This document shows, in pieces, positions 1 to 64,000 of a stretch of 64,000 nt of DNA. Source of the DNA: Actinomycetota bacterium (GTDB taxonomy: Bacteria; Actinomycetota; Acidimicrobiia; Acidimicrobiales; Ilumatobacteraceae). The stretch lies in contig CAUJET010000134.1 of assembly GCA_963169665.1 (NCBI GenBank), positions 7,804 through 71,803 of the forward strand. Direction: 5' to 3'. Positions within the stretch are counted from its first letter, which is position 1; each line of letters starts with the position of its first letter. The notes under the pieces were generated by a model. That model saw only the letters and a list, made by a program, of their open reading frames with translations. It was not told the origin of the DNA and did no database searches. The position numbers were made by a program, and so were the translations under genes.

Positions 1-94
1 CGGCATCGAACAACCCGGCGATGCGCTCGGAGTCGTGTTCGTTCATCTGACACCCGTAGGTGTGCACGACGTAGCTGCGAGGGCTGCTGGTCAC
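1..94 (-). CDS. miaB: tRNA methylthiotransferase MiaB, N-terminal fragment (gene continues past the left edge)
   Basis: Too short for the ORF track. Reverse-strand translation from GTG at 92-94 gives [31 protein letters not shown]. TYGCQMNxxDSE is the conserved N-terminal Cys motif of MiaB-type radical-SAM methylthiotransferases. miaB near recA is common actinobacterial synteny. Confidence 0.7.
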
Positions 95-122
95 ATCGGT
101 CAAGGCTACCGAGGGCCGTCGG

Positions 123-557
123 TCAGGTGACGGGCGCTGCCCACTCGGGCGAGAAGGGGTTGTGGGCGATCTCCCACAGGTGACCGTCGGGATCGGCCAC
201 GTATCCGGAGTAGCCACCCCAGGACACGGCCTCGGGACGCTTCGCGACCGTGGCCCCGGCGGCGACGAATGCGGCGAACACCCGGTCGACCCCATCACGC
301 GACGGTTGATTGCTGGCCAGGGTGACACCACGGAACCCGCCCGACGGCGCCGGCTGCAGGGCGTCGTCGGCGAGTTCCGTGGCACCGAACAGACCGAGGA
401 CCACCCACCCTCCGCCCGGGGTGCCCAGGCGGAGGAAGGTGATCGTCGATTGGCTGTCGTCGGAGCGTCGCCAGCCGAGGGCCTCGTAGAAGGCAGTGGA
501 CCGAGCAACGTCGGCCACGCCGAGGGTGACGAGGCTGAGGTGGGCGGTGACGCTCAT
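123..557 (-). CDS. VOC (glyoxalase/bleomycin-resistance/dioxygenase) family protein
   Basis: 144-aa ORF. The N-terminus [23 protein letters not shown] and the C-terminus [17 protein letters not shown] are typical VOC-fold signatures. Confidence 0.8.
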
Positions 558-584
558 CTGCTCGTCTGCCGTCGTCTCACGAAC

Positions 585-1637
<1,053 letters not shown>

Positions 1638-1829
1638 CGTCTGCTCCGTTCCTGCCTGCTGGGTACTTGCGTGATGGGGTGTCCCGTGAACGGGACGGGG
1701 TCGAACTCGACCCGATGTGGTGATGCTGAGCACCGTACGAAAAGGGTGTGACACGGAGTCGGTGATGCCGCTCGGCGACTCGTGGGCTGTCCGACGGTGA
1801 TGCCGTGACGAACGACATGACTGTAGTTA

Positions 1830-1843
1830 CGAACGGACGTTCG
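1830..1843. promoter_or_regulatory. LexA (SOS/Cheo) box candidate upstream of recA
   Basis: CGAACGGACGTTCG is a perfect match to the Gram-positive/actinobacterial palindrome CGAAC-N4-GTTCG. It lies ~190 nt upstream of the recA start codon. Confidence 0.6.
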
Positions 1844-1860
1844 ATCAAGCATCGAACACG

Positions 1861-1910
1861 GAATTTCCCGCGAATCCAGGCGAATCCAGGCAAATCCCCG
1901 CGAATTCCGA
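1861..1910. repeat. Five degenerate tandem 10-bp units in the recA/echA divergent intergenic region
   Basis: gaatttcccg cgaatccagg cgaatccagg caaatccccg cgaattccga. The units are contiguous with a 10-bp period. Confidence 0.7.
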
Positions 1911-1968
1911 CGGACCCGGTCCGTTCGCCCGCCGCCGCCGATCCTCGCGATGACTAGGGTCCGCGTCC

Positions 1969-2748
1969 ATGACCAGCACATCGCAGGCACCCTCGTTCGA
2001 CACGATCACCGTCACGGCCGACGGCGCACGCGGATCGCTCGTGCTCGACCGGCCCGACAAGCTCAACCCGCTCAGCACCCACACCCTCCGCGAGATCGAG
2101 CTGGCCGCACGTTGGTTCGACGACCAGCTCGACCTGAAGGTCGTCGTCGTGAGCGGGGCCGGCCGGGCGTTCTCGGCCGGGGCCGACCTGTCGTCGTTCA
2201 CCGGGCCGGGCGTCCCCGAGGACCGCCAGCAGGGGTGGCGCATGGGACGGGCGCTCGACGAGATGCGCGCCGTCACCGTCGCCCGGCTGCACGGCTGGTG
2301 CGTCGGCGGCGGCCTCATCGTCGCCGCGGGCTGCGACCTCCGGATCGCTGGTCGGTCGGCCCGCTTCTCGATCCCCGAGGTCGACCTCGGCATCCCGCTG
2401 GCCTGGGGCGGCATCCCCCGACTCGTCCGCGAGATCGGCCCGGCGCTCACCAAGGAGCTGGTGATGACGTGCCGGCCGTTCGACGCCGAGGAGGCACTTC
2501 GCAGCGGCTTCCTCAACCGGGTCGTCGCCGACGAGCAGCTCGACGACGAGGTCGAGTCCCTGGTGCAGACCCTGCTCGCCAAGCCCAAGCTCGCCCTGCT
2601 CGAGACCAAGGCGCACGTGAATGCGGTGACCGAGTCGATGGTGGGCACCGGACGCAGCTGGGCCGATGCCGACGGGCTGTTCGCCGGCCTGCGCGACGCC
2701 GAAGGACAGGCGTCGGCCCGGGCCTACGTCGAGCGCTTGCGACGCTGA
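1969..2748 (+). CDS. Enoyl-CoA hydratase/isomerase (crotonase) family protein
   Basis: 259 aa. LVLDRPDKLNPL ... VVVVSGAGRAFSAGADL is the crotonase oxyanion-hole region. Confidence 0.9.
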   Translation: MTSTSQAPSFDTITVTADGARGSLVLDRPDKLNPLSTHTLREIELAARWFDDQLDLKVVVVSGAGRAFSAGADLSSFTGPGVPEDRQQGWRMGRALDEMRAVTVARLHGWCVGGGLIVAAGCDLRIAGRSARFSIPEVDLGIPLAWGGIPRLVREIGPALTKELVMTCRPFDAEEALRSGFLNRVVADEQLDDEVESLVQTLLAKPKLALLETKAHVNAVTESMVGTGRSWADADGLFAGLRDAEGQASARAYVERLRR

Positions 2749-3203
2749 GCCGAGCGGGGCAACGGCACGCCGGCCGCCGCATCGCCCGACGCGACGGCCG
2801 CTGCGGCGTCGTCGAGTTCGGCGCGTTCGGGCGGGTGCACCGCCAGATCGAAGGCCAGCCACATGGTGTACGTGAACGGGTAGATCAGCACCGGGACGAC
2901 CAAGGCGACCACGAACAACGACAGCACGAACGGCAGCACCGGGATGTCGGGGGCCGTCACGACGAACCCGACGGCCATCGCCGTCGCGAGCGCGCCGAAG
3001 GTGACGATGGTGTTCACGGTCACGGTGCCGAGCTCGAACCCCTCCTCACGGTGCCAGGCGATGCCGCAGGTGCGGCAGCGGTCGTACCGTTTGAACCAGC
3101 CGCGCACGAAGGTGCGCCGGGAACCGCACCACGGACACTTCAGCAGCATCGCCCGTCCCGACATGCGGGTGAACCTCTGCTGTGTGGCGGCCATCGGTGT
3201 CAC
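2724..3203 (-). CDS. Zinc-ribbon membrane protein, DUF983-like
   Basis: CPWCG...CRTCG zinc ribbon followed by two hydrophobic helices (TVNTIVTFGALATAMAVGFVV, LPFVLSLFVVALVVPVLIYPF). Its 3' end overlaps the convergent crotonase gene by 25 nt. The family name is from memory. Confidence 0.55.
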   Translation of the reverse strand: MTPMAATQQRFTRMSGRAMLLKCPWCGSRRTFVRGWFKRYDRCRTCGIAWHREEGFELGTVTVNTIVTFGALATAMAVGFVVTAPDIPVLPFVLSLFVVALVVPVLIYPFTYTMWLAFDLAVHPPERAELDDAAAAVASGDAAAGVPLPRSAQRRKRST

Positions 3204-3312
3204 CCTACGACCGCTCCTCCACCCGACCCAAGCGTCGAGACGGTGCAGCGACGTGCCGTCCGGCTCACCTCATGATGCCCGGCGCGGGTCGCGTGCGCGC
3301 GTCTGAGGGTGG

Positions 3313-4149
3313 ATGGGTCACAATGGGTCCGTGCGTCGCTCATTCGCCGGTCTCCTCTTCGGTGTCGCCTTCGCGTTCGCGTGCCTGGCGATCAGCGGCT
3401 TCCTCCTCCACCGCACTGCGTTCTCGCCGAGCCGCACCGGCGGCGAGGCGGCATCGATCCTCCAGGACGAGGAGGTGCAGCGCGAGGCGATCGCCGCCGT
3501 CGCCGACGCGACCGCCGACCAGATGTACCCCGGCGACCCGACCGGCGCTGCGCTCGTGCGTCAGAACATCACGATCGTGGCGTCGACGCCTGCGGGTGCG
3601 CCGTTGTTCGGGCAGATGCTCGCCGACGCCCACGCCGTGCTGATCGGCGACCTCGCCGGGCCGGTCGTGGTGACGCCCGAGCAACTCGTGCAGATCACGC
3701 GTGACGAGCGCGCCGGCGCGCTGCCGCCGCTGCAGGTGGCGGTGCCCACGATCGGCTCGCTCGAGCTGATCGACGGCATTCTCGGCTGGCTCGTCCCATT
3801 GAGCGGCGTGGCCGCGATCGTCTTCTTCGTGCTGTGCTTCCTGGCGAGGCCCGAGCGCGGCGCGCTGTTCCGCACCCTCGGCATCGGCCTGGTCGCACTG
3901 GCAGCGCTCGCGATCATCTTCAGCTACGTGCTGCCGAAGTTCATCCCGCCGCTGCTCGACGACAGTGCGTGGGCGCGCACGCCGGCGCTGATGGCCGACG
4001 CAGGGCTCGGACTCACCCTCTTCGCAGCGTTCGTGCTCGCCGGCGTCGGTCTCGCGCTGTTCATGGCCTCCACGCGGATGGGCCGGAGCCGCCGGTGGAG
4101 CACCCCGGTGAGCACCTACCGATACCGCGAGGAGCGCAGCTGGAGCTGA
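3313..4149 (+). CDS. Hypothetical integral membrane protein
   Basis: 278 aa with an N-terminal TM helix (FAGLLFGVAFAFACLAISGFLL) and 3-4 C-terminal TM helices. No family recognised. Confidence 0.6.
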   Translation: MGHNGSVRRSFAGLLFGVAFAFACLAISGFLLHRTAFSPSRTGGEAASILQDEEVQREAIAAVADATADQMYPGDPTGAALVRQNITIVASTPAGAPLFGQMLADAHAVLIGDLAGPVVVTPEQLVQITRDERAGALPPLQVAVPTIGSLELIDGILGWLVPLSGVAAIVFFVLCFLARPERGALFRTLGIGLVALAALAIIFSYVLPKFIPPLLDDSAWARTPALMADAGLGLTLFAAFVLAGVGLALFMASTRMGRSRRWSTPVSTYRYREERSWS

Positions 4150-4165
4150 CGCCCCCGGTCGCCGG

Positions 4166-5539
4166 TCAGGCGATGAGCTCGTCCACGAACTCCTGGAACA
4201 CCGACTCGTAGCGCATCGCGTCGTGCTCGCTGTGCAGCGCGGAGATGAGCCACTGCTCGTCGAGGCCCGGCGGCAGGAGGATGCCGCGGTTGATGCCGTG
4301 CATCCACTGGGCGAACGCGAGGTCGAAGTCGGTGGCCTTGTAGTCGCGGTAGTTCTTGATCGGCTCCTCCGACCATGTCACACACCCCTTCGCGCCGAAC
4401 TGCACCGTGTGCGCCGGCAGGCCGGCGGCGTCGATGGTGCCCTGACACGCGGCCACGAGCTTGCTGTTGAGCGCGTTGATCGACTGATGCACCTCGGGCG
4501 TGCAGATGTCCTGCAGCACTGCCTTGGCGGCTGCCATGCACAGCGGGTTGCCGTTGTAGGTACCGAGGTGGAGCACCTTGCCGCTGGTGATCTGGTCCAT
4601 GCACTCCTGGGTGCCGCCGAACGCGCCGAGCGGGAGGCCGCCGCCGATGCTCTTGGCGAGGCACACCAGGTCGGGCTGCACGCCGAGTACGCCGGTGGCA
4701 CCGCTCCAGCCGGCGGTGATGCCTGTCTTGACCTCGTCGAAGATCAACATGGTGCCGTACTTGCGGGTGATCTCGCGGACCGCCTCGAGATAGCCGGGCT
4801 GCGGCATGCAGATGCCGATGTTCTCCATCACCGGCTCGACGATGAACGCTGCCACCTCGCCGCTGCGCAGGACGCGCTCGAGCGCTTCGGGATCGTTGTA
4901 CGGGATGACGAGGGTGTCGGCCAGCACCGCGGCGGTGATGCCGGCCGTGGCAGGGATGGGCGTGGGGTTGTCGGCCGGACCGGCGAGCTCGACCTTTGGC
5001 TTCATCGAGATCATGACCTCGTCGTGGTGACCGTGGTAGCCGCCTTCGACCTTCACGAGCTTCTCGCGACCGGTGATGCCGCGGGCGACGCGAATGGCGT
5101 CCATGGTGGCCTCGGTGCCCGAGTTCGTGAAGCGCCACATCGGCAGGCCGTAGCGCGCGGCGAGCAGCTCGGCCACGTCGGCGTTGGTCTCGCACGGCGT
5201 GACGAACAAGGTGCCGTTGTCGAGTTGGCGCTCGACCGCCTGGCGCACCAGCGGATGGCAGTGTCCGGCGAAGAGGGCGCCGTAGCCCATGTCGTAGTCG
5301 ACGTAGCGGTTGCCGTCGACGTCTTCCATCCAGGCGTCCTGGGCGCGGCTCACGACGATCGGGTGCGGGTCGTAGGCCTGGAAGCTCGAGGGCACGCCGA
5401 GCGGCAGCACCTTGCGGGCCCGCTCGGTCGCACGCTGGGAGCCGGCGGTTCGCTGCATGTACACCTGCAGTTCGCGGGCGGTGATCTGCCGAGCTCGGGC
5501 GACCAGTTCGTCGTGGCGGATGGATTCCGTTGCACTCAT
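4166..5539 (-). CDS. Class-III PLP aminotransferase (glutamate-1-semialdehyde aminomutase-like family)
   Basis: Track ORF trimmed to the ATG at 5537-5539 (MSATES...). Motifs NSGTEATMDAIRVARG and IFDEVKTGITAG (PLP lysine) are present. Confidence 0.9.
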   Translation of the reverse strand: MSATESIRHDELVARARQITARELQVYMQRTAGSQRATERARKVLPLGVPSSFQAYDPHPIVVSRAQDAWMEDVDGNRYVDYDMGYGALFAGHCHPLVRQAVERQLDNGTLFVTPCETNADVAELLAARYGLPMWRFTNSGTEATMDAIRVARGITGREKLVKVEGGYHGHHDEVMISMKPKVELAGPADNPTPIPATAGITAAVLADTLVIPYNDPEALERVLRSGEVAAFIVEPVMENIGICMPQPGYLEAVREITRKYGTMLIFDEVKTGITAGWSGATGVLGVQPDLVCLAKSIGGGLPLGAFGGTQECMDQITSGKVLHLGTYNGNPLCMAAAKAVLQDICTPEVHQSINALNSKLVAACQGTIDAAGLPAHTVQFGAKGCVTWSEEPIKNYRDYKATDFDLAFAQWMHGINRGILLPPGLDEQWLISALHSEHDAMRYESVFQEFVDELIA

Positions 5540-5835
5540 GTTGGTTCCTTTTCGGATCACGTTCTCGCAAGCCTAGCGCACCACGGAATCCGTCGTGAAC
5601 GGCGCCGATGGCAACGCTTCGCATCCATGCGGCCGAGCGGCGGGTGACGCCGCTGCGCGCGCACCCTGACGGAACGTGGACGCGGCGACCCTCCGTGCGC
5701 ACCTGGGCACCGGGGGCGCTCGGGCACGACGCCGGGCCGAACGGGTCGTCGGCGGGTGTGGCATCGGGCCTGGAACGGGCCACGGAACCGTTGGTGGAAG
5801 TCCGCATCGCGTCTGGCAGAATGTGGACCCTTCAT

Positions 5836-5909
<74 letters not shown>

Positions 5910-5996
5910 CTGGGCTCTCGGGCCCCATGTTGTCGGCCGGTGGTGTGGATCCCTACACTGCCGGACCGCCACACCTGCGGTAACTCGCAGCAACTC

Positions 5997-6071
5997 GCCC
6001 CTCTAGCTCAATGGCAGAGCAACGGACTCTTAATCCGCAGGTTCTCGGTTCGAGTCCGAGGGGGGGCACCA
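5997..6071 (+). tRNA. tRNA-Lys (anticodon CTT); integration target of the downstream element
   Basis: GCCCCTC acceptor, AGCTCAATGGCAGAGC D arm, anticodon loop CTCTTAA, T arm CTCGGTTCGAGTCCGAG, encoded CCA. The 3' 47 nt are duplicated at 14364-14412. Confidence 0.92.
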
Positions 6072-6073
6072 CG
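6025..6073 (+). repeat. attL core (3' half of tRNA-Lys)
   Basis: gactcttaatccgcaggttctcggttcgagtccgagggggggcaccacg, identical to 14364-14412. Confidence 0.9.
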
Positions 6074-6122
6074 CAGTACCTGGTCAGAGCCACTTTCTGA
6101 GACCAGAGTTCCTCCCCCGCTA

Positions 6123-6150
6123 CAGTCCGTGCCGCGAATCTGCCGCGAAA
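6123..6150 (+). promoter_or_regulatory. Candidate arm-type recombinase sites (2 x TGCCGCGAA) inside the left end
   Basis: cagtccgTGCCGCGAAtcTGCCGCGAAa, 13 nt upstream of the int start. A near-identical copy sits at 14232-14260 inside the right end. Confidence 0.45.
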
Positions 6151-6163
6151 GGGTGGGTCGAAC

Positions 6164-7306
6164 ATGGGGACGATGCGTGAGCGGGCGCAGGGCACGTGGG
6201 AGTTGAGCGTGGCCGCGGGACGAGATCCGGACACCGGGGCATACCGCCGCGTGATCCGAACCGTGAAGGGCGTGACGAAGCGCGAGGCCAAGGCAGCGCT
6301 CGCGGAGCTCGAAGTGGCGGTCGCCGCCGGCCGTGTGGGCGCCGACGATCCGACGCTCGCCGAGTTGCTCGAGCGGTGGATGGAACACCTCGCCGGTCTG
6401 GGCCGGTCGGACTCGACGCTGTACAACTACCGCAAGTACATCGACCGGGAGATCGTGCCGGCGCTCGGCTCGAACCGGCTGTCGAAGCTCTCCCCGCTCG
6501 ACATCGACCGCTTCTACACAAAGCTCCGCAAGCGGGGCCTGTCGTCATCGACGATCAGGCAGATGCACGCCATCCTGCGGGCCTCGCTGAACCAAGCCGA
6601 GCGTTGGGGGTTGGTGCACCGCAACGTCGCCAAGCTCGCCTCGGCGCCGTCACAGGAGCAGCGTGAGCAGCTTCCGCCGGAACCGGCGATGGTGCGAGCC
6701 CTGCTGGTCGCCGCCCGCGAGTTCGATCCGTTGTTCGGTCTCTACGTGCGGATCGCCGTGGCGATCGGTGCGCGTCGGGCCGAGGTATGCGGACTCCGAT
6801 GGAGCGACATCGACCTCGAGGCCGGCTCGTTGTCCGTTCAGCGGAGCTACCTGGCCATCCCGGGGGCGAAGGGCGACCGGCCGACCAAGACGCGATCGGC
6901 TCGCACCGTGTCGCTCGATCCGGTCACGATCGCCGCGCTCGAGGCCGGCTGGTCGACTGCCGTCCGGATCGCCGAGCTCGTCGGGATGACCGAAGCAGAA
7001 CGCCGCCAGCTCTATGTGTTCAGCACCGACCCGCTCGGGCGGAACGCGTGGCGGCCCGATGTCGCCAGCGCCAAGTGGGAGGTCGCCCGCTCCCGGGTGC
7101 CCGGCGGCGAGAGCGTTCGACTGCACGACCTCCGCCACTTCCAAGCGACGCAGCTCCTCGATGCGGGGGTGCCGGTGCCCACGGTTGCCGCTCGACTGGG
7201 CCACGCCGACGGCACGACGACGATGAAGATCTACGCCCACCGAACGCGTCGGGCCGACGAGCACGCAGCTCGCGTCGTGGCCGATTTCCTCGCCGAACCC
7301 GACTGA
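6164..7306 (+). CDS. int: Tyrosine-type site-specific integrase
   Basis: 380 aa. N-terminal SAM-like/arm-binding region; catalytic box ARRAEVCGLRWSDIDL ... HDLRHFQATQLLDAGVPVPTVAARLGHADGTTTMKIYAH (R..HxxR..Y). Confidence 0.93.
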   Translation: MGTMRERAQGTWELSVAAGRDPDTGAYRRVIRTVKGVTKREAKAALAELEVAVAAGRVGADDPTLAELLERWMEHLAGLGRSDSTLYNYRKYIDREIVPALGSNRLSKLSPLDIDRFYTKLRKRGLSSSTIRQMHAILRASLNQAERWGLVHRNVAKLASAPSQEQREQLPPEPAMVRALLVAAREFDPLFGLYVRIAVAIGARRAEVCGLRWSDIDLEAGSLSVQRSYLAIPGAKGDRPTKTRSARTVSLDPVTIAALEAGWSTAVRIAELVGMTEAERRQLYVFSTDPLGRNAWRPDVASAKWEVARSRVPGGESVRLHDLRHFQATQLLDAGVPVPTVAARLGHADGTTTMKIYAHRTRRADEHAARVVADFLAEPD

Positions 7307-7443
7307 CCGCGGTCGAGGCCGAGGAGGCCGGAATGTGGCGTACCGCGGCGGCACGCGCACGACCCGCGGCATTTCCGTGACGGTTGCGTTTCGATCGGCT
7401 CGAGTTTTCAACGCGGGCCGGTCTCGTTGTCCAGTTGTTCTAG

Positions 7444-7842
7444 GTGAAGGTATTTCTGAGCACTGCGTCGGTGACCGCCGACGCTCCGACGCTGCCCGAC
7501 TTCCTGAGCGTGAGCGAGGCGGCCCGGGTGCTGCGGGTGAGCCGCAACTCGGCGTACAAGTTGGCGAATCTGTTCATCGATTCCGACGGCGCCGAGGGCA
7601 TCCCCGCCGTTCGGTTCGGCCGGTCGATCCGGATCCCGCGAGTCGCGATCGAGGCGATCCTCGGTGGCCGCGTGTCGCTTCCCGAGTTCGACGAACGCAA
7701 AGCCTCGCTGGAGCACGCGACGCCAGTCAGGCGTTCCCGACGCAGGCGCACGACCCGCCCTCGATCAGGCGGGAACCCGTCACCCGCGGCTGATACGTCA
7801 CAGACCGTGTTCACGCAGCAGTCGCTGCCGTTCGAGGACTGA
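7444..7842 (+). CDS. xis: Excisionase-like helix-turn-helix DNA-binding protein (MerR/Xis HTH_17 type)
   Basis: GTG start. FLSVSEAARVLRVSRNSAYKLANL...IPAVRFGRSIRIPRVAIEAIL is the typical excisionase-family HTH. It has a basic, Arg-rich tail and lies between int and the relaxase gene. Confidence 0.7.
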   Translation: MKVFLSTASVTADAPTLPDFLSVSEAARVLRVSRNSAYKLANLFIDSDGAEGIPAVRFGRSIRIPRVAIEAILGGRVSLPEFDERKASLEHATPVRRSRRRRTTRPRSGGNPSPAADTSQTVFTQQSLPFED

Positions 7843-7924
7843 TCGCGTTGAACCCCATCCCGACTCATCCTCCCTGTTGCTCACTTCTGGACAGACAGGT
7901 GCCCGTTTCGGGCGGTGATGTGTC

Positions 7925-10900
7925 GTGATGCGTGTGACCACGTTGTATGCGTCGTCGGCCGCCTCGTCGGCTGCGTACTACACGAAGTACCTCACCGCCG
8001 CCCCGGGAGAGGCTCCTGGAGTGTGGATGGGCGCCCAGGCCGACGGGCTCGGCCTCGTCGGGGCGGTGAAAGGCGAGCAGTTGCAGGCGCTCCTCGCCGG
8101 CCTCGACCCCGTATCGGGACGGAGCCTCGGCCGGGCGCTGACGGATCGGACGACGAGCGATGGTCGGGTGGTGAAGGCGGTGGCGGGGTTCGACGCGACG
8201 GTGTCGGCTCCGAAGTCGTTGTCGGTGCTGTGGGCACTCACGGGAGACGACCGTCTGCTGGAGTGCCACGACGTCGCGGTCCGGGCGGTGGTGGATGCGT
8301 TCGAGCGGTGGGCCGCGACCACTCGGCTTCGCTCGGGCGGTGGTCGTCTGCATCTGGACACTCACGGTCTGTCGGTGGCGGGGTTCCGGCAGACGACGTC
8401 GCGGTTGGATGACCCGCAGATCCACACGCATCTCGTGGTGTCGGCGAAGGTGCAGACGGAGAATGGGCGGTGGATGGCGTTGGACGCGCGTGTGTTGAAG
8501 CAGCACCAACGAACCTTCGGTGGCCTGTATCAGTCGGTGCTCCGCTCGGAGGTCACGGCGAAGTTTGGGGTCGGGTGGGAGGCGATCGTGAACGGCCAGG
8601 CCGAGATCGCCGGTCTCGACCCGGAACTGCTCGCCGCGTTCTCCAAGCGTGCCGCCCAGGTGGATGCCGAAACGGATGCAAGGGTGGAGGAGTTCGAAGC
8701 ACGGGAGGGGCGGGCGCCGTCGCGGTTCGAGCGGGCGGCGATCGAGCGTGAGGCTTCTGCGGACACGCGAGTGAAGAAGACCGGCACCGCTGCCGCAGAG
8801 TTGCGGGCCGCGTGGCGCAAGGAAGCCACCGATCTCGGCCACACCCCGCGCTCGGTGATCGACGCCGTGAACACCGCCGGACGCGCACAAGCAGAGCCGG
8901 CCAAGACCACGGTCGCCGAGATCCTCACAGCGCTGTCGGATCGCAAGAGCGTGTGGCACGACCTCGACGTGCTGCGCGAGATCACCGACCGGTTCCAACC
9001 GCGACGAGGGATCTCGGGCGAGCGATGGTCGGGTGTGTTGGATCGTGCCCTCGACACGGTGCTCGAGCAGTGCATCGGCCTCGACCCCGACCAACCCGAC
9101 AGCGAAGCCGGTCGCGGGTCGGATGGGCGGTCGGTGTGGATCGAACCGGTCGCGCCACGGTGGTCGTCGCAGCAGGTGATCGATCAGGAACTCGACCTGC
9201 TCGCCTGGACGTTGAGCGCCCAAGGTCTCGAGCCGTCACCGTCGCAGTCGATCGAACGCGGCCACCTCGACGTGCTCCAGGCCGCAGCCGCAGCGGAGGT
9301 GGCGGGTGCGGATCGGTTGGTCGTGATCATCGGCCCCGCCGGCGCCGGCAAGACCAGCATGCTCACCGCAGCGATCGACGACCTCCGGCAACACGACCGA
9401 TCTGTCTTCGGCGTCGCTCCGACCGCCAAGGCGGCCCGTGTCCTCGAAGACGAGACAGGGATGCGTGCGGACACGCTCGCGAAGTTGTTGCACGAGTACG
9501 CCCGTGAGGGCGGTCCGCGACCCGAGTGGCGGTTGCGGCGCGGGACAACGGTGATCGTCGACGAGGCCGGCATGGTCTCGACACCGGATCTGTGGCGGCT
9601 CACGGACCTCGCTCAGCGCTTGGATCTGCGGGTGGTGTTGGTCGGTGACCCACACCAACTTCAGGCCGTCGCTCGCGGCGGGATGTTCCCCGAACTGGCC
9701 GCGACGGCGACGCGGAGGGTCGAGCTGGAACACGTCCATCGGTTCACCGAACCGTGGGAAGCCGCAGCGTCACTCCGGCTGCGCCGGGGTGACCCGTCCG
9801 TGCTGTCGGAGTACCTGTGGCACGGACGAGTCGAACACGGGAACATTGACGACCACCTCCGAACGATCGGGCGGCAGTGGGCCGAGGCGCAGTCGGCGGG
9901 GCGGTCGTTGGCGATCACGACCACCACCAACGAACACGCCACCCTCATCAACCACCACATCCAGAACACCCGGCTCAAGACCGGCGCGGTCACGGGCGGG
10001 CCGGTCGCTGCGGCCGACGGCGACATCTACATCGGCGATGTGGTGATGACCCGCCGCAACGACCGCACCCTCACCACCACCGCAGGTGACAGCGTCCGCA
10101 ACCGCGACCGCTGGACCATCACCGCCACCCACGACGACGGATCGATCACCGCCCACTCACACACCAGCGAGGCGACGGTGACGCTGCCGGCCGAGTATGT
10201 GCGCGAGTTCGTTCAGCTCGCCTACGCGACCACCGAGCACGGCAACCAAGGCATCACCACCGACCAATCGATCACCCTCGTCACCGGCACCACCACAGGA
10301 CGAGGTCTCTACGTTGGCGCGACCCGCGGACGCGACGACAACCAACTCTTCGTCGTCACCGACCAGCACTCCGAGCGGGAAGCCATGGACCTGCTCGGAC
10401 GGGTCCTCGCCACCGACCGGGCCGACACCCCAGCGGTCACCCATCGGCGACACCTCGCCGAACGCCAACTCGCACCGGCACCCGGGCCGCGTCGTCGAGC
10501 GGTCGAGCCCGCCTGGCTGAACGAGTGGCAGAACGATGTGCGCGACCGTGTCCCGATGATCGGCGGGCTCCTCGCCTCGATGACCGAGGAACGCCCCGCC
10601 CTCGAGCAGTCCGTCGCCCAAGCACGACAGAGCTACGACCGGGCCCGGGCACTCCCCGCACCCGACCAGCACGACCTGTCCCGAGCCCGTCGTGAGGCGA
10701 ACATCGACGACGCCGCCGCCCGCACCGCCCGCTACCGGGCGGGCAACGCCACCTGGCGAACACGCCGCCCGCTCGAGCGTGCCGCGACCGCAGCGACCGA
10801 ACGGGCAACCCTGAGCGCCGGTCGCGTCGACGAACTCGAAGCGATCTACCGGCCCGTGGCCGAACAGCGGGAGGCAACGCGTCGCGAACTGGCCGGCGCT

Positions 10901-11185
10901 ACCCAGCGGCTCGACCAGCACGACCGCCGAGCGGCCGATCTCCGCGACTACCGCGTCGACGACATCGCGCTCGACCAGGCGATCAGCACCTGGCGCACCT
11001 GGGCCGCCGGCCACACCGTCACCGGACTCGACCTCGACCACGCCGTCGGACAGTTCGCTCGATACGTCGACACCGTCCCCGGAGCCCGCGCACTCGTCAA
11101 CGCGCTCGCCTCCGAACACGTAGCGCTGAACCCGCCCGCACAGCTCGTGGACCGAGCCGATGTTGACTTCGGTATCGAACTCTGA
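7925..11185 (+). CDS. MobF-family (TrwC/TraA-like) relaxase fused to a helicase domain
   Basis: 1086 aa. N-terminus YYTKYL...GxWxG...AGFDATVSAPKSLSVLWAL...HTHLVVSAKV (relaxase His motif). Central Walker A IIGPAGAGKTSM and VIVDEAGMVS (AAA_30/RecD-like). Long C-terminal Arg/Ala-rich helical tail. ATG at 7928 is an alternative start. Confidence 0.9.
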   Translation: MMRVTTLYASSAASSAAYYTKYLTAAPGEAPGVWMGAQADGLGLVGAVKGEQLQALLAGLDPVSGRSLGRALTDRTTSDGRVVKAVAGFDATVSAPKSLSVLWALTGDDRLLECHDVAVRAVVDAFERWAATTRLRSGGGRLHLDTHGLSVAGFRQTTSRLDDPQIHTHLVVSAKVQTENGRWMALDARVLKQHQRTFGGLYQSVLRSEVTAKFGVGWEAIVNGQAEIAGLDPELLAAFSKRAAQVDAETDARVEEFEAREGRAPSRFERAAIEREASADTRVKKTGTAAAELRAAWRKEATDLGHTPRSVIDAVNTAGRAQAEPAKTTVAEILTALSDRKSVWHDLDVLREITDRFQPRRGISGERWSGVLDRALDTVLEQCIGLDPDQPDSEAGRGSDGRSVWIEPVAPRWSSQQVIDQELDLLAWTLSAQGLEPSPSQSIERGHLDVLQAAAAAEVAGADRLVVIIGPAGAGKTSMLTAAIDDLRQHDRSVFGVAPTAKAARVLEDETGMRADTLAKLLHEYAREGGPRPEWRLRRGTTVIVDEAGMVSTPDLWRLTDLAQRLDLRVVLVGDPHQLQAVARGGMFPELAATATRRVELEHVHRFTEPWEAAASLRLRRGDPSVLSEYLWHGRVEHGNIDDHLRTIGRQWAEAQSAGRSLAITTTTNEHATLINHHIQNTRLKTGAVTGGPVAAADGDIYIGDVVMTRRNDRTLTTTAGDSVRNRDRWTITATHDDGSITAHSHTSEATVTLPAEYVREFVQLAYATTEHGNQGITTDQSITLVTGTTTGRGLYVGATRGRDDNQLFVVTDQHSEREAMDLLGRVLATDRADTPAVTHRRHLAERQLAPAPGPRRRAVEPAWLNEWQNDVRDRVPMIGGLLASMTEERPALEQSVAQARQSYDRARALPAPDQHDLSRARREANIDDAAARTARYRAGNATWRTRRPLERAATAATERATLSAGRVDELEAIYRPVAEQREATRRELAGATQRLDQHDRRAADLRDYRVDDIALDQAISTWRTWAAGHTVTGLDLDHAVGQFARYVDTVPGARALVNALASEHVALNPPAQLVDRADVDFGIEL

Positions 11186-11285
11186 GCGGAGGGGCTTAGC
11201 GTCCGTTGGGCGGAAGCCTCATGCTCATTGCCGGTTGCAATGCATCACTTAGCAGCCGCTGAACGATTTGGAGTTGTTCTTCCGC

Positions 11286-12008
11286 TCACAGGTCAACATC
11301 TAAGGGTGAATCCATAGTGACCCATTCGTTAGCGGTTTGCATTTGGGACGATAGAGCTGAAAGAAACAAGCGCGATCCAGCCACGTATATCGACCAGAAG
11401 TCGACGTCGGTCGCGACGAACCACGCTCGATCATCGGGCCAGAACAAGTCGGGGTTTCGCCACTCATTGAATCCCGGAAAGACAAGCCTTGTTGCTGACT
11501 TCACAGGTCCACCTAGGAGATAGTACGCACGGTTCGGCCGGTGGAACTGCTGAAGATCTTCTAGTTCGACTCTGATAAGAGCGTTTCGTTGGCCGTCCTG
11601 CATTGTGGCCATTCGACGCTCGGCAGCTAGGAGCAAAGACGACTCCTCGTCGAGTTGGGTGGAGGAGGCAATGCGCGTTGATCCCTTGTCGAAGCCATGC
11701 CCTTCCCAAATGGCAAACCATGCGCGTTCAGGAGTAGTTGTATACCGTTCGCCAATGGATGCAATCGTCTGAAATTGGCTTCTATAGTCAGCCCACCAAC
11801 CGGTCGGTTTTGGAGCGGCCGGCAACACTCTAAGTATCCCCTCAAAGCGATCCGGAACAAGGGATCCGACCGAACCGTTTGCGCCCTGGCACTCCTCATC
11901 GATCCAGAGCGCTGGCGCATCCTCCTTTGCGGCAAAGACAAATCGCCCGAAAGGCATCTCTCCAGGGCTCGCCTCGCGATCATGTCCGTGAATTGGATCT
12001 CGAGTCAT
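11286..12008 (-). CDS. Hypothetical cytoplasmic protein (cargo gene 2; possible immunity-type protein)
   Basis: 240 aa in a ~50% GC segment with no signal peptide or TM helix. Its start is 12 nt after the stop of the upstream secreted-protein gene. The C-terminal motif NPDLFWPDDRAWFVATDVDFWSIYVAGS recalls DUF2716/immunity-like families (unverified). Confidence 0.65.
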   Translation of the reverse strand: MTRDPIHGHDREASPGEMPFGRFVFAAKEDAPALWIDEECQGANGSVGSLVPDRFEGILRVLPAAPKPTGWWADYRSQFQTIASIGERYTTTPERAWFAIWEGHGFDKGSTRIASSTQLDEESSLLLAAERRMATMQDGQRNALIRVELEDLQQFHRPNRAYYLLGGPVKSATRLVFPGFNEWRNPDLFWPDDRAWFVATDVDFWSIYVAGSRLFLSALSSQMQTANEWVTMDSPLDVDL

Positions 12009-12020
12009 AGCGTCCGCCTA

Positions 12021-12713
12021 TCAGGTCGGATAGCACCACAGTTGTTTGTCAGCGCCTTGGGAGTAGCCGGAGGGATCGGACCAGTTGACAAGGTCGACGT
12101 CAACTTGCTCGCGATACACGACAACCGAGTTCGTGTTGGCGCACGTACGGCGGGCGTTCGCCCAGTTGGTAGAGCCTCCGCCTGCATACACAGTCCTCTG
12201 ACCGCTTGCCAGCGTCACCCATCCGCATCCGGTGAAACTACCGCAACCGTAAGCCTGCAGGTAGATGGTCACGATCGCCTTTGAAGGGCAGGTATTGCCG
12301 CTTACGCTCTCCTTGGTCCACCACCCGTGAACGGAGGCATCAGTCGTGCCGGTGGAAGTTGTGGTATGGATGTTGTCTGAATTCTGTCGATATTTGCAGG
12401 TTCCTGCGGTGATCACACTTGAAACAACGTACGATGGCTTTGCACGAAATCCAGCGGACTGTCCTACTTTTTCGGTCTGCTCGGGAGGTGTCTCGAGAGG
12501 CCGCGATCTATCCTCAGGGCCTGCCTTCGCAAGGAACACGAAGTCGGACGGAATGTCGTCAATCGTGCGTGGAAACTCTGCTAGCCGTTCCGGGGACGAA
12601 CTGGTGTTGTCGGGAGCGGCGAAGTCGACTGCCCCTACCGAGGTTGTCATTGGACTTATCGCGGTCACCGCACATCCCACTGCAATGGCGCAATAGATGA
12701 CAGCCGTCTTCAT
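12021..12713 (-). CDS. Secreted six-cysteine protein of unknown function (cargo gene 1)
   Basis: Track ORF trimmed to the ATG at 12711-12713. Signal peptide MKTAVIYCAIAVGCAVTAISPMTTSVGA, then an acidic/Pro-rich spacer, then a C-terminal ~130-aa domain with 6 Cys (TCKY, TCPS, GCGS, GCGW, TCAN, WCYP). ~50% GC. Confidence 0.7.
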   Translation of the reverse strand: MKTAVIYCAIAVGCAVTAISPMTTSVGAVDFAAPDNTSSSPERLAEFPRTIDDIPSDFVFLAKAGPEDRSRPLETPPEQTEKVGQSAGFRAKPSYVVSSVITAGTCKYRQNSDNIHTTTSTGTTDASVHGWWTKESVSGNTCPSKAIVTIYLQAYGCGSFTGCGWVTLASGQRTVYAGGGSTNWANARRTCANTNSVVVYREQVDVDLVNWSDPSGYSQGADKQLWCYPT

Positions 12714-12883
12714 CGCTTCTCCTGTCGGGTGGGTATTCGTGGCGTAACGACCATCGAATCTCAGTTCTCTGAGAGAGTAGCATCCTTCGAGAACGTGGGT
12801 CAACAACAAGAACGCAGGCAGATGAAGTCGTTGAACTGACTCCATTCGATGGACTCTGCCTCACGCAACGGGGGTTTTGTCGA

Positions 12884-12920
12884 CGACGCTCGAAAACTGG
12901 TCAGTAGCGACGCTCGAAAA
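12884..12920. repeat. 13-bp direct repeat pair CGACGCTCGAAAA in the cargo/TA intergenic gap
   Basis: Copies at 12884-12896 and 12908-12920, with starts 24 bp apart. Confidence 0.6.
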
Positions 12921-13421
12921 GTGAACACTCGAAGATTGGACTTCCGCAAGCAGCCCTCTTGAACACGATCTTGAGGCGCGATCTACGGATCGTCAATGAA
13001 CACCTCCGGAAGGGCCTGGCACCACTCACACGTCACCAACGGCCGACCGTAAGCCGCTAACGACTCTGCAAAACGGACACACGCGTCGTACTCGGACTCG
13101 TCAACTTCCGCCACCAACGAATCTGCTGCGTGCTTTACGCCAGCCAATCCGACTGAATCCCCAAGAACCCACGATCCATCGCCGAGACACGAAGAACCAG
13201 CTTCTCAAGCGTGGCACACCATGCCGCTGATCGTGCGCCTGTCCGGGACCGTGCCCCCAGCGACCCGCTGCGGACTGTGGCGAACCTGCGGGCCGCCGAT
13301 GCGGAATGGCGACTTCAGCGAGGATCAACGGATCGAACCTCGAGGTGGACTACACCCGGGACACCCACGAAGCGGTTGCAACCTGCTGGACAATTTCGGT
13401 TGTTGCGGCAACTATGTGTAC

Positions 13422-13715
13422 ATGAACGCGTACATATCGGTCCCAGAGACCGTCAGCGACACTCGCAAGCACCTCACCGGTCACGTAGCGCGGTTCCGGT
13501 CGGAAGGCATCGGGGCCTCCCCCGTGGTCTTCGGAGATCGCCGCCACCCCGACGCAGTGCTCATGCCCTACGAGACGTTCCGCCTCCTGCTCGACATCGC
13601 CGAGGACCTGGTGATCGCAGAGCGGATCCACGAGCGAGACGCCGCCGACAGCGGAGAGCGCACCTCGTTGCGAGATGTCGCCGACGAGTTCGGCATCGAC
13701 CTCGACACGCTGTGA
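13422..13715 (+). CDS. Type II antitoxin, Phd/YefM family
   Basis: Track ORF trimmed to the ATG at 13422: MNAYISVPETVSDTRKHLTGHVARFRSEG...PVVFGDRRHPDAVLMPYETFRLLLDIAEDL. This is the Phd/YefM fold pattern. Confidence 0.85.
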   Translation: MNAYISVPETVSDTRKHLTGHVARFRSEGIGASPVVFGDRRHPDAVLMPYETFRLLLDIAEDLVIAERIHERDAADSGERTSLRDVADEFGIDLDTL

Positions 13716-14197
13716 CGAGCACGCCTGGCCAACGGACCGAGCCAGGTTCGTCGCCGTTCACTCGCGTCCAGTTCACCAACGCGGCCATCGACGACCTCCA
13801 CGGCATCCGAGAGCGCGCGGCCCCGGTGCTGCGAAGCGTGTTCACCGCGTTGAAGGCACTCGACCAGGGCACGCTCCGACCGACACCACTGAAGCACTAC
13901 GCCAAGACCGGTGACCTCCGCGACTGCGGCAAGGTGGTCGTCGAGACAGCCGGCCATCCCGAGTACCGCATCGTGGTCCGCGAGGCCGGCGGCACCATCG
14001 AGATCATCGAAGTCGTCACCGTCGAAGAACGAGCCGACGACCTCGCCTACCTCCTCGCCGGGGTGCGCCTCGGTCGGATCACCGACCCGATCCGACGATC
14101 CGACACCGACCGAAAGATCGCACGGATCCGCAAACTCAGAAGCGGATCGAGCGCGCCGCCGACCACCCCGACGAAGGGGTCCGAGACGTCTCCGTGA
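13712..14197 (+). CDS. Type II toxin, RelE/ParE superfamily-like, with a ~60-aa C-terminal extension
   Basis: GTG at 13712 overlaps the antitoxin TGA (GTGA). The core LKHYAKTGDLRDCGKVVVETAGHPEYRIVVREAGGTIEIIEVVTVEERADDLAY fits the RelE/ParE beta-sheet pattern. The tail is Ser/Pro/Thr/Arg-rich. Confidence 0.7.
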   Translation: MTSTPGQRTEPGSSPFTRVQFTNAAIDDLHGIRERAAPVLRSVFTALKALDQGTLRPTPLKHYAKTGDLRDCGKVVVETAGHPEYRIVVREAGGTIEIIEVVTVEERADDLAYLLAGVRLGRITDPIRRSDTDRKIARIRKLRSGSSAPPTTPTKGSETSP

Positions 14198-14231
14198 CGC
14201 ACTGCAGATCACGGAGTCCGCAGGCCCTGCG

Positions 14232-14260
14232 CAGTCCTTGCCGCGAATTTTGCCGCGAAA
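14232..14260 (+). promoter_or_regulatory. Candidate arm-type recombinase sites (2 x TGCCGCGAA) inside the right end
   Basis: cagtcctTGCCGCGAAtttTGCCGCGAAa, in the same orientation as the 6123-6150 copy and ~105 bp inside attR. Confidence 0.45.
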
Positions 14261-14363
14261 CGTGCTGGGACAGGATGGGACGGACGGTACAGTCTGGATT
14301 GCCGCACCCGCTCTGAGCAGGTGCGACGTGACACAACAACACTCGTTGGCACGGCGCTGGGGC

Positions 14364-14412
14364 GACTCTTAATCCGCAGGTTCTCGGTTCGAGTCCGAGG
14401 GGGGGCACCACG
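14364..14412 (+). repeat. attR core (duplicate of the tRNA-Lys 3' half)
   Basis: 49/49 identity to 6025-6073. The upstream sequence does not continue the tRNA. Confidence 0.9.
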
Positions 14413-14450
14413 ACGCCGCGGTCCACGGACCACGGCGTTTCGTCGTTTTC
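14413..14450 (+). terminator. Intrinsic terminator candidate, probably the original tRNA-Lys terminator displaced by the insertion
   Basis: ACGCCG-c-GGTC-cacg-GACC-a-CGGCGT stem-loop followed by TTTCGTCGTTTTC, starting immediately after the attR copy of the tRNA 3' end. Confidence 0.5.
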
Positions 14451-14478
14451 GGCCGGTTCGAGCGCCCGGCCGCCGGGG

Positions 14479-15078
14479 TCAGGACCGAGCGGCCGACAGC
14501 GACGATCGGCGGCGCGGCGCAGCTGCCACCTCGTGGTGCACATGGACCCGGTGACCGTCCCGATCGAACAGCATGATCACCTCGGCCGGCCCGTCGACGG
14601 CCGTGATCGCGTGCGGTGTCATCGTGGCGAACTCGGCCACCTCGCCCGATTCGACCAGGACCTCGCGGTCGCCGAGCAGCAGGCGCACACGCCCCTCGAT
14701 CACGAAGAACCAGTCGTGCCCCGGGTGCACCCGCTGTTCGGGCACCCGCCCGCTCGGCTCGAACCGCATCTTCACGGCGACCGTGGTGCTCGTCGGCCGG
14801 CTGAGCACCCAGGTCGTGGTGTCGCCGTCGCTGGCCGCCACGGGGCGGATGACGACGTCGTCGTCGTGACGGACCTCGAGCAGCGCGTCGAGGTCCACGT
14901 GGAGCGCCCGAGCGAGCGGGACGAGCACGTCGAGGCTGATCGTGCGATGCCCGGTCTCGATCCGGCTGATGGTGGAGGCGCTGAGGTTGGTGCGGCTCGC
15001 CACCTCGTCCAGCGACAGGCCGAGCGTGGTGCGCAGGCTGCGCAACCGAGTGCGTACCACCCGCTCGATCTCCTGCAT
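14479..15078 (-). CDS. XRE-family transcriptional regulator with C-terminal cupin domain
   Basis: Only the last 199 codons of the 1676-aa track ORF are credible (ATG at 15076-15078). HTH LSLDEVASRTNLSASTISRIETGHRTISLDVLVPLARAL, then cupin HPGHDWFFVIEGRVRLLLGD...FATMTPHA. Confidence 0.9.
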   Translation of the reverse strand: MQEIERVVRTRLRSLRTTLGLSLDEVASRTNLSASTISRIETGHRTISLDVLVPLARALHVDLDALLEVRHDDDVVIRPVAASDGDTTTWVLSRPTSTTVAVKMRFEPSGRVPEQRVHPGHDWFFVIEGRVRLLLGDREVLVESGEVAEFATMTPHAITAVDGPAEVIMLFDRDGHRVHVHHEVAAAPRRRSSLSAARS

Positions 15079-15174
15079 CTCACCCACCCGGGGCCTCCCG
15101 TCGACGTCGTCAATGGCTTGCGAATCCTGCAAGGTGTGTTGCAGCTCTCGACAGACGATCGTACCGTCGATTCC

Positions 15175-16770
15175 ATGAGCGAACACTCGAGACACGTCAT
15201 CGAACGACACTGCGACGTCGCGATCGTCGGCGGATCGGCAGCTGGCCTCGCTGCCGCCGTCCAACTCGGCCGCCAACGTCGATCCGTGATCGTGATCGAC
15301 GCGGGCGAACCCCGCAACGCGCCGGCGGCACACATGCACGGCTTCCTCGGCCATGACGGCGTGCCGCCGTCGGCGTTCGCGGCGATCGGTCGCGAGGAGG
15401 TGAGGTCCTACGGGGGCGAGGTGCTCACGGCCCGAGCCGTCGACGTCCGCCGGACCGACGACGACCGCTTCGTGGTCGAGCTCGTCGGCGGGCACACGGT
15501 CGTCGCCCGACGGGTCCTCGCCGCCACGGGACTCGTCGACGTCCTGCCCGACGTCGACGGCCTGGCCGAGCACTGGGGCTCCGACGTGATCCACTGCCCG
15601 TTCTGCCACGGGTACGAGGTCCGCGACCGGCACATCGTTCAGATCGTCACCCACCCGATCGGGCTCCACACCGCCGGCCTCTTCCGGCAGCTGACCGAGC
15701 ACCTCACCGTCGTGCTCCACAGCGGGATCGACGCCGACGACCCGGCCCTCGACGCCCTCGACGCGCTGCGAGCCGCCGGCGTCGCCGTCGTCGACGGGCC
15801 GGCGGTGCGAGTGGTCGCGGACGACCAGGGACGCGTGAGCGCGCTGGAGATCGCCGATGGCACCCACCTCGTCGCACAGGCGATCGTGGTGGGCACTCGC
15901 TTCCGGGTGCGCGCCGAGGCATTCGCAACGCTCTCCCCGGACATGACCGATCACCCGTCCGGCCTCGGCCAGGTGATCGGTACCGACCCCACCGGCCGCA
16001 CGTCTGTGCCCGGACTGTTCGCCGCCGGCAACGTGGCCGACCCCGGCCAACAGGTCGTCCACGCCGCGGCCAACGGCAGCTGGGTCGGCGGCATGATCAG
16101 CGCCGACCTCGCCCAGGCCGACATCCAGGCGGCGGCTCGACCGTCCGCGAACCGCGACGACTGGGACCGCCGCTACAGCGGTGACCAGATCTGGAGCGGC
16201 AATCCGAACGGTTCGCTCGTGACCGAGGTCGGCGAGCTCGCACCGGGACGGGCCCTCGACGTCGGCGCCGGCGAGGGCGGCGATGCCGTCTGGCTCGCCG
16301 AGCGGGGGTGGCAGGTCACCGCCAGCGACATCTCCCCTCGGGCGCTGGCCCGCATCCGAACCGTCGCTGCCGAGCGAGACCTCACGATCGACTGCCTCCC
16401 TGCCGATGCGAACTCGGTACAGCCGTTCCCGATCGGAGCGTTCGATCTCGTCACGGCCCACTACGCGTCGATCCCGCGTACGGCCGATGGCCGAGGCGTC
16501 GCCCACGTCGTCGATGCGGTGGCGCCGGGAGGCACCCTGCTGGTGGTGGGCCACGACCTCGAACCGATGCGGGCGCCGATCGACACCACGACTCGCAGCC
16601 GACCGTTCGACCCGGATGCATACGTCAGGCCGGACGACTTCGCGCGAGCGCTGCGCGGCTCGGAGGAGTGGGTGGTCGAACGTCACGAGACCCGGGCCCG
16701 ACCGGCGGGCGCGGCCTCGGCATCCCATCACGTCGACGACGTCGTGTTCCGCGCCCGTCGCAACGGGTGA
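15175..16770 (+). CDS. Bifunctional thioredoxin-reductase-like FAD oxidoreductase / class I SAM-dependent methyltransferase fusion
   Basis: Track ORF trimmed to the ATG at 15175. N-terminal half: DVAIVGGSAAGLAAA (FAD GxGxxG), CPFCHGYEV, GLFAAGNV. C-terminal half: ALDVGAGEGGDAVWLAERGWQVTASDIS (SAM motif I). Confidence 0.85.
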   Translation: MSEHSRHVIERHCDVAIVGGSAAGLAAAVQLGRQRRSVIVIDAGEPRNAPAAHMHGFLGHDGVPPSAFAAIGREEVRSYGGEVLTARAVDVRRTDDDRFVVELVGGHTVVARRVLAATGLVDVLPDVDGLAEHWGSDVIHCPFCHGYEVRDRHIVQIVTHPIGLHTAGLFRQLTEHLTVVLHSGIDADDPALDALDALRAAGVAVVDGPAVRVVADDQGRVSALEIADGTHLVAQAIVVGTRFRVRAEAFATLSPDMTDHPSGLGQVIGTDPTGRTSVPGLFAAGNVADPGQQVVHAAANGSWVGGMISADLAQADIQAAARPSANRDDWDRRYSGDQIWSGNPNGSLVTEVGELAPGRALDVGAGEGGDAVWLAERGWQVTASDISPRALARIRTVAAERDLTIDCLPADANSVQPFPIGAFDLVTAHYASIPRTADGRGVAHVVDAVAPGGTLLVVGHDLEPMRAPIDTTTRSRPFDPDAYVRPDDFARALRGSEEWVVERHETRARPAGAASASHHVDDVVFRARRNG

Positions 16771-16812
16771 CCGCCGACCGGTGACCGCGCACCGGACTCG
16801 TACGATGCGGCG

Positions 16813-17715
16813 ATGAACACCGCAGCGATCGATCACGGCCGGCACACGGCGTACACGGCACCCGGGCAGTACTCGGTGCTGCTCGAGGCGTTGCCCACCT
16901 CGCCGGAGGAGCTGTCGGCCGTCGCCCGCAACGTCGTCGTCCACTATCGGGCATCGGGCGAGGTGCTGCCCGAGGCCACCCGCGGCGAGGTGAACTCGCG
17001 ATGGGTCGCTGCCATGCTCGCCGCCGATCAGTCGCGGCACCCGACGCCGCTCGACACCACCCGAGCGATCACCGATCGGGTGCAGGGATGCTGCCGCGAC
17101 CACACGCTGCTGTGCGTCGCAGCATTGCGTCAGCACGGCATCCCGGCACGGTCGCGGGTCGGGTTCGCCGGCTACTACGTCGAGGGCTGGCACCACGACC
17201 ACGTGATCGTCGAGGCGTGGATCGACGGCCGGTGGCGACGCTTCGACTCCGAGGTCGAGGCCCCTCTCCCCGGCATGCCGCAGCCGATGGACCTCTCGTT
17301 CGACGTCGCCGGTGGCCGCGGGTTCGTCACGGCCGCGACGGCCTGGCTCGCACATCGGCGCGGCGAACTCGACGTGTCGAACCACGGTGTCGATCCGTCG
17401 CTGCCGCTGTTCGCCGGCGAGCGGTTCGTGTTCGACGAGGTCATCTACGAGATCGCGCACCGCTTCGGCGACGAGTTGCTCCTGTGGGACTCGTGGGGAC
17501 GGATCGGCGTTCCGGGCGAAGCCGTGACCGCCGAGGACGCCGCATGGCTCGACGAGGTGGCATCGATGCTCATCGCCGCGGACGCCGGTGACGTCGAGGT
17601 CGAGCGCCGCCTGTTCGCCCGCTACGCCGACGATCCCGGCCTGCGCCCCGGCCGCACCGTGATGCAGCACTCGCCCTTCGGCGACGACTCGATCGAGGTC
17701 GAGCTGCACCCCTGA
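16813..17715 (+). CDS. Transglutaminase-like cysteine peptidase domain protein
   Basis: 300 aa. QGCCRDHTLLCVAALRQHGIPARSRVGF...WHHDHVIVEAWIDGRWRRFDSE carries the Cys-His-Asp transglutaminase core. Confidence 0.85.
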   Translation: MNTAAIDHGRHTAYTAPGQYSVLLEALPTSPEELSAVARNVVVHYRASGEVLPEATRGEVNSRWVAAMLAADQSRHPTPLDTTRAITDRVQGCCRDHTLLCVAALRQHGIPARSRVGFAGYYVEGWHHDHVIVEAWIDGRWRRFDSEVEAPLPGMPQPMDLSFDVAGGRGFVTAATAWLAHRRGELDVSNHGVDPSLPLFAGERFVFDEVIYEIAHRFGDELLLWDSWGRIGVPGEAVTAEDAAWLDEVASMLIAADAGDVEVERRLFARYADDPGLRPGRTVMQHSPFGDDSIEVELHP

Positions 17716-17730
17716 CGCTCCCGACACCGG

Positions 17731-17750
17731 CTGGGTACGGCTGGGTACGG
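17731..17750. repeat. 10-bp tandem duplication (ctgggtacgg x2) between a stop codon and the next start
   Basis: Read directly; lies between the 17715 stop and the 17758 start. Confidence 0.7.
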
Positions 17751-17757
17751 TGGTCCG

Positions 17758-18594
17758 ATGGGTTGGTACGAGCCTCGACGCCCCAGGGCCGACCTCGCCT
17801 CCGTGCTCGCGTGCGCGTGGACCGCTCGGCCGACGGGACGCCACCGGCTGGTCCCCGACGCGTGCATGGACCTGCTGTGCATCTGGCGCGACCACGACCC
17901 GGTCGTCACACCCGACATCTGGCTCTGCGGACCCGAGCGGACGGCATGGACGTTCGAGCTCCCGCCCGTCGCCGTCGCCGTCGGCGTCCGGTTCCGACCG
18001 GGGTGCGCATCGCTCGCGTTCGAGGTCGACGCCTCGTCGATGCTCGACCGGCGTGTCCGCTTCGACGACGTGGTGGGCCTCGATGCCGCCGATCGGGTCC
18101 GCGCCGCCATCGCCGCCATCGCCGGGATCGACGGCCTCGACGAGCGGGCGTCGGCGTTCGAGGCGGCGCTGGCACCATGGCTGCGCGACGTCGATCGAGA
18201 CGAACTCGCCTTCGTCGACTCGATGACCGACCTCCTGGTCCGCTCCCCGCGCGTCGCGCAGTCGCACCTCGCGACGACGGCCGGCATCACACCGCGGCAC
18301 CTCCACCGCCGGCTGTTGCGAACCTTCGGGCACGGATCGGCGATGCTCGGACGGCAGCTCCGGTTCCAACGGTTCCTCGCCGTGCGCGAGCAGGCGTCCG
18401 ACGCCGCGACGTGGTCGCTCGCCGAACTGGCGGCCGCCGCCGGGTACGCCGACCAGGCGCACCTGTCGCGTGACTGTCGGGCGCTCACGGGCCTCACCGT
18501 CCGCAACTTCCTCGACCAGTGGTTCCCCACGTTCCCCGACATGTCCGATCCGTTCAAGACCGCGGCGCCGCTGGTCGCGACGATGGGTCGATGA
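17758..18594 (+). CDS. AraC-family transcriptional regulator
   Basis: 278 aa. C-terminal double HTH: LATTAGITPRHLHRRLLRTFG...LAELAAAAGYADQAHLSRDCRALTGLTVRNF. Confidence 0.85.
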   Translation: MGWYEPRRPRADLASVLACAWTARPTGRHRLVPDACMDLLCIWRDHDPVVTPDIWLCGPERTAWTFELPPVAVAVGVRFRPGCASLAFEVDASSMLDRRVRFDDVVGLDAADRVRAAIAAIAGIDGLDERASAFEAALAPWLRDVDRDELAFVDSMTDLLVRSPRVAQSHLATTAGITPRHLHRRLLRTFGHGSAMLGRQLRFQRFLAVREQASDAATWSLAELAAAAGYADQAHLSRDCRALTGLTVRNFLDQWFPTFPDMSDPFKTAAPLVATMGR

Positions 18595-19142
18595 CCCCCG
18601 CCGAACGCTTCCACCATCACGCCGACCGCTTCGACCGATTGATCGCCTCCGTCCCCGCCGATCGTTGGGACGCTCCATCGCCGTGCGACGGGTGGACGGC
18701 CCTCGACGTCGTCCGCCATGTCGTCGACACCGAACTCGACCTCCTCGGCAGGATGGAGTTCGAGCGGCCGGCGGTCGACGACCTCGAGCCACTCGACGCG
18801 TGGCCGCTCGTGCGGACCGCGATGGCAGCCGCGCTCGACGACCCGGCCTGCGCTGGCTTCGCCTACGACGGCTACTTCGGACCGACCACGTTCGGCGCGA
18901 CCGTCGACCAGTTCTACAGCTTCGACCTCGTGCTGCACCGCTGGGACATCGCCCGTGCCACCGGGCTGCGACAGCACGAGGAGATCGAGCCGAACGAGAT
19001 CGTGCGCATCCGCACCGACGCGGCCGGGTTCGGCGAGGCGATGCGCATGCCCGGCGTGATCGGCCCCGAGGTCCCTGCGCCGGCAGACGCGACCGACGAG
19101 GAACGATTGCTCGCCTGGTTGGGTCGCGACCCGCGCGCCTGA
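18591..19142 (+). CDS. DinB/MDMPI-like metal-binding protein (TIGR03086-like)
   Basis: ATG at 18591 overlaps the AraC TGA (ATGA). FHHHADRFDRLIASVPADRWDAPSPCDGWTALDVVRHVV is the mycothiol-maleylpyruvate-isomerase N-terminal domain pattern. Confidence 0.8.
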   Translation: MTPAERFHHHADRFDRLIASVPADRWDAPSPCDGWTALDVVRHVVDTELDLLGRMEFERPAVDDLEPLDAWPLVRTAMAAALDDPACAGFAYDGYFGPTTFGATVDQFYSFDLVLHRWDIARATGLRQHEEIEPNEIVRIRTDAAGFGEAMRMPGVIGPEVPAPADATDEERLLAWLGRDPRA

Positions 19143-19225
19143 CGACTCGATCGGGTCCGGCACTCCCCGAGTACCGTCGGGCCGCGGTCCTCGCAGGGGA
19201 AGGACCGCTTCTGGAGGGGATCCCG

Positions 19226-20458
19226 ATGACACCGTACGAAGCAGGACAGGTCTTCGTCACGCCGGCCGCATACGCCGACCCGGCACTGTTCCACGAGGCA
19301 TGCGCGGTGCTTCGCCGGGAGGATCCGATCCATCTCGTCGAGCATCCCGACTTCGCACCGTTCCACGTGATCACCAAGCACGCCGACGTGCTGGAGATCG
19401 AACTCCACAACAAGGAGTGGGAGAACGCGCCACGACCGGTGATCTCGAACCTCGAGGCCGACCGCATGCGCGAGCAGCAGGGCGACCTGCTGCGCACCCT
19501 CATCCACATGGACGACCCCGATCACCGCACGTACCGCGGGCTCGCGGCCGAGTGGTTCCTGCCGAAGAACCTGGCCAAACTCGAGGGCCGCTTGGCCGAG
19601 CTCGCGTCGTTGTCGGCGGTCCGCATGGCCGAACTCGGCGGCCACTGCGACTTCGCCCGCGACATCGCGATGCAGTACCCGCTGCAGGTGATCCTGTCGA
19701 TCCTCGGTCTGCCCGAGACCGACTACTCGCGCATGCTCAAGCTCACGCAGGAGCTGTTCGGATCGGCCGACCCCGAACTGTCGCGCGGCGTGTCGATGGA
19801 CGATCTCGTCGCGGTGATCCAGGACTTCTTCGCCTACTTCACCGAACTCACCGAGGCCCGCAAGGCGGCACCCACGGAGGACCTCGCGTCGGTGATCGCG
19901 AACGCATCGGTCGACGGCGTGCCGATCGGACTCATGGAGCAGATCTCGTACTACGTGATCGTCGCGACGGCCGGCCACGACACCACTGCGTCGGCGATGG
20001 CGGGCGGCATGCAGGCGCTGATCGAGCGGCCCGACCAGCTCGCACGGCTGCAGGCAGATCCATCGCTCATCGGCAGCGCCGTCGACGAGATCATCCGTTG
20101 GGTCACGCCGGTGAAGCACTTCATGCGCAACTGCACCACCGAGTACACCCTGCGCGGCCACACGTTCCGCCCCGGCGACGCCGTGCTGCTGTCGTACCCG
20201 TCGGCCAATCGCGACGAGGAGGTGTTCGTCGACCCGATGACCTTCGACGTCGGCCGCAGCCCCAACAAGCACCTCGCGTTCGGATTCGGCGTGCACTACT
20301 GCCTCGGGGCGATGCTCGCCCGGATGGAGATCAAGGCGTTGCTCACCGAGCTCCTCCCCCGCCTCCGGTCGATCGAGCTCGCCGGCGAACCGGCCGAGAT
20401 GCAGACGCTGTTCGTCGGTGGCCTGAAGCGGCTGCCGGTCGCGTACGAACTCGTCTGA
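19226..20458 (+). CDS. Cytochrome P450
   Basis: Track ORF trimmed to the ATG at 19226 (GGAGGGGA Shine-Dalgarno 7 nt upstream). I-helix ATAGHDTTAS, ExxR DEIIRW, heme loop FGFGVHYCLG. Confidence 0.95.
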   Translation: MTPYEAGQVFVTPAAYADPALFHEACAVLRREDPIHLVEHPDFAPFHVITKHADVLEIELHNKEWENAPRPVISNLEADRMREQQGDLLRTLIHMDDPDHRTYRGLAAEWFLPKNLAKLEGRLAELASLSAVRMAELGGHCDFARDIAMQYPLQVILSILGLPETDYSRMLKLTQELFGSADPELSRGVSMDDLVAVIQDFFAYFTELTEARKAAPTEDLASVIANASVDGVPIGLMEQISYYVIVATAGHDTTASAMAGGMQALIERPDQLARLQADPSLIGSAVDEIIRWVTPVKHFMRNCTTEYTLRGHTFRPGDAVLLSYPSANRDEEVFVDPMTFDVGRSPNKHLAFGFGVHYCLGAMLARMEIKALLTELLPRLRSIELAGEPAEMQTLFVGGLKRLPVAYELV

Positions 20459-20465
20459 CGCCGTT

Positions 20466-21092
20466 TCAGCTGCTGCGGCGCGTCAGCTCCACGCGCACCG
20501 CTGCGGGCGTCGCCGGAACGCCGCCCCGACCGATCTCGTGCAGACCGACGGCGATCGCGGCGCGCTGTGACGCCCTCGACGGCAACCGATCACCCGGGTA
20601 GCACGCGGGGTCGTCCAGCACCGCCGCGACCGACCGCAGCGCGACGAGGACCGCAGTGTCGTCGGCCGTCTCCGGTTCGAACCGCCAACGGCGGACCTGT
20701 CGGACGATCGCCGGCTGATCGCGGTCGGGTTCGACCCCGGTGGCCAGGAACATCCGACAGTCGTACACGCGACACGCCCGCGGGCGGTGCGCGTAGATCG
20801 TGCACCCTCGCTCGCCGAGCATCGGGCACCGGCCGCGGTCGTCGTACCCGAGCACGACATGGCCGGCCGGCAGACCCGGCGCCGGGAAGCGGACCTCCTC
20901 GGGGATGTGGGCGAGGGCGGCGTGCTCATCGGGCTCCACGTGCACGAACTGACGCGATGAACAGCACGCGACGCACTCGCCACACGGCACATCCGTCTCA
21001 CCCTCGCCTCGGAGCGCCGCGACCATCTGCTCGAGCCAGGGCGCGACACGACCCGCTGAGAGGATCGAGTCGTCCGCCGCTGCGCTCACCAC
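20466..21092 (-). CDS. YkgJ-family (UPF0153) cysteine-cluster protein
   Basis: CGECVACCSS...CPML....GCTIYAHRPRACRVYDC is the CxxCxxCC Fe/Zn-chelating signature. The GTG start is 1 nt after the upstream QOR stop. Confidence 0.85.
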   Translation of the reverse strand: MVSAAADDSILSAGRVAPWLEQMVAALRGEGETDVPCGECVACCSSRQFVHVEPDEHAALAHIPEEVRFPAPGLPAGHVVLGYDDRGRCPMLGERGCTIYAHRPRACRVYDCRMFLATGVEPDRDQPAIVRQVRRWRFEPETADDTAVLVALRSVAAVLDDPACYPGDRLPSRASQRAAIAVGLHEIGRGGVPATPAAVRVELTRRSS

Positions 21093-21093
21093 A

Positions 21094-22083
21094 TCACGGG
21101 ACGAGGACGGTCTTGCCGACGATCTTGCGATCCAGCTGGTCCTGCAACGCCTGCGCGGCCTGGTCGAGCGGATACGCGATCGGCTCGACCGGGGAGAGCC
21201 GCCCGTCGCCGATCGCCACGACGATGTCGGCCAGCATCTCGTTGTTCTCCTGCTGGTGGCGCCCGACCCACGCGCCCCAGTCGACGCCGGTGACCCGGCG
21301 ATTGCGCAGCAGCACCTGGTTGGCGGGCAGCTGCGGGATCGCGCCCGAGGCGAAGCCGATCACCAGGAACTGGCCGTCCTCGCGCAGCGCCCTCACCGCT
21401 TGCTCGCCCTGCACGCCGCCGATCGGGTCGTAGACGAGGTCGACACCGGTGCCGTCGCCGGTGAGCTCCTGGGCGAGTTCCTTCGCGCGCGTCTTGACGT
21501 CCTCGCTGCTCGAGTCGATCACGGCCGCAGCACCGCGAGCCGTGGCCGCAGCCCGCTTGTCGGCCGACGAGGCCGCGGCGATCACCGTCAGGCCGAGCGA
21601 CCTGCCGACGTCGACCGCGGCGAGGCCCACGCCGCCACCGGCGCCCAGGACGAGCATCGACTGGCCGGCCGCCGCGCGTGCCCGCTTCACCAGCGCGAAC
21701 CACGCGGTGGAGTAGCTCTGGGTGAACGTCGCCGCCTGCCCGTCGCTCATCGACGCGGGGGTGGGCACCGCACGCTTGGCGGGCACGGCGACCTCGCTGG
21801 CGTAGCCGCCGAGCCCGACGTTGGTGAACACCCGCTGGCCGACCTGCAACGTCGTGACCGAGCTGCCGATCTCGCTGATCACGCCGGCGACCTCGTTGCC
21901 CGGCACGAACGGGAGCGGCGGCTTGATCTGGTACAGGCCCTGCACGAACAGGGCGTCGACGAAGTTCACACCGGCCGCCGTCACGGCGATCCGGACGTCG
22001 TCAGGGCCGAGCGGCCACGGATCGCGCTCCTCGATCGCGAGATCGGTGAGGGGACCGAAGCTGTTGCACGAAACCACCCGCAT
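21094..22083 (-). CDS. NADPH:quinone oxidoreductase (medium-chain dehydrogenase/reductase family)
   Basis: 329 aa. VRIAVTAAGVNFVDALFVQGLYQ...PFVPGNEVAGVI and the Rossmann motif LVLGAGGGVGLAAV. Confidence 0.9.
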   Translation of the reverse strand: MRVVSCNSFGPLTDLAIEERDPWPLGPDDVRIAVTAAGVNFVDALFVQGLYQIKPPLPFVPGNEVAGVISEIGSSVTTLQVGQRVFTNVGLGGYASEVAVPAKRAVPTPASMSDGQAATFTQSYSTAWFALVKRARAAAGQSMLVLGAGGGVGLAAVDVGRSLGLTVIAAASSADKRAAATARGAAAVIDSSSEDVKTRAKELAQELTGDGTGVDLVYDPIGGVQGEQAVRALREDGQFLVIGFASGAIPQLPANQVLLRNRRVTGVDWGAWVGRHQQENNEMLADIVVAIGDGRLSPVEPIAYPLDQAAQALQDQLDRKIVGKTVLVP

Positions 22084-22115
22084 GTCGATCGACCGTAGTG
22101 CGATGCTGGTGCGCG

Positions 22116-22739
22116 ATGCGCCTCGAACCCTTTGCTCTGCGCGGCAGGCACGTCCTGCTCGAACCCCTCGAACGCCACCACGCCGGCGATCTGCTCGCCG
22201 CTGCAGCGGATCGCTCCACCTTCGGGTTCACGCTCGTCCCGAGTGACCTCGGGTCGATGACCGCCTATGTCGACGGCCTCCTCGGGGATGCCGCGCACGA
22301 CGCAGCGGTCCCGTTCGTGCAGCGACGCGTGGCCGACGGCGCCGTGGTCGGCTGCACCCGCTTCCTCAACATCGTCTGGTGGTCCGGCCGGGACACGCCC
22401 GTCGAGGTCGAGATCGGCGGCACCTGGCTGTCCACCGACGCCCAGCGGAGCGCCGTCAACAGCGAGGCCAAGCTCCTCCTGCTCGGTCACGCCTTCGACG
22501 TGTGGGACGTCGCGCGGGTCGCGATCTGCACCGATGCCCGCAACGAGCGAAGCCGGCGGGCGATCGAACGGCTCGGCGCAACGTTCGAGGGCGTCCTGCG
22601 CAACCACCGCCCGGCGGCCGGAGCCGAGTCGGTGCCGGGCACGTCCCGCGACACCGCCGCCTACTCCGTCATCCCGGCCGAGTGGCCGACGCTCCGCGAC
22701 CGGCTCCGCTCGTCGCTCGAACCAGGAGATGCCCGATGA
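22116..22739 (+). CDS. GNAT-family N-acetyltransferase (RimJ/RimL-like)
   Basis: ATG at 22116. LEPFALRGRHVLLEPLERHHAGDL...NERSRRAIERLGATFEGVLR is a GNAT motif A region. Confidence 0.85.
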   Translation: MRLEPFALRGRHVLLEPLERHHAGDLLAAAADRSTFGFTLVPSDLGSMTAYVDGLLGDAAHDAAVPFVQRRVADGAVVGCTRFLNIVWWSGRDTPVEVEIGGTWLSTDAQRSAVNSEAKLLLLGHAFDVWDVARVAICTDARNERSRRAIERLGATFEGVLRNHRPAAGAESVPGTSRDTAAYSVIPAEWPTLRDRLRSSLEPGDAR

Positions 22740-23482
22740 TCGATCGACCCGTGATGATCGTGACCGGCGCCGCCCGCGGCATCGGCGCGGCGATCGCCCG
22801 TGCTGCCGCCCCCCGCTACGACCTCGTGCTGAACCACGTGACGCCGGGCGACCACGTGGCCTCGCTCGCCGACGATCTGCGCGCCGCCGGCGCGACGGTG
22901 CTCGTGCAGCGCGCCGACGTCGGCGACGAGACGTCGATCGTGGAGATGTTCCGCGCGTGCGACGAGCACTTCGGTCGGCTCGACGTCCTGGTGAACAACG
23001 CCGGGATCGCCGGCGGGTACGGCTCGATCGACACCGTCACTTCGTCGATGCTCACCGGGCTCTGGGCCGTGAACGTGACGGGCGCCTTCATCTGCGCACG
23101 CGAAGCGGTGTCCCGACTCGCCACCGACCGCGGAGGCCGCGGCGGATCGATCGTGAACGTGTCGTCGCGCGCCGCCGTGCTCGGGGGATCCGGTGAGTGG
23201 GTGCACTACGCGGCATCGAAGGGCGCCCTCGACACGATGACCGTCGGGCTCGCCCGAGAACTCGCGACCGTCGGCATCCGTGTGAACGGTGTCCGTCCGG
23301 GCCTGATCGAGAGCGACTTCCATGACCACGCCCCGCCCGGGCGACTCGAACGGATGGCGCCGACGGTGCCGATGGCCCGCTCGGGAACCGCCGACGAGGT
23401 GGCGGGGGCCGTGCTGTGGCTCGCATCGGCCGAGGCGAGCTACGTGACCGGCACGTTCATCGACGTGAGCGGCGGCCGCTGA
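22736..23482 (+). CDS. SDR-family oxidoreductase
   Basis: ATG at 22736 overlaps the GNAT TGA (ATGA). TGAARGIGAAIA, NNAGI, and the catalytic YAASKGAL motif. Confidence 0.92.
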   Translation: MIDRPVMIVTGAARGIGAAIARAAAPRYDLVLNHVTPGDHVASLADDLRAAGATVLVQRADVGDETSIVEMFRACDEHFGRLDVLVNNAGIAGGYGSIDTVTSSMLTGLWAVNVTGAFICAREAVSRLATDRGGRGGSIVNVSSRAAVLGGSGEWVHYAASKGALDTMTVGLARELATVGIRVNGVRPGLIESDFHDHAPPGRLERMAPTVPMARSGTADEVAGAVLWLASAEASYVTGTFIDVSGGR

Positions 23483-23587
23483 CCCGACCACCGCGCATCC
23501 GGCCAGCGCCCGACTGGCACGAACCGGGTGTTCACCGGACAGTCACGGGTGATGACCTCCCTCCGCCGCGTCGACAAGTAGGTTCGC

Positions 23588-24180
23588 ATGCACATGCGGG
23601 CCGTCGTGATCGTCGCCAACCCCAACCCCACCAGCTTCAGCCATGCGATCGCCGCTCGGGTGCAGCTCGGTCTGGAGTCGTCGGGTCATCAGGTCACCGT
23701 GCACGACCTGTACGCCGAGGGGTTCCGTGCGGCGATGACCGCCGAGGAGCGCGAGGCATACCACGGCAACCTGCCGGTGGTCGACCCACTGGTCTCGGAG
23801 CACATCGCCGACCTGCAGGCTGCACACACGCTGGTCTTCGTCTACCCCACCTGGTGGAGCTCGGTGCCGGCGATCCTCAAGGGGTGGTTCGAGCGGGTGA
23901 TGGTGCCCGGCTGGGGTTCGTGTTCAACGAGCAGAACAAGGTGCGCCCGGGGCTCACCAACGTGCAACGCCTGGTGGGCATCACCACCTACGGCTCCCCG
24001 TGGCGCTACATCAAGACCATCAACGACAACGGCCGTCGCACGATCAAACGCGCCCTCCGCCTCAGCACCGGCTGGGGCACCCGCAGTCGATGGCTGCCGC
24101 TCTACGGGATGGACACCCTCAGCGCCGCGAAGCGCGAGCGGTTCCTCGACAAGGTCGAGAAGGTGGCGCGGTCGCTGTGA
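23588..24180 (+). pseudogene. NAD(P)H dehydrogenase (quinone)/flavodoxin-like-fold protein, interrupted by a 1-nt frameshift near 23909-23912
   Basis: Frame 1 reads MRAVVIVANPNPTSFSHAI...VFVYPTWWSSVPAILKGWFERVMVPG and then turns to nonsense. Another frame continues LGFVFNEQNKVRPGL...GITTYGSPW...FLDKVEKVARSL to the TGA at 24180. The joined product is colinear with the intact paralog downstream. Confidence 0.7.
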
Positions 24181-24776
24181 AGAGTTACGTCGTGTTCTGC
24201 CACCCCACCCACGACTCGTTCATCGGGTCCGCGCTCGAGCGTGTGCTCGCCGGTCTCGAACGAGCGGGTCACGAGGTCCGCGTCAGCGACCTCTACGCCG
24301 AGGGTTTCCGCCCCGAACTCGACGAGCACGACCGCAAGGTGCATCTCGTCGACCACCGGCAGCAGCCCGAGCTGCGACCCGACATCGCCCGCTACGTCGA
24401 GAACCTCCGCTGGTGCGACACGCTGATCATGGTCTACCCGACCTGGTGGGCCGGCCAGCCCGCCATGTTGAAGGGGTGGTTCGACCGCGTCTGGGTGATG
24501 GGCGTCGCGTGGGACCTCCCGGAGGGCACCAACCGGATCCGTCCGCTGTTGCGCAACATCCACTCGCTCGTCGCCGTCACCAGCCACGGGTCGTCGAAGT
24601 GGGTCAACGCGATCGAAGGTGAGACCGGCAAGCGGACGATGACGCGAGCCCTCCGGTTCGCGTGCAACGTGCGATGCCGCACCCATTGGATCGCGTTCTA
24701 CACGATCGACCGTGCCAGCCACGCCGCCCGGGTGGCGTTCCTCGACCGGGTCGAGCGCCGCATGGCCAAGCTCTGA
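24177..24776 (+). CDS. NAD(P)H dehydrogenase (quinone)/flavodoxin-like-fold protein (intact paralog)
   Basis: GTG at 24177 overlaps the upstream TGA (GTGA). VKSYVVFCHPTHDSF...LIMVYPTWWAGQPAMLKGWFDRV...AVTSHGSSKW. Confidence 0.88.
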   Translation: MKSYVVFCHPTHDSFIGSALERVLAGLERAGHEVRVSDLYAEGFRPELDEHDRKVHLVDHRQQPELRPDIARYVENLRWCDTLIMVYPTWWAGQPAMLKGWFDRVWVMGVAWDLPEGTNRIRPLLRNIHSLVAVTSHGSSKWVNAIEGETGKRTMTRALRFACNVRCRTHWIAFYTIDRASHAARVAFLDRVERRMAKL

Positions 24777-24800
24777 CCAGCTCTGACCAGCTCCGACCAG
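24771..24800. repeat. 10-bp tandem repeat x3 (ctctgaccag ctctgaccag ctccgaccag) spanning a stop codon
   Basis: The first unit contains the TGA of the NQO-like gene. Confidence 0.75.
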
Positions 24801-24833
24801 CCCGCTCCGGCACGGATCGGGCCGGCATCGGAA

Positions 24834-25604
24834 TCAGGCCGGCGCCACCGTGCCGGCATAGGCCCCGTCGGGGTTGCCGTTCGACACCACGCCGCCGGCG
24901 GGCTCGATCGTCACGACGAGCTGCGACACCGCCTCGCCGCCGGCGCTGAACATCTCGATCTCCGGGTTCGCACCCAGCACGCCGAGCGAGATGACCTGCT
25001 CGCCGATCACACCCCACAGCTGGTACGTCTGGTCCGACGCCAGGGTCGGCAGAGCCTCGCCGATGAGGTAGCCGTGACCGTCCTGGTCGATGATCACCTC
25101 GGCACCCACCACGCCGTCGGCGTTGGCGAGCTCGGCGAACTGCGAGTCGCGATCGGCCCGGGCATCGGAGACGGCGGCCGCCAACGGCTGCTGATCGGTG
25201 TCGTCACCGGCGATCACCGTGACCGCCACGACGGCGACGATCGCGGCCGCGGCCGATGCGGCGACCCACGATCCGGCCGTGCGCCAACGACGGGATGCGG
25301 CACGCGACGCCGATCGCGCCCGGCGGTCGTCGTCGAGGGCCATGACCGATGCGAGCTGGCCCGTCGGGCGAGGTGCCTCACCGGAGCTCTCCAGGTTGGC
25401 GGCGATGCGGTCCCACAGACCGTCGGGTGCTGCCATGCCCGACCAGGCGAGCATGGTGGCGACCTCACGGTGCTCGGCGACCTCTTGCCGCGCACGAGGG
25501 CTGATGAGGAGGTACTGCTCGACGGCACGACGCTCCTCGTCGCTCACCGCGTCGAGCGCATACGCGCCCAACAGTTCGTCGAGTTCGAGTTCTTCAGCGC
25601 TCAT
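24834..25604 (-). CDS. Anti-sigma factor, RskA (anti-sigma-K) type
   Basis: 256 aa. N-terminal LLGAYALDAVSDEERRAVEQYL, a central TM helix (WVAASAAAAIVAVVAVTVI), and C-terminal YQLWGV...VVTIEPAGG (RskA domain). The ATG overlaps the sigma gene stop (ATGA). Confidence 0.85.
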   Translation of the reverse strand: MSAEELELDELLGAYALDAVSDEERRAVEQYLLISPRARQEVAEHREVATMLAWSGMAAPDGLWDRIAANLESSGEAPRPTGQLASVMALDDDRRARSASRAASRRWRTAGSWVAASAAAAIVAVVAVTVIAGDDTDQQPLAAAVSDARADRDSQFAELANADGVVGAEVIIDQDGHGYLIGEALPTLASDQTYQLWGVIGEQVISLGVLGANPEIEMFSAGGEAVSQLVVTIEPAGGVVSNGNPDGAYAGTVAPA

Positions 25605-26233
25605 GCGTCACCCACCGTCACACCCGAGGAGGCGAGCTCGGCGCGAAGGCGCTTCAACCCGTTCCTGATCCGACTCTTCACTGTGCCTTCGGGCTCTCCG
25701 AGCTCGACGGCGACCTCGCGGTACGTACGACCGCCGAAGTATGCCAGCTCGACCGCAGCCCGCTCGCCGGGATGGAGCTTCTCCATCGCAGCCCTGACGT
25801 GCTCGGCGAGCGCCAGGTCCCACACCGCCCGATCGAGGTCGTAGCCGCTCTCGGCCGCCTCACGGGCGTCACGCTCTTCACGCTTGCGCCGCGAGGACTC
25901 CGATCGGAGCACGTCGACGGAACGGCTGTGGGCCTGGGCCAGGAGGAAGCTGCGCAGGCTGCCACGCTCGGGATCGAATCGCTCGGGGTTGTTCCAGAGC
26001 CGGAGGAAGACCTCCTGCACCACTTCTTCGGCCCGTGCCTGGTCGGACAGGATCCGCCTGGCCAGGCCGAACACCGCGCCGGCATGTCGGCGGTACACCT
26101 CGCCGAGCGCCTCTTGTTGGAACCGCGCCAACGCGAGCACGAGGCCCGGGTCGGAAGCGGCGGTCAGATCGTCACGCACGCCCTCTGTACGGAGCACCGA
26201 CGGATCCGGATCACGATTCATCGGACGGTCCAT
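25601..26233 (-). CDS. ECF (sigma-70 family) RNA polymerase sigma factor, SigK-like
   Basis: Region 2 VYRRHAGAVFGLARRIL...AEEVVQEVFLRLW; region 4 ERAAVELAYFGGRTYREVAVELGEPEGTVKSRIRNGLKRL. The start is ambiguous (ATG at 26233, 26221 or 26275). Confidence 0.9.
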   Translation of the reverse strand: MDRPMNRDPDPSVLRTEGVRDDLTAASDPGLVLALARFQQEALGEVYRRHAGAVFGLARRILSDQARAEEVVQEVFLRLWNNPERFDPERGSLRSFLLAQAHSRSVDVLRSESSRRKREERDAREAAESGYDLDRAVWDLALAEHVRAAMEKLHPGERAAVELAYFGGRTYREVAVELGEPEGTVKSRIRNGLKRLRAELASSGVTVGDA

Positions 26234-26243
26234 CGACGGCACT

Positions 26244-26292
26244 CGGCACGGTCGTTCGGCACGGTCGTTCGGCATGGTCGTTCGGCATGGTC
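26244..26292. repeat. 13-bp tandem repeat, 3.8 copies (CGGCAYGGTCGTT), immediately upstream of the ECF sigma gene
   Basis: cggcacggtcgtt cggcacggtcgtt cggcatggtcgtt cggcatggtc. The last unit overlaps the stop codon of the upstream methyltransferase gene. Confidence 0.85.
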
Positions 26293-27562
26293 AGTGCGCT
26301 GTGGAGCGACGGAAGCGGCCGACGACCTCCACGTGGTGCGTCTGCGGGAACAGGTCGAGCGATCGGACCTCGTCCAGGGCATAGCCCTCGGCGGCGAGCA
26401 ACGCCGCGTCGCGGGCGAAGGCCACCGGGTCGCAGCCGATGAGCAGCAGCACCGGTGCACCCGTGGCTGCCAGCACGGTCACGGCATCGCGTCCGAGCCC
26501 ATGCCGCGACGGATCGGCGATCACGACGTCGACCGGCGACGGCGTCCACGCCTCGACCGGGCTGCAGATCACGTCGGCATCGAGATCCGCGAGGTTCTCC
26601 ACGGCGTCGGCACATGCGGCCGCCGAACCCTCGACGAGCGTGAACGCCGCCGCAGGGGCAGTCGTCGCGAGCGATCCGGCGAACAACCCGATCCCGCCGT
26701 AGGCGTCCACCACCGAGCGCGCCTCGGCCAACGCGTCGCCACCCATGTCGCTCACCGTGCGCACGAGCAGTTCGGCCGCAGCAGGCCCTGACTGGAAGAA
26801 GGACTCGCCGCTCACGCGATAGCGGCGACCGGCGACCTCCTCGTGCACGACCGCGTCGACGCCCACGGTCACCCCCGCGCCCAATCCCTCGGGCACAACG
26901 ATGTCGTCCGGTCGAGCGGTGGTCCACCAGACGCTCCGCTCGCCCGTGGCTGCGCTCACCCGCAACGACACCTCGTCGGCGCCGGCGAAGCGGGCGTCGT
27001 GGACCAGTTCGTCGAGGAGCGGGTGAGCGACCAGGCAGTGGTCGAGCACGACCGGCTCGTTCGTGCGCGGCCGCCGCAACGACACCCGGCCGGCCCGATC
27101 GACGGCGACGCGCATCGAGGTGCGGTACGCCCACGTCGGCACCGATCCACCGGCGGTCACCACGACGTCGGGCATCCGCGCCGTCCGGCGCAATGCCTCG
27201 CGAACGACCTCGAGCTTGAGCTCGTCCTGACGGGCCGGGTCGGCGTGCTGCCAGTCGCAGCCACCGCACCCTCGCCGGTGGGCGGCGCACGGCGGGGACA
27301 CCCGGGCCGGCGACGCCTCGAGCACCTCCAAGACCTCCCCGCGGGCGAAGTCGCGCTTCGCTGTCACGAGCCGCACCGCGACCTCCTCGCCGGGCAGCAC
27401 GCCGGGGACGAACACCACCCGACCGCTCGCCTCCCGGGCGAGCCCGTCGCCGCCGGCGACCACCTGCTCGATGCGCAGCCGAACGTGTTGCTGGGGAACC
27501 GAGGCCACGTCTGCAGCGTAGGCACGGCTACCCTCGCTCGCGTGTCCGGCTCCGCCCCTCAT
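26291..27562 (-). CDS. TrmA/RlmD-family class I SAM-dependent RNA (uracil-5) methyltransferase with TRAM-like N-terminus
   Basis: Only the last 423 codons of the 912-aa track ORF are credible (ATG at 27560-27562). Cys cluster CAAHRRGCGGCDWQH, SAM motif VVDAYGGIGLFAG, catalytic-region DVVIADPSRHGL...LIGCDP. Confidence 0.88.
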   Translation of the reverse strand: MRGGAGHASEGSRAYAADVASVPQQHVRLRIEQVVAGGDGLAREASGRVVFVPGVLPGEEVAVRLVTAKRDFARGEVLEVLEASPARVSPPCAAHRRGCGGCDWQHADPARQDELKLEVVREALRRTARMPDVVVTAGGSVPTWAYRTSMRVAVDRAGRVSLRRPRTNEPVVLDHCLVAHPLLDELVHDARFAGADEVSLRVSAATGERSVWWTTARPDDIVVPEGLGAGVTVGVDAVVHEEVAGRRYRVSGESFFQSGPAAAELLVRTVSDMGGDALAEARSVVDAYGGIGLFAGSLATTAPAAAFTLVEGSAAACADAVENLADLDADVICSPVEAWTPSPVDVVIADPSRHGLGRDAVTVLAATGAPVLLLIGCDPVAFARDAALLAAEGYALDEVRSLDLFPQTHHVEVVGRFRRSTAH

Positions 27563-27568
27563 CACGCT

Positions 27569-27613
27569 GATCAACCCTCCGATCACCCGACCGATCACCC
27601 GACCGATCCGACC
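27569..27613. repeat. Degenerate 12-bp tandem repeat (GATCACCCGACC-like, about 4 units) in a divergent intergenic region
   Basis: gatcaaccctcc gatcacccgacc gatcacccgacc gatccgacc. Confidence 0.7.
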
Positions 27614-27622
27614 TCCGCACCT

Positions 27623-28324
27623 GTGCCGGAACCGGCACCCGGACCGCGCATCGAGATCGCTCCCAGCGTGCTCCCCGTCGACTTCAGCAAGCTCGGCGAG
27701 GAGGTCGCGGCGCTCGAAGCGGCAGGGGTCGACCGCATCCAATGGGACGTGATGGACGGCCAGTTCGTGCCGAACCTCACGTTCGGACCGTCGGTGATCG
27801 CATCGGCCCGACGCCACACCACGCTCCCGTTCGAGGCGCACCTGATGGTGTACACGCCCGACGTGATGGCCGCCGAGTACGTCGCCGCCGGCTGCTCCCG
27901 GCTCATCGTCCACGCCGAGGCGTGCACCCACCTCCACCGCACGCTCGCCAACATCGCCTCGCTCGGCGCGACCGCGTCGGTCGCGCTCAATCCGGCCACG
28001 CCCGCTTCGGCGATCGCCCACGTGCTCGACCTCGTCGACATGGTGCTGGTGATGACCGTCAACCCGGGCTTCGGTGGCCAGGCCTACATCGGCACCATGG
28101 AACCGAAGATCCGCGAGGTGCGCGACATGATCGAGCGCGCCGGTCTCGGCGACCGCGTCGACCTCGAGGTCGACGGCGGCATCGGACCCGCCACCATCGC
28201 CGGTGCTGCCGCCGCGGGTGCGAACATCCTCGTCGCAGGCAGTGCGCTGTTCCGCGATCCCGAGGGTCTCGCACACGCGGTGAGCGACCTGCGTGCCACC
28301 GCCACGGCGGCATTCCGCCGCTGA
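27623..28324 (+). CDS. rpe: Ribulose-phosphate 3-epimerase
   Basis: In-frame GTG at 27623. IAPSVLPVDFSKLGEEVAALEAAGVDRIQWDVMDGQFVPNLTFGP...HLMV...MTVNPGFGGQ...VDGGI. Confidence 0.92.
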   Translation: MPEPAPGPRIEIAPSVLPVDFSKLGEEVAALEAAGVDRIQWDVMDGQFVPNLTFGPSVIASARRHTTLPFEAHLMVYTPDVMAAEYVAAGCSRLIVHAEACTHLHRTLANIASLGATASVALNPATPASAIAHVLDLVDMVLVMTVNPGFGGQAYIGTMEPKIREVRDMIERAGLGDRVDLEVDGGIGPATIAGAAAAGANILVAGSALFRDPEGLAHAVSDLRATATAAFRR

Positions 28325-28338
28325 CGGTCTCCGACGGA

Positions 28339-29127
28339 TCAGCCGATCCGGTCGAGCCCCGATGTCGCTGCCTTGCGACGCTGGCGTCGAGTGGGACGAT
28401 CGGTACGACTCAGATCGCGCAACGACCGGCCGAGTGCGAAGAACAGGTGCTTCACCACCACGAGGCCGAGCAGCACCAGGAACGCCGCTCCCACCGGGGC
28501 CAGGATCGCCCGGACGACACGCTTCTCCGCGTCCTTCAGCGGCGTGAGCACACCGGTCTCGACGCTCGAGCCGTCGAGCAGGAGCGTGCGCACGGGCGTG
28601 TCGACGCGGGGACAGTCGACGTCGGCATCGTCGGCGCCGGCGATCTCGTTCCCGCCGAACAACGGCGCCGGGGCGCGCACGGTCGACGCCAGCACGCGCG
28701 CCTCCGGATCGACGGCAGCGCCGACGATGTAGCGCTGATCGACCGAGAGGAAGCGCACCTCGTCGCCGTAGCGGACGTCGATCATGCCGCCGACCGAGAA
28801 GCCCTCGATCGAACCCGACAACACCTGCTCCACCTGGTACCGACCGGTCACCGCGTCGTTGATGATCATCTTGCCGATGAACACCACCTGCTCGACCGAG
28901 GGCGCCACACAGCCGGCGGGCACCGGGATGAGTCGGGCGCTGTCGGCCTCCTGGTCCTCGATCGGCGGCAGCGACGGCACCGGCACCGGGTCGGGCAACT
29001 CCCCCGCCATCGCCTGGCCCTGCGGCCACCCGGCGAGGACCGAGAACGCAACGACTGCACAGCCGACGCCGACGAGCGCGCAGACCGTCGTCCGCGGCGA
29101 GCGGCGGTTTGGTCGGCGGACGAACAT
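28339..29127 (-). CDS. Hypothetical membrane-anchored extracytoplasmic protein
   Basis: 262 aa. N-terminal TM/signal region (TTVCALVGVGCAVVAFSVLAG), a C-terminal TM helix (AILAPVGAAFLVLLGLVVV) and a basic tail. No family recognised. Confidence 0.6.
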   Translation of the reverse strand: MFVRRPNRRSPRTTVCALVGVGCAVVAFSVLAGWPQGQAMAGELPDPVPVPSLPPIEDQEADSARLIPVPAGCVAPSVEQVVFIGKMIINDAVTGRYQVEQVLSGSIEGFSVGGMIDVRYGDEVRFLSVDQRYIVGAAVDPEARVLASTVRAPAPLFGGNEIAGADDADVDCPRVDTPVRTLLLDGSSVETGVLTPLKDAEKRVVRAILAPVGAAFLVLLGLVVVKHLFFALGRSLRDLSRTDRPTRRQRRKAATSGLDRIG

Positions 29128-29201
29128 CGCTGGAACGCTAGTGACCCGCCCGCCTCAGCGGGTGGCAGGTCTGGCCGCGACGGCCCCGCCGGGACGGGAG
29201 A

Positions 29202-29975
29202 TCAGCGACCCTCGAACTTCGGGGTCCGCTTCTCCACGAAGGCCCGGATCGCCTCGACGGTGTCCTGGGTCGAGAAGTTCACCGTCTGTGCCGCGCCCTC
29301 GTCGTCGAGGGCCTCCTCGAGGGTGACGTTCATCGAGTTGTTCAGCATCCGCTTCGTCATGGCAACTGCCAACGGCGGGCCACCGGCCAGGCGTTGGGCC
29401 CAGTCGTCGACGAAGGCGTCGAGCTCGGCGTCGTCGACCACGCGGTTGACGAGCCCGATGCGCTCGGCCTCGGCGGCGTCGATGATGTCGGCGAAGAAGG
29501 CGAGTTCCTTGGCGCGGTGCAGACCCACTCGGCGCGGCAGCACCCACGTGCCACCGAAGTCGACCGACAGGCCGCGCTTGGCGAAGATCTCCGAGAACCG
29601 GGCGTTGGTCGACGCCACGACGAGGTCGCAGCCGAGCGCCAGGTTGCACCCTGCGCCCACGGCGACACCGCGCACCTTGGCGATGACGGGCTGGGGCAGG
29701 CGGGCCAGCGCCAGGCACACATCGGCGACGTGGCGCATGGCGGCCAGCTGGTGCACCTGCGGTCCATCGCCCCGGGCGGTGAGGTCGGCGCCGGAGCAGA
29801 ACGCCCCACCGGCCCCCGTGATCACGACCGCTCGGTCGGTGCTGCTGGCGCCGATCTCACGGAAGGTCGCGAGCAGCTCGTCCCACATGACGCCGTTGAT
29901 CGCGTTCTTCTTCTCGGGCCGGCTGAGGGTGATCGTGACGATGCCGTCGGTTCGCTGGACGTCGATGGTTTCCAC
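29202..29975 (-). CDS. Enoyl-CoA hydratase/isomerase family protein
   Basis: 257 aa. VTITLSRPEKKNAI...VVITGAGGAFCSGADL. Confidence 0.9.
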   Translation of the reverse strand: METIDVQRTDGIVTITLSRPEKKNAINGVMWDELLATFREIGASSTDRAVVITGAGGAFCSGADLTARGDGPQVHQLAAMRHVADVCLALARLPQPVIAKVRGVAVGAGCNLALGCDLVVASTNARFSEIFAKRGLSVDFGGTWVLPRRVGLHRAKELAFFADIIDAAEAERIGLVNRVVDDAELDAFVDDWAQRLAGGPPLAVAMTKRMLNNSMNVTLEEALDDEGAAQTVNFSTQDTVEAIRAFVEKRTPKFEGR

Positions 29976-30159
29976 GCGCGGCGACGTTACCGACCGCTGG
30001 AGGCCGAGACGCCATCAGGCGGTGGGCATCGGGCGGCGTCCCTCAGGCGGGACGGGGACCGTCGGCTCGTCGGGGCGAACCTCCGGAGGCGACGGCGGAC
30101 CGCGACCGGCGCTGCCCGGTTGCGTCCCGGTCGCATCCGGCGAGGCGATACTGGACGTC

Positions 30160-30270
30160 ATGGGATTCAACCCGAACCGCAAGCGCGTCGCCCGGCGCAC
30201 CGACATCGTCTTCGTCGCCGCAGCGGTGATCGCCGTCATCGCGCTCGTCGCCTGGACAGCGTTCGGCTGA
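30160..30270 (+). CDS. Possible 36-aa single-pass membrane peptide
   Basis: MGFNPNRKRVARRTDIVFVAAAVIAVIALVAWTAFG: basic N-terminus plus one TM helix. It is the tail of an otherwise spurious 842-aa track ORF. There is no independent support. Confidence 0.3.
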   Translation: MGFNPNRKRVARRTDIVFVAAAVIAVIALVAWTAFG

Positions 30271-30332
30271 CCACCGAGCTGACCAGGTCCGGGTGTCGCC
30301 GGCGGGTGCCGGCGGTCGCCGTGGGGTCGAGG

Positions 30333-30737
30333 TCAGAAGGCGTGCGGGATCCACTCCAGGCGGGTGCCCGTGATCGCGACGACGTCGAAGCGCAGATCGC
30401 CGCGCCGCGTCGGGTGCTCGTCGAGCCACCTGGCGGCCAATCGGCGAAGGATCTGCTGTTTCTGCTCGCCCACCGCGGCCGACGCGGTCCCGAACCGATC
30501 GTTCGACCTCGCCTTCACCTCGACGAACACCACCGTGTCACCGTCGACGACCACCAGGTCGAGCTCGCCGCGGTCGCAACGCCAGTTCCGGTCGACGACG
30601 ACGCACCCTCGACGCTCGTACCAGGCAGCCGCCTGCGCCTCGCCCCACCGCCCGAGGGCCTGCCTGTCTCGACGGGGTATCGGTCGTCGATCCGCTGCCG
30701 CAGCAGTGGCGTCGCCTCCAGGATGTCGTGGATCCAT
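30333..30737 (-). CDS. YraN-family (UPF0102) endonuclease-like protein
   Basis: Track ORF trimmed to the ATG at 30735-30737. GRWGEAQAAAWYERRGCVVVDRNWRCDRGELDLVVVDGDTVVFVEVKAR is the YraN signature. Confidence 0.85.
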   Translation of the reverse strand: MDPRHPGGDATAAAADRRPIPRRDRQALGRWGEAQAAAWYERRGCVVVDRNWRCDRGELDLVVVDGDTVVFVEVKARSNDRFGTASAAVGEQKQQILRRLAARWLDEHPTRRGDLRFDVVAITGTRLEWIPHAF

Positions 30738-30882
30738 GTGTGCCTCCAGCGCTCGCGACCGCCGCAGCATGCGGCGGTCGACCTCGTCGGGGGACGCGGC
30801 GGCAGTCAACCCGCAACGTCGACCGATTCCTCTCGCACCGAGCCGGTCGCGGTATCCGGCTGCGTGGTCGCCGTGCTCGCAC

Positions 30883-30913
30883 GGGCATGGTGTGCGGGCA
30901 TGGTGTGCGGGCA
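30883..30913. repeat. 13-bp tandem repeat (GGGCATGGTGTGC x2.4)
   Basis: gggcatggtgtgc gggcatggtgtgc gggca. It shares the GGCATGGT core and the 13-bp period with the repeat at 26244-26292. Confidence 0.75.
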
Positions 30914-31075
30914 GGGGGCGACACGACATGATCGAGCCGGCGAACGGCGGCGCGAGTCTCGCGGGACCGGCCGTGATCGGCGGCGCCGTCACCACCCTCG
31001 TGCTGTCGGCGTTCGTTCGCCCGCCCGTGGAGCACGGCGAACAGGCCGACCAGGTCGTCACCTGGCGGCTCGGGA

Positions 31076-31936
31076 TCAGCTGAGCGAGCGCGAGCCGCCG
31101 AGGGAGATCACGGTCCGCTCGACCGCGACCTCCACCACCGGCCCGCCGTCCACCTGGAGCTGTTCGCCCATCGCGAACACCTGATCGTCGGTGCGCGACG
31201 GATCATGGTGGAACAGCAACACGCGACCCACGTTGCATGCCGCGCCGAGCGTGACGGAGTAGTTGGCAGCCGCGTGCCCCCAGTTGACGCGGGCGGGCAG
31301 CTCGTGCGCGGTGTACTGCGCGTCGTGGATCAGCAGGTCGACACCTTGGGCGAGCTCGACCGCCGCCGGGTGCAGTGCGCCGAGCCCGTCGTCGCCGGGA
31401 CCGAGATCGTGGGGCGAGTGATCGGACAGGTAGGCGAGCGACGAACGGCCGTCGGAGACCCGCAGTCCCATGGTGCGCCCGCCCTTGTGCGGGATCTCGC
31501 GGGCTGTGACCGTGAAGCCCTCGGCGTCGAAGGTCGTCTCGTCGTAGGTCTCGAAGGTCCAGTCGCCGCGCAGGTCGGTCGGCAGGATCGGGAACATCGG
31601 TGGCGCCATCGCCCGGCTCAGCAGCGCCAACGCATCCTCACCTTGCTCGGGCACCATCACCCTGACCCGGGAATCGGGTCGGTCACCCGCAGCGAAGAAC
31701 GGCAGCCCCATCATGTGGTCCCAGTGCAGGTGACCGAGCAGCAGCGTGCCGACGAAGGCCTCACCGCCGAGCACCTGCGACAGGCGCCGCAGCCCCGTCC
31801 CGGCATCGAGCACCAAAGAGGGGCGTTCGTCTGGATCGTGGCCCACGGCGATGCACGAGGTGTGCCCGCCCACCCGGACGAACTGTTCCCCTGGCGCCGG
31901 TGTCGACCCTCGTACCCCGCACACATGCACCTGCAC
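31076..31936 (-). CDS. MBL-fold metallo-hydrolase
   Basis: In-frame GTG at 31936 (VQVHVCGVRGS...). HLHWDHMMG (HxHxDH) motif, and ...LLIHDAQY...LLFHHDP. Confidence 0.85.
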   Translation of the reverse strand: MQVHVCGVRGSTPAPGEQFVRVGGHTSCIAVGHDPDERPSLVLDAGTGLRRLSQVLGGEAFVGTLLLGHLHWDHMMGLPFFAAGDRPDSRVRVMVPEQGEDALALLSRAMAPPMFPILPTDLRGDWTFETYDETTFDAEGFTVTAREIPHKGGRTMGLRVSDGRSSLAYLSDHSPHDLGPGDDGLGALHPAAVELAQGVDLLIHDAQYTAHELPARVNWGHAAANYSVTLGAACNVGRVLLFHHDPSRTDDQVFAMGEQLQVDGGPVVEVAVERTVISLGGSRSLS

Positions 31937-31999
31937 GATCGGGCACGCTACTGCACCCCTGCCCCGTGGCCACGAACGCCCTAGGCTGCGGGAGCGGCG

Positions 32000-32815
32000 A
32001 TGCCGTCCCGGGAACCACCAGTGCGCCTCCTCCTCGTCTCCGACCTCCACTACTCGCTCCCCCAGCTCGACTGGGTGGTGGGTGTCGCGTCCGAGTACGA
32101 CCTGGTCGTGATGGCGGGCGATCACCTCGACATCGCGTCGGCGCTGCCGCTCGAGACCCAGTCGGTGGTGATCCTGCGATACCTCGAACTGTTGCGCGAG
32201 GCCGGATCGGTGGTCGTCAGCTCCGGCAACCACGACCTCACCGGACCCGACGCCAACGGCGAACAGGCGGCGCTGTGGTTGGCGGCCGCACGATCGGCGG
32301 GCGTCCCGACCGACGGCGATTCGCTCGTCGTCGCGGGACCCGAGGACACGACCGGCGCCGGCGACACCCTCGTGACGATCTGCCCGTGGTGGGACGGCCC
32401 GATCGGGCGCGACGCCACCGATGCCCAGCTCGCGGCCGACGCCGCTCGACGCCCGGCTCGGTGGCTGTGGGTGTACCACTGGCCGCCGGTCGGCTCACCC
32501 ACGTGCTGGACGGGCAGCCGGCACTACGGCGACGCCGATCTCGTCGGCTGGATCGATCAGCACCGTCCCGACGTCGTGTTGTCAGGCCATGTGCACCAGC
32601 CACCGTTCAAGCCGGACGGCGCGTGGGCCGACCGCATCGGCGACACCTGGGTGTTCAACCCGGGCAAGCAGTCCGGCCCGATCCCCACTCATGTGGAGCT
32701 CGACATCGAACCCGGCCCGGGTCCGACGCGAGGGTTTGCCAGCTGGTGGTCGATCATGGGCCGCGAGGAGATCGACCTCAGCTCGCCCGTCACGCCGCCC
32801 CGCACCCTGTTCTGA
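32000..32815 (+). CDS. Metallophosphoesterase
   Basis: 271 aa. LLLVSDLHY, MAGDHLD, SSGNHD and LSGHVHQP motifs. Confidence 0.85.
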   Translation: MPSREPPVRLLLVSDLHYSLPQLDWVVGVASEYDLVVMAGDHLDIASALPLETQSVVILRYLELLREAGSVVVSSGNHDLTGPDANGEQAALWLAAARSAGVPTDGDSLVVAGPEDTTGAGDTLVTICPWWDGPIGRDATDAQLAADAARRPARWLWVYHWPPVGSPTCWTGSRHYGDADLVGWIDQHRPDVVLSGHVHQPPFKPDGAWADRIGDTWVFNPGKQSGPIPTHVELDIEPGPGPTRGFASWWSIMGREEIDLSSPVTPPRTLF

Positions 32816-32860
32816 CCTCGGCCGGGCCAGTAGCCCTCGCGGATCGCCGACCGGCCCGGG

Positions 32861-34495
32861 TCACAGCCGCTGCAGCCGCCGATTCATCTCGTCGAGCAGG
32901 CTCGCCGGCGTGGCGGCCACGTCGTCGAGCGCGTCGAGGAACGCCTGGCCGGGCAAGCGCCAGAGTGTCCCCGCGGTGTGCGCGGTGACGGTGGCCGTTC
33001 GCGGCCTTCGCTGGAGCAGTCCGATCTCGCCGAACCAGTCGTCGCGGTGCAACTCGTTGACCAGCCGTCCATCGACGGTCGCGATGAAATCACCCTCGCG
33101 CACCACGAACAGGTCGTCGGCGATCGCACCCTGCCTGATGACGACGTCACCGACGGCGCACGACACCTCCTGCACCACCGACGCCAGCCGCTGCAGCGCC
33201 GCTGACGACGCCCCCTCGAACAACGGGAGCCCACCGAGTGCGGCCGCGACCGGGCGGACGCGTGCCTGTTCCACGGCCGAGACGCGCCGGAGCCGCTGCA
33301 ACGGCCCGGCGCTGACGACCGCGGCGACACCGGCCCCGGCAGCGCAGGCGAGGAGCGCTCCTGGAACGCCGACCCATGCGACCAGCACCGGTGCCAGGAC
33401 CGCTCCCAGCAGCTTGCCGCCGTTGCTGATCGACCCGATCAGCCCGAAGACGAGACCGAGCGACGAATGGTCGGCGAGCCTCAGCAACAACACCACCGAC
33501 ACCACCTCGAACGCGACGACACACGCCCCCACCACCGCGAGCGCCAGGCACGCGACCAACGGCGACCGGACCACACCGAGCAGCGCGAACGGCACCGCCG
33601 TGAACACCAGCGATGCACCGAGCATCAGGTCGGTCCGTGGCGAATCGGCCAGTCGCGGCGCCAGGGGCATCGCGGCGAGCGCCCCGAATCCGACTGCGCC
33701 GGCGAGCACACCGATACCGGCGCTGCCGAGTCCGAGCCGTTCGTCGGCGACGAGTGCGTACAGCACGAGTTCGCTCCCACGGATGCCGTACATCACCGCG
33801 ACCAGACTGCCTACCACCAGCAGGCCGGGTGTCGCCCACGGCGACCTTCGATCGCCGAGGCCACCGTCGCTCCGGCGTGCTCTGCTCGGTGCCGACAGTG
33901 CACGCACCGAACCGACCAGGATCGCTGAGACGGCGAACGTCGCGGCGTTCACGACGAACGCGACCTCGATCGTGGACCATTGCACGATCGCTGCGCCGAC
34001 GAGCGGACCGACGAAGGTCATCACCTGCCTGACGGTGCTGATCCGTGCGTTCGCGGTGGACAGGCCGGACTCGCCGGCGATGGCCGCGAGACCGGCCGTG
34101 AGGGCCGGTCGGTACGGCGCTGCGAGCACGTAGGCGAGGAGCACCACCATCGTGGGCAGCACCGCTCCCGCTCCGTCGTCGGCGAGCACCGCGAGGACGA
34201 CCATGCACGCACTTCGCCCGAGGTCGAGGGCGACCAACAAGCGGCGGCGGTCGAGCCGGTCGGCGATGGCTCCACCCGGGACACCCAGCAGTGCTCGGGG
34301 TCCGAGGCGCACGGCGACGGCGACGCCGAAGCCGACCGCACCGACATCGAGTCGGAAGAGCAGGGCGACGAATCCGACCCAGAAGACGCCGTCACCCAGG
34401 CCGGACACGACCTCCATGGTCACGATGCGTCGAACGGCCGATCGCCGCGCTGCCGGATCGGGGCTCGCCGGCTCGGGTCGTTCGTGCCGGCTCAT
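32861..34495 (-). CDS. MFS transporter fused to a C-terminal cyclic-nucleotide-binding domain
   Basis: 544 aa. About 12 TM helices, then LPLFEGASSAALQRLASVVQEVSCAVGDVVIRQGAIADDLFVVREGDF...FGEIGLLQRRPRTATVTA (cNMP-binding FGE...R[TS]A motif). Confidence 0.85.
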   Translation of the reverse strand: MSRHERPEPASPDPAARRSAVRRIVTMEVVSGLGDGVFWVGFVALLFRLDVGAVGFGVAVAVRLGPRALLGVPGGAIADRLDRRRLLVALDLGRSACMVVLAVLADDGAGAVLPTMVVLLAYVLAAPYRPALTAGLAAIAGESGLSTANARISTVRQVMTFVGPLVGAAIVQWSTIEVAFVVNAATFAVSAILVGSVRALSAPSRARRSDGGLGDRRSPWATPGLLVVGSLVAVMYGIRGSELVLYALVADERLGLGSAGIGVLAGAVGFGALAAMPLAPRLADSPRTDLMLGASLVFTAVPFALLGVVRSPLVACLALAVVGACVVAFEVVSVVLLLRLADHSSLGLVFGLIGSISNGGKLLGAVLAPVLVAWVGVPGALLACAAGAGVAAVVSAGPLQRLRRVSAVEQARVRPVAAALGGLPLFEGASSAALQRLASVVQEVSCAVGDVVIRQGAIADDLFVVREGDFIATVDGRLVNELHRDDWFGEIGLLQRRPRTATVTAHTAGTLWRLPGQAFLDALDDVAATPASLLDEMNRRLQRL

Positions 34496-34541
34496 CGATC
34501 GCCACGTGCCGTCGGTGCGCCCACCACGTCGAACCGGCGCG

Positions 34542-34841
34542 TCAGATGCTGAGGTCGGGGACCGGGAGTTCTTCGACGTTGACGTCTTTGAACGTCAGCA
34601 CGCGCACCTTGGGCACGAACCGGCTCTTGCGGTACATGTCCCACACCCAGGCATCGGTCAGTTCGACCTCGATGACGGGGCGGGCGCTGTCGCCGGACAC
34701 CGTGAGCTTCACGTCGTTGGCGAGGTAGAAGCGCCGCTCGGTCTCGACAGCGAACTTGAACATGCCGGCGACGTCCTGGTACTCCTGCGCGAGCTGCAGT
34801 TCACGCTCGGCCTCGAAGTTCTCGAGGTCGTCGGAACTCAC
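34542..34841 (-). CDS. DUF2469 domain protein
   Basis: 99 aa. DLENFEAERELQLAQEYQDVAGMFKFAVETERRFYLAN. Actinobacterial-conserved protein in its usual position near rplS. Confidence 0.88.
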   Translation of the reverse strand: MSSDDLENFEAERELQLAQEYQDVAGMFKFAVETERRFYLANDVKLTVSGDSARPVIEVELTDAWVWDMYRKSRFVPKVRVLTFKDVNVEELPVPDLSI

Positions 34842-34908
34842 CGGAGACCCGGCATCGATGTCAGGGCGTGCATCACACCATCCAACACGGATCGGCCGTC
34901 GCTGACCA

Positions 34909-34924
34909 GGGGCCTCGTGGCCCC
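34909..34924 (-). terminator. GC-rich hairpin downstream of rplS (weak terminator candidate, no U-tract)
   Basis: GGGGCC-tcgt-GGCCCC, 8 nt past the rplS stop. Confidence 0.35.
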
Positions 34925-34931
34925 CGGGCGA

Positions 34932-35279
34932 TCAGAAATCGCGCTTCTCGCGGATCTTGGCGGCCTTGCCCGAACGGTCGCGCAGGTAGTACAGCTTGGC
35001 GCGACGCACGTCGCCACGACGGACGACCTCGAGCTTCACGACGGTCGGAGCGTGCACCGGAAAGGTGCGCTCGACGCCGACGCCGTAGCTGACCTTGCGG
35101 ACCGTGTAGGTCTCGGCCACACCGCTGCCCTGACGACGGATGACGTTGCCCTGGAAGATCTGGACGCGCTCCTTGTTGCCCTCCACGACCTTCACGTGGA
35201 CCTTCACCTCGTCGCCGGGCCCGAAGGTGGGCACATCGGTGCGGAGGTACTGGTTGTCGACGAGATCGGTGGACTTCAT
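34932..35279 (-). CDS. rplS: 50S ribosomal protein L19
   Basis: Trimmed to the ATG at 35277-35279. [35 protein letters not shown]...TFPVHAP. Confidence 0.97.
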
Positions 35280-35316
35280 GGCGCGAACATCCTGCAGGCC
35301 TGGAGAAATGGAACAG

Positions 35317-36069
35317 CTAAGGATAAGGGACTGAGGGGAACTCTTCCAACAGGCGCCGGTCGACATCCGTGAGACCGCCCATGGCCTCGATGAGGTCGGG
35401 CCGGGACCGGAGCGTGCGGTGCAGACGCTGCGCCCGGCGCCAGCGCTCGATCCGACCGTGGTCGCCGCTGCGCAGCACGTCGGGGATCGTCCAGTCGCGG
35501 AACGTCGCCGGCCGCGTGAACTGGGGCTCCTCGAGCAGTCCGGCGGCGCCGAAGCTCTCGGTGACCGTGCTCACCGCGTTGCCCATCGCGCCGGGCAGCA
35601 ACCGCGCCACGGCCTCGATGACCAGGCATGCAGCGACCTCCCCCCCACTCAGCACGACATCGCCGATGCTCACCTCGCCGTCGACGAGGTGTTCGCGGAC
35701 GCGGTGGTCGATGCCCTCGTAGCGCCCGCACAGCAGGCTGAACCCGGCGCCAGGGCCGGCCGTCGCGAGCTCGGCCAACTCGTGGGCCATCGTCTGGTCG
35801 AACCGTCGGCCGCCGGGCCCGAGCAGGAACAACGGCCGCGGCGGATCGGCCGCCTCGACCGACGCGAAGATCGGCTCGGGCTTCATCACCATGCCGGCGC
35901 CGCCACCGAAGGGAGCGTCGTCGACCGTGCGGTGCACGTCGGACGTGTGCTCACGCAGGTCGTGCAGGCGGAGGTCGAGCAGACCGTTGGTGCGGCACTT
36001 GCCGAGCAGGCTCTCGCCGCAGAAGTCGTCCACCAGGCCGGGGAAGATGGTGAACACGTCGATCCGCAC
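35317..36069 (-). CDS. trmD: tRNA (guanine37-N1)-methyltransferase
   Basis: In-frame GTG at 36069 ([11 protein letters not shown]...). [30 protein letters not shown] and [11 protein letters not shown] motifs. Confidence 0.95.
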
Positions 36070-36142
36070 GGTCGGCAAGCCTACGGCACACCGCCCGCGC
36101 AGCTCTCGGCCCGGATCGCGGCCGTCGGCGACCGACGGTCGC

Positions 36143-36478
36143 ATGGTGCGCCATGATGCGAGGGTGATCTTCCACATCGCCGACCGGGATCGGTGGCAGC
36201 GTTCGCTGGCCGCCGGCGAGTACACCGCCAGCACCATCGGGATGGAGCTGGACGAACAGGGTTTCATCCACCTCAGCACCGCCGAGCAGGTGCCGGGCGT
36301 GGTGGAGCGCTTCTACCAGGGGGTCGCGAACCTGGTGCTGCTGCACATCGACCAGAGCCGGCTCACGGCCGAGCTCGTGTTCGAACAGCTCGACGGGGCT
36401 CCGGAACCGTTCCCCCATCTGTACGGCCCGTTGAACACCGACGCCGTGGTCGACGTGACCGATCCGTTCCCCGCGTAG
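36143..36478 (+). CDS. DUF952 domain protein
   Basis: IFHIADRDRWQRSLAAGEYTASTIGMELDEQGFIHLSTAEQV...LVLLHID...FPHLYGPL. GTG at 36164 is an alternative start. Confidence 0.8.
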   Translation: MVRHDARVIFHIADRDRWQRSLAAGEYTASTIGMELDEQGFIHLSTAEQVPGVVERFYQGVANLVLLHIDQSRLTAELVFEQLDGAPEPFPHLYGPLNTDAVVDVTDPFPA

Positions 36479-36488
36479 CGACGACCGA

Positions 36489-37016
36489 TCAGTCGAGCAG
36501 GTCGAACAGACCGTCGGGCGCCTCGACGGCGATCACGCCGCCGGTGCCGCCGTCGGGTGGACGGCTCGCCGACACCACGAACGTGACCGGCACGAGGTGG
36601 CCGGTGTCGAGCTCGAGCAGGTCGTTGGCCGGGTTGTCGATCACCGCGATGCACACGCCCCGATCGACACCGGTCTGGTCGACCACGTGGGCGCCGATGA
36701 GGTCGTGCACCCAGAGCGCGTCGGGATCGGCGAGGGGCTCACCCCAGAGCGTGCGGCCGGCGAGGCGCTCGGCCTCGTTGCGGTCGGTGACGCCCTCGAC
36801 GATCACCATCCACTTGCGCTGGGGCAGGGCTCGTCCGGAGACGACGGTGTGCCACTGCTGGCCGTCGAACAGTCGAGCGCCGGCCTGCACTCGTTCGGTG
36901 CGGTCGGACGTGAGGCTGACCACGAGCCCGCCCTTCACGCCATGGGCGCGACCGAACCGGCCGACCTCGAGGAGACCGTCTGGTGAGGCGGGGGGTCGAT
37001 CGGTCGGCAAGGCCAA
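36489..37016 (-). CDS. rimM: 16S rRNA processing protein RimM
   Basis: LEVGRFGRAHGVKGGLVV...WMVIVEGVTDRNEAERLAG...DLIGAHVVD. The start is assigned to the TTG at 37016 (or 37010), 4 nt after the KH gene stop. Start codon uncertain. Confidence 0.85.
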   Translation of the reverse strand: MALPTDRPPASPDGLLEVGRFGRAHGVKGGLVVSLTSDRTERVQAGARLFDGQQWHTVVSGRALPQRKWMVIVEGVTDRNEAERLAGRTLWGEPLADPDALWVHDLIGAHVVDQTGVDRGVCIAVIDNPANDLLELDTGHLVPVTFVVSASRPPDGGTGGVIAVEAPDGLFDLLD

Positions 37017-37020
37017 CCGA

Positions 37021-37323
37021 TCAGTCGGCGAAGTCGACGTCGACCTCGACGCCGTCACGGGCGGCGGCCGCACGCACGAGCGTGCGGATGCTCTGCGCCG
37101 TGCGGCCACGACGGCCGATCACGCGACCGAGATCGCCGGGGCCGACCTTGACCTCGAGGCGAACGCGGTTGCGACCCTCCTGGCCATCGACCCGAACTGC
37201 CTCGGGGTCGTCCACGATGGAGCGGACGACGTGCTCGAGCACGGCCGTGGCCGTGGGCGCCGGGATCTCGTTGCCGAGGTCCTCGGCATCGTGATCGGAC
37301 GTGGTGCTGGTCTCGTCGCTCAC
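37021..37323 (-). CDS. KH-domain RNA-binding protein (YlqC/UPF0109-like)
   Basis: GTG at 37323 overlaps the rpsP TGA (GTGA). [26 protein letters not shown] is the KH GxxG loop. Confidence 0.88.
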
Positions 37324-37592
37324 CGGGCGGCCTTGGCCGCGGTGAACGCCTCCCATGCGCCAGAGGCCTCGAGCAGCTTCTTCACCCGTTCGGTCGGCTG
37401 CGCGCCGTCCATCAGCCACTTCACGGCCTTGTCGCTGTCGATGTTGATCGACGACGGCTCGGTGCGCGGGTTGTAGGTACCGATGATCTGGATGAAACGG
37501 CCGTCGCGGGCCGCGCGGCTGTCTGCCGCCACCACGCGATACTGCGGCTGCTTCTTCTTGCCCACTCGGGTGAGGCGAAGCTTGACTGCCAT
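37320..37592 (-). CDS. rpsP: 30S ribosomal protein S16
   Basis: [42 protein letters not shown]. Confidence 0.97.
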
Positions 37593-37634
37593 AGAAGAAC
37601 TGCTCCTCGGAGAAAACGAACCGGCTGAGGTTAC

Positions 37635-39092
37635 CTACTTCGAGCCGGGAAACCCACTCGGCAGACCCGGCATCCCGGGGATGTTCGGCATGCCGGGCAT
37701 GTTGGGCAACCCGCCGGGAATGTTGGGCATGCCCAGCATCCCGCCGCCGCGCTTGCCCTTGCTGGCCTTGCCGCCCTTCTGCTTGCCCTTCTTGCCCGGG
37801 CGACCCATGCCCATCGCGCCCATGCGCTTCATCATCTTCTGCATCTCGCCGAACTGCTTGACGAGTTGGGTGACCTGGGCCACCGACGTGCCGCTGCCCA
37901 GGGCGATGCGGTTGCGGCGGCTGCCGTTGATGATCTCGGGCTTGCGCCGCTCCTCGGCGGTCATGGAGCGGATGATCGCCTCAACGGGCTTGAGCTCCTC
38001 GTCGCCGATCTGGGCACCCTTCAGCTCCTTGGGCATGCCCGGCATCATCCCGAGGATGTTCCCGAGCGGACCCATCTTCTTCAGCTGCTGCATCTGCTCG
38101 AGGAAGTCGTCGAGGGTGAACTCGCCCTCGAGCAGCTTCTCGGCAGCGGCCTCGGCCTGATCCTTCTCGAAGGCCTGCTCGGCCTGCTCGATGAGGGTGA
38201 GCATGTCGCCCATGCCGAGGATGCGCCCGGCCATACGATCGGGGTGGAACTGCTCGAACTCGGTGAGCTTCTCACCGGTGGACGCGAACGCGATCGGCCG
38301 ACCGATGACCTCCTTGACCGACAGCGCGGCACCACCGCGGGCGTCGCCGTCGAGCTTGGACATGATGACGCCGTCGATCGCGAGCGTGGCGTGGAACGCC
38401 TCCGCGACGCCGACCGCGTCCTGACCGGTCATCGCGTCGATGACGAGGAAGGTGTAGTCGGGCTCGATGTTGGCCGAGATCTGACGGACCTGCTCCATCA
38501 TCTCGGCGTCGATCGACAGACGGCCGGCGGTGTCGACGATCAGCACGTCCTTGCCGAGGCGGCGTGCCTCGGCAAGACCCCGGGTGGCCGTGGCGACCGG
38601 GTCGCCGGGCTCGCTGAACACGGGGACGTCGATCTGACGACCGAGGGTGCGCAGCTGCTCGACGGCGGCGGGACGCTGCAGGTCGGCGCCGACGAGGAGC
38701 GGCTGACGGCCCTGGCTCTTGAACCAGCGGGCGAGCTTGGCCGAGTTGGTGGTCTTGCCCGAGCCCTGGAGGCCGGCCATGAGCACCACGGTGGGCGGCC
38801 GCGAGGCGTAGGTGATCTTCAGGGTCTCGCCGCCGAGCATGGCGGTGAGTTCCTGATTGACGATCTTGACGACCTGCTGGCTCGGGTCGAGCGCCTGGCT
38901 GAGCGCCACACCGATGGTCTGCTCGCGGATGCGGGCGACCACGTTGCGCACGACGCCGACGTTGACGTCGGCCTCGAGCAGCGCGGTGCGGATCTCCTTC
39001 AGGACCTCGTCGACGTCGGCCTCGGTGAGGCGCCCCTTGCCGCGGATCTTCTTGATGACGCCTTCGAGGCGTGAGGACAGCGAATCGAACAT
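37635..39092 (-). CDS. ffh: Signal recognition particle protein Ffh
   Basis: ATG at 39090-39092 (MFDSLSSRLEG). GLQGSGKTT, DTAGR and the Met-rich M domain. Gly/Pro/Met-rich C-terminal tail. Confidence 0.97.
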   Translation of the reverse strand: MFDSLSSRLEGVIKKIRGKGRLTEADVDEVLKEIRTALLEADVNVGVVRNVVARIREQTIGVALSQALDPSQQVVKIVNQELTAMLGGETLKITYASRPPTVVLMAGLQGSGKTTNSAKLARWFKSQGRQPLLVGADLQRPAAVEQLRTLGRQIDVPVFSEPGDPVATATRGLAEARRLGKDVLIVDTAGRLSIDAEMMEQVRQISANIEPDYTFLVIDAMTGQDAVGVAEAFHATLAIDGVIMSKLDGDARGGAALSVKEVIGRPIAFASTGEKLTEFEQFHPDRMAGRILGMGDMLTLIEQAEQAFEKDQAEAAAEKLLEGEFTLDDFLEQMQQLKKMGPLGNILGMMPGMPKELKGAQIGDEELKPVEAIIRSMTAEERRKPEIINGSRRNRIALGSGTSVAQVTQLVKQFGEMQKMMKRMGAMGMGRPGKKGKQKGGKASKGKRGGGMLGMPNIPGGLPNMPGMPNIPGMPGLPSGFPGSK

Positions 39093-39223
39093 GCGCCGCA
39101 CAGGCTACCGGCCGTCCCCGAGCCCATTTCGCGATGACAGACGCGAAGAGAGGTGAGCGCCCGGGGGCACCCACCTCTCGTCTCAGACGGTCTGGTCGGG
39201 TCGGGCGCCGGGGCCCGGGCGGA

Positions 39224-40912
39224 TCAGCCGATGCTCACGACCTCGGTGACCACGCCGGCCTCGACCGCGACGTTGAGGCGGGTCTCGCTGTAGTCCATGG
39301 TGAGCGCCAGGTCGGCGCCGTCCGCACGGGCGACCCGCACGGTCCAGCCACTCGCCTCAGCGAGCTTCGACGCCTCGTCGACCCTGAGGCCGACCAGGGT
39401 CGAACCGTCGAAGGCGGCGTCGACGGCAGGCTCGCCCACGCCGTCGGTGCCGGGCACGGCGGTCTCGACCGGCATCGGCTCGGGCAGCGGCACGGGCTCG
39501 GGCAGCACCTCGGGCTCGGCCTGCTGGAGGTACTGGTCCTCGACGGCGAGCACGTTGGCCATCATCCCGTCGGCGCCGGTGAAGGCGTAGCCGGGCAGCA
39601 GCCACACGGTGCCGTCGGCCGCCCAGACCTGCTCGAGCGAGGAGGTGACCTGGTTCAGGTCGATCACCATGGGGGCGAGGTCGACCGAGCCGACCGACAC
39701 GCACGAGACCGCAGGGTCGGTGCAGTCGCCGACGGCGGGATCGACGAGCACCGTGTCGGTGGGGACGGGCTCCTCGTACGCCGTGGACGCTCCGGCATCG
39801 TCGGGGACGAGGGCCCCGTCCGGTCCGAGCACACCCTCCGTCGGTTCCGTCGGTTCCGTCGGTTCCGTCGGCTCGGCCGGCGGTGCGTAGTCCTCCCCCA
39901 CCGCCGGCTCGACGGCGGGCATGGCGGCCGGCTCGGTGGCCACGCCGGCGTCGCGGACGGCCGGGCCGTACCCGGTCATCCAGGCGTTCGCCTGGTCGTT
40001 GAGGCGAACGATCGCGGCGTCCACGCCGATGCGCGGGTAGTCGGCGCCGCGCTGGGGTGCGGCCAGGAAGCCGCCGGCCCAGGTGATCGCGCCCTGCTCG
40101 CCGTAGCCGACGTTGAACGACAGGTTGGTGCGTACGCCGTCGAGCACCAGGAAGGCCGTGACGGATGCGCTCCACTCGTCGGCATAGGTCTCGAGCTCGT
40201 AGCCGGCGGGATCACCGCCGAGCGAAGCCAGCAGGGCCAGCGCGCTCGCCTCGGCCTCGGCGGCCGAGGGCACACCGGCCGGGGGCTGCGACGGCTCGCA
40301 CACGGGCTGTCCCGCCGTGGTGGGGTCGGCAGCCGGATCGCCGGCCGGGTACAGGGCGCAGTCGTCGACGATGCCGCGTCCCTCGGTCTGCCATGCCGGG
40401 CTGAACCACCAGCTCTGCATCGCGTCGGCGGCGACGGTGACCGACGGCGCCGAGCCGTCGTTCGGGCCGACGGTCCACCCGCCACCCATGTCGGCCGGGA
40501 GTTCGACCGCGTCGCCGGTGACACCGAAGGCCGCTGCCAGTTGCTCCACCTGCTCGGCTGTCGGGGCCACGCCGGGGGCGAAGAACCACGACCCTGCCGG
40601 GGAGGTGAGGTCGGGCGTCTCACCGCTCCACGTGTAGGTGAGCGACATCGGCATCATCTTCGACTCGGACATGGCCGCGTCGGCTGCACCGGCGGCCGTC
40701 GGCGCAGCGCCGCCCGATGCCGACCCGGCGATCTGGATGATGGCGGGTGCGGGGAGCGTCGATGCGCTGCCGGCGCTCTCGTCGTCAGCCGAGCCACACG
40801 CGGTGAGGCCGAGCACGACGACGGCGCCGACGAGGGCGAGGCGACGGGAGCGGGGGCCGGCGACACGGCGGACGGCACGGTGCTGGCGGCTGGTTCGGGG
40901 CTGGATGGTCAT
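39224..40912 (-). CDS. Hypothetical lipoprotein with PTE repeats and a C-terminal peptidase-inhibitor-I78-like module
   Basis: Start taken at MTIQPRTS (ATG at 40910-40912). Lipobox LGLTAC. (EPT)x4 repeat. The C-terminus LVGLRVDEASKLAEASGWTVRVARADGADLALTMDYSETRLNVAVEAGVVTEVVSIG resembles I78-type domains (by memory). Confidence 0.65.
   Translation of the reverse strand: MTIQPRTSRQHRAVRRVAGPRSRRLALVGAVVVLGLTACGSADDESAGSASTLPAPAIIQIAGSASGGAAPTAAGAADAAMSESKMMPMSLTYTWSGETPDLTSPAGSWFFAPGVAPTAEQVEQLAAAFGVTGDAVELPADMGGGWTVGPNDGSAPSVTVAADAMQSWWFSPAWQTEGRGIVDDCALYPAGDPAADPTTAGQPVCEPSQPPAGVPSAAEAEASALALLASLGGDPAGYELETYADEWSASVTAFLVLDGVRTNLSFNVGYGEQGAITWAGGFLAAPQRGADYPRIGVDAAIVRLNDQANAWMTGYGPAVRDAGVATEPAAMPAVEPAVGEDYAPPAEPTEPTEPTEPTEGVLGPDGALVPDDAGASTAYEEPVPTDTVLVDPAVGDCTDPAVSCVSVGSVDLAPMVIDLNQVTSSLEQVWAADGTVWLLPGYAFTGADGMMANVLAVEDQYLQQAEPEVLPEPVPLPEPMPVETAVPGTDGVGEPAVDAAFDGSTLVGLRVDEASKLAEASGWTVRVARADGADLALTMDYSETRLNVAVEAGVVTEVVSIG
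39838..39873. repeat. Coding 9-bp tandem repeat x4 (ccgtcggtt), encoding the (EPT)n linker
   Basis: Read directly within the lipoprotein gene. Confidence 0.8.
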
Positions 40913-41027
40913 GCGCATTGGACGTGGCTCCCGCACTGGTCGGTTCCCGACGGAACCGGATTTCTTCCTCGGATCCGTCCCGGGATCGACGATCTCGGCC
41001 CGGTGGCCGTCGTCGCGCTCCTCCGGG

Positions 41028-42236
41028 TCAGCTCTCGGCGAAGAGCGCGCCGATGAACTGCTCGGGATCGAACGCGACGAGATCGCCGATCGTCTCGCCG
41101 AGGCCGACGAGCTTCACGGGGATGCCGAGTTCGGTCTCGATCGCGAACACGATGCCACCCTTCGCGCTGCCGTCGAGTTTGGTGAGCACCACACCGGTGA
41201 GGCCGACGCCGGTGTCGTCGCTCAGCAGCGCGTCGCCGAACTGTCGGGCCTGGGTGAGCCCGTTCTGGCCGGTGGTGGCGTCGATGACGAGCAGCACCTC
41301 GGTGACACGACCGGCGCCCTTGGCGGCGACTCGTCGCACCTTGCGCAGTTCGTCCATGAGGTTCGACTTGGTGTGCAGACGGCCGGCGGTGTCGGCGAGC
41401 ACGAGGTCGATGCCGCGGGCGGCTGCCCGCTCGACACCGTCGAAGATCACCGAGCTCGGGTCGCCGCCCTCGGCACCGCGCACGAACTCCGCACCGCTGC
41501 GCTCGGCCCAGGTGTTGAGCTGCTCGGCTGCCGCGGCGCGGAAGGTGTCGCCCGCGGCCATCAGCACCGTGCGACCCTCGCTGCGCTGGAGCGCCCCGAC
41601 CTTGCCGATCGTCGTGGTCTTGCCGACGCCGTTCACGCCGACGAACAGCCACACGTTCGGCGAACCGGGCTCGCCGGGCACCAGGTGCAGTTCGCGATCG
41701 GCACCCTCGAGGCGGCCGGTCATCTCGGCGCGCAAGGCGTCGAGCAGCGCATCGGGCGTGGTGATCTCCTTCGACTTCACCCGGGCCCGCAGGCCACTCA
41801 GCAACTCGTCGGTGACGCGCACGCCGACGTCGGCCCGCAGCAGCGCCTCCTCGAGGTCGTCGAACGAACTGTCGGTGATGCCGGCCCGCGAGCGGATGCC
41901 GAGGAAGGCACCGGTGAGCGCGCTGCGCGCCTTGCTCATCCTCGACGTGAACGACGGCCGCTCGTAGGTCTCGGGCTCGGCCACGGCATCGGTGTCGGGC
42001 TCGATCTCGACCTCGGACTCGACCTCGACCGATGCCTCGGCCGGTTCGAGCACAGCGGTGCCCGGCGACGCGTCGGCAGTCGAGACCGGGCGCGGTTCGA
42101 CCGCCGGGCGGGGCGGGCGGACGATCTCCGACGTGCGCTCGTCGTTCAGTTCGGGCGTGCGGCGGCGGTTGAGGACGAGCACGCCGAGGCCGAACACCAG
42201 CACCAGCGCGACGAGGGCGAGATAGATCCACTCCAT
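41028..42236 (-). CDS. ftsY: Signal recognition particle receptor FtsY
   Basis: 402 aa. N-terminal TM helix, an acidic linker, and an NG domain with GVNGVGKTTT, DTAGR and TKLDG motifs. Confidence 0.95.
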   Translation of the reverse strand: MEWIYLALVALVLVFGLGVLVLNRRRTPELNDERTSEIVRPPRPAVEPRPVSTADASPGTAVLEPAEASVEVESEVEIEPDTDAVAEPETYERPSFTSRMSKARSALTGAFLGIRSRAGITDSSFDDLEEALLRADVGVRVTDELLSGLRARVKSKEITTPDALLDALRAEMTGRLEGADRELHLVPGEPGSPNVWLFVGVNGVGKTTTIGKVGALQRSEGRTVLMAAGDTFRAAAAEQLNTWAERSGAEFVRGAEGGDPSSVIFDGVERAAARGIDLVLADTAGRLHTKSNLMDELRKVRRVAAKGAGRVTEVLLVIDATTGQNGLTQARQFGDALLSDDTGVGLTGVVLTKLDGSAKGGIVFAIETELGIPVKLVGLGETIGDLVAFDPEQFIGALFAES

Positions 42237-42329
42237 GGTGCGTCAACGCTACCCGCGGCCGGTGCGACGACCCCGGACGTCAGGGTCGAACGATCGGCGC
42301 CGGTCGCCCGGCGCCGAACCGTGACGTGA

Positions 42330-43160
42330 TCAGCGGCCGGCGCCGGTGTCACCGCCGTCGCTGAGGCGCTGGGCGAGCCATGCGAGCGGGATCGACACGA
42401 TCATCACGAACGTCGCCATCACGTTCACCAACGGCACGTTCTGCGGGCGACTGAAGTTGGCGAGGATCCACTGGGGCAGGGTCTGGAAGCCGGACCCGGC
42501 CGTGAACGTGGTGACGACGATCTCGTCGAAGCTCAGCGCGAACGCGAGGATGCCGCCGGCGAGCATCGCCGAGCGCACCAGCGGGAACGTGATGTACCGG
42601 AACGTCTGCGACCCGTGGGCACCGAGGTCGGCGGAGGCCTCGAGCAGGTTCGGCGACGACCGACGCAGACGGGCGACGACGTTGTTGTAGGCGACCACCA
42701 CGCAGAACGTGGCGTGGGCGATCACCAACGAGTGGAACCCGAAGCCGACCTTGAACGAGAACAGCCCCAGGTCGATCGTGCGCGAGAACGTGTTCTGCAG
42801 CGCGATACCGGTGACGATGCCGGGCAGCGCGATCGGCAGCACGAGCAGGAACGACACGACGTCCTTGCCGAAGAAGCCGAAGCGGGTCATCGCCATGGCC
42901 GCCAACGTGCCGAGGACCAGAGCGATCACCGTCGCGACCAGCGCCACCTTGCAGGAGTTGAGCAGCGCCTCCCGCGGTGCATCGCTCTCCCACGCCTTCG
43001 ACCACCACTCGGTGGTGTAGCCGCTCCACCCGGGCCAGGCGACCGACTTCGCCGGGTTGAACGACAGGCGGGCCACCACGACGAGCGGCAGGTAGAGGAA
43101 CAACAGCGTCGCGATCGTGACCAGGCACAGGGCGATGCGTGCGGGCAGGGAGAGGCGCAT
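42330..43160 (-). CDS. ABC transporter permease (PotC-like)
   Basis: 276 aa with 6 TM helices and the EAA-loop region LLEASADLGAHGSQTFRYITFPL. Confidence 0.9.
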   Translation of the reverse strand: MRLSLPARIALCLVTIATLLFLYLPLVVVARLSFNPAKSVAWPGWSGYTTEWWSKAWESDAPREALLNSCKVALVATVIALVLGTLAAMAMTRFGFFGKDVVSFLLVLPIALPGIVTGIALQNTFSRTIDLGLFSFKVGFGFHSLVIAHATFCVVVAYNNVVARLRRSSPNLLEASADLGAHGSQTFRYITFPLVRSAMLAGGILAFALSFDEIVVTTFTAGSGFQTLPQWILANFSRPQNVPLVNVMATFVMIVSIPLAWLAQRLSDGGDTGAGR

Positions 43161-43163
43161 GGG

Positions 43164-44123
43164 TCAGAGGTTCTCGAAGGCGCCGAGGCGCTTCATGGCC
43201 AACAGGTACAGGATGATGATCAGCAGCGGCCAGAGGGTGAACGCGGCCGCCAGCGGCTGGTTCGGCGCACCGAGCACGCCGTTGATCACCGAGCCGAACA
43301 GGAAGCGCTCCTCGCCCTGGTTCACGATCTGCGGGACGATGTAGTCGCCCATCGAGAGCGAGAAGGTGAAGATCGAGCCGGCGGCGATCGAGGGCAGCAG
43401 CAGCGGCAGGATCACGGAGCGGAAGGTGCGCAGCGGGCGCGCCCCGAGGTCGCCCGACGCGTCGAGCAACGACACGGGGAGCCGGTCGAGCCCGGCGTAG
43501 ATGGGCAGCACCATGTAGGGCAACCAGAAGTAGACGAGGGTGACGACGATGGCCACACGTCCGTATCCCGGCGTCCACCCGATCGTGGACTCGAGGAAGC
43601 CACCACCGCCGCGACCCGCGGCCGCGAACTGGTTGCCGGCCGGCGACACCATGGCCCGCCAGGCGTAGCCCTTCACGAGGTAACCGGCCCACAGGGGCAG
43701 CAGCATCGCGACGACGATGCCGCGGCGCGCCCACCGCCAGGCGACCTTCGAGACGAAGAAGGCGACCGGGACCGAGATGAGGAAGCAGATGATCGTGACG
43801 AGCAGCGCCACGCCCGCCGTCCGGATGACCACCCAGACCGTGTCCCACTCCGTGAACGCCGAGGTGAGGTTCGCCGTGGTGAAGGTGGTGGTCGGCTTCT
43901 GGGTGACGGGATCGAGCTCGTACAGCGCGCTGACGACCAGCAGCACGAGCGATCCGAGATAGATGACGAGCATCCAGGTGAGCGGCAGCCCGAGCAACGA
44001 GCCGATTCCCAGACGACGCCGTCCGTGGTAGGCGCGGTTGAGCGCGCGCCACGGGCGGGAGGGCCCGGAGGCCCTCCCGCCGATGGACGCGCCCGCGGCG
44101 CCTGCTGCCGCAGGAGCAGTCAC
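43164..44123 (-). CDS. ABC transporter permease (PotB-like)
   Basis: Trimmed to the in-frame GTG at 44123, which overlaps the upstream TAG by 1 nt. EAA loop LLDASGDLGARPLRTFRSVILPL. Confidence 0.87.
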   Translation of the reverse strand: MTAPAAAGAAGASIGGRASGPSRPWRALNRAYHGRRRLGIGSLLGLPLTWMLVIYLGSLVLLVVSALYELDPVTQKPTTTFTTANLTSAFTEWDTVWVVIRTAGVALLVTIICFLISVPVAFFVSKVAWRWARRGIVVAMLLPLWAGYLVKGYAWRAMVSPAGNQFAAAGRGGGGFLESTIGWTPGYGRVAIVVTLVYFWLPYMVLPIYAGLDRLPVSLLDASGDLGARPLRTFRSVILPLLLPSIAAGSIFTFSLSMGDYIVPQIVNQGEERFLFGSVINGVLGAPNQPLAAAFTLWPLLIIILYLLAMKRLGAFENL

Positions 44124-45463
44124 TACGACCGGAGCTCGGTCCAGGCGTTGACCCACTCGGTGTAGGGCACGCACGTCACGTCGGTGCGCCCGTCGAGGCA
44201 CTCCTCCGTGGCGGTCTGCCAGTACCACACGTCGTTCCAGTAGTCGGTCTCCTCGGCGTGGAAGATCTCGCAGTGCTCGGCCATGCCGTCGAGCCCGCAC
44301 GACTTCGCGTTGCTCGGGGCCTCGCCGAACCACACGGCCACCTGGGAGTTCGCCCACGGGGAGGCGATCCAGTCCATCCACAGCTTCATGCAGTTGGGGT
44401 TGGCGGCCTGCGACGAGAGCATCCAGGTGTCCGACCAGCCGGTGGCGCCTTCGACGGGCTTCACCGCGTCGATCAGTGCGCCGTTGGACTGGGCGAGGTT
44501 CACGATGACCTGCCAGGTGGTGCCGGCGAGGACGGAGCCGTCCTCGAGCGCTGCCTGCTGGTCCGTGTAGAGCGCCCAGTACTGGCCGGCGAGATCCTTC
44601 TGGCTCTCGAGCAGCGCGATCGAGGCGTCGAACTGCGCCTGGTCGAGCGCGTACGGGTTCTCGATGCCGAGGTCGGGCTGGGTGGCCTTCAGGTACAGCG
44701 CCGCGTCGGCGATGTAGATCGGGCTGTCGTACACCGATACGGCGCCGTCGGCGGCGGTGCCGCCGTCGAACATGACGCCCCAGGAATCGGGCGCCTCGGG
44801 GAACGCCTCGGTGTTGTACACGAGCAGGTTCGCACCACGGCCGTGCGGGATGCCCATCGGCTCACCGTCGAGGGAGTTCCACGGCTGCAGCTTCAGGCCC
44901 TCGAAGACGTCGGCGTAGCTCGAGAACTCGGCCACGTCGATCGGGGCGATCTCGCCACCCTGGATGAGACGGGTGGTGGCGTCGCCGGACGCCGAGACGC
45001 CGTCGTACTCGCCGCTCTGCATGAGCTGCACCATCTCGTCGCTCGAGTTGCCGAGCTTCACGTTGACCTCGCATCCGGTGAGGTCGCGGAACGGCGTCAC
45101 CCAGTCGTAGGCGGGGTCGGTGGAGCCGTCCTCGATGTAGCCGGCCCACGCGATCACGTTGAGCTGACCTTCGGCGCCGGCCACGAGGTCGGCGTTCGGC
45201 GTCCACATGTAGTCGACCTCGCCGGCCGGCTCGGTGGCCGCAGGTGCCTCGGTCGCGTCGGGTGCCTCGGTGGCATCGGGCGCCTCGGTGGCATCGGGTG
45301 CCTCGGTGGCGCCGGGTGCCTCGGTGGCCGCAGGCGCCTCGGTGGCCGTGGTCTCCTCGTCGTCGTCACCGCAGGCGGTGGCCACGAGTGCGAGCGACAC
45401 CATCACGGCGACCCCTGCCAGCCGACGGTGCGATCGTCTCCTACCGGTTCCAGCTGCTGTCAT
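44123..45463 (-). CDS. ABC transporter substrate-binding lipoprotein (PotD/extracellular solute-binding family 1, polyamine-type)
   Basis: 446 aa. Lipobox LVATAC followed by (ATEAPx) hexapeptide repeats. The body resembles spermidine/putrescine-binding proteins. The ATG overlaps the ATPase stop (ATGA). Confidence 0.88.
   Translation of the reverse strand: MTAAGTGRRRSHRRLAGVAVMVSLALVATACGDDDEETTATEAPAATEAPGATEAPDATEAPDATEAPDATEAPAATEPAGEVDYMWTPNADLVAGAEGQLNVIAWAGYIEDGSTDPAYDWVTPFRDLTGCEVNVKLGNSSDEMVQLMQSGEYDGVSASGDATTRLIQGGEIAPIDVAEFSSYADVFEGLKLQPWNSLDGEPMGIPHGRGANLLVYNTEAFPEAPDSWGVMFDGGTAADGAVSVYDSPIYIADAALYLKATQPDLGIENPYALDQAQFDASIALLESQKDLAGQYWALYTDQQAALEDGSVLAGTTWQVIVNLAQSNGALIDAVKPVEGATGWSDTWMLSSQAANPNCMKLWMDWIASPWANSQVAVWFGEAPSNAKSCGLDGMAEHCEIFHAEETDYWNDVWYWQTATEECLDGRTDVTCVPYTEWVNAWTELRS
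45230..45355. repeat. Coding 18-bp tandem repeat x7 (ctcggtggcNNcgggtgc), encoding the (ATEAPx)n linker
   Basis: Seven contiguous units read on the + strand, encoding TEAPAATEAPGATEAPDATEAPDATEAPDATEAPAATE. Confidence 0.85.
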
Positions 45464-46617
45464 TGTTCGTCTCCCCCTTGTTGGAGCTCCGCGCCGAGGT
45501 GGTCAGCGGAGTGGTCGTCGAGATCCGTCGCGGTGACGGTGAAGGCCGCTCGACGCGACCAGGCCAAGCGGACGGGTCCGCCGGGCGACACGCCGGCGAG
45601 CCCATCGCTGGGCACGCTGGCGAGCAGATGGGCCGAGGAGTCGTCCAGTTGGACGCGCACTCGGCATTCGGCTCCGAGGTACTGCACGTCGACGACCGTG
45701 CCGTCGACGCTGACCTCTCCGTCGTCGACCCGGCCACCGGCGCTGCCGACGGCGACGAGGCGGATGCGCTCGGGCCGGACCGAGTGCGTGGCGTCGACGC
45801 CGAGCACGCGCGCCGACGTGACGGGATCGAGCACGTTCGAGGTGCCGACGAAGCCGGCGACGAACGACGTCGCCGGATGGTCGTAGATCTCCCGCGGGGC
45901 GCCCACCTGCTCGATGCGGCCGTGGTTGAAGACCGCGATCCGGCTGCTCATCGAGAGCGCCTCGCCCTGGTCGTGGGTGACGAAGACGAACGTGATGCCG
46001 ACCTCGTGCTGGATCGACTTCAGTTCGACCTGCATCTCCTCGCGGAGCTTGAGGTCGAGCGCGCCGAGCGGCTCGTCGAGGAGCAGCACCTTGGGTCGGT
46101 TCACGAGCGCTCGGGCGAGCGCCACGCGCTGGCGCTGACCGCCGGACATCTCGTGCGGCTTGCGCTTGCCGAAGCTGCCGAGCCGGACGGACTCCAGCAT
46201 CTCGCCGGCGCGCCGGCGGCGCTCGGCCTTGCCGACGCCTTTCACCTTCAGCCCGTACTCCACGTTCTGCTGCACGGTCAGGTGTGGGAACAGGGCGTAG
46301 TCCTGGAAGACCGTGTTGACGTCGCGGTCGTAGGGCGCCGTGCGCGTGACGTCCTGTCCACCGAGCAGCACCGCCCCACCCGTCGGCAGCTCGAAGCCGG
46401 CGATCATGCGCAGCACGGTGGTCTTGCCCGACCCCGACGGCCCGAGCAACGAGAAGAACTCGCCCTCGCCGATCTCGAGGTCGACGTCATCGACCGCGAC
46501 GACCTGGTGGGAGTCGTGACCGTCGCGACCGAAGGTCTTGCGGAGGCGCACGAGTTGGATCGCAGGCACCTGCGAGCGTTCACTTGCCACTGGCGGCGAC
46601 TCTCCCCCGTTCGACAC
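45460..46617 (-). CDS. ABC transporter ATP-binding protein (PotA-like)
   Basis: 385 aa. Walker A GPSGSGKTT, signature MSGGQRQRVALARAL, Walker B LLLDEP. The GTG start is uncertain, with downstream GTG alternatives. Confidence 0.93.
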   Translation of the reverse strand: MSNGGESPPVASERSQVPAIQLVRLRKTFGRDGHDSHQVVAVDDVDLEIGEGEFFSLLGPSGSGKTTVLRMIAGFELPTGGAVLLGGQDVTRTAPYDRDVNTVFQDYALFPHLTVQQNVEYGLKVKGVGKAERRRRAGEMLESVRLGSFGKRKPHEMSGGQRQRVALARALVNRPKVLLLDEPLGALDLKLREEMQVELKSIQHEVGITFVFVTHDQGEALSMSSRIAVFNHGRIEQVGAPREIYDHPATSFVAGFVGTSNVLDPVTSARVLGVDATHSVRPERIRLVAVGSAGGRVDDGEVSVDGTVVDVQYLGAECRVRVQLDDSSAHLLASVPSDGLAGVSPGGPVRLAWSRRAAFTVTATDLDDHSADHLGAELQQGGDEQ

Positions 46618-46759
46618 CGGCCGGAGCCGGCGAATGGCAAATCCTATGATCCCAGAGGTTTGGGGTCAATTCTCTCTGCATGACCGCAGCGTGAACGGTC
46701 CGTGCGGGTCCGACGGACGGCTCAACGAGAGGTGCCCGACGACGTGTACAGTCGCCGCC

Positions 46760-47500
46760 ATGTCGTCGACGGCAGCCACGGTCGCACGCCTGTTCAGCCC
46801 CGGCTCCGGCAACGGGTTGGCCGGGTCGGTCACGCAGCAGCTGGCCGACGCGATCCACCTCGGCCTGCTCGCCCCGGGCGAGCAGTTGCCGAGCGAGAGC
46901 TCGCTCGCCGCACAGCTCGGCATCGCCACCGTCACCCTGCGCGATGCGCTCGCGAACCTCCGCGAGCTCGGCCTCGTCGAGACCCGGCGCGGCCGTCACG
47001 GCGGGTCGTTCGTGTGCGGCCCGGTCGCAGCGTCGGCCGCACGGCTGCGCTCGCGGTTGCGCGACCTCAGCGTGGTCGAGCTGCGCGACCTCGGCGACGA
47101 GTGGACCGCGATCACGGGCGCATCGGCACGGCTCGCCGCGCGCCGGGCGAGCGCCGACGAGGTCAACCGGCTGCGGGCGTTCGCCGAGCGACTCACACGC
47201 GCACGCTCGATCGGCGACCGCGCCCGAGCGAACAGCCGGTTCGCGATCGAGCTCGCATTGACCGCCCAGTCGGAGCGCCTCACGCGCGCCGAACTGCGCC
47301 TGCAGGCCGAGTCGGGAGAGCTGCTCTGGCTCCCCACCCGCGCGCCGCTCGACCCGAAGCAGGTGGCCGCCGACCTCGCCGCGATCGCCGACGCGGTCGC
47401 CGCCGAGGACGCGGAGCGCGCCCGGTCGCTCGTCGAACGTCGCACCGAGCTGAACATGCGTTGGCTCGTGTCGGCCCACATGGAACTGGTCGACGCGTGA
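46760..47500 (+). CDS. GntR/FadR-family transcriptional regulator
   Basis: Trimmed to the ATG at 46760. winged HTH LPSESSLAAQLGIATVTLRDALANLRELGLVETRRGRHGGSFV, then a helical FCD-like C-terminal domain. Confidence 0.88.
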   Translation: MSSTAATVARLFSPGSGNGLAGSVTQQLADAIHLGLLAPGEQLPSESSLAAQLGIATVTLRDALANLRELGLVETRRGRHGGSFVCGPVAASAARLRSRLRDLSVVELRDLGDEWTAITGASARLAARRASADEVNRLRAFAERLTRARSIGDRARANSRFAIELALTAQSERLTRAELRLQAESGELLWLPTRAPLDPKQVAADLAAIADAVAAEDAERARSLVERRTELNMRWLVSAHMELVDA

Positions 47501-48234
47501 GCCGCCGCACCCGCCAGCTCCCGGCGCGCCTGGCAGCCGACGTCGTCACCCGCTGCGTACGTGAGCTCGTGGCTGCGACGGCCATCGTGTTCGCCGCGCT
47601 CGACGAGATGGCCCGACCGCTCGCGGCGGCATGGACCGACGGGCCACGACCGCTCACCACCGAGCACCTCAGCTCGCTCCAGACGCATGTGTTCCGGCAG
47701 ATGGACGAGCAGCCGACGTTCTCCGGTGCGGGCTACGTGCTCACCGAGCCGGCGCTCCGCGACCGACCGCGCTACCTCGAGTGGTGGAGCCGCTCCCCCG
47801 GCCACGGGTACGAGCCGCTCATCCTCAACCTCGACCCCGCTGCCCCCGACTACTACGACTACTACTCGATGGAGTGGTTCTTCGCCGCGCTCGCCGAGCA
47901 CCGGCGGTTCGTGTCTGGCCCGCTGATCGACCTGCCGTGTTCGAACTCGTGCATCCTCACGTTCTCCGCGCCCGTGGTCGTCGACGGCTTCCTGGTCGGC
48001 ATCGCCGGGGCCGATGTGTCGCTGGCCAAGCTGGAGTCAGCACTCCTGCCGCCGATCCGTCGACTCGATGCCCCGGCGGTACTGGTGAACAAGGAACGAC
48101 GCGTGATCCTGTCGAACGACGCGCGCTGGACCACCGGCGAGAAACTGCAGCCATTCGGCGATGGCGGCGAATGGCAGACCCTGGTCGACGTCACCGACGA
48201 CCTCGGCTGGCGGCTGGCGGTCGCCGTCGACTGA
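47497..48234 (+). CDS. Standalone Cache-like sensor domain protein (no TM helix or output domain visible)
   Basis: GTG at 47497 overlaps the GntR TGA (GTGA). YYSMEWFFAALAEHRRFVSGPLIDLPCSNSCILTFSAPVVVDGFLVGIAGADVSLAKLE matches the Cache pattern (..W[YF]......pY.D.......T...Pv...G...GV.g.Di.l..L). Confidence 0.7.
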   Translation: MSRRTRQLPARLAADVVTRCVRELVAATAIVFAALDEMARPLAAAWTDGPRPLTTEHLSSLQTHVFRQMDEQPTFSGAGYVLTEPALRDRPRYLEWWSRSPGHGYEPLILNLDPAAPDYYDYYSMEWFFAALAEHRRFVSGPLIDLPCSNSCILTFSAPVVVDGFLVGIAGADVSLAKLESALLPPIRRLDAPAVLVNKERRVILSNDARWTTGEKLQPFGDGGEWQTLVDVTDDLGWRLAVAVD

Positions 48235-48286
48235 TCGTCGGCCGAGTGACTGACGGCTTCCGGCCGGTGGCCGGCCGCGGGACCGG

Positions 48287-51200
48287 TCAGGCCGGGGTCG
48301 ACACCTTCTCGGTGACGACCTTCGACGAGCCACCTGGCTGCATGGTGACGCCGAGCAGGCAGTCGCCGGCCTCCATCGTGCGCTTCTGGTGACTCACGAT
48401 CAGCAGTTGCGCCTCTCGACGGAACTCGGCGATCAGGCCGAGGAACCGGTGCAGGTTGACGTCGTCGAGAGCAGCCTCGACCTCGTCCATCACGTAGAAC
48501 GGCGACGGGCGGCTGCGGAACACCGCGAACAGGTACGCCAGCGCGGTGAGGCTGCGCTCGCCGCCCGACAGCAACGACAGCTTCTTCACGTTCTTGCCAC
48601 TCGGCTTGGCCTCGACCTCGATGCCGGTGTTCAACAGGTCGTCGGGTTGGGTGAGCACGAGCTTGCCGGAGCCGCCGGGGAAGAGGTTGTTGAACAACTG
48701 TGTGAAATGGCCGCTCACGTCGGCGAAGGCCGCAGAGAACACGGTCTGGATCTCGAGATCGACGGCCTTGATGACCCGCAGCAACTCGCGCCGCGTCTCG
48801 CGCACGTCTTCGAGCTGCGACTCGAGGAACGTGTGCCGCTCTTGCAGTTCGTTGAACTCCTCGAGCGCCAACGGGTTGATCGGCCCCATCAGGCGGAGTT
48901 CGCGCTCCAGGTCGCGCACGCGGGCGGCCGGGTTCACGCCCTCCTTCAACGGCGGCAGCTCGGCCGCCTCGGCGACCTCCGGCTCGACGTCGTGCTCGCG
49001 GCGCAGCGCCTCGACGGCGGTCTCGAGCCGCAGCTTGGCCTCGGCGTCGTCGAGTTCGATGCGGCGCTGGCGCTCACGGTTCTCGTCGAGCTCGCGTTCG
49101 GCGGCGTTGCGCCGGCGGCGGGCCTCGTCGAGCCGCGCCGCGATCGCTCGCACCTCGTCGCTCTGCCGACGACGGACCTCGAGCAGCTCGGTGTGGCGGC
49201 CCTCGATGACGTGGCGGTGGGCGTCGACGAGCGCTGCGAGGCGTTCGATCGCCACGAGCGAACGCTCGACCGCGACGCGGCGTTCCGCCGCAGCGGCCCG
49301 TGCGGCGACGTCGGCGGCGAGGCGTCGCTCGGTCTCCTCGAGCCGGCGCTCGAGGAAGCCCTGGCGCTCGTGCAGACCGGCGTTGCGCACCTCGAGGTCC
49401 TGGCGCATCGACGAGAGGCGTGCCGCCCGTGCATCGAGCTGGGCGCGCAGCTCGCCGCGCGCCTTGGCGGCCTCTGCCTCCGCGGCCTCGTCGGCTTCGA
49501 GGGCCGGGACGAGCGCCTCGAGCTCGGTGATGTGGGCACGCTCACGGGCGATGCGTTCGTTCGCCTCGCTGAGGCTGCGCTCGAGCGCCTCCAGCTCGGC
49601 GGCGGTCTCGCGTCGCTCGGCCTGCGCACGGGCGAGCTTCTCCGAGCTCGCCGTGAACGTGGCGTCGTGCTGGTCGAGCCGGCGGGTGAGTTCGGCCTCC
49701 TGCTGACGTGCGGCCTGCAGCTCGGCTCGCGCCGCCTGTGCGGCCTGGTCGCGCGTGGCCAGCTCGGCCTGCGCGGTCGACAGGCGCTCGGTGGCCTCGT
49801 CGAGCGCAGCAGCGGTTGCACCGCCGCCCGACGCGCCGAGGCGCCAACCGGACGGCCCGAAGCGGTCGCCGTCGGCGGTGACCACGACGGCGGAGGGGTT
49901 GCCCATCGCGATGTCGACGGCCTCGTCGAAGTGATCGGCCCGGACGGCGCTGCCGAGGATCGTGTCGAGGAGCCGTTCGACCGCCGCGTTGCGGCTGCGC
50001 ACGTGCGGACGAACCGGGGAACCGGCGGTCGGCGCTGCGACCGGTGCAGCGGCACCGACGAGGCCGAGCGCCAACACCGCGCCGTGGACGTTGGAGGAAC
50101 GCAGCGACTCGAGTGCACGCCGACCGGTGGCCGGATCGTCGACCACGACGGCGAGGAGCGCGTCGCCGAGCGCCGCCTCGACGCTCGATTCCCAGCCTTC
50201 GTCGATCTCGACCAGATCGAGCAGGGTGCCGAGCGCACCATCGACGCCAGCGAGGTGCTCGGCACCGGCGCGCTCGCGGGCGGTCTCGAGGGCCATGCTC
50301 AGGGCCTCGGCCCGAGCTCGCCAGCGCGACAGCTCCTCCGCCGCGTCCTGGCGCGCGTGGGCGCTGACCTCGGCGGCGGCCTCGGCGGCGATGCGGCGCG
50401 CCTCGGCCGCCTCGACCTCGGCCACCAGCGGCGCCTCGGACTCGTTGGCCTGCTCGCACTGGATCTTCAGCCGGACGATCTCGCCCTCGAACCGCTCCGA
50501 CTTCTGGCGCAGCGACTCGGCGCGCTGCTCGAGACGGCGGGCCTCGCTCTCGGCGCGCCCCACACCGTTCTGCATCGACCGGAGTTCGCCGCGTACCTCT
50601 GCCGCCGCCGACGCCGCGGAGGTGCCCGCATTGATGTCGTTGATCGTCTGCAGGGTGGTGCGCCGGTGCTCGGCGAACTCCTGCTCCTGCGAGGCCAGCT
50701 CTTCGGCCTCGGGGCCGAGCGCTGCGAGATCTGCGGCGACGGCGTCGAGGTCGTCGCGCAGCCGTGCCGCATCCGCCTCGAGGTTGGCCACGACCCCACC
50801 GTCCATCAGTTGACCGCGGTCGCGCTCGAGCGAACGGCGCCGCTCGACCATGACCGCAGCGATGCCACGGGCACGTTCGCGGAGCTGCTCGACGCGGACC
50901 ATCTCGTCGCCGAGATCGGTGTCGCCGCGTGCGGTGAGCTCGGCCTCGGCTGCCAGCACCAGGGTGTCGAGTTGGGCGAGCTCGGCACGCAGTGCCTGTT
51001 CTTTGGTGTCGAGCTGCAGGCGGTCGCCGGCGAAGGTGGTGAGCCGAGCGCGCAGCGCCGCGATCTCGCGGCCGGCGACGAACAGCTGCAGCGCCTTGAG
51101 CTCGGCGACCAGGTCGCCGTGCCGCCGCGCCGCATCTGCCTGACGCTCGAGCGGGCGGAGCTGTCGACGAACTTCGCGCAGCAGGTCCTGGACACGCAGC

Positions 51201-51763
51201 AGGCTGGCCTCGGTGGCGTCGAGGCGCCGCTCGCTCTTCTCCTTGCGCCGCCGGTACTTCAACACGCCGGCGGCCTCTTCGATGATCGCGCGGCGGTCCT
51301 CGGGCCGTGCGTTGAGCACGGCGTCGATCTGACCTTGGCTCACGATGACGTGTTGCTGGCGGCCGACGCCGGCGTCGCTGAGCAGCTCCTGCACGTCGAG
51401 CAGTCGGCAGTTGACGCCGTTGATCGCGTACTCGCTCTCGCCCGTGCGGAACAAGGTGCGCGAGATGGTGACCTCGGTGAACTCGATGGGCAGGATGCCG
51501 GCTGAGTTGTCGAGGGTGAGCATCACCTCGGCACGGCCGAGGGCGGGACGCTTCGCAGTGCCCGCGAAGATGACGTCGTCCATCTTCTGCGAGCGCACCG
51601 AACTCGGTGCCTGAGCGCCCAACACCCACGCGATCGCATCGACCACGTTGGACTTGCCGGACCCGTTGGGGCCGACGACGACGGTGACGCCAGGTTCCAG
51701 GACCATCGTCGTCGAGTCGGCGAAGGATTTGAAACCTTTGAGGGTGAGGGACTTGAGAAACAC
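48287..51763 (-). CDS. smc: Chromosome segregation protein SMC
   Basis: 1158 aa. N-terminus MFLKSLTLKGFKSF...GPNGSGKSN, long coiled coils, a hinge, and C-terminal LSGGERSLTALAYLFA...FYVMDEVEAALD. Confidence 0.97.
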   Translation of the reverse strand: MFLKSLTLKGFKSFADSTTMVLEPGVTVVVGPNGSGKSNVVDAIAWVLGAQAPSSVRSQKMDDVIFAGTAKRPALGRAEVMLTLDNSAGILPIEFTEVTISRTLFRTGESEYAINGVNCRLLDVQELLSDAGVGRQQHVIVSQGQIDAVLNARPEDRRAIIEEAAGVLKYRRRKEKSERRLDATEASLLRVQDLLREVRRQLRPLERQADAARRHGDLVAELKALQLFVAGREIAALRARLTTFAGDRLQLDTKEQALRAELAQLDTLVLAAEAELTARGDTDLGDEMVRVEQLRERARGIAAVMVERRRSLERDRGQLMDGGVVANLEADAARLRDDLDAVAADLAALGPEAEELASQEQEFAEHRRTTLQTINDINAGTSAASAAAEVRGELRSMQNGVGRAESEARRLEQRAESLRQKSERFEGEIVRLKIQCEQANESEAPLVAEVEAAEARRIAAEAAAEVSAHARQDAAEELSRWRARAEALSMALETARERAGAEHLAGVDGALGTLLDLVEIDEGWESSVEAALGDALLAVVVDDPATGRRALESLRSSNVHGAVLALGLVGAAAPVAAPTAGSPVRPHVRSRNAAVERLLDTILGSAVRADHFDEAVDIAMGNPSAVVVTADGDRFGPSGWRLGASGGGATAAALDEATERLSTAQAELATRDQAAQAARAELQAARQQEAELTRRLDQHDATFTASSEKLARAQAERRETAAELEALERSLSEANERIARERAHITELEALVPALEADEAAEAEAAKARGELRAQLDARAARLSSMRQDLEVRNAGLHERQGFLERRLEETERRLAADVAARAAAAERRVAVERSLVAIERLAALVDAHRHVIEGRHTELLEVRRRQSDEVRAIAARLDEARRRRNAAERELDENRERQRRIELDDAEAKLRLETAVEALRREHDVEPEVAEAAELPPLKEGVNPAARVRDLERELRLMGPINPLALEEFNELQERHTFLESQLEDVRETRRELLRVIKAVDLEIQTVFSAAFADVSGHFTQLFNNLFPGGSGKLVLTQPDDLLNTGIEVEAKPSGKNVKKLSLLSGGERSLTALAYLFAVFRSRPSPFYVMDEVEAALDDVNLHRFLGLIAEFRREAQLLIVSHQKRTMEAGDCLLGVTMQPGGSSKVVTEKVSTPA

Positions 51764-51923
51764 GGCTCGTCGATCCTAGCCGGGCCTCCCGAGGCGGCGA
51801 ACCCGGCCCGGCGGCTTCGCCGTCGCGAACGGTTCGCCAGGCGCTGCCAGGGCGTCGAACACCAGGTCATCGACATCGTCGCTGACCTGCGCCGATGCAG
51901 CGGAACCGACCGGGTCGCCCGCG

Positions 51924-52766
51924 TCAGCGCTGGCAGCGGGGGCAGAAGTGCGTGGTGCGGCCGGCGTTGACGACCCGGGCGATGTCGGCCCTGCCACAGG
52001 TGATGCACCGTTGCCCGAAGCGGTCGTAGACACGATGCGCGAGCTGGAATTGCCCACCGTTTCCGTCGACGTCGACGTACTGGGTGTCGGCCAGGGTGGA
52101 GCCGCCGGCGGCGATCGCCTCCCCGAGGATGCGGTGGATCTCACGGTGCAAACGGGTGATCTCCTGGCCGGTGAGGGTGTTGGAGATGCGGTCGTGGCGC
52201 AGCCGCGACGCGTGCAGGATCTCGTCGCAGTAGATGTTCCCGATGCCGGCGATCACGTGCTGGTCGAGCAGGAGCGCCTTCAACGCTCTGGCGCGGGAAC
52301 GCACGATGCGGGCGAGCGTCGTGCGCGTCATCCCGTCGGTGATCGGGTCGACGCCGAGCTTGAACAGGTCGGGGATCTCCACCTCCACGTTCGCCGGGTC
52401 GAACACCACCACCTCGCCGAACGTGCGCGGGTCGACGAACCGCAACTCCTCCGTCGGATCCCCTGACAGCAATGCCGCGACGTGGGTGTGCGGCGGGCGG
52501 GGCTCGTCGACGGGGTGGATGAGCACCCGGCCGCTCATGCGGAGATGGATCATCACGTCGTCGCCGGTGTCGAGACCGAGCAGGAGGTACTTCCCGCGTC
52601 GGCGGGTGTCGACGATGGTGGCGCCGGTGAGTCCGTCGATCACGGCCTGGCGCGACGTGCGCCGCACGGTGCGCTCGCGGCCGACCTCGACACTGCGGAT
52701 CGTGCGGCCGACGAGGCGGACGTCGAGACCACGTCGGACGGTCTCCACCTCGGGAAGCTCGGGCAT
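51924..52766 (-). CDS. mutM: Formamidopyrimidine-DNA glycosylase
   Basis: Trimmed to the ATG at 52764-52766. MPELPEVETVRRGL and the C-terminal zinc finger CITCG...THFCPRCQ. Confidence 0.93.
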   Translation of the reverse strand: MPELPEVETVRRGLDVRLVGRTIRSVEVGRERTVRRTSRQAVIDGLTGATIVDTRRRGKYLLLGLDTGDDVMIHLRMSGRVLIHPVDEPRPPHTHVAALLSGDPTEELRFVDPRTFGEVVVFDPANVEVEIPDLFKLGVDPITDGMTRTTLARIVRSRARALKALLLDQHVIAGIGNIYCDEILHASRLRHDRISNTLTGQEITRLHREIHRILGEAIAAGGSTLADTQYVDVDGNGGQFQLAHRVYDRFGQRCITCGRADIARVVNAGRTTHFCPRCQR

Positions 52767-52800
52767 GCGCGGGTCGTCCCGTCGTTCTCGTCGGCGTCCG

Positions 52801-53523
52801 TCAGGACTCGGTGGTGAGCAGGGTGTGTGCGGCCATCGCGGCCGCCTGCTCGGCGACCTTCTTCGACCGTCCGGACCCCTCACCCACCGGTCGTCCGGCG
52901 ACCACGACGGTCGCGGTGAAGGTCTTCTGGTGGTCGGGGCCCTTCTCGCTCACGACGTAGACCGGCGCCGCGTCGAAGAGTCGAGCGGTGAGCTCCTGCA
53001 GCAACGTCTTGAAGTCGAGCCGGTCGAGCTGCTTCGCCGCCTGCTCGAGCGGACCGGTGAACAGGTGCTCGATCAGGCGTGCTGCGGCGACCACGCCACC
53101 GTCGAGGTAGACCGCGCCGATGACGGCCTCGAGCGCGTCGCTCAGGATCGACGGCTTGAGCCGCCCGCCGGCAGCGCTCTCCCCCTTGCCCAGCAACAGG
53201 CACGGACCGAGATCGATCGCCGCCGCCACCTCGGCCAGTGCCGATGCGTTCACCACGCTCTTGCGCAGATCGGTGAGCTTGCCCTCGGGCAACTCCTGGT
53301 GTTCGCGGTACGCGATGTCGGCGATCATCCAGCCGAGCACCGCGTCGCCGAGGAACTCGAGCCGCTCGTTGGACAGGTTGCCCGGGTGCTCTGCACACCA
53401 GGAACGGTGCGCCATCGCCCGCCGGAGCAGCTCCGCGTCCGCGAAGCGATGTCCGATGCGTTCGCTCAGGCCGTCGAGCAGATCGGCGGTGAGCGGCAGC
53501 GGCGCAGCGGACGTCTGGGTCAC
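52801..53523 (-). CDS. rnc: Ribonuclease III
   Basis: 240 aa. NERLEFLGDAVLG signature and a C-terminal dsRBD (PDHQKTFTATVVV). Confidence 0.95.
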   Translation of the reverse strand: MTQTSAAPLPLTADLLDGLSERIGHRFADAELLRRAMAHRSWCAEHPGNLSNERLEFLGDAVLGWMIADIAYREHQELPEGKLTDLRKSVVNASALAEVAAAIDLGPCLLLGKGESAAGGRLKPSILSDALEAVIGAVYLDGGVVAAARLIEHLFTGPLEQAAKQLDRLDFKTLLQELTARLFDAAPVYVVSEKGPDHQKTFTATVVVAGRPVGEGSGRSKKVAEQAAAMAAHTLLTTES

Positions 53524-53537
53524 CGGATCGTTCGTCC

Positions 53538-53816
53538 TCAGTCGCCCGACACGCGCGCGAAGACGTAGTCGACCGCGTCGCGCACGGTCTTGAGGTCCTC
53601 GAGGTCCTCGTCCTCGATCCGGAAATCGACCGACCGCTCGGCCATCTCCTCCTCGAGCGCCTCGACGAGTTCGATCAGCGCGAGCGAATCGGCCTCGAGG
53701 TCGTCGACGAACGACTGCCCCTCACTGATGGTCGCGCCGTCGATCTCCAGGATGTCGGCAAGGCTGGCACGGACGATCTCGAACACGGCGGCTCGGTCGA
53801 GCGGGGCATCGGACAC
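53538..53816 (-). CDS. Acyl carrier protein
   Basis: In-frame GTG at 53816. FVDDLEADSLALIELVEALEEE carries the DSL phosphopantetheine attachment motif. Confidence 0.85.
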   Translation of the reverse strand: MSDAPLDRAAVFEIVRASLADILEIDGATISEGQSFVDDLEADSLALIELVEALEEEMAERSVDFRIEDEDLEDLKTVRDAVDYVFARVSGD

Positions 53817-53891
53817 TGCAGGATCTCCTCGGGACGGGCACGCGGCGGACCGCATGTCGGCGTGGCTGGAGAGCGTAGCCCGGACGTGCGC

Positions 53892-54887
53892 TCAGTCGGC
53901 CGTGGGACCGGCGCTGTCGGTGCCGGCACCGATCGCGGCACGGAGCTCGGCGACGACGCCGCGCTCGACCATCTCCTGGGCGACCTTGATGCCGTTCAGC
54001 ATCGCGGTGGCGTTCGACGAGCCGTGGCTGATGACGCACACGCCGTCGACACCGAGCAGCACCGCGCCGCCGTAGGTGTCGGGGCTCATCTGCTCGACCA
54101 GCGGGAGCAGCGCGGGGAGCAGCGCCTGGAAGTGCGGTTCGTAGGCGGGGTCGGAGGTGAACGCTTCGAGGATCGCCTTCATCACGACCTTCACGCCACC
54201 CTCGAGGGTCTTCAGCACCACGTTGCCGGTGAAGCCGTCCGTGACGATCACGTCGGCCGTCTTGAGCAGCATGTCGCGGCCTTCGACGTTGCCGACGAAG
54301 TCGATGTTGGGGGCGACCGCGAGGAGTTCGTAGGCCTCCTTGCGCAAGGTGTCGCCCTTGCCCGGCTCCTCGCCGATGGAGAGCAGGCCGACCTTCGGCC
54401 GCTCGACACCGAAACGGTGGCGTGCGTACACCGAGCCCATCTGGGCGAACTGGACGAGCCACTCGGCCTGCACCTCGGCGTTGGCGCCGGCGTCGAGCAG
54501 GATGTTCGGCGCGTGGCCGGGAATGGGCAGCGGCGTCGCGATCGCCGGGCGACTGACGCCCTTGATGCGGCCCATGCGCAACAGTGCGGACGCCATCGTG
54601 GCGCCGGTGTTGCCGGCGGAGATCATCGCGCTCGCCCGGCCGTCACGGACGGCCTCGGCAGCGCGGACCAGGGTGGAATCCTTCTTGCGACGAACGCCCT
54701 GGGCAGGGTCGTCGTCCATCTCGATCACCTCGGACGCCTCGATCAGCGGCAGCTCACCGATGCCATCGAGGCCCGACGGGCCGACGAGGACGATGGGGAT
54801 GCCCTGCGCGGCCGCCTGATGTGCCGCAGCGAGGATCTCGCCAGGTGCGCGGTCGCCCCCCATCGCATCGACGGCGATCGGGAGCAT
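53892..54887 (-). CDS. plsX: Phosphate acyltransferase PlsX
   Basis: 331 aa. IAVDAMGGD..., SAGNTGA and DGFTGNVVLK motifs. Confidence 0.95.
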   Translation of the reverse strand: MLPIAVDAMGGDRAPGEILAAAHQAAAQGIPIVLVGPSGLDGIGELPLIEASEVIEMDDDPAQGVRRKKDSTLVRAAEAVRDGRASAMISAGNTGATMASALLRMGRIKGVSRPAIATPLPIPGHAPNILLDAGANAEVQAEWLVQFAQMGSVYARHRFGVERPKVGLLSIGEEPGKGDTLRKEAYELLAVAPNIDFVGNVEGRDMLLKTADVIVTDGFTGNVVLKTLEGGVKVVMKAILEAFTSDPAYEPHFQALLPALLPLVEQMSPDTYGGAVLLGVDGVCVISHGSSNATAMLNGIKVAQEMVERGVVAELRAAIGAGTDSAGPTAD

Positions 54888-54933
54888 GGTGCGGTGAAGG
54901 CGGAGGTGGGAACCGACGGGGCGTCAGCCGACG

Positions 54934-55113
54934 TCAGCCGACGTCGACGGCGACGCGGTCCTTGTACCAGCCGCAGGACGGGCAGACCGTGTGCGGGAGC
55001 TTGGCTGCAGCGCAGCGGGGGCACACGCTGCGAGCGGGTGCACCGAGCTTCCACGCGCCAGCCCGATGGCTGCGCGTCTTCATCTTGGACTTCTTCTTCT
55101 TGGGAACAGCCAC
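54934..55113 (-). CDS. rpmF: 50S ribosomal protein L32
   Basis: In-frame GTG at 55113. (M)AVPKKKKSKMKTRSHRA...CPRCAAAKLPHTVCPSCGWY. Confidence 0.9.
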   Translation of the reverse strand: MAVPKKKKSKMKTRSHRAGAWKLGAPARSVCPRCAAAKLPHTVCPSCGWYKDRVAVDVG

Positions 55114-55194
55114 CGTGGATCTCCCTGGCGCGATTGGACTGCATGAGGTTAGCGGCGACTGGCACCCTTTCCCCACCTCCCCGATCGACGAGCG

Positions 55195-57030
55195 TCAACC
55201 GGCGGCGTCGGCCCAGGATCGCAGCGGGCGGAGGAGCTGCCGCTTCTTGGACTGGTGTTCGGCCATCCGTCGCAGGATGTCGTCCAGCGTGGCGATGGCC
55301 TGCACGATGTGCCTGCCCTTGTTGAGCATGACGCACTCCGCTCGTTCCGACATGGCGGCATCCGTGATCTCCGATCGCGACGGCCGGCCCGTCTTCGCGA
55401 GCCGGTCGAGCACCTCGGTCGCCCAGATCACGGGAAGATGAGCGGCCTCGCACAGCCAGAGGATCTCCTCCTGGAGTTCGGCGAGCCGTTCGTAACCGGC
55501 TTCGACGGCGAGATCGCCACGAGCGATCATCACACCCACCGATCGCGTCGCCATCGCGGCGCGGAGCAGCTCTGGAAGTGCACGGAACGCCTGCACGGTC
55601 TCGATCTTCAACACGAGACCGAGGTGCCCAGCGCCTCGGGCCGCGAGCTCCTCCTGCAGCATCCGGACGTCGTGAGGTGTCCGCACGAACGACAAGGCGA
55701 CGATGTCCGCCAACGCCACGACCTGGTCGAGCGATCGCAGGTCGTCGGCCGACAGCGCCGGCACGGGGACGTCGGTGTCGGGCAGGTTGATCCCCTTCTC
55801 GGCGCGGACCTTGCCGCCACCAGGTGGCCCTCCGGTGACCCGAATCCGGGCGTGCGGTCGGCCGTCGGCGCCGATGCCGACCGACTCCACCCGGCCACCG
55901 AAGGCACCGTCGTCGACGTAGACCCGATGCCCCACCTGGAGCGCTCCGATGGCTTCGGGAAGCGTGCACCCGATGGTCACGACGTCGGCGGCCGGATCGT
56001 CGCCGGTGTCCAGTGGTTCGCCGGCGACCAGGTCGACGAGCCGTCCGACGTCGAGTTCGACATGGCCGGCCGCGGGCCGGAGCGGCCCGACGACGCCGTT
56101 GGTCCCCGTACGCAGGTTGCGCAGCTCGGTCCCCTCCACCAGATAGACGGTGCCGTGCGTGGAGACCTCCACCTGTGCCCCGACGAATCCGACGCGCATC
56201 GAACGTCGCTTGCCGCGCGCGTCGACGAGGTGGAGGACGTCGTCGGGAACCAGGTCGTCGAGCACATCGCCCTCGACGCAGACCGATGTCGGTCCGTCGT
56301 CGTCCGTCGGGCGATCGGCGGCAGAGCACAGGCGGGCGGTCGCCGGCGCGACCACCTTGCCGAACGCGTCCCGCTCGGGCTTCAAGCGGATGACGGCCGG
56401 ACCAGGCGCCATCGACGAGGTCCGTAGCTTGGGACCGGCGAGGTCCATCATCACCCGGACGTCACGACCGCGAGCCAGCGCCGCGGCCCGGACGCTCGCT
56501 GCCATCCTGCTCCACGCCTCGGCATCGTCGTGTGCACAGTTGATCCGGGCGATGTCCATCCCGGCGTCGACCAACTCGTCGGCCACTCGCGGATCGTCTG
56601 CGGCGTCCGACGGCATCGTCACCATGATCCGAGTCGGACGTCCGGGCGTGGCCGCGCCGAGCAGTTCGTCCGCCTTGCGTTCCAGCAGGCCCTGGCCTTC
56701 ACCGAATCCCGGCGCGCGGCACCCGTGCTCGTCAGGTGCGGGCGGGACGCCTCCGGCGAGCGCCGCGAGCGCACGGCGGACCGCGTCCAGGGTCGCGATC
56801 ACGTGGGCCTCACAGCGGCCGAGCGACGACAGACCGAGCTCGGCCAACTCGTCCTGCAGACCCCGGAGGTCCTCGGAACGCAGCGCCACGAAATGCGCGA
56901 GGTTCGCCGCGCTCGCCTCGTGAGCGGCGTGCAGTGTGCCAGCACCCGGGCCGCGTTCGATGTCGGCGGCCACCACCATCGAGCGAAGCGTTTCGACGGT
57001 GGCTCGTACGCAACTCGGATCTGCGACCAT
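55195..57030 (-). CDS. Atypical pyruvate-kinase-family protein (long N-terminal extension, enlarged B domain, no C-terminal regulatory domain)
   Basis: 611 aa. PK barrel motifs are retained: RIMVTMP, MDIARINCAHD, VMMDLAGPKLRT, GINLPDT, LKIETVQAF, MIARGDLAVE, TEVLDRL...PSRSEITDAA. Confidence 0.8.
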   Translation of the reverse strand: MVADPSCVRATVETLRSMVVAADIERGPGAGTLHAAHEASAANLAHFVALRSEDLRGLQDELAELGLSSLGRCEAHVIATLDAVRRALAALAGGVPPAPDEHGCRAPGFGEGQGLLERKADELLGAATPGRPTRIMVTMPSDAADDPRVADELVDAGMDIARINCAHDDAEAWSRMAASVRAAALARGRDVRVMMDLAGPKLRTSSMAPGPAVIRLKPERDAFGKVVAPATARLCSAADRPTDDDGPTSVCVEGDVLDDLVPDDVLHLVDARGKRRSMRVGFVGAQVEVSTHGTVYLVEGTELRNLRTGTNGVVGPLRPAAGHVELDVGRLVDLVAGEPLDTGDDPAADVVTIGCTLPEAIGALQVGHRVYVDDGAFGGRVESVGIGADGRPHARIRVTGGPPGGGKVRAEKGINLPDTDVPVPALSADDLRSLDQVVALADIVALSFVRTPHDVRMLQEELAARGAGHLGLVLKIETVQAFRALPELLRAAMATRSVGVMIARGDLAVEAGYERLAELQEEILWLCEAAHLPVIWATEVLDRLAKTGRPSRSEITDAAMSERAECVMLNKGRHIVQAIATLDDILRRMAEHQSKKRQLLRPLRSWADAAG

Positions 57031-57155
57031 CGGCCGGGACCGTACCGGTGCGCCCGCTCGGCCACCTGTCCACGAGGTGATCGCTCAGCGACGCGCCGAT
57101 GACGTCACGGTGAACCGCGTCGGCGGGCATCGGCGGGCGGGCCGGCGAGGCCCGG

Positions 57156-57668
57156 TCAGTCGTCGAGGACGCCCTTGAGCTGGTCGAGCGCACCCCAACG
57201 GGGGTCGACCACGGTGTTGTTGCACGAGCAGGTGCCGGTGTTGCGGTCGATGCCGCAGTCGGGGCACAGCCCGGCGCAGTCGTCGCGACACAGCGGCGAC
57301 GACGGCGCATCGAGCACCAGCACCTCGCGCACCATCGGCTCGAGGTCGAGCTGTTCACCCTCGAGCGGGAACGCCTCGGGATCGGTGACGGTCTCCTGAT
57401 AGAGCTCGTGCACCTCGCTGCGCAGCGTTCCGGTGGCCGCCGTGGCGCAGCGACGGCAGATGCCGTACCACGGGGCCGTCACCTCACCGTTCACGACGAT
57501 CCCGTCGGTGAGCGACTCGAGGCGCAGGTGCACCTCGACCGTGTCGGACTCGCGGAACCGCTCGTCGTGCAGGCCGATCTCGGCCACCGTGGGCTGGAGG
57601 TCGATCGTCTTCTCGGAACCAGGCCGGCGGAGCAGCTCGGCGGCGTTGACACGCAGGGGGTATGCCAT
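57156..57668 (-). CDS. YceD/DUF177 family protein
   Basis: 170 aa. V.LRLESLTDGIVVNGEVTAPWYGICRRC...LCRDDCAGLCPDCG. Confidence 0.9.
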   Translation of the reverse strand: MAYPLRVNAAELLRRPGSEKTIDLQPTVAEIGLHDERFRESDTVEVHLRLESLTDGIVVNGEVTAPWYGICRRCATAATGTLRSEVHELYQETVTDPEAFPLEGEQLDLEPMVREVLVLDAPSSPLCRDDCAGLCPDCGIDRNTGTCSCNNTVVDPRWGALDQLKGVLDD

Positions 57669-57748
57669 GGGCCTGCCAGGCTAGCGGTGCCCCTCGTGCG
57701 GCACGCCGGGCAGTCGCCGACGCACTCCGGCGGACGGCCGAGCGGGTC

Positions 57749-58354
57749 TCAGCGGTCCTGGTCGAAGAAGCCGGTCGGGTCCTCGTCCTCGTCCGGTACT
57801 GCCTCGTCGCGCTGGGCGCCGATGGCGAGCCGCGACCGGCCCGCGTGCACCGTCTTGTTGAGCTTGTCGAGCAGGATCTCGAAGCTGGCGAGGCGCTGGT
57901 CGAGGAAGTCCTCGGTCTCGTGGCGCAACCGGCGGGCATCGCTCTCGGCGGCCTCGTTGAGCTGACGGGCACGGGCCTCGGCGGCACGCACCACCTCGGT
58001 GCGCTGCACCATCCGCTCGGCCTGCACGCGGGCCGCCTCGAGCAGCTCGTCGGCCTCGCGCCGCGTCTTGTCGACGAAGGACTGGCGCTCCTTGATCATC
58101 CAACGCGCCTGACGCAGCTCCTCGGGCATGCGGTGGAGCGCTTCCTCGAGCAGCTCGATGATCTCGTCGCGGTCGATGCGCGGCGACGACGACAGCGGCA
58201 TCGTGGGCGCCGTCGCGATGACGTCGATCGCCCGCCGCAACAGCTGCTCGGCATCGCCGACGTAGCCGTTGGTGGTCTTGACGTACGCGTCGGAGTCGTC
58301 GAAGTCGTTCTCGAGCTCGTCGTCGAGCTCGTCGTAGTCGTCGTCGTAGGTCAT
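57749..58354 (-). CDS. Coiled-coil protein, SepIVA/DivIVA-family-like (syntenic with M. tuberculosis Rv2927c next to DUF177)
   Basis: 201 aa. Hyper-acidic N-terminus (MTYDDDYDELDDELENDFDDSD), then PMPLSSSPRIDRDEIIELLEE...MPEELRQA, coiled coil, and ...EDFLDQRLASFEILLDKL..GRSRL. This parallels my recollection of the SepIVA sequence pattern. Confidence 0.6.
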   Translation of the reverse strand: MTYDDDYDELDDELENDFDDSDAYVKTTNGYVGDAEQLLRRAIDVIATAPTMPLSSSPRIDRDEIIELLEEALHRMPEELRQARWMIKERQSFVDKTRREADELLEAARVQAERMVQRTEVVRAAEARARQLNEAAESDARRLRHETEDFLDQRLASFEILLDKLNKTVHAGRSRLAIGAQRDEAVPDEDEDPTGFFDQDR

Positions 58355-58360
58355 GGGGAT

Positions 58361-58440
58361 CCGGTCAGTCGAGATCAGTCGATCAGTCGAACTCAGTCAA
58401 AATCAGTCAAAATCAATCAAGATCAGTCAAGATCAGTCGA
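58361..58440. repeat. Eight helically phased TCAGTC (GACTGA) repeats filling the coaD/sepIVA-like intergenic region
   Basis: TCAGTC at 58365, 58375, 58383, 58393, 58403, 58413 (TCAATC), 58423 and 58433. Spacing is 10,8,10,10,10,10,10. About 44% GC against a ~70% background. Confidence 0.9.
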
Positions 58441-58924
58441 AAGTCGCACGCTGGAGTCGGGACAGCACGGCGGGCGGCACCATCGCACTCACGTCACCAC
58501 CGTACTTCGCGATCTCCCTGATGAAACGGCTGCTGATGAACACCAGCGCCGGCTTGCACGGGAAGTAGACGGTGCGGACGCCGGCCGCGACATAGTTCGT
58601 CTGGGCCATCTGCTGTTCGACCTCGAAGTCGCCGCCGGTCCGCAGGCCCTTCACGATAAAATCGGTGCCGAGCTCTCGAGCTGCGTCGACCGCAAGGCCG
58701 GGGAACGCCGCCACACGCACGTCACGGCCGGCGCTCCGCAACGGCGCGACGGCCTCGTCGATCATCGCGAGCCGCTCGTCGAGGGTGAACAGGCCGCTCG
58801 GCTTCGACGGGTTGTGCATCGCAGCGACGACGACGGACCCGAAGAGCTCCAGCGCCTGCTCGACGACGTCGAGATGGCCGAGGTGGATGGGGTCGAAACT
58901 CCCTGGGTACAGCACGGTCGACAT
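58433..58924 (-). CDS. coaD: Pantetheine-phosphate adenylyltransferase
   Basis: 163 aa. LYPGSFDPIHLGHLDVV (HxGH) and ISSRFIRE. Confidence 0.95.
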   Translation of the reverse strand: MSTVLYPGSFDPIHLGHLDVVEQALELFGSVVVAAMHNPSKPSGLFTLDERLAMIDEAVAPLRSAGRDVRVAAFPGLAVDAARELGTDFIVKGLRTGGDFEVEQQMAQTNYVAAGVRTVYFPCKPALVFISSRFIREIAKYGGDVSAMVPPAVLSRLQRATFD

Positions 58925-58998
58925 GCGGCGCGAACGTTACCCGGTACGACCGCACCGATGGCGGTCCCCCCGCCGCCGCATCGTCGAGTGTCGCGGCG

Positions 58999-59517
58999 TC
59001 AGCCGACTCGGGCGAGCACGGTGACCGTGGTGCGCCCGTATTGCTTGCCGCGCACCGTCTCCCAGCCATCCGGTGGGGCGACGGCCCGCGCCGCCTCGCA
59101 CACGACGTAGTCGACCTGCATCCACTGCAGCAGTTGCGGCCACGCGTCGAAGGTGTAGGGCGGATCGACGAGGGCGAGGTCGACCCCGCGCATGGCGGGG
59201 ATCCAGGCCATGACGTCGGAGGTGACGACCGTGGTGCGCGATTCCAGATCGAGGGCGGTCAGATTGGTGCGCAGCGCCTGCAGCGCCGCGCGGTCCCGCT
59301 CGACGAACACGCACCGGGCCGCACCACGCGACAGCGCCTCGATCCCCATCGCTCCGGAACCGGCGAACAGATCGGCGACCACGGCGTCCTCGAGCAACCC
59401 CATCGAATCGAGCGAGTTGAACACCGCCTGACGCACCTTGTCGGTGGTGGGCCGGGTGGTGTTCCCGTCCGGGGCCACCAGCTTGCGCCCACCAAGTTCT
59501 CCCGCAACGACTCGCAC
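58999..59517 (-). CDS. rsmD: 16S rRNA (guanine966-N2)-methyltransferase RsmD
   Basis: 172 aa. MRVVAGELGGRKL......TRPTTDKVRQAVFNSL...DLFAGSGAMGIEALSRGA...VDPPY. Confidence 0.93.
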   Translation of the reverse strand: MRVVAGELGGRKLVAPDGNTTRPTTDKVRQAVFNSLDSMGLLEDAVVADLFAGSGAMGIEALSRGAARCVFVERDRAALQALRTNLTALDLESRTTVVTSDVMAWIPAMRGVDLALVDPPYTFDAWPQLLQWMQVDYVVCEAARAVAPPDGWETVRGKQYGRTTVTVLARVG

Positions 59518-59605
59518 ACGGGCAGGTTATCGAGGCCGTCCGCCCCGTGACCCCTGGTCGCGGCCGAGGCGCACCGGGCGCGTCGGGTGGCGGCACACTG
59601 GTGTC

Positions 59606-59776
59606 GTGCTCGAACCCGAACCCCAGATCGTCTGCGTGGACTGTGGCGGACGCTGCTTCCTGCTCACCCATCCCCCCGAGGACGGGCGCTGGGAGCCGGG
59701 CGACATCGTCGCCTACCGCTGCGAGGACTGCCGCGACCGCTGGGACCTGGTCCTGCCCGACGCCGACGACGACTGA
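59606..59776 (+). CDS. Possible 56-aa zinc-ribbon protein
   Basis: In-frame GTG at 59606. VLEPEPQIVCVDCGGRCFLL...YRCEDCRDRWDLVLPDADDD has CxxC...CxxC. It is the tail of a 112-aa track ORF, and high-GC noise cannot be excluded. Confidence 0.4.
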   Translation: MLEPEPQIVCVDCGGRCFLLTHPPEDGRWEPGDIVAYRCEDCRDRWDLVLPDADDD

Positions 59777-59832
59777 CCGCCGAATCCGAAGACCCCCTCA
59801 AGTAGGGGGGGTCGGGTGCCGATCGCACTCCC

Positions 59833-62028
59833 GTGACGATCGACCACCTCGACGCGCCCGACGCGCCGGACGCGCCTGCTCCCGCACCTGCGGGCCACGC
59901 GGGTCCGTCAGCTGCGTCGGATCGATCGGGCCGATGGAGACGGCGGGAACGTGTCGTCCGCCGATGGGTCGATCCGGAGGAGCCCGAGCTCGTCATGGAG
60001 CTCATCGACCAGGCCAACCGGTTCAACATGCGCGCGAGCCTGGGGTCGCCACCGACGATCGCGCTCGTCCTGCTCACCTTGTGGGGGGTCGCCCCACGCA
60101 CGGGCCTGCTGCTGTGGAGTTCGTGTGCGCTCGCGACGGCCACCCTCCACGTGAGCCTGCACGCGTGGTACCGCCGCAGCAGCACGCGACATGCCCCTGA
60201 AGCGTGGCGACGCTGGTACACGATCGCGATGTTCGTGGGCGGCTCGCTCTGGGGTTCGCTCCCCGTCCTCGCCCTCCCGGGCGACGGCCACGCCGAGTAC
60301 CAGTCGCTCGTGGCGCTCTACGTGATCTCGTTCATGGCGGCGAACGCGATCTTCTCCAGCCCGCTGCGACGGCTGTTCCTCGCGTTCCAGCTCCCGCTGT
60401 CGCTGATCGCCGCGACGGGACTGCTGGCGAACGACACGACGTTCACCTCCATGCTCGCCGCCGTCGTGTTGTACGCACTGCCGTTCTCGATGGTGCTGTA
60501 CGACCAGGCGAACACCGCTGCGGTGGCGGCCGTTCGGCTCGCCCACCGCAACTCGAACCTGGTCGACGAGCTCCGGGCCGAGCGTCGCCGGATCGAGGAG
60601 GCCAACGACGAGCTACGGGAGATGAACGAACGGCTCGCGCACCAGGCGGCGCACGACGCGCTCACCGAACTCGCCAATCGACCGCTGTTCCGCGAGCAGC
60701 TCGAGGATGCGCTCACCGTCGCTCATAGGACGGCGTCGCTCGTCGGCGTTGCGTTCCTCGACCTCGACCGCTTCAAGCTCGTCAACGACTCGCTCGGGCA
60801 CCTCGTCGGCGACGACCTGCTCGTCGCGGTGGCCGAACGGATCCGTTCGTGCCTGCGCACCGACGACGTCCTCGGCCGACAGGGCGGCGACGAGTTCACC
60901 CTGCTCATGCCAGGCATCACCGATCCGCGCGACGTGGTGGCCGCGGCGGAACGCATCCGGCTCGCTCTGCGCGAGCCGATCACGGTGGGCGTGCGGGAGA
61001 TGGTCGTCACCGCGAGCATCGGCCTGGCCCTCAACACCCATCCGGCCGACACGGCCGACGACCTGCTGCGACACGCCGACGCCGCGATGTATCGAGCGAA
61101 GGGGCTCGGTCGCGATTGCGTGGAGATGTTCGACGAGTCCATGCGCGGCGACCTCGCCCGGCGGGTGGACGACGAGAGTGCACTGCGACGGGCGTTCGGC
61201 AACGGCGAGATCGTCTCGTGGTTCCAACCCGAGGTCGACCTCGTCACCGGTGAGATCGTGGGCGCCGAGAGCCTGGCCCGCTGGCTGCATCCGGAGCGTG
61301 GCGTGCTCACCGGTGGCCAGTTCGTCCCGCTCGTGGAGGACTGCGGGCTCCTGGCCGACCTGTCGATCGTGACCGCCGCGTCCGGCACGGCCGCGAGGGC
61401 CGCGCTGCGCGACGTGGTCGACGAGTCGTTCCGCATCCGACTCAACGTCTCGGCGTCGCAGATCATGGACCTCGCGCTCCTCAACAGCTTCCTCGAGCAC
61501 CTCGCCGAACACGACCTCGATCCGAGCGCGGTGTCGGTCGAGGTGACCGAGACCGCGCTGATCCACGACGTCGGCGCGGCGCGGACCTGGCTCGACACGG
61601 CCCGAGGCGTCGGGATGACCGTGGCGCTCGACGACTTCGGCACGGGCTACTCGTCGCTGGCGATGCTGTCGCAGCTCCCCCTCGACGGGGTGAAGATCGA
61701 CCTCGGGTTCGTCCGCGAACTGGCGACCAGCGCGGCAGCGCGCGCTGTCGTGGCCGCCACGGTCGAACTCGCCGCCGGTCTCGGACTGCAGGTCGTCGCC
61801 GAGGGCGTGGAGAACGAGGAGCAGGCGGAGGCCCTCCGGCGCGCCGGGGTGCGGCGCGCTCAGGGGTTCCACTACTCCCCTGCCGTGCCGATCGAGACGC
61901 TGCACCGTTGGTTGGCGGACGGACCACCGTGGCTGCGCACCGACCGGACGTCCCCGTTGGATGCGATCGATGTGCCACGGGTGTTCGACACCGGCATCCT
62001 CGCGCTCGATCCGGTGACGGCGGGGTGA
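59833..62028 (+). CDS. Membrane-anchored GGDEF-EAL protein (putative diguanylate cyclase/phosphodiesterase)
   Basis: 731 aa. About 6 N-terminal TM helices, a coiled linker, GGDEF with I-site (RTDDVLGRQGGDEF), and an EAL domain with ESLAR, DDFGTGYSSL, KIDLGFV, AEGVENEEQ and AQGFHYS. The true start may lie downstream of the GTG at 59833. Confidence 0.9.
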   Translation: MTIDHLDAPDAPDAPAPAPAGHAGPSAASDRSGRWRRRERVVRRWVDPEEPELVMELIDQANRFNMRASLGSPPTIALVLLTLWGVAPRTGLLLWSSCALATATLHVSLHAWYRRSSTRHAPEAWRRWYTIAMFVGGSLWGSLPVLALPGDGHAEYQSLVALYVISFMAANAIFSSPLRRLFLAFQLPLSLIAATGLLANDTTFTSMLAAVVLYALPFSMVLYDQANTAAVAAVRLAHRNSNLVDELRAERRRIEEANDELREMNERLAHQAAHDALTELANRPLFREQLEDALTVAHRTASLVGVAFLDLDRFKLVNDSLGHLVGDDLLVAVAERIRSCLRTDDVLGRQGGDEFTLLMPGITDPRDVVAAAERIRLALREPITVGVREMVVTASIGLALNTHPADTADDLLRHADAAMYRAKGLGRDCVEMFDESMRGDLARRVDDESALRRAFGNGEIVSWFQPEVDLVTGEIVGAESLARWLHPERGVLTGGQFVPLVEDCGLLADLSIVTAASGTAARAALRDVVDESFRIRLNVSASQIMDLALLNSFLEHLAEHDLDPSAVSVEVTETALIHDVGAARTWLDTARGVGMTVALDDFGTGYSSLAMLSQLPLDGVKIDLGFVRELATSAAARAVVAATVELAAGLGLQVVAEGVENEEQAEALRRAGVRRAQGFHYSPAVPIETLHRWLADGPPWLRTDRTSPLDAIDVPRVFDTGILALDPVTAG

Positions 62029-62032
62029 ATCG

Positions 62033-62428
62033 ATGACCCCGCCGCACGTCCCTCCGACCGGACCCGGTCGCCTCTTCGCGGCCGCAGGGCCGGTCACCGA
62101 ACGCCGCGCATCCGTGCGCGCGTCCGTGGAGCTACCGGCGCGTTGGCGACCCGTCGGCTCACCAGAACCGCCGTCGTTGGCGTTGCTGTTCGACCTCTCG
62201 TCGCGCGGCGCACGCCTCGCAGGATGGATCGCGTTCGAGCTCGACCTGGGCGACGAGATCGAGCTCACCGCGGATCCCGGTCTCTGGTGGCGCGCACGTG
62301 TCGTGCGCGTCCTCGGTGGCGGCGAGTACGGCGTGCACTTCCTCGACCTCGCCCCGGACGTGAAGCGACGGATCATCGACACCGTCGGCCTCGCCCGAGC
62401 GGGTCAGGTCCGCTGGGCCGCCGGCTGA
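62033..62428 (+). CDS. PilZ-domain protein (c-di-GMP receptor candidate)
   Basis: 131 aa starting 4 nt after the GGDEF-EAL stop. RRxxxR (ERRASVR) and DxSxxG (DLSSRGA) motifs at canonical spacing. Confidence 0.78.
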   Translation: MTPPHVPPTGPGRLFAAAGPVTERRASVRASVELPARWRPVGSPEPPSLALLFDLSSRGARLAGWIAFELDLGDEIELTADPGLWWRARVVRVLGGGEYGVHFLDLAPDVKRRIIDTVGLARAGQVRWAAG

Positions 62429-62441
62429 TCGCAGCGTCGCT

Positions 62442-62486
62442 CCGTGTGTCGGCGAGGTGACACACCGTGTGTCGGCATGCCGACAG
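62442..62486. promoter_or_regulatory. Cluster of direct and inverted repeats downstream of the PilZ gene
   Basis: CCGTGTGTCGGC at 62442-62453 and at 62465-62476. GACACAC-c-GTGTGTC inverted repeat. Perfect 16-bp palindrome TGTCGGCATGCCGACA (62470-62485). Confidence 0.45.
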
Positions 62487-62578
62487 ACCGGAAGCGCCGA
62501 TGACTGCACCATGTGTGCGTGATGCCACCGGGATCCTGTGTCGACCGACGAGCGACCCGCCGACGAGAGGAAACACGG

Positions 62579-62722
62579 ATGACCGCGATCGCCCCCTCGA
62601 TCCGTTCGACCGGCCACGGGGTGGTCCCGGACCGAGCCGCCCGCCGCCAGGCCGGCCTGGTCGCCGCCGCTCTCCTGCTCGCGCACCTCGCCGCACTCAC
62701 CGCAGCAGCGCTCGCGTTCTGA
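62579..62722 (+). CDS. Possible 47-aa membrane peptide
   Basis: MTAIAPSIRSTGHGVVPDRAARRQAGLVAAALLLAHLAALTAAALAF. GAGAGGAAA lies ~9 nt upstream of the ATG at 62579. One C-terminal hydrophobic helix. Weak support. Confidence 0.3.
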   Translation: MTAIAPSIRSTGHGVVPDRAARRQAGLVAAALLLAHLAALTAAALAF

Positions 62723-62918
62723 GTTCCGGCGCGTCCCCGTGTAACGACACTTCGGAGATGCCGAGGCGCCGCGACGAACAAGGTCATCAGGATCTCGGCC
62801 GGATTTCGGTTGCAGGGAACCGAATACCGGCCGAGATATCGGCTGGACGACGTGTCCCAGCCAGCGCTCGGCCGCTCGATCGGGCGAGCACCCCCACCCG
62901 AGCTTTCTGTGTCGGGTT

Positions 62919-63992
62919 GTGTCGCTCAGCGACTCGTGGGCCGGCTGGTACGTTCGCTCGGTGTCTGCGCTGTTGGACCCGTCGGATGCTTCGAGTGTTG
63001 GTGCTGCGGTCGTGGGTGCGCTCGAGCGTGCGGGCGGCGGCCGTGCGGTTCGACTGACGAGCGATCCGGTGCGGGTGACGGCTGCGACGAGCGCGTGGGT
63101 GTGGTTCGTCGAGTTGGCCGGGGACGTACGGGCCGAATGGCAGGGCCCACAGGTGCTGCGGATCTTCGATCCTGGCCACGACGAGGTTCTCGAACGGGAA
63201 GTCGCGCTGAGTCGCCGCCTCGTCGCGAGCGGGTTCCCGGTCGCGAGCACCCGTTGGTACGGGCAACTGCACGACACGCACCCGGCGCTGCTGCAGCAGC
63301 GGTTACCCGGCCGCCCAGCGATCGAACTTCTCGGCACACCGAAGCTGCGCACGGTCGTGCGAGCGCTCGGCTCGCTTCAGGCGCGGCTCCACGGCATCGA
63401 CCCATCGGGTTTCGAACTCCCACGCGTCGACGCTGCCGACTTTCTCTCCGGCGACCTGACCCGCCGCCGGCGAGCGGTCAACGCTGTCGACCAGACCGGT
63501 ACCTGGGAGTGGCTCAACGACACCGGCGAACGCATCACCTCTTCTCGCCGCGAGGCGGCAGTGCTCTGCCATGGGGACTTCCATCCCCTCAACGCGCTCG
63601 TCTCCGACGACGGCAGTATCGGAGTCGTCGACTGGACCGATGCGAGCATCAGCGATCGGCACCACGACGTCGGCCGATCGATCGCGATCTTCTGGTTCGC
63701 TTCGCTGATCGCAGAGCATCCGCTCGAGCGCGTGGGTCTTCGGCTGCTCCGCAACTGGCTCGGCCGGACCCATCGCGCGGCGTACGAACAGAGCGCAGCG
63801 TTCCAACTCGACGATCACCGGCTTGCCTGGTGGCAGATCGCGCACCTCTACCGTGGCTGGTTGCAGCTCAACGAACATGCCGAGGGCGCCGTCCCCAATC
63901 GAGACAGCTCGACGACGAATCGCCTCCCCGACGATCTCACCGATCGACTCCTCCAACGATGTGTCGCGCTCCGATCGAACGCATCCTCCTGA
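62919..63992 (+). CDS. Aminoglycoside/choline-kinase-type phosphotransferase (APH family)
   Basis: 357 aa. Catalytic loop VLCHGDFHPLNALV and metal-binding VVDWTDASISDRHHDVG. The GTG start is uncertain. Confidence 0.85.
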   Translation: MSLSDSWAGWYVRSVSALLDPSDASSVGAAVVGALERAGGGRAVRLTSDPVRVTAATSAWVWFVELAGDVRAEWQGPQVLRIFDPGHDEVLEREVALSRRLVASGFPVASTRWYGQLHDTHPALLQQRLPGRPAIELLGTPKLRTVVRALGSLQARLHGIDPSGFELPRVDAADFLSGDLTRRRRAVNAVDQTGTWEWLNDTGERITSSRREAAVLCHGDFHPLNALVSDDGSIGVVDWTDASISDRHHDVGRSIAIFWFASLIAEHPLERVGLRLLRNWLGRTHRAAYEQSAAFQLDDHRLAWWQIAHLYRGWLQLNEHAEGAVPNRDSSTTNRLPDDLTDRLLQRCVALRSNASS

Positions 63993-64000
63993 GCAGCACG

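Follow-up and report, generated by a model that had tools for sequence, protein, structure and literature searches.

The tRNA-Lys locus and the boundaries of the island

The DNA analysed here is a 64-kb stretch (hereafter the window) from an uncultured freshwater actinobacterium of the class Acidimicrobiia (Ilumatobacteraceae-like). It carries a tRNA-His(GTG) gene on the forward strand (positions 5837-5910; Rfam, 62 bits) and, downstream of it, a tRNA-Lys(CTT) gene on the same strand (5997-6071), which was detected by ARAGORN and scores 66.4 bits against the Rfam tRNA model. The latter gene is the integration target of an island that is bounded by two perfect copies of a 49-bp direct repeat, GACTCTTAATCCGCAGGTTCTCGGTTCGAGTCCGAGGGGGGGCACCACG, both on the plus strand, i.e. 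the attL core (6025-6073) and the attR core (14364-14412). Each copy starts 4 nt ahead of the anticodon, in the anticodon stem-loop, and ends 2 nt beyond the encoded CCA, and the tRNA gene is intact because the core of the element restores its 3' part. The initial annotation had described this repeat of the 3' half of tRNA-Lys, and our reexamination bears it out; chance cannot explain an exact match of 49 nt. Seven genes lie between the two copies, encoding a tyrosine integrase, an HTH_17 protein, a relaxase, two cargo proteins, an antitoxin and a toxin, and the largest open reading frames (ORFs) elsewhere in the window are housekeeping genes.

Sequences on both sides of the cores recur in related genomes. 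The element-side attL arm (6074-6163, plus strand), located upstream of the integrase gene, carries the motif ..CCTGGTCAGAGCCACTTTCTGAGACCAG ... GCCGCGAATCTGC, which is found 3' of tRNA-Lys in many related genomes that carry related integrases; this arm is present in L001, L005, L028, L051, L055, L061, L063, L069 and others. The element-side attR arm (14230-14363, plus strand) is conserved with L024, an otherwise unrelated island at the same tRNA, whose integrase is 69% identical to that of the window; the similarity to the sequence just inside the L024 attR amounts to 70% identity over 184 nt. On the chromosomal side, the right flank (14413-14452, plus strand) consists of a hairpin followed by TTTCGTCGTTTTCGG, a terminator-like sequence native to tRNA-Lys. 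It resembles the terminator at four empty sites (L025, L026, L032 and L036), where a hairpin and TTCGTCGTT lie immediately 3' of tRNA-Lys, and the same flank follows the attR of L001, a sister element at the same tRNA-Lys site in the related metagenome-assembled genome (MAG) GCA_026393475.1. Unoccupied sites in relatives had been proposed as a check on the island, and they exist in part: in eight more distant species the site is empty, with the ancestral neighbour gene immediately 3' of tRNA-Lys, while the exact right flank of the window element was found without an element in no genome, the closest relative holding the sister element. Integrase-bearing islands occupy the same tRNA-Lys in eight species.

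The other check concerned re-assembly, since a second 49-bp copy created by an assembly duplication would mean that there is no element at all. We found nothing in favour of this explanation and give it next to no weight. The inner arm and the core recur in independent assemblies of several sequencing projects: among the Logan assemblies of other sequencing runs, L100 carries the inner arm with the entire attR core, which was also assembled independently in L113, and contigs L111-L114 end exactly at the edges of the core. Such breaks are expected for a true repeat, which argues against an artefact; no attP or attB junction was seen, and because of these breaks public short-read contigs are uninformative on excision. 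The element is contained in the sequencing runs ERR10643331-40, SRR22388166, SRR17591871/2, SRR29782972 and ERR1356693/701. Moreover, the sister element has the same structure in another MAG, with an identical core, and the genes between the repeats make sense together as those of a mobile element.

Integrase and HTH_17 protein

The gene beside the tRNA (6164-7306, plus strand) encodes, as initially annotated, a tyrosine integrase, here of 380 aa, with matches to Pfam Phage_integrase (1.4e-19) and SAM_3 (4.6e-11) and to the PHROG integrase family phrog_1 (5e-69). Its catalytic signature is present (ARRAE at 203, TKT at 241, HDLRH at 321, LGH at 345 and IYAH at 356). The next gene (7444-7842, plus strand; alternative start at 7471) encodes a 132-aa DNA-binding protein of the HTH_17/excisionase family, which exceeds the curated cut-offs of both TIGR01764 'excise' (31.2 bits versus 28.8) and HTH_17 (40 bits versus 27), and also matches the PHROG excisionase. 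The assignment as an excisionase-type protein therefore holds at the level of family, but the excisionase role is qualified by the linkage of the gene. Within the relaxase family it always lies 80-90 bp upstream of the relaxase, and wherever a locus extends into the region upstream (15 of 15 loci), its linkage is to the relaxase and not to the integrase. It may thus be a relaxosome accessory factor, beside or in place of a recombination directionality factor, and we regard it as a putative protein of one or both kinds.

MobF relaxase-helicase and candidate oriT

The largest gene of the island (7925-11185, plus strand) encodes a 1086-aa MobF/TrwC relaxase fused to an SF1B (TraI/RecD2-like) helicase, in agreement with the initial annotation. 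The protein scores 224 bits against NF041492, the NCBI MobF equivalog model (cut-off 100), and matches TrwC (1e-73) and AAA_30 (2e-54). It has tyrosines at positions 18, 19 and 22, and Q156-H167-x-H169 where the three-His triad of MobF relaxases is expected; the Gln in place of the first His is fixed in 115 of 120 relatives. The helicase part contains Walker A (GPAGAGKT at 470) and Walker B (VDEAGM at 545) motifs. As the integrase pentad, the relaxase tyrosines and HxH motif, and the Walker A and B motifs are all intact, the enzymes look functional, judging by their sequences, the Gln in the triad being a point on the other side.

A 15-nt block upstream of the relaxase gene (7890-7904, GACAGACAGGTGCCC; minus-strand reading GGGCACCTGTCTGTC) is identical in all 19 relaxase loci compared, even where the relaxases share only ~50% identity, and is set in a spacer that is otherwise variable; it occurs once in the window. 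Its strand and its position relative to the relaxase operon match those of the R388 oriT (IR2-nic versus trwABC), and we propose it as a candidate oriT/nic region on the minus strand. A weak hairpin of 4-5 bp (7900-7913) precedes the minus-strand block, without statistical support (z = -1.3 to +0.2, versus -2.8 for R388). Most copies of the block start with TTGACA, and it could alternatively be a promoter or an operator.

The relaxase-helicase might instead serve mainly as a rolling-circle replication (RCR) initiator that maintains the excised circle, making the island an integrative RCR replicon, and not as an enzyme of intercellular transfer. HUH relaxases and RCR Rep proteins have common chemistry, the fused helicase would make unwinding self-sufficient, there is no separate Rep gene, and the conserved site abuts the relaxase gene as in many RCR replicons. 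We nevertheless hold this to be improbable, since the protein satisfies the MobF equivalog model and can be aligned along its whole length with two relaxases of conjugation, pCU1 TraI and TrwC, and since the family could hardly have spread over so many tRNA sites and species without moving horizontally. Relaxase-driven replication of ICEs, as in ICEBs1, accompanies transfer and does not replace it in the known cases.

Cargo and toxin-antitoxin genes

The two cargo genes lie on the minus strand in a segment of 56% GC, compared with 67-70% in the backbone, so the description of a compositionally foreign two-gene cargo is upheld. Cargo gene A (11286-12008) encodes a cytoplasmic protein of 240 aa without a match in Pfam, NCBIfam, PADLOC or PHROG; it has 302 homologs, mostly in Acidimicrobiia, and its AlphaFold2 model is confident (pLDDT 91), with no match in the PDB (best Foldseek E = 0.12). 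Cargo gene B (12021-12713) encodes 230 aa with an N-terminus resembling a signal peptide and, at the C-terminus, a Cys-rich beta-sandwich domain; five Cys are invariant, and the matches are generic Ig-like ones only. Homologs of A and B co-occur elsewhere (P0124 and P0183 on one contig, P0123 and P0167 on another). The low-GC stretch that follows (12714-13421), between the divergent cargo and toxin-antitoxin (TA) operons, has no ORF with a coding-type GC3 pattern and no Rfam match, and is presumed to be a promoter region.

On the plus strand, a candidate Phd/YefM-like antitoxin of 97 aa (13422-13715; PhdYeFM_antitox E = 0.0075, below the cut-off), 96% identical to its L001 copy, precedes a toxin of the RelE/ParE superfamily (161 aa, 13712-14197), the stop codon of the former overlapping the start codon of the latter. 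Public gene callers place the antitoxin start at 13221 (164 aa). Although the single toxin sequence matches ParE (0.0019) and RelE (0.0008) below the curated cut-offs, the profile of its family matches E. coli RelE (4v7k, E = 1.9e-4), RelK and YoeB, and 11 of 30 family members match Pfam ParE_toxin, which sustains the original reading as a Phd/RelE-type pair.

Absence of transfer machinery

The seven genes use up all the coding capacity between the repeats, and none of them encodes a type IV secretion system (T4SS) component, a coupling protein (T4CP), an FtsK/TraB-type translocase or a replication initiator, as had been stated initially; phage genes are likewise absent from the element. Probes for VirB4, T4CP and VirB11 of R388 gave no match in 1.45 Mb of fetched related DNA, in which the TrwC control does match, but these probes are proteobacterial and might overlook divergent T4SS genes of actinobacteria. 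Neither the window nor any of the fetched loci showed a helper conjugative system, and a literature search found no report of a conjugative system for Acidimicrobiia. Since the relaxase has more than 1155 homologs, and yet no T4SS or T4CP appears in ~20 sampled neighbourhoods, the family might be self-transmissible through a host-encoded or unrecognised DNA export route of Acidimicrobiia and not through the T4SS of another element. To this we assign a small probability: the negative evidence is thin, given the probes and its restriction to fetched loci, and only the integrase, HTH_17 and relaxase genes are conserved within the elements, with no candidate export gene.

A family of related elements

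In four further elements with the same relaxase family, the boundaries are perfect tRNA-derived repeats of 44-55 bp; these elements measure 9.7-13.5 kb and sit in tRNA-Lys, tRNA-Arg and tRNA-Ala genes. None of the five delimited elements (8.3-13.5 kb, including that of the window) contains transfer machinery, which supports the initial reading as an integrative mobilizable element (IME) and not an ICE or an AICE. Other copies of the relaxase family adjoin tRNA-Gly, -Pro, -Val and -Lys(TTT). The members combine integrase, HTH_17 and relaxase genes with variable cargo, e.g. RHS toxins and an ABC transporter, and form a large, undescribed and conventionally built family.

The sister element L001 has a 99.7% identical integrase and different cargo. 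Relative to it, dN/dS is 0.010 for the integrase, 0.22 for the relaxase, 0.30 for the HTH_17 protein and 0.21-0.26 for the TA pair, and the backbone genes are under purifying selection. The dS between the two elements (0.07-0.28) is similar to that of the host genes recA (0.13) and amt (0.22), which fits vertical co-inheritance and not recent transfer, of which the window copy bears no sign in its sequence.

This host-like divergence of two elements at one site, together with the lack of a helper in the window and fetched loci, could also mean that the island is a stranded or domesticated remnant, once mobile or derived from an ICE that lost its T4SS, now inherited only vertically and kept by the TA pair. 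Decay does occur at the tRNA-Lys site, as the neighbouring relative L005 retains the attL arm and has lost the integrase. However, all backbone ORFs of the window element are intact, with catalytic motifs retained, and are under strong purifying selection, and the different cargo of the two sisters indicates that the element is still recombinationally active. Furthermore, one compact integrase-HTH-relaxase design is found at no fewer than seven different tRNA genes, where the integrases are unrelated (27-29% identity), which calls for repeated mobility and module exchange and not for the decay of a large ICE. We therefore consider a remnant unlikely, though less so than the other alternatives, and a canonical site-specific IME of ~8.3 kb, integrated in the 3' end of tRNA-Lys(CTT) and spanning 6025-14412, the probable identity of the segment.

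Proposed cycle

In the proposed cycle of this IME, the integrase, probably directed by the HTH_17 protein, would recombine the two 49-bp cores, releasing a circle of ~8.3 kb and restoring tRNA-Lys with its terminator. The MobF relaxase would then bind the conserved site just upstream of its own gene and nick one strand, likeliest that opposite the relaxase coding strand, so that the relaxase gene would be the last to reach the recipient. The relaxase would become covalently joined to the DNA through Tyr18/19, the fused SF1B helicase would unwind the DNA, and the nucleoprotein would exit via a coupling protein and a mating channel, both lacking in the IME and therefore hijacked from a presumed helper, a co-resident conjugative element. 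After transfer, the relaxase would recircularise the strand and the integrase would insert the element into tRNA-Lys of the recipient; the RelE/ParE-Phd pair would stabilise it, and the low-GC two-gene cassette would be exchangeable cargo.

Comparison with known systems

The relaxase resembles TrwC of R388 and TraI of pCU1 and F in its architecture, an N-terminal HUH domain that aligns end to end (E ~2e-26 with PDB 3L57 and 1OMH) followed by an SF1B helicase. It is only ~26% identical to TrwC, its relaxase domain is at most 37% identical to those of PLSDB plasmids, and it differs from TrwC and TraI by the Gln for the first His of the triad and by the lack of a second YY pair, where Y22 stands. 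The candidate site, like that of R388, is on the strand opposite to the relaxase operon and upstream of it, and includes TGTCT as in IR2-ATTGTCT/AT, whereas the adjacent hairpin is weak and there is no linked T4CP or T4SS. The putative accessory proteins differ by description, being of HTH_17 type here and of TrwA type in R388, whose trwA gene has only a hypothetical annotation.

With AICEs of the pSAM2 type, which also reside in high-GC actinobacteria, the element shares an integrase and an HTH_17-type Xis at a tRNA gene, and the size range of AICEs is comparable to its own. AICEs, however, transfer double-stranded DNA by an FtsK-like TraB, replicate by RepSA/RepAM and have no relaxase, whereas the window element has a relaxase and neither TraB nor Rep. 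Actinobacterial T4SS-type ICEs are also similar in having a tyrosine integrase at a tRNA 3' end, a TrwC-family relaxase and a high-GC actinobacterial host, but those with TrwC-like relaxases are defined by a co-occurring VirD4-like T4CP and VirB4-like ATPase (Ghinet 2011; Bordeleau 2012, PMC3429521), both of which are missing here and in all sister elements.

The closest agreement is with canonical IMEs as reviewed in 2017 (PMC5704250), which likewise have a tyrosine integrase and an excisionase-type protein, a tRNA 3' end with direct repeats, one relaxase with a presumed oriT, a TA addiction module, small size and variable cargo, and no T4CP or mating-pair formation (MPF) genes. According to that review, the known canonical IMEs use MobP, MobQ, MobV or MobC relaxases and none uses MobF or MobH, and the one known actinobacterial IME has a MobV relaxase. 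The window element, whose mobilisation is predicted, resides in an uncultured member of Acidimicrobiia and carries a TrwC-type MobF relaxase with a fused helicase, and is thus notable both for its relaxase and for its lineage.

Results

Boundaries of the element and their support in independent assemblies

ARAGORN, confirmed by Rfam, placed a tRNA-His(GTG) gene at 5837-5910 and a tRNA-Lys(CTT) gene at 5997-6071 of the window, and a repeat finder returned a perfect direct repeat of 49 nt at 6025-6073 and 14364-14412, which begins 4 nt ahead of the anticodon and stops 2 nt beyond the encoded CCA. The att core, spanning the anticodon loop to the 3' end of tRNA-Lys, has the usual layout for tRNA-targeting integrases. 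The element backbone has a GC content of 67-70%, broken by a block of 56% GC at ~11.2-13.2 kb. Independent assemblies of further sequencing runs yielded contigs (L100) that are 99.4-100% identical to 10232-14413 and take in the inner arm and the complete attR core, and the chromosome-side contigs L111-L114 start either with the first core base or ~30 nt short of the core end, breakpoints that are expected of a k≈31 assembler at a true repeat; the 49-bp repeat is therefore not an assembly artefact. Logan contigs retrieved through exact-protein look-ups, with cargo protein A of the element and a transglutaminase-like protein of the right flank, stop at the 49-bp core, and are thus uninformative on attP and attB. 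The perfect repeat, the independent contigs and a sister element in a related genome (see below) uphold the view of the initial annotation that this is a real integrated segment.

Genes of the element

Seven genes were called between the repeats from GC3 frame analysis and domain searches. The first (6164-7306) encodes a tyrosine integrase with the full catalytic signature of the RKHRHY type; the second (7444-7842) an HTH_17/TIGR01764 'excise' protein that exceeds both curated cut-offs; and the third (7925-11185) a MobF relaxase joined to an SF1B helicase, of 1086 aa, which scores 224 bits with NF041492 (cut-off 100) and 248 bits with the TrwC Pfam model and has intact Walker A and B motifs. 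Two cargo genes without family assignment, A (11286-12008) and B (12021-12713), lie on the minus strand, and are followed by an antitoxin gene (13422-13715) and a toxin gene (13712-14197), with the antitoxin stop codon overlapping the toxin start codon. This inventory agrees with the one first proposed from the sequence.

A profile built from 30 relatives of the toxin matches E. coli RelE (E = 1.9e-4), as well as RelK and YoeB, and 11 of these 30 relatives match Pfam ParE_toxin; we therefore accept the toxin as a member of the RelE/ParE superfamily. From the single sequences the TA call was weak, and PDB searches with toxin and antitoxin alone gave nothing relevant. The antitoxin is tentatively taken as Phd-type, its Phd match being weak (E = 0.0075). 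The pair has the arrangement of RelE/ParE-Phd/YefM type II TA systems, i.e. a RelE/ParE-fold toxin encoded after an overlapping antitoxin gene.

Public data contain copies of both cargo proteins at 100% identity, and in other Acidimicrobiia their homologs are likewise found paired. For cargo A, more than 300 homologs were counted, most of them from Acidimicrobiia; it belongs to no Pfam family and yielded a confident AlphaFold2 model (pLDDT 91) for which Foldseek found no fold match in the PDB. Cargo B is, as modelled, a signal-peptide-bearing, secreted, Cys-rich beta-sandwich protein, whose structural matches are generic Ig-like ones only. Searches of both proteins against Pfam, NCBIfam, PADLOC, PHROGs, PDB sequences and, by Foldseek, PDB structures returned nothing specific, and neither matched a defence-system model of PADLOC.

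A MobF relaxase with an altered metal site

The relaxase domain aligns over its full length with the structures of pCU1 TraI and of TrwC, the relaxase of plasmid R388, to which the window relaxase is ~26% identical. Its residues Y18-Y19 pair with the YY of pCU1 TraI, within a 'YYTKYL' motif conserved across the relaxase family; the second YY pair of TrwC/TraI, on the other hand, is absent, and a single Y22 is found instead. The helicase part matches AAA_30 (1.8e-54), TraI_hel_assoc_N and a RecD2 model (1.9e-25), with Walker A at residue 470 and Walker B at 545. Three features that mark MOBF, a TrwC-type N-terminal domain, the motif I tyrosines and a C-terminal SF1B helicase, are present. A fourth, the metal site of TrwC, consists of three histidines, H150, H161 and H163 (TrwC numbering). 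The HxH part of this site is kept in the window relaxase as H167-T-H169, but the first ligand, a His in pCU1 TraI (RHETSR), is replaced by Gln (RQTTSR; residues 155-156, window 8387-8392). Since Gln occupies this position in 115 of the 120 relatives listed, it is a trait of the clade rather than a lesion or a sign of decay. More than 1155 homologs of the relaxase were found at E<=1e-10; the 120 listed, from which identity and length were read, are all at least 49% identical to it in the aligned region, and most are ~1085-1127 aa long. The best plasmid match of the relaxase domain in PLSDB is only 37%.

Class assignment

None of the seven genes between the repeats encodes a T4SS component, a coupling protein, VirB4, FtsK/TraB, a Rep protein or a phage function. 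In agreement with this, tblastn with the R388 coupling and T4SS proteins TrwB, TrwK and TrwD gave no match in the 1.45 Mb of fetched DNA, in which a TrwC control probe recovered every relaxase. The initial annotation had likewise listed no T4SS, coupling protein, FtsK/TraB or Rep in the segment. In the remainder of the window, the ten largest ORFs, among them recognisable housekeeping genes such as SMC, Ffh, pyruvate kinase and GGDEF-EAL, contain no conjugation domain, and no helper conjugative system was seen in the largest ORFs of the window or in the sampled loci.

Three other kinds of element were considered. A prophage or phage satellite would carry structural, packaging or replication genes of a phage; the PHROGs matches are integrase, excisionase and generic helicase ones only, so we reject this reading. 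An ICE of the T4SS type would carry a VirB4-like ATPase and a VirD4-like T4CP, neither of which is encoded by the window element or by any of the five delimited members of its family. An AICE is rejected as well, because no element ORF has an FtsK/SpoIIIE-like TraB domain or an initiator domain of the RepSA/RepAM type. What the element does have is an integrase with a possible RDF and att repeats at a defined target, and its own relaxase (NF041492 MobF, TrwC Pfam), with no coupling protein or mating-pair-formation genes. It is best described as a canonical IME of a large, undescribed Acidimicrobiia family, and an ICEfinder-type pipeline would call it an IME. We infer that such an element would be excised, nicked at a nic site of its own and mobilised by a helper.

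A sister element at the same tRNA gene

A related genome, GCA_026393475.1, carries a sister element (L001) at the same tRNA-Lys, with 98% protein identity in the flanks and identical 49-bp cores that lie 9,682 bp apart. The two elements share the integrase (99.7% protein identity), the HTH_17 protein (93%), the relaxase (89%) and the TA pair (96%), and L001 has three different cargo genes between relaxase and TA pair. Nucleotide identity is 84-97% in the backbone and ~92-96% in the flanks, and synonymous divergence is 0.118 for the integrase, 0.119 for HTH_17, 0.07-0.10 for the TA pair and 0.126 for recA. As the backbone has diverged like the flanks and recA, the two copies were most likely inherited vertically from one insertion, with later replacement of the cargo, as judged from these comparisons. 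The near-identity of the integrase proteins might suggest a recent transfer between the two genomes, which the recA-like dS of the integrase (0.118) speaks against; it reflects purifying selection instead. Purifying selection acts on all of these genes, with dN/dS ratios of 0.010 (integrase), 0.22 (relaxase), 0.30 (HTH_17) and 0.21-0.26 (TA pair), and argues that the backbone is still in use. An intact, selectively maintained backbone of integrase, HTH_17 protein and MobF relaxase with no transfer apparatus supports the IME reading put forward initially.

The right end of L001 shows an additional feature. Its attR core with ~46 nt of flank (17774-17868) is followed, 3.1 kb on, by a second, degenerate copy (21009-21068), in which the terminal 22 nt of the core and 36 nt of flank are kept at 86% identity. 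DUF5005 and MaoC genes lie between the two copies, an arrangement that looks as if a second island, without an integrase, had been added in tandem at this site.

The wider IME family and its cargo

We sampled neighbourhoods of the relaxase family in contigs from NCBI, JGI and metagenomes. Their design is constant: an HTH_17-type gene (~120-130 aa), a spacer of 80-90 bp, the relaxase and a few variable genes, with a tyrosine integrase at one or the other end. Five elements could be delimited by perfect tRNA-derived repeats. Besides the window element (8.3 kb) and L001 (9.7 kb), both in tRNA-Lys(CTT) with 49-bp repeats, these are L098 in tRNA-Ala(TGC) (46-bp repeat, 11.5 kb), L083/L090 in tRNA-Arg(ACG) (44 bp, 12.1 kb) and L088 in tRNA-Ala(TGC) (55 bp, 13.5 kb); further relaxase copies adjoin tRNA-Gly, -Pro, -Val and -Lys(TTT). 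None of the sampled elements encodes VirB4, a T4CP or FtsK. The combination of one HTH_17-relaxase module with exchangeable integration modules argues for a mobile, modular family rather than for decayed ICEs. The family cargo includes an ABC-transporter ATPase, sigma factors, methyltransferases and RHS/PA14 proteins. The last were found at L002 14601-22088 (2,495 aa) and L088 13401-19781 (2,126 aa), each followed by small ORFs, and are possibly polymorphic toxin/immunity cassettes spread by the IME family.

A candidate oriT and a relaxase-linked HTH_17 partner

When the ~130 nt upstream of 16 relaxase genes were aligned, the 15-mer GACAGACAGGTGCCC (window 7890-7904) was invariant, even between relaxases that are ~50% identical, and the remaining spacer was variable. 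In 19 loci it is found 21 nt ahead of the relaxase gene; it occurs once, at the same offset before the relaxase start, in each locus covering the region, and is unique within the window. On the minus strand it reads GGGCACCTGTCTGTC, with a short GC hairpin ahead of it. The oriT of R388 is IR2 followed by ATTGTCT/AT; this sequence is present exactly in the R388 record, upstream of trwA-trwB-trwC and on the strand opposite to these genes, and the window 15-mer has the same geometry relative to the relaxase gene. The relaxase is predicted to nick the minus strand between GGGCACCTGTCT and GTC. We gave up the hairpin as support, for its folding z-scores (-1.3 to +0.2, vs -2.8 for R388) are not significant and L099, another relaxase locus, has none; we retain the sequence invariance alone. 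Most copies of the conserved block begin with TTGACA, so it may instead be a promoter or operator; a consensus scan, for sigma-70 only, found no promoter-like site in 5800-14700, which argues against a sigma-70 promoter. We regard the block as a good candidate for oriT/nic, and nothing more.

In 15/15 loci that cover the sequence upstream, the HTH_17 gene stands beside the relaxase, even where 10 kb separate it from an integrase on the other strand; L083 and L098 also have a second HTH_17 gene. This linkage suggests that HTH_17 may be a relaxosome factor, an RDF, or both.

Host lineage and the tRNA-Lys integration hotspot

The MAGs in which the flanking genes and the relaxase relatives occur bear the labels Acidimicrobiales, Ilumatobacteraceae or Acidimicrobiaceae and were recovered largely from lakes, rivers and groundwater. 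Using the left-flank aminotransferase, we fetched 80 species-level orthologous loci. The ancestral arrangement runs from the aminotransferase through tRNA-His and tRNA-Lys to a zinc-type alcohol dehydrogenase gene (window 21094-22083) and an acetyltransferase gene. Among the 49 loci that extend at least 1.5 kb beyond tRNA-Lys, eight are empty, the ancestral neighbour being 42-590 bp off, eight have an adjacent integrase, and 33 have other, unrelated DNA. The tRNA-Lys site is an integration hotspot.

The initial annotation had anticipated an unoccupied site in relatives. Empty sites were indeed found, in the eight more distant species, but the exact junction, 5997-6073 joined to 14413 onward, had no match: in BLASTN against relatives no hit of this synthetic junction extended past ~15 nt of the right flank, except in the genome of the sister element. 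The reason is that the region right of tRNA-Lys is hypervariable and the window's own right flank is missing from most relatives. In the empty sites tRNA-Lys is followed by a hairpin and TTCGTCGTT, like the sequence immediately right of the window attR, so that the native tRNA terminator marks the right boundary. The stretch from 14413 to ~21090 is missing from most relatives, whose tRNA-Lys directly adjoins the gene at 21094-22083. On this stretch lie an XRE-cupin regulator (~14479-15087, minus strand), a Pyr_redox-methyltransferase fusion (~15175-16770), a P450 (~19226-20458), the transglutaminase-like gene, AraC, DinB and a small ORF of 159 aa; a minus-strand ORF of 1676 aa at 14479-19509 in a mechanical ORF list is spurious. 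These 6.7 kb (14413-21092) may be older island material without a recognisable att remnant.

Several orthologous loci show other states of the site. L005 (reverse-complement 11843-15000; 97% flank protein identity) has ~70 nt of the element-side attL arm right after tRNA-Lys and no integrase, with a TetR-like and a DUF222/HNH-like gene downstream, and looks like a decayed or replaced element. L033 (reverse-complement 11644-14368) has an integrase-HTH_17-relaxase element at tRNA-Lys(CTT), on a contig that stops 48 codons into the relaxase; its integrase is 29% identical to that of the window, and from this comparison the two appear to be unrelated enzymes that converged on one target. In a 'short' class (L011, L023, L027, L040, L054 and others), the MAG contigs end a few to a few dozen bases past tRNA-Lys, as would be expected if populations are polymorphic for insertions there.

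L024 (reverse-complement 11672-18618) holds a 6.9-kb island at the same tRNA-Lys, with its own 45-bp repeat, a 69%-identical integrase and an attR-side arm in common with the window element. At 18243-18261 of L024 (tool coordinates 3111-3129, minus) stands GACAGACAGGTGCCCGCGG, which agrees with the relaxase-site motif of L099 at 19/19 positions and has three partial repeats (ACGACAGAC) ahead of it. The motif might be read as the sign of a resident relaxase, but a search of L024 for one found none, so this is an orphan copy in a different island; it may be an oriT that enables mobilisation by family relaxases, or a remnant. Elsewhere in the window, outside the element, ORFs of 570 aa (39224-40936, minus) and 444 aa (52234-53568, plus) have coding-type GC3 and no Pfam match at E<=1e-5.

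Discussion

Ilumatobacteraceae-type Acidimicrobiia are abundant, uncultured freshwater bacteria whose routes of gene exchange are essentially undescribed; our literature search on conjugation in Acidimicrobiia or Ilumatobacter found nothing relevant, and no description of this relaxase/IME family was found either. Together with its more than 1000 relatives, the element reveals in this lineage a family of tRNA-targeting mobilizable islands that is coherent and actively maintained and that shuttles variable cargo, namely secreted proteins, RHS toxins, ABC transporters and TA modules. This family offers testable handles, namely the candidate 15-nt relaxase recognition site, the relaxase-linked HTH_17 partner and the conserved His-to-Gln change in the metal site, and poses the question of which conjugative machine carries such elements in a class with none reported.

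A bolder reading, which we consider improbable, is that this minimal MobF hitcher family dominates the mobilome of uncultured freshwater Acidimicrobiia, moves by an unclassical route, has relaxase-less parasites and forms a distinct MobF clade. If true, the transfer route would not be a classical plasmid- or ICE-borne T4SS, none being seen in the sampled neighbourhoods; relaxase-less islands that share the integrase/attP module and have only the 19-nt relaxase-site motif, with L024 as an example, would be second-tier parasites; and the MobF clade with the fixed Gln-His-His metal site would be distinct in mechanism.

Compared with known systems, the architecture of the element is conventional. 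It matches the definition of a canonical IME, having its own integrase and relaxase and neither coupling protein nor mating pore. The canonical IMEs known at the time of a 2017 review had relaxases of the MobP, MobQ, MobV and MobC families, none being MobF or MobH, and only one actinobacterial IME, with a MobV relaxase, was known (Guedon et al. 2017, PMC5704250). The actinobacterial elements with TrwC-type relaxases described so far are ICEs of the T4SS type, for which VirB4 and VirD4 are the defining proteins (PMC3429521), and automated catalogues list thousands of IMEs, Actinobacteriota included (PMC10201445). The window element extends canonical IMEs to MobF, a family unrepresented among the characterised IMEs of the 2017 review; it is ordinary in kind, and new in its relaxase family and host lineage.

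Follow-up and report, generated by a model that had tools for sequence, protein, structure and literature searches.

The window, by which we mean the whole stretch of 64,000 nucleotides of actinobacterial DNA that was analysed, carries two neighbouring genes, one coding for a secreted six-cysteine protein (gene 1) and the other for an acidic cytoplasmic protein (gene 2). An earlier reading, made from the sequence alone, took them for a candidate toxin/immunity-like system. The question raised by this locus is whether a protein that leaves the cell and one that stays inside belong together in this way and, if so, whether they are dedicated to each other.

Gene 1 and gene 2 are cargo of an integrative mobilizable element

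Both genes lie within an element inserted at a tRNA-Lys gene, with the following features.

6025-14412: integrative mobilizable element, 8.3 kb, at tRNA-Lys, with 49-bp direct repeats, integrase and relaxase
6025..6073, + strand: attL, first copy of the 49-bp direct repeat, corresponding to the 3' part of tRNA-Lys (5997-6071)
6164..7306, + strand: tyrosine integrase (PF00589, E 1.4e-19)
7925..11185, + strand: TrwC-type relaxase with helicase domain (PF08751, E 1.2e-73; PF13604, E 1.8e-54)
11190..13150 (about), no strand: low-GC cassette, 51-60% GC against 68-75% on both flanks (composition profile)
12983..13147, − strand: small ORF of 54 aa containing CEWC, upstream of gene 1 within the low-GC cassette, from the ORF list and of uncertain status
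13422..13715, + strand: candidate Phd/YefM-like antitoxin (PF02604, E 0.0075, below the Pfam cut-off)
13712..14197, + strand: candidate ParE-like toxin (PF05016, E 0.0019, below the Pfam cut-off)
14364..14412, + strand: attR, the second copy of the 49-bp repeat, 100% identical to attL

Direct repeats at the tRNA gene, a tyrosine integrase and a relaxase, found together with no conjugation apparatus, identify an integrative mobilizable element, and the element ORFs scanned included no Pfam-recognisable transfer genes. Proteins at least 90% identical to the integrase are found in Acidimicrobiales MAGs, and sister elements sharing such an integrase carry other cargo. Gene 1 and gene 2 had been taken for the sole non-backbone cargo of the element; this view cannot be maintained, as the Phd/YefM-like and ParE-like pair and two small unassigned ORFs are also present.

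The low-GC cassette, which has sharp boundaries, contains both genes together with the region upstream of them, and the relaxase gene (7925..11185) is convergent with gene 2. A 43-aa version of the small CEWC-containing ORF is called in identical public contigs; family searches with the window's ORF, including PADLOC and PHROGs, gave no match. An Rfam search of positions 11000-14500 returned only a chance-level sRNA match (E 0.3), and a sigma-70 promoter scan gave no match, such a scan being uninformative for a high-GC actinobacterium.

Gene 1 encodes a protein with a Sec-type signal and a predicted disulfide-rich domain

The product of gene 1 is divided into three parts.

12021..12713, − strand: gene 1, 230 aa, secreted; stop codon included, start ATG at 12713
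12630..12713, − strand: Sec-type signal peptide, residues 1-28, MKTAVIYCAIAVGCAVTAISPMTTSVGA; Kyte-Doolittle 19-residue maximum of 1.96 at residue 4
12432..12629, − strand: acidic, Pro-rich linker, residues 29-94, pI 4.6
12024..12431, − strand: C-terminal all-beta domain of ~135 aa with six invariant Cys; AlphaFold2 pLDDT >90 over most of it, 11 strands

The full minus-strand ORF spans 12021..12845, and in the NCBI/JGI annotation gene 1 starts at the upstream ATG at 12845, giving a protein of 274 aa. The internal ATG at 12713, which is preceded by AGGAGAA, is the likelier start, because the 274-aa form would bury the signal peptide. The sequence-only reading had likewise assumed the product from ATG 12713, although its length of 231 aa counts the stop codon. 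The signal peptide, acidic linker and six-cysteine C-terminal domain that it described are confirmed by the hydrophobicity profile, the linker pI and an alignment of 43 homologs, respectively.

In this alignment the six cysteines (C106, C142, C157, C163, C191 and C227) are invariant, as are Y108, D113, H116, H129 and W132 of the same domain. The domain is near neutral in charge, with a family median pI of 6.9 and a pI of 7.8 for the window copy. Within the linker, the segment FPRTIDDIPSDFVFLAKAGPEDRS is conserved specifically in the clade of the window, being kept in P0002-P0005, and the AlphaFold2 model reaches pLDDT >90 at residues 51-70. The C-terminal domain is predicted from the model to be a disulfide-rich beta-sandwich, and its three conserved disulfides suggest a protein made for work outside the cell. 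Foldseek searches of the PDB with the domain retrieved generic Ig-like, arrestin and MspA-rim matches only (E ≥ 3.7e-3, TM ≤ 0.51), CrdA, DUF4426 and the MspA rim being among the best. Gene 1 matched nothing in Pfam, NCBIfam, PADLOC or PHROGs, nor did any member of its alignment, all of which were searched against Pfam and NCBIfam, and a profile search of PDB sequences retrieved nothing. No recognisable toxin or enzyme fold or catalytic motif was found in gene 1 with Pfam, NCBIfam, PDB sequences or Foldseek.

The family of gene 1 is large (722 clusters at 50% identity) and has no name; its members start with a Sec signal, continue with a variable linker and have at the C-terminus a beta-sandwich of ~135 aa with six invariant Cys. 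A strongly hydrophobic h-region is present in 137 of 155 full-length members, and a strict Tat motif in only one of the 155; on these two counts, Tat export with a dedicated folding chaperone was rejected. The ten longest of the 150 best representatives show no fusion of the domain to Pfam-recognisable domains. Among the longest members scanned, a Golvesin_C match stayed below the cut-off (E 0.003) and no toxin-trafficking domains were found.

Gene 2 belongs to a family that occurs mostly alone

11286..12008, − strand: gene 2, 240 aa, acidic, cytoplasmic; from the ORF list, start possibly at M18 (ATG 11957)

Gene 1 and gene 2 had been described as co-directional and separated by 12 nt, which the minus-strand ORFs bear out. 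The real gap may be 63 nt, since almost all gene 2 homologs start at the residue aligning with M18 (ATG 11957); gaps in related loci are similar (60-70 nt).

In line with the earlier description of an acidic protein lacking a signal or transmembrane helix, gene 2 has a pI of 4.8, a charge of −11 and no hydrophobic segment. Its conserved motifs are WEGHGF and WRNPDLFWPDDRxWFVATDVDFWS, and H104, D193 and D201 are invariant in the family alignment. A terminal motif had been singled out before; it is real and constitutes the most conserved block of the family, but lies at residues 185-212 of 240 and not at the very end.

The proposed likeness to DUF2716 or SMI1 is not supported. Gene 2 shares with SUKH/SMI1_KNR4 and DUF2716 proteins its small size, acidity, cytoplasmic location and a C-terminal beta region rich in Trp, Asp and Gly; unlike them, it has no match in Pfam, even at E ≤ 1 in 59 family members, and its confident model (pLDDT 92) has no Foldseek match in BFVD or in the PDB (best E 0.33). 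NCBIfam, searched with every member of the family alignment, PADLOC and PHROGs gave no match either. The statement that neither protein falls into a named family is upheld in all four collections. A gene 2 profile search of PDB sequences found only 5hyg_A ("uncharacterized protein", E 0.003), which was not recovered by Foldseek and is not mentioned in the literature searched; literature searches on DUF6461 and DUF2716 returned no papers.

The family comprises at least 302 homologs and occurs mostly solo in Acidimicrobiia genomes, with up to four loci per MAG. In the genomes, 69 loci hold a gene 2 homolog, and gene 1 is adjacent in three of them; the remaining 66 are without gene 1 and their neighbours are heterogeneous. 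At one locus, L021, gene 1 and gene 2 are divergent rather than co-directional. No conserved neighbour of the family was found; the sole recurring neighbours are tyrosine recombinases, present within 4 kb in about 10 of the 69 loci, several members of the recombinase BLAST cluster being spurious antisense or beta-lactamase-like ORFs.

Gene 1 homologs are followed by partners of two unrelated families

Presence and absence of genes were decided by HMM searches of six-frame translations, because GC3-based gene calling missed several low-GC genes. The sampled loci are modest in number, and short contigs predominate in the metagenomes.

In 27 of 35 metagenome gene 1 loci, the gene directly downstream on the same strand encodes a member of an acidic family of ~160 aa, here called partner B, which numbers at least 842 proteins. 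Gene 1 loci without partner B have less than 450 bp of downstream sequence, except for L088, which itself has a frameshifted gene 1. None of the 35 loci has the gene 2 family beside the gene 1 homolog. In the clade of the window, a gene 2-family gene is located directly downstream of gene 1 in all six loci (the window, L113, L123, L013, L124 and L044); gene 1 identity to the window copy is 57-62% for the four closest homologs, L044 being more distant. The two families occur together in all six loci of this clade, in three of the 69 gene 2 loci and in none of the metagenome gene 1 loci, so that their supposed dedication to each other is not supported: the usual partner of gene 1 is partner B. 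What is retained is a conserved two-gene module on mobile DNA, given the adjacency in six clade loci and the integrative element that carries it. Moreover, integrases or transposases flank homologous gene 1-partner pairs.

Wherever gene 1 is intact and the downstream DNA readable, a small acidic cytoplasmic partner follows (22 of 22 sampled loci, 16 with partner B and six with the gene 2 family). Partner B is also intact beside copies of gene 1 broken by an in-frame stop (L095) or a frameshift (L116/L117) and beside N-terminally truncated ones (L100/L101 and L103), and in L118 it is intact while gene 1 is absent. Both partner families are small, devoid of signal peptides and strongly acidic (median charges of −12 and −11). 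By profile comparison, gene 2 and partner B are not remote homologs (hhalign probability 0.2%). Partner B sequences are on average 49% identical in pairwise comparison, versus 63% for the gene 1 domain, and the partner is more diverged than this domain in 90% of comparisons.

A toxin/immunity-like module is the leading explanation

We assign a probability of roughly 45% to the explanation that the two genes, as cargo of the integrative mobilizable element, form a toxin/immunity-like module in which the partner was co-opted. The presence of a partner beside every intact gene 1 with readable downstream DNA (22/22) and the partners that outlast decayed gene 1 copies favour such a module. Further points for it are the similar charge of the two unrelated partner families, the faster divergence of partner B, the mobile setting of the pair and the precedents of the ABP systems and Tde5, compared below. 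In the sampled loci, the partner pattern fits a toxin-plus-antidote pair, and in this respect the immunity-type logic of the sequence-only reading agrees with the comparative genomics.

The gene 1 product would be exported unfolded via Sec and would fold outside the cell into a disulfide-stabilised beta-sandwich, with a putative active or binding site formed by the polar cluster D113, H116, H129 and W132 and the GGGS loop at 178-181. Gene 2 would remain in the cytoplasm and shield the carrier cell from gene 1 product that is left in the wrong compartment or comes in from siblings. The unrelated partner B would fill the protective role in most lineages, and the window clade would instead have co-opted a member of a family found widely in Acidimicrobiia. 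Of this scheme, the analysis shows the export signal, the class of fold, the adjacency and its conservation, the swap of partners and the uneven decay of the genes. We infer that the gene 1 protein may be toxic and taken up into target cells, and that gene 2 may bind it and may protect the cell.

Several points count against this toxin/immunity-like explanation. A cytoplasmic partner could not neutralise an extracellular gene 1 protein where it acts, and Sec export implies that the two folded proteins come into contact in the producer only if gene 1 re-enters. In addition, the gene 2 family is well conserved, and its invariant H104, D193 and D201, judged from the alignment, are more suggestive of an active site than of a binding surface. 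The same side is taken by the missing toxin fold and catalytic motif of gene 1, by the lack of Pfam-recognisable fusions in its ten longest members scanned, and by the 66 of 69 gene 2 loci that have heterogeneous neighbours and no gene 1. In its most far-reaching form, the explanation would make the gene 1 domain a new Sec-exported, disulfide-locked antibacterial effector with a fold absent from known toxins, widespread in soil Actinomycetota (hundreds of clusters) and neutralised by at least two unrelated, undescribed cytoplasmic immunity families, the gene 2 family being a co-opted housekeeping-type protein of Acidimicrobiia; that all of this holds jointly is doubtful.

It is rather unlikely that the two proteins are functionally coupled without antagonism. 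Gene 1 would then be a secreted binding or enzymatic beta-sandwich for a metal, carbohydrate or cell-wall ligand, and the cytoplasmic partner would serve the same process, for instance as a regulator, as a holdase active before export or as an enzyme whose substrate is an imported product. The Ig-like fold is common in binding modules, as illustrated by the Foldseek matches to CrdA, DUF4426 and the MspA rim, and the domain has invariant Trp, Tyr and His, a near-neutral charge and its first and last Cys close to its two ends. The absence of toxin-trafficking domains from the longest gene 1 members scanned, and the invariant His and Asp and mostly ordinary genomic contexts of gene 2, point the same way. 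However, a dedicated accessory would have no reason to outlast its client widely, yet intact partner B genes occur next to broken copies of gene 1, and the swap of an accessory for an unrelated family would be unusual among chaperones or pathway enzymes. Furthermore, export of the Sec rather than the Tat type removes the need for a folded-state chaperone, and the location of the module on mobile DNA and its patchy distribution also speak against mere coupling.

Two further explanations are improbable. Two functionally unlinked cargo genes travelling together in one small clade would account for the rarity of the combination (three of 69 gene 2 loci, none of 35 gene 1 loci), for the mostly solo occurrence of the gene 2 family and for the divergent orientation in L021, but not for the co-directional arrangement, with 0-70 nt between neighbouring genes, that six loci keep at 50-62% protein identity, nor for the protein of similar size and charge encoded downstream in readable loci of the rest of the gene 1 family. 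A system benefiting the element (an addiction module, an exclusion system or anti-phage defence, with gene 1 acting on the surface of the cell and gene 2 in its interior) would suit a pair located on an integrative mobilizable element beside a toxin-antitoxin-like pair, as well as the recombinases near about 10 of 69 gene 2 loci and the multi-copy state of the gene 2 family in some genomes, but no membrane or sensor component is present, gene 1, gene 2 and partner B are without PHROGs match and, like the neighbouring ORFs, without PADLOC match at E ≤ 0.1, and most gene 1-partner B pairs are on short contigs with no evident element genes, contigs too short to judge this well.

Comparison with known systems

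Polymorphic toxin/immunity cassettes, in the comparative-genomics sense, were reportedly described by Zhang, Aravind and colleagues in 2012. The present pairs resemble them in the order of a secreted protein followed by a small acidic cytoplasmic protein, in their mobile or variable setting, in the orphan partner genes and in a partner that evolves faster than the secreted domain. In keeping with toxin-immunity adjacency, gene 2 lies next to gene 1 on the same strand in the six clade loci. Unlike polymorphic toxins, gene 1 is not modular, having one conserved C-terminal domain after the signal peptide and variable linker, and neither gene 1 nor gene 2 matches the Pfam Tox, Ntox or Imm families.

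That homologous toxins can pair with unrelated immunity families is known from Tde5, which is paired with Tdi5a or Tdi5b, the latter a co-opted member of an immunity family widespread outside toxin contexts (PMC13392607). Similarly, the secreted homologs of gene 1 have unrelated partner families in different lineages, and the gene 2 family, which is found widely in unrelated genomic settings, was apparently co-opted. Tde5, on the other hand, is a DNase delivered by a T6SS, and its toxicity has been proven and its binding measured (PMC13392607), whereas gene 1, as judged from sequence and models, has no secretion-system link beyond Sec and no known enzyme fold.

Sec-secreted toxins with cytoplasmic immunity proteins are known in Actinomycetota as ABP systems (PMC13460014); in Gram-positive bacteria, these consist of the toxin AbpT, the protease AbpP and the immunity protein AbpI (reviewed in PMC13460014). 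Gene 1 shares with them the Sec signal, the adjacent gene for a small cytoplasmic partner, the occurrence in Actinomycetota and a linker before the C-terminal domain, possibly a processed pro-region. In contrast to ABP systems, no S8 protease was found among the element ORFs scanned, and none was called beside homologous pairs. The N-terminal BetaH domain of ABP systems is a beta-sheet around a central cationic amphipathic alpha-helix (PMC13460014); the gene 1 model differs in having no helix of at least four residues before the domain and an acidic linker (pI 4.6), a comparison made on the structural model and the linker charge. Likewise, the ABP toxin domain is polymorphic and strongly cationic, whereas the gene 1 domain is single, conserved and near neutral, with no known toxin fold.

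Implications

Were the pair a true toxin and immunity protein, it would add a large unannotated effector family, with 722 clusters and at least 842 partner B proteins, and extend the small known set of diffusible Gram-positive protein toxins by a fold and mechanism beyond what current toxin catalogues predict. It would also provide a clean natural case of immunity replacement through co-option. Even if gene 1 is not a toxin, three substantial families without a Pfam or NCBIfam model, among them the gene 2 family, whose confidently modelled fold finds no match in the PDB, are joined by a strict genomic rule, and this rule offers a concrete experimental handle on the function of all three.

Genomic context of the gene pair

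The pair resides in an integrative mobilizable element of 8.3 kb (6025-14412), located at tRNA-Lys and bounded by a 49-bp perfect direct repeat that corresponds to the 3' part of the tRNA gene (copies at 6025-6073 and 14364-14412). The following features lie between the repeats:

6164-7306: tyrosine integrase
7925-11185: TrwC relaxase
11286-12008, minus strand: gene 2, ORF of 240 aa, acidic cytoplasmic protein
12021-12713, minus strand: gene 1, ORF of 230 aa, secreted six-cysteine protein
13422-13715, plus strand: Phd/YefM-like antitoxin candidate (Pfam E = 0.0075, below cut-off)
13712-14197, plus strand: ParE-like toxin candidate (Pfam E = 0.0019, below cut-off), overlapping the Phd/YefM-like ORF

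The sequence-only reading regarded genes 1 and 2 as the sole extra cargo of the element. This is not borne out, as the weak Phd/YefM-like and ParE-like pair (13422-14197), probably a stabilisation module of the element, is also present. Together with their upstream region, genes 1 and 2 occupy a low-GC cassette with sharp edges (51-60% GC over ~11190-13150 versus 68-75% on both sides). Upstream of gene 1, this cassette also contains a 54-aa ORF (43 aa in public calls; 12983-13147, minus strand) with a CEWC motif, which has no family match and is of uncertain gene status. Acidimicrobiales MAGs encode proteins at least 90% identical to the integrase of the element, and in further Acidimicrobiia assemblies (L119-L122) the same position near recA is occupied by sister elements whose integrase is at least 90% identical. 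The cargo of these sister elements is quite different and larger, including a PASTA/LysM protein and an ABC ATPase, and their relaxase is inverted. Taken together, the integrase relatives and the differing cargo of the sister elements indicate that the pair is variable cargo in an Acidimicrobiia-type host.

The ORF coordinates confirm a 12-nt gap between the two genes. The gene 1 ORF was likewise correctly recognized, its product being 230 aa long rather than the 231 aa first given, a count that included the stop codon. Public annotation (NCBI/JGI) uses an ATG located 44 codons upstream, at 12845, yielding a protein of 274 aa. We favor the ATG at 12713, based on the preceding Shine-Dalgarno-like AGGAGAA and on the position of the signal peptide, which would be buried in the 274-aa form. 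As gene 2 homologs begin at the residue aligning with M18 of gene 2 in the family alignment, the functional gap to gene 1 may be 63 nt. A 23-nt stretch inside gene 1 (12153-12175) matches the 5' end of tRNA-His (5839-5861) at 83% identity, most likely by chance.

Two protein families outside the named families

Neither protein belongs to a named family, with no match in Pfam, NCBIfam, PADLOC or PHROGs. A Pfam scan of every member of the gene 1 and gene 2 family alignments gave no match either, and no domain scored above cut-off in the 10 longest gene 1 family members scanned.

The predicted architecture of gene 1 was upheld: a hydrophobic, Sec-type N-terminus, supported by its hydrophobicity and by the signal peptides of the family, followed by a linker of acidic composition (pI 4.6) and, at the C-terminus, a domain containing six cysteines. 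Close homologs number 43, and a profile search yielded 722 representative clusters at 50% identity, whose members are built from a signal peptide, a linker that varies and a ~135-aa domain at the C-terminus. The h-region is strongly hydrophobic in 137 of 155 full-length members, while a strict Tat motif occurs in one of the 155. In the alignment, all six cysteines (C106, C142, C157, C163, C191 and C227) are invariant, as are Y108, D113, H116, H129 and W132. The domain, of near neutral charge, is modeled by AlphaFold2 as an 11-strand beta-sandwich (pLDDT >90 across most of the domain). The Foldseek matches in the PDB were all of a generic kind (Ig-like, arrestin, MspA rim and CrdA; E ≥ 3.7e-3, TM ≤ 0.51), and the gene 1 profile matched no PDB sequence.

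Gene 2 is indeed acidic (charge -11) and lacks a hydrophobic segment. Its tentative assignment to DUF2716/SMI1 did not hold, Pfam being empty for all family members scanned. The motif quoted in its support forms the best-conserved part of the family alignment, located at residues 185-212 of 240 rather than terminally. At least 302 homologs of ~224 aa were found, nearly all in Acidimicrobiia, and invariant His and Asp residues give the protein an enzyme-like appearance. Its AlphaFold2 model is of high confidence (pLDDT 92, pTM 0.87), and Foldseek retrieved no counterpart for it in PDB (best E 0.33) or BFVD; compared with these two collections, the modeled structure may represent a new fold. The one weak sequence match, 5hyg_A (E = 0.003), was not recovered by Foldseek. 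A 305-aa homolog, P0102, carries a precomputed Phage_integrase (PF00589) match, which could reflect either a fused protein or a gene-calling error at the edge of an integrase.

Partners of the gene 1 family

The expectation that both families would co-occur elsewhere mostly failed at the family level. Gene 1 homologs are found beside gene 2 homologs in 3 of 69 genome loci (L013 and L044, same strand; L021, divergent), and a gene 2-family member is absent from all 35 metagenome loci that contain a gene 1 homolog. Genes next to gene 2 homologs vary from locus to locus, tyrosine recombinases (~10 of 69 loci) being the sole recurring ones.

The usual neighbor of gene 1 homologs is partner B, an acidic cytoplasmic protein of ~155-165 aa encoded directly downstream on the same strand in 27 of the 35 metagenome loci (e.g., L090, 6512-6985; family seen across L077-L111). 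The remaining loci have <450 bp of downstream DNA, except L088, where gene 1 is frameshifted. The family alignment (A3) displays the motif HPWSWLAELARxRGLxVTAxxLxxLPYEVxLTD. Homologs number at least 842, all annotated as hypothetical (Micromonospora, Frankiaceae, Nitrolancea and others). No Pfam family scored above cut-off, a weak DUF6461 match (E = 0.005) appearing in 1 of 12 members, and profile comparison shows partner B to be unrelated to gene 2 (hhalign probability 0.2%).

In the gene 1 clade of the window, on the other hand, a gene 2-family gene lies directly downstream in six of six loci (window, L113, L123, L013, L124 and L044), with gaps of 0-70 nt. The four closest homologs are only 57-62% identical to the gene 1 copy of the window. 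One N-terminal segment, FPRTIxEIPxDFVFL, is conserved throughout the clade and missing from the partner B clades. The partners in L113 (1163-1780) and L124 (1337-1702) read WDGH in place of WEGHGF and are missing the long helix at the center of the protein (residues ~110-150 in the window copy), so this helix is dispensable for whatever links both genes.

Wherever gene 1 is intact and downstream DNA is readable, a partner is present (16 partner B, 6 gene 2 family). Conversely, partner B is intact beside a gene 1 copy with an in-frame stop (L095, 5797-6381), beside a frameshifted copy in Micromonospora globbae, seen in two independent sources (L116, 6399-6823; L117, 100-527), and beside N-terminally truncated copies (L100/L101, L103). 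In all loci examined, partner B is directly 3' of a gene 1 homolog, except in L118, which has no gene 1 within 620 bp upstream. Members of the gene 2 family are common in the absence of gene 1 and occupy up to four loci per MAG. Mean pairwise identity is 49% for partner B versus 63% for the gene 1 domain, and in 90% of comparisons it is the partner that has diverged further. Proteins of both partner families are strongly acidic, with median charges of -12 and -11.

A putative toxin/immunity-like module

An antidote relationship predicts that gene 1 is never kept without a partner while the partner is often kept alone, and that the partner evolves faster and can be exchanged for an unrelated family, with the genes residing on mobile or variable DNA. 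The observed pattern fits this prediction as well as published precedents. ABP systems combine Sec-secreted toxins with cytoplasmic immunity proteins and occur in Actinomycetota (PMC13460014); unrelated immunity families can serve homologous toxins, and one such family, widespread in non-toxin contexts, was co-opted (PMC13392607). We therefore tentatively favor, at a probability of roughly 45%, a toxin/immunity-like module in which the clade of the window co-opted an Acidimicrobiia protein as protective partner.

Several features nevertheless argue against such a module. Gene 1 displays neither a toxin fold nor a catalytic signature, its three-disulfide sandwich looks made for extracellular work, out of reach of a cytoplasmic partner, Sec export separates the folded proteins inside the producer cell, and the invariant His and Asp of gene 2 look enzymatic. 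The main rival, which we consider less likely, is a coupled but non-antagonistic pair, for example a binding module that is secreted and an accessory protein that stays in the cytoplasm; it accounts better for the fold but leaves the orphan partners and the partner swap unexplained. Incidental adjacency is improbable, being contradicted by linkage kept across six diverged loci, and an equally improbable role in defense or exclusion finds no positive support.

The pair falls outside the ABP systems: it lacks a protease and a BetaH-like helix, and its domain shows neither polymorphism nor a cationic character. Nor does the pair belong to any Pfam Tox/Imm family, and gene 2 is neither SUKH nor DUF2716. 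In mode of working, inferred here from genomic evidence, it comes closest to a simple cassette of secreted effector and cytoplasmic immunity protein, and its evolutionary pattern is similar to that of Tde5/Tdi5b. Systems of this kind are known, while the three protein families and their strict pairing rule are, to the extent of the libraries searched, undescribed.
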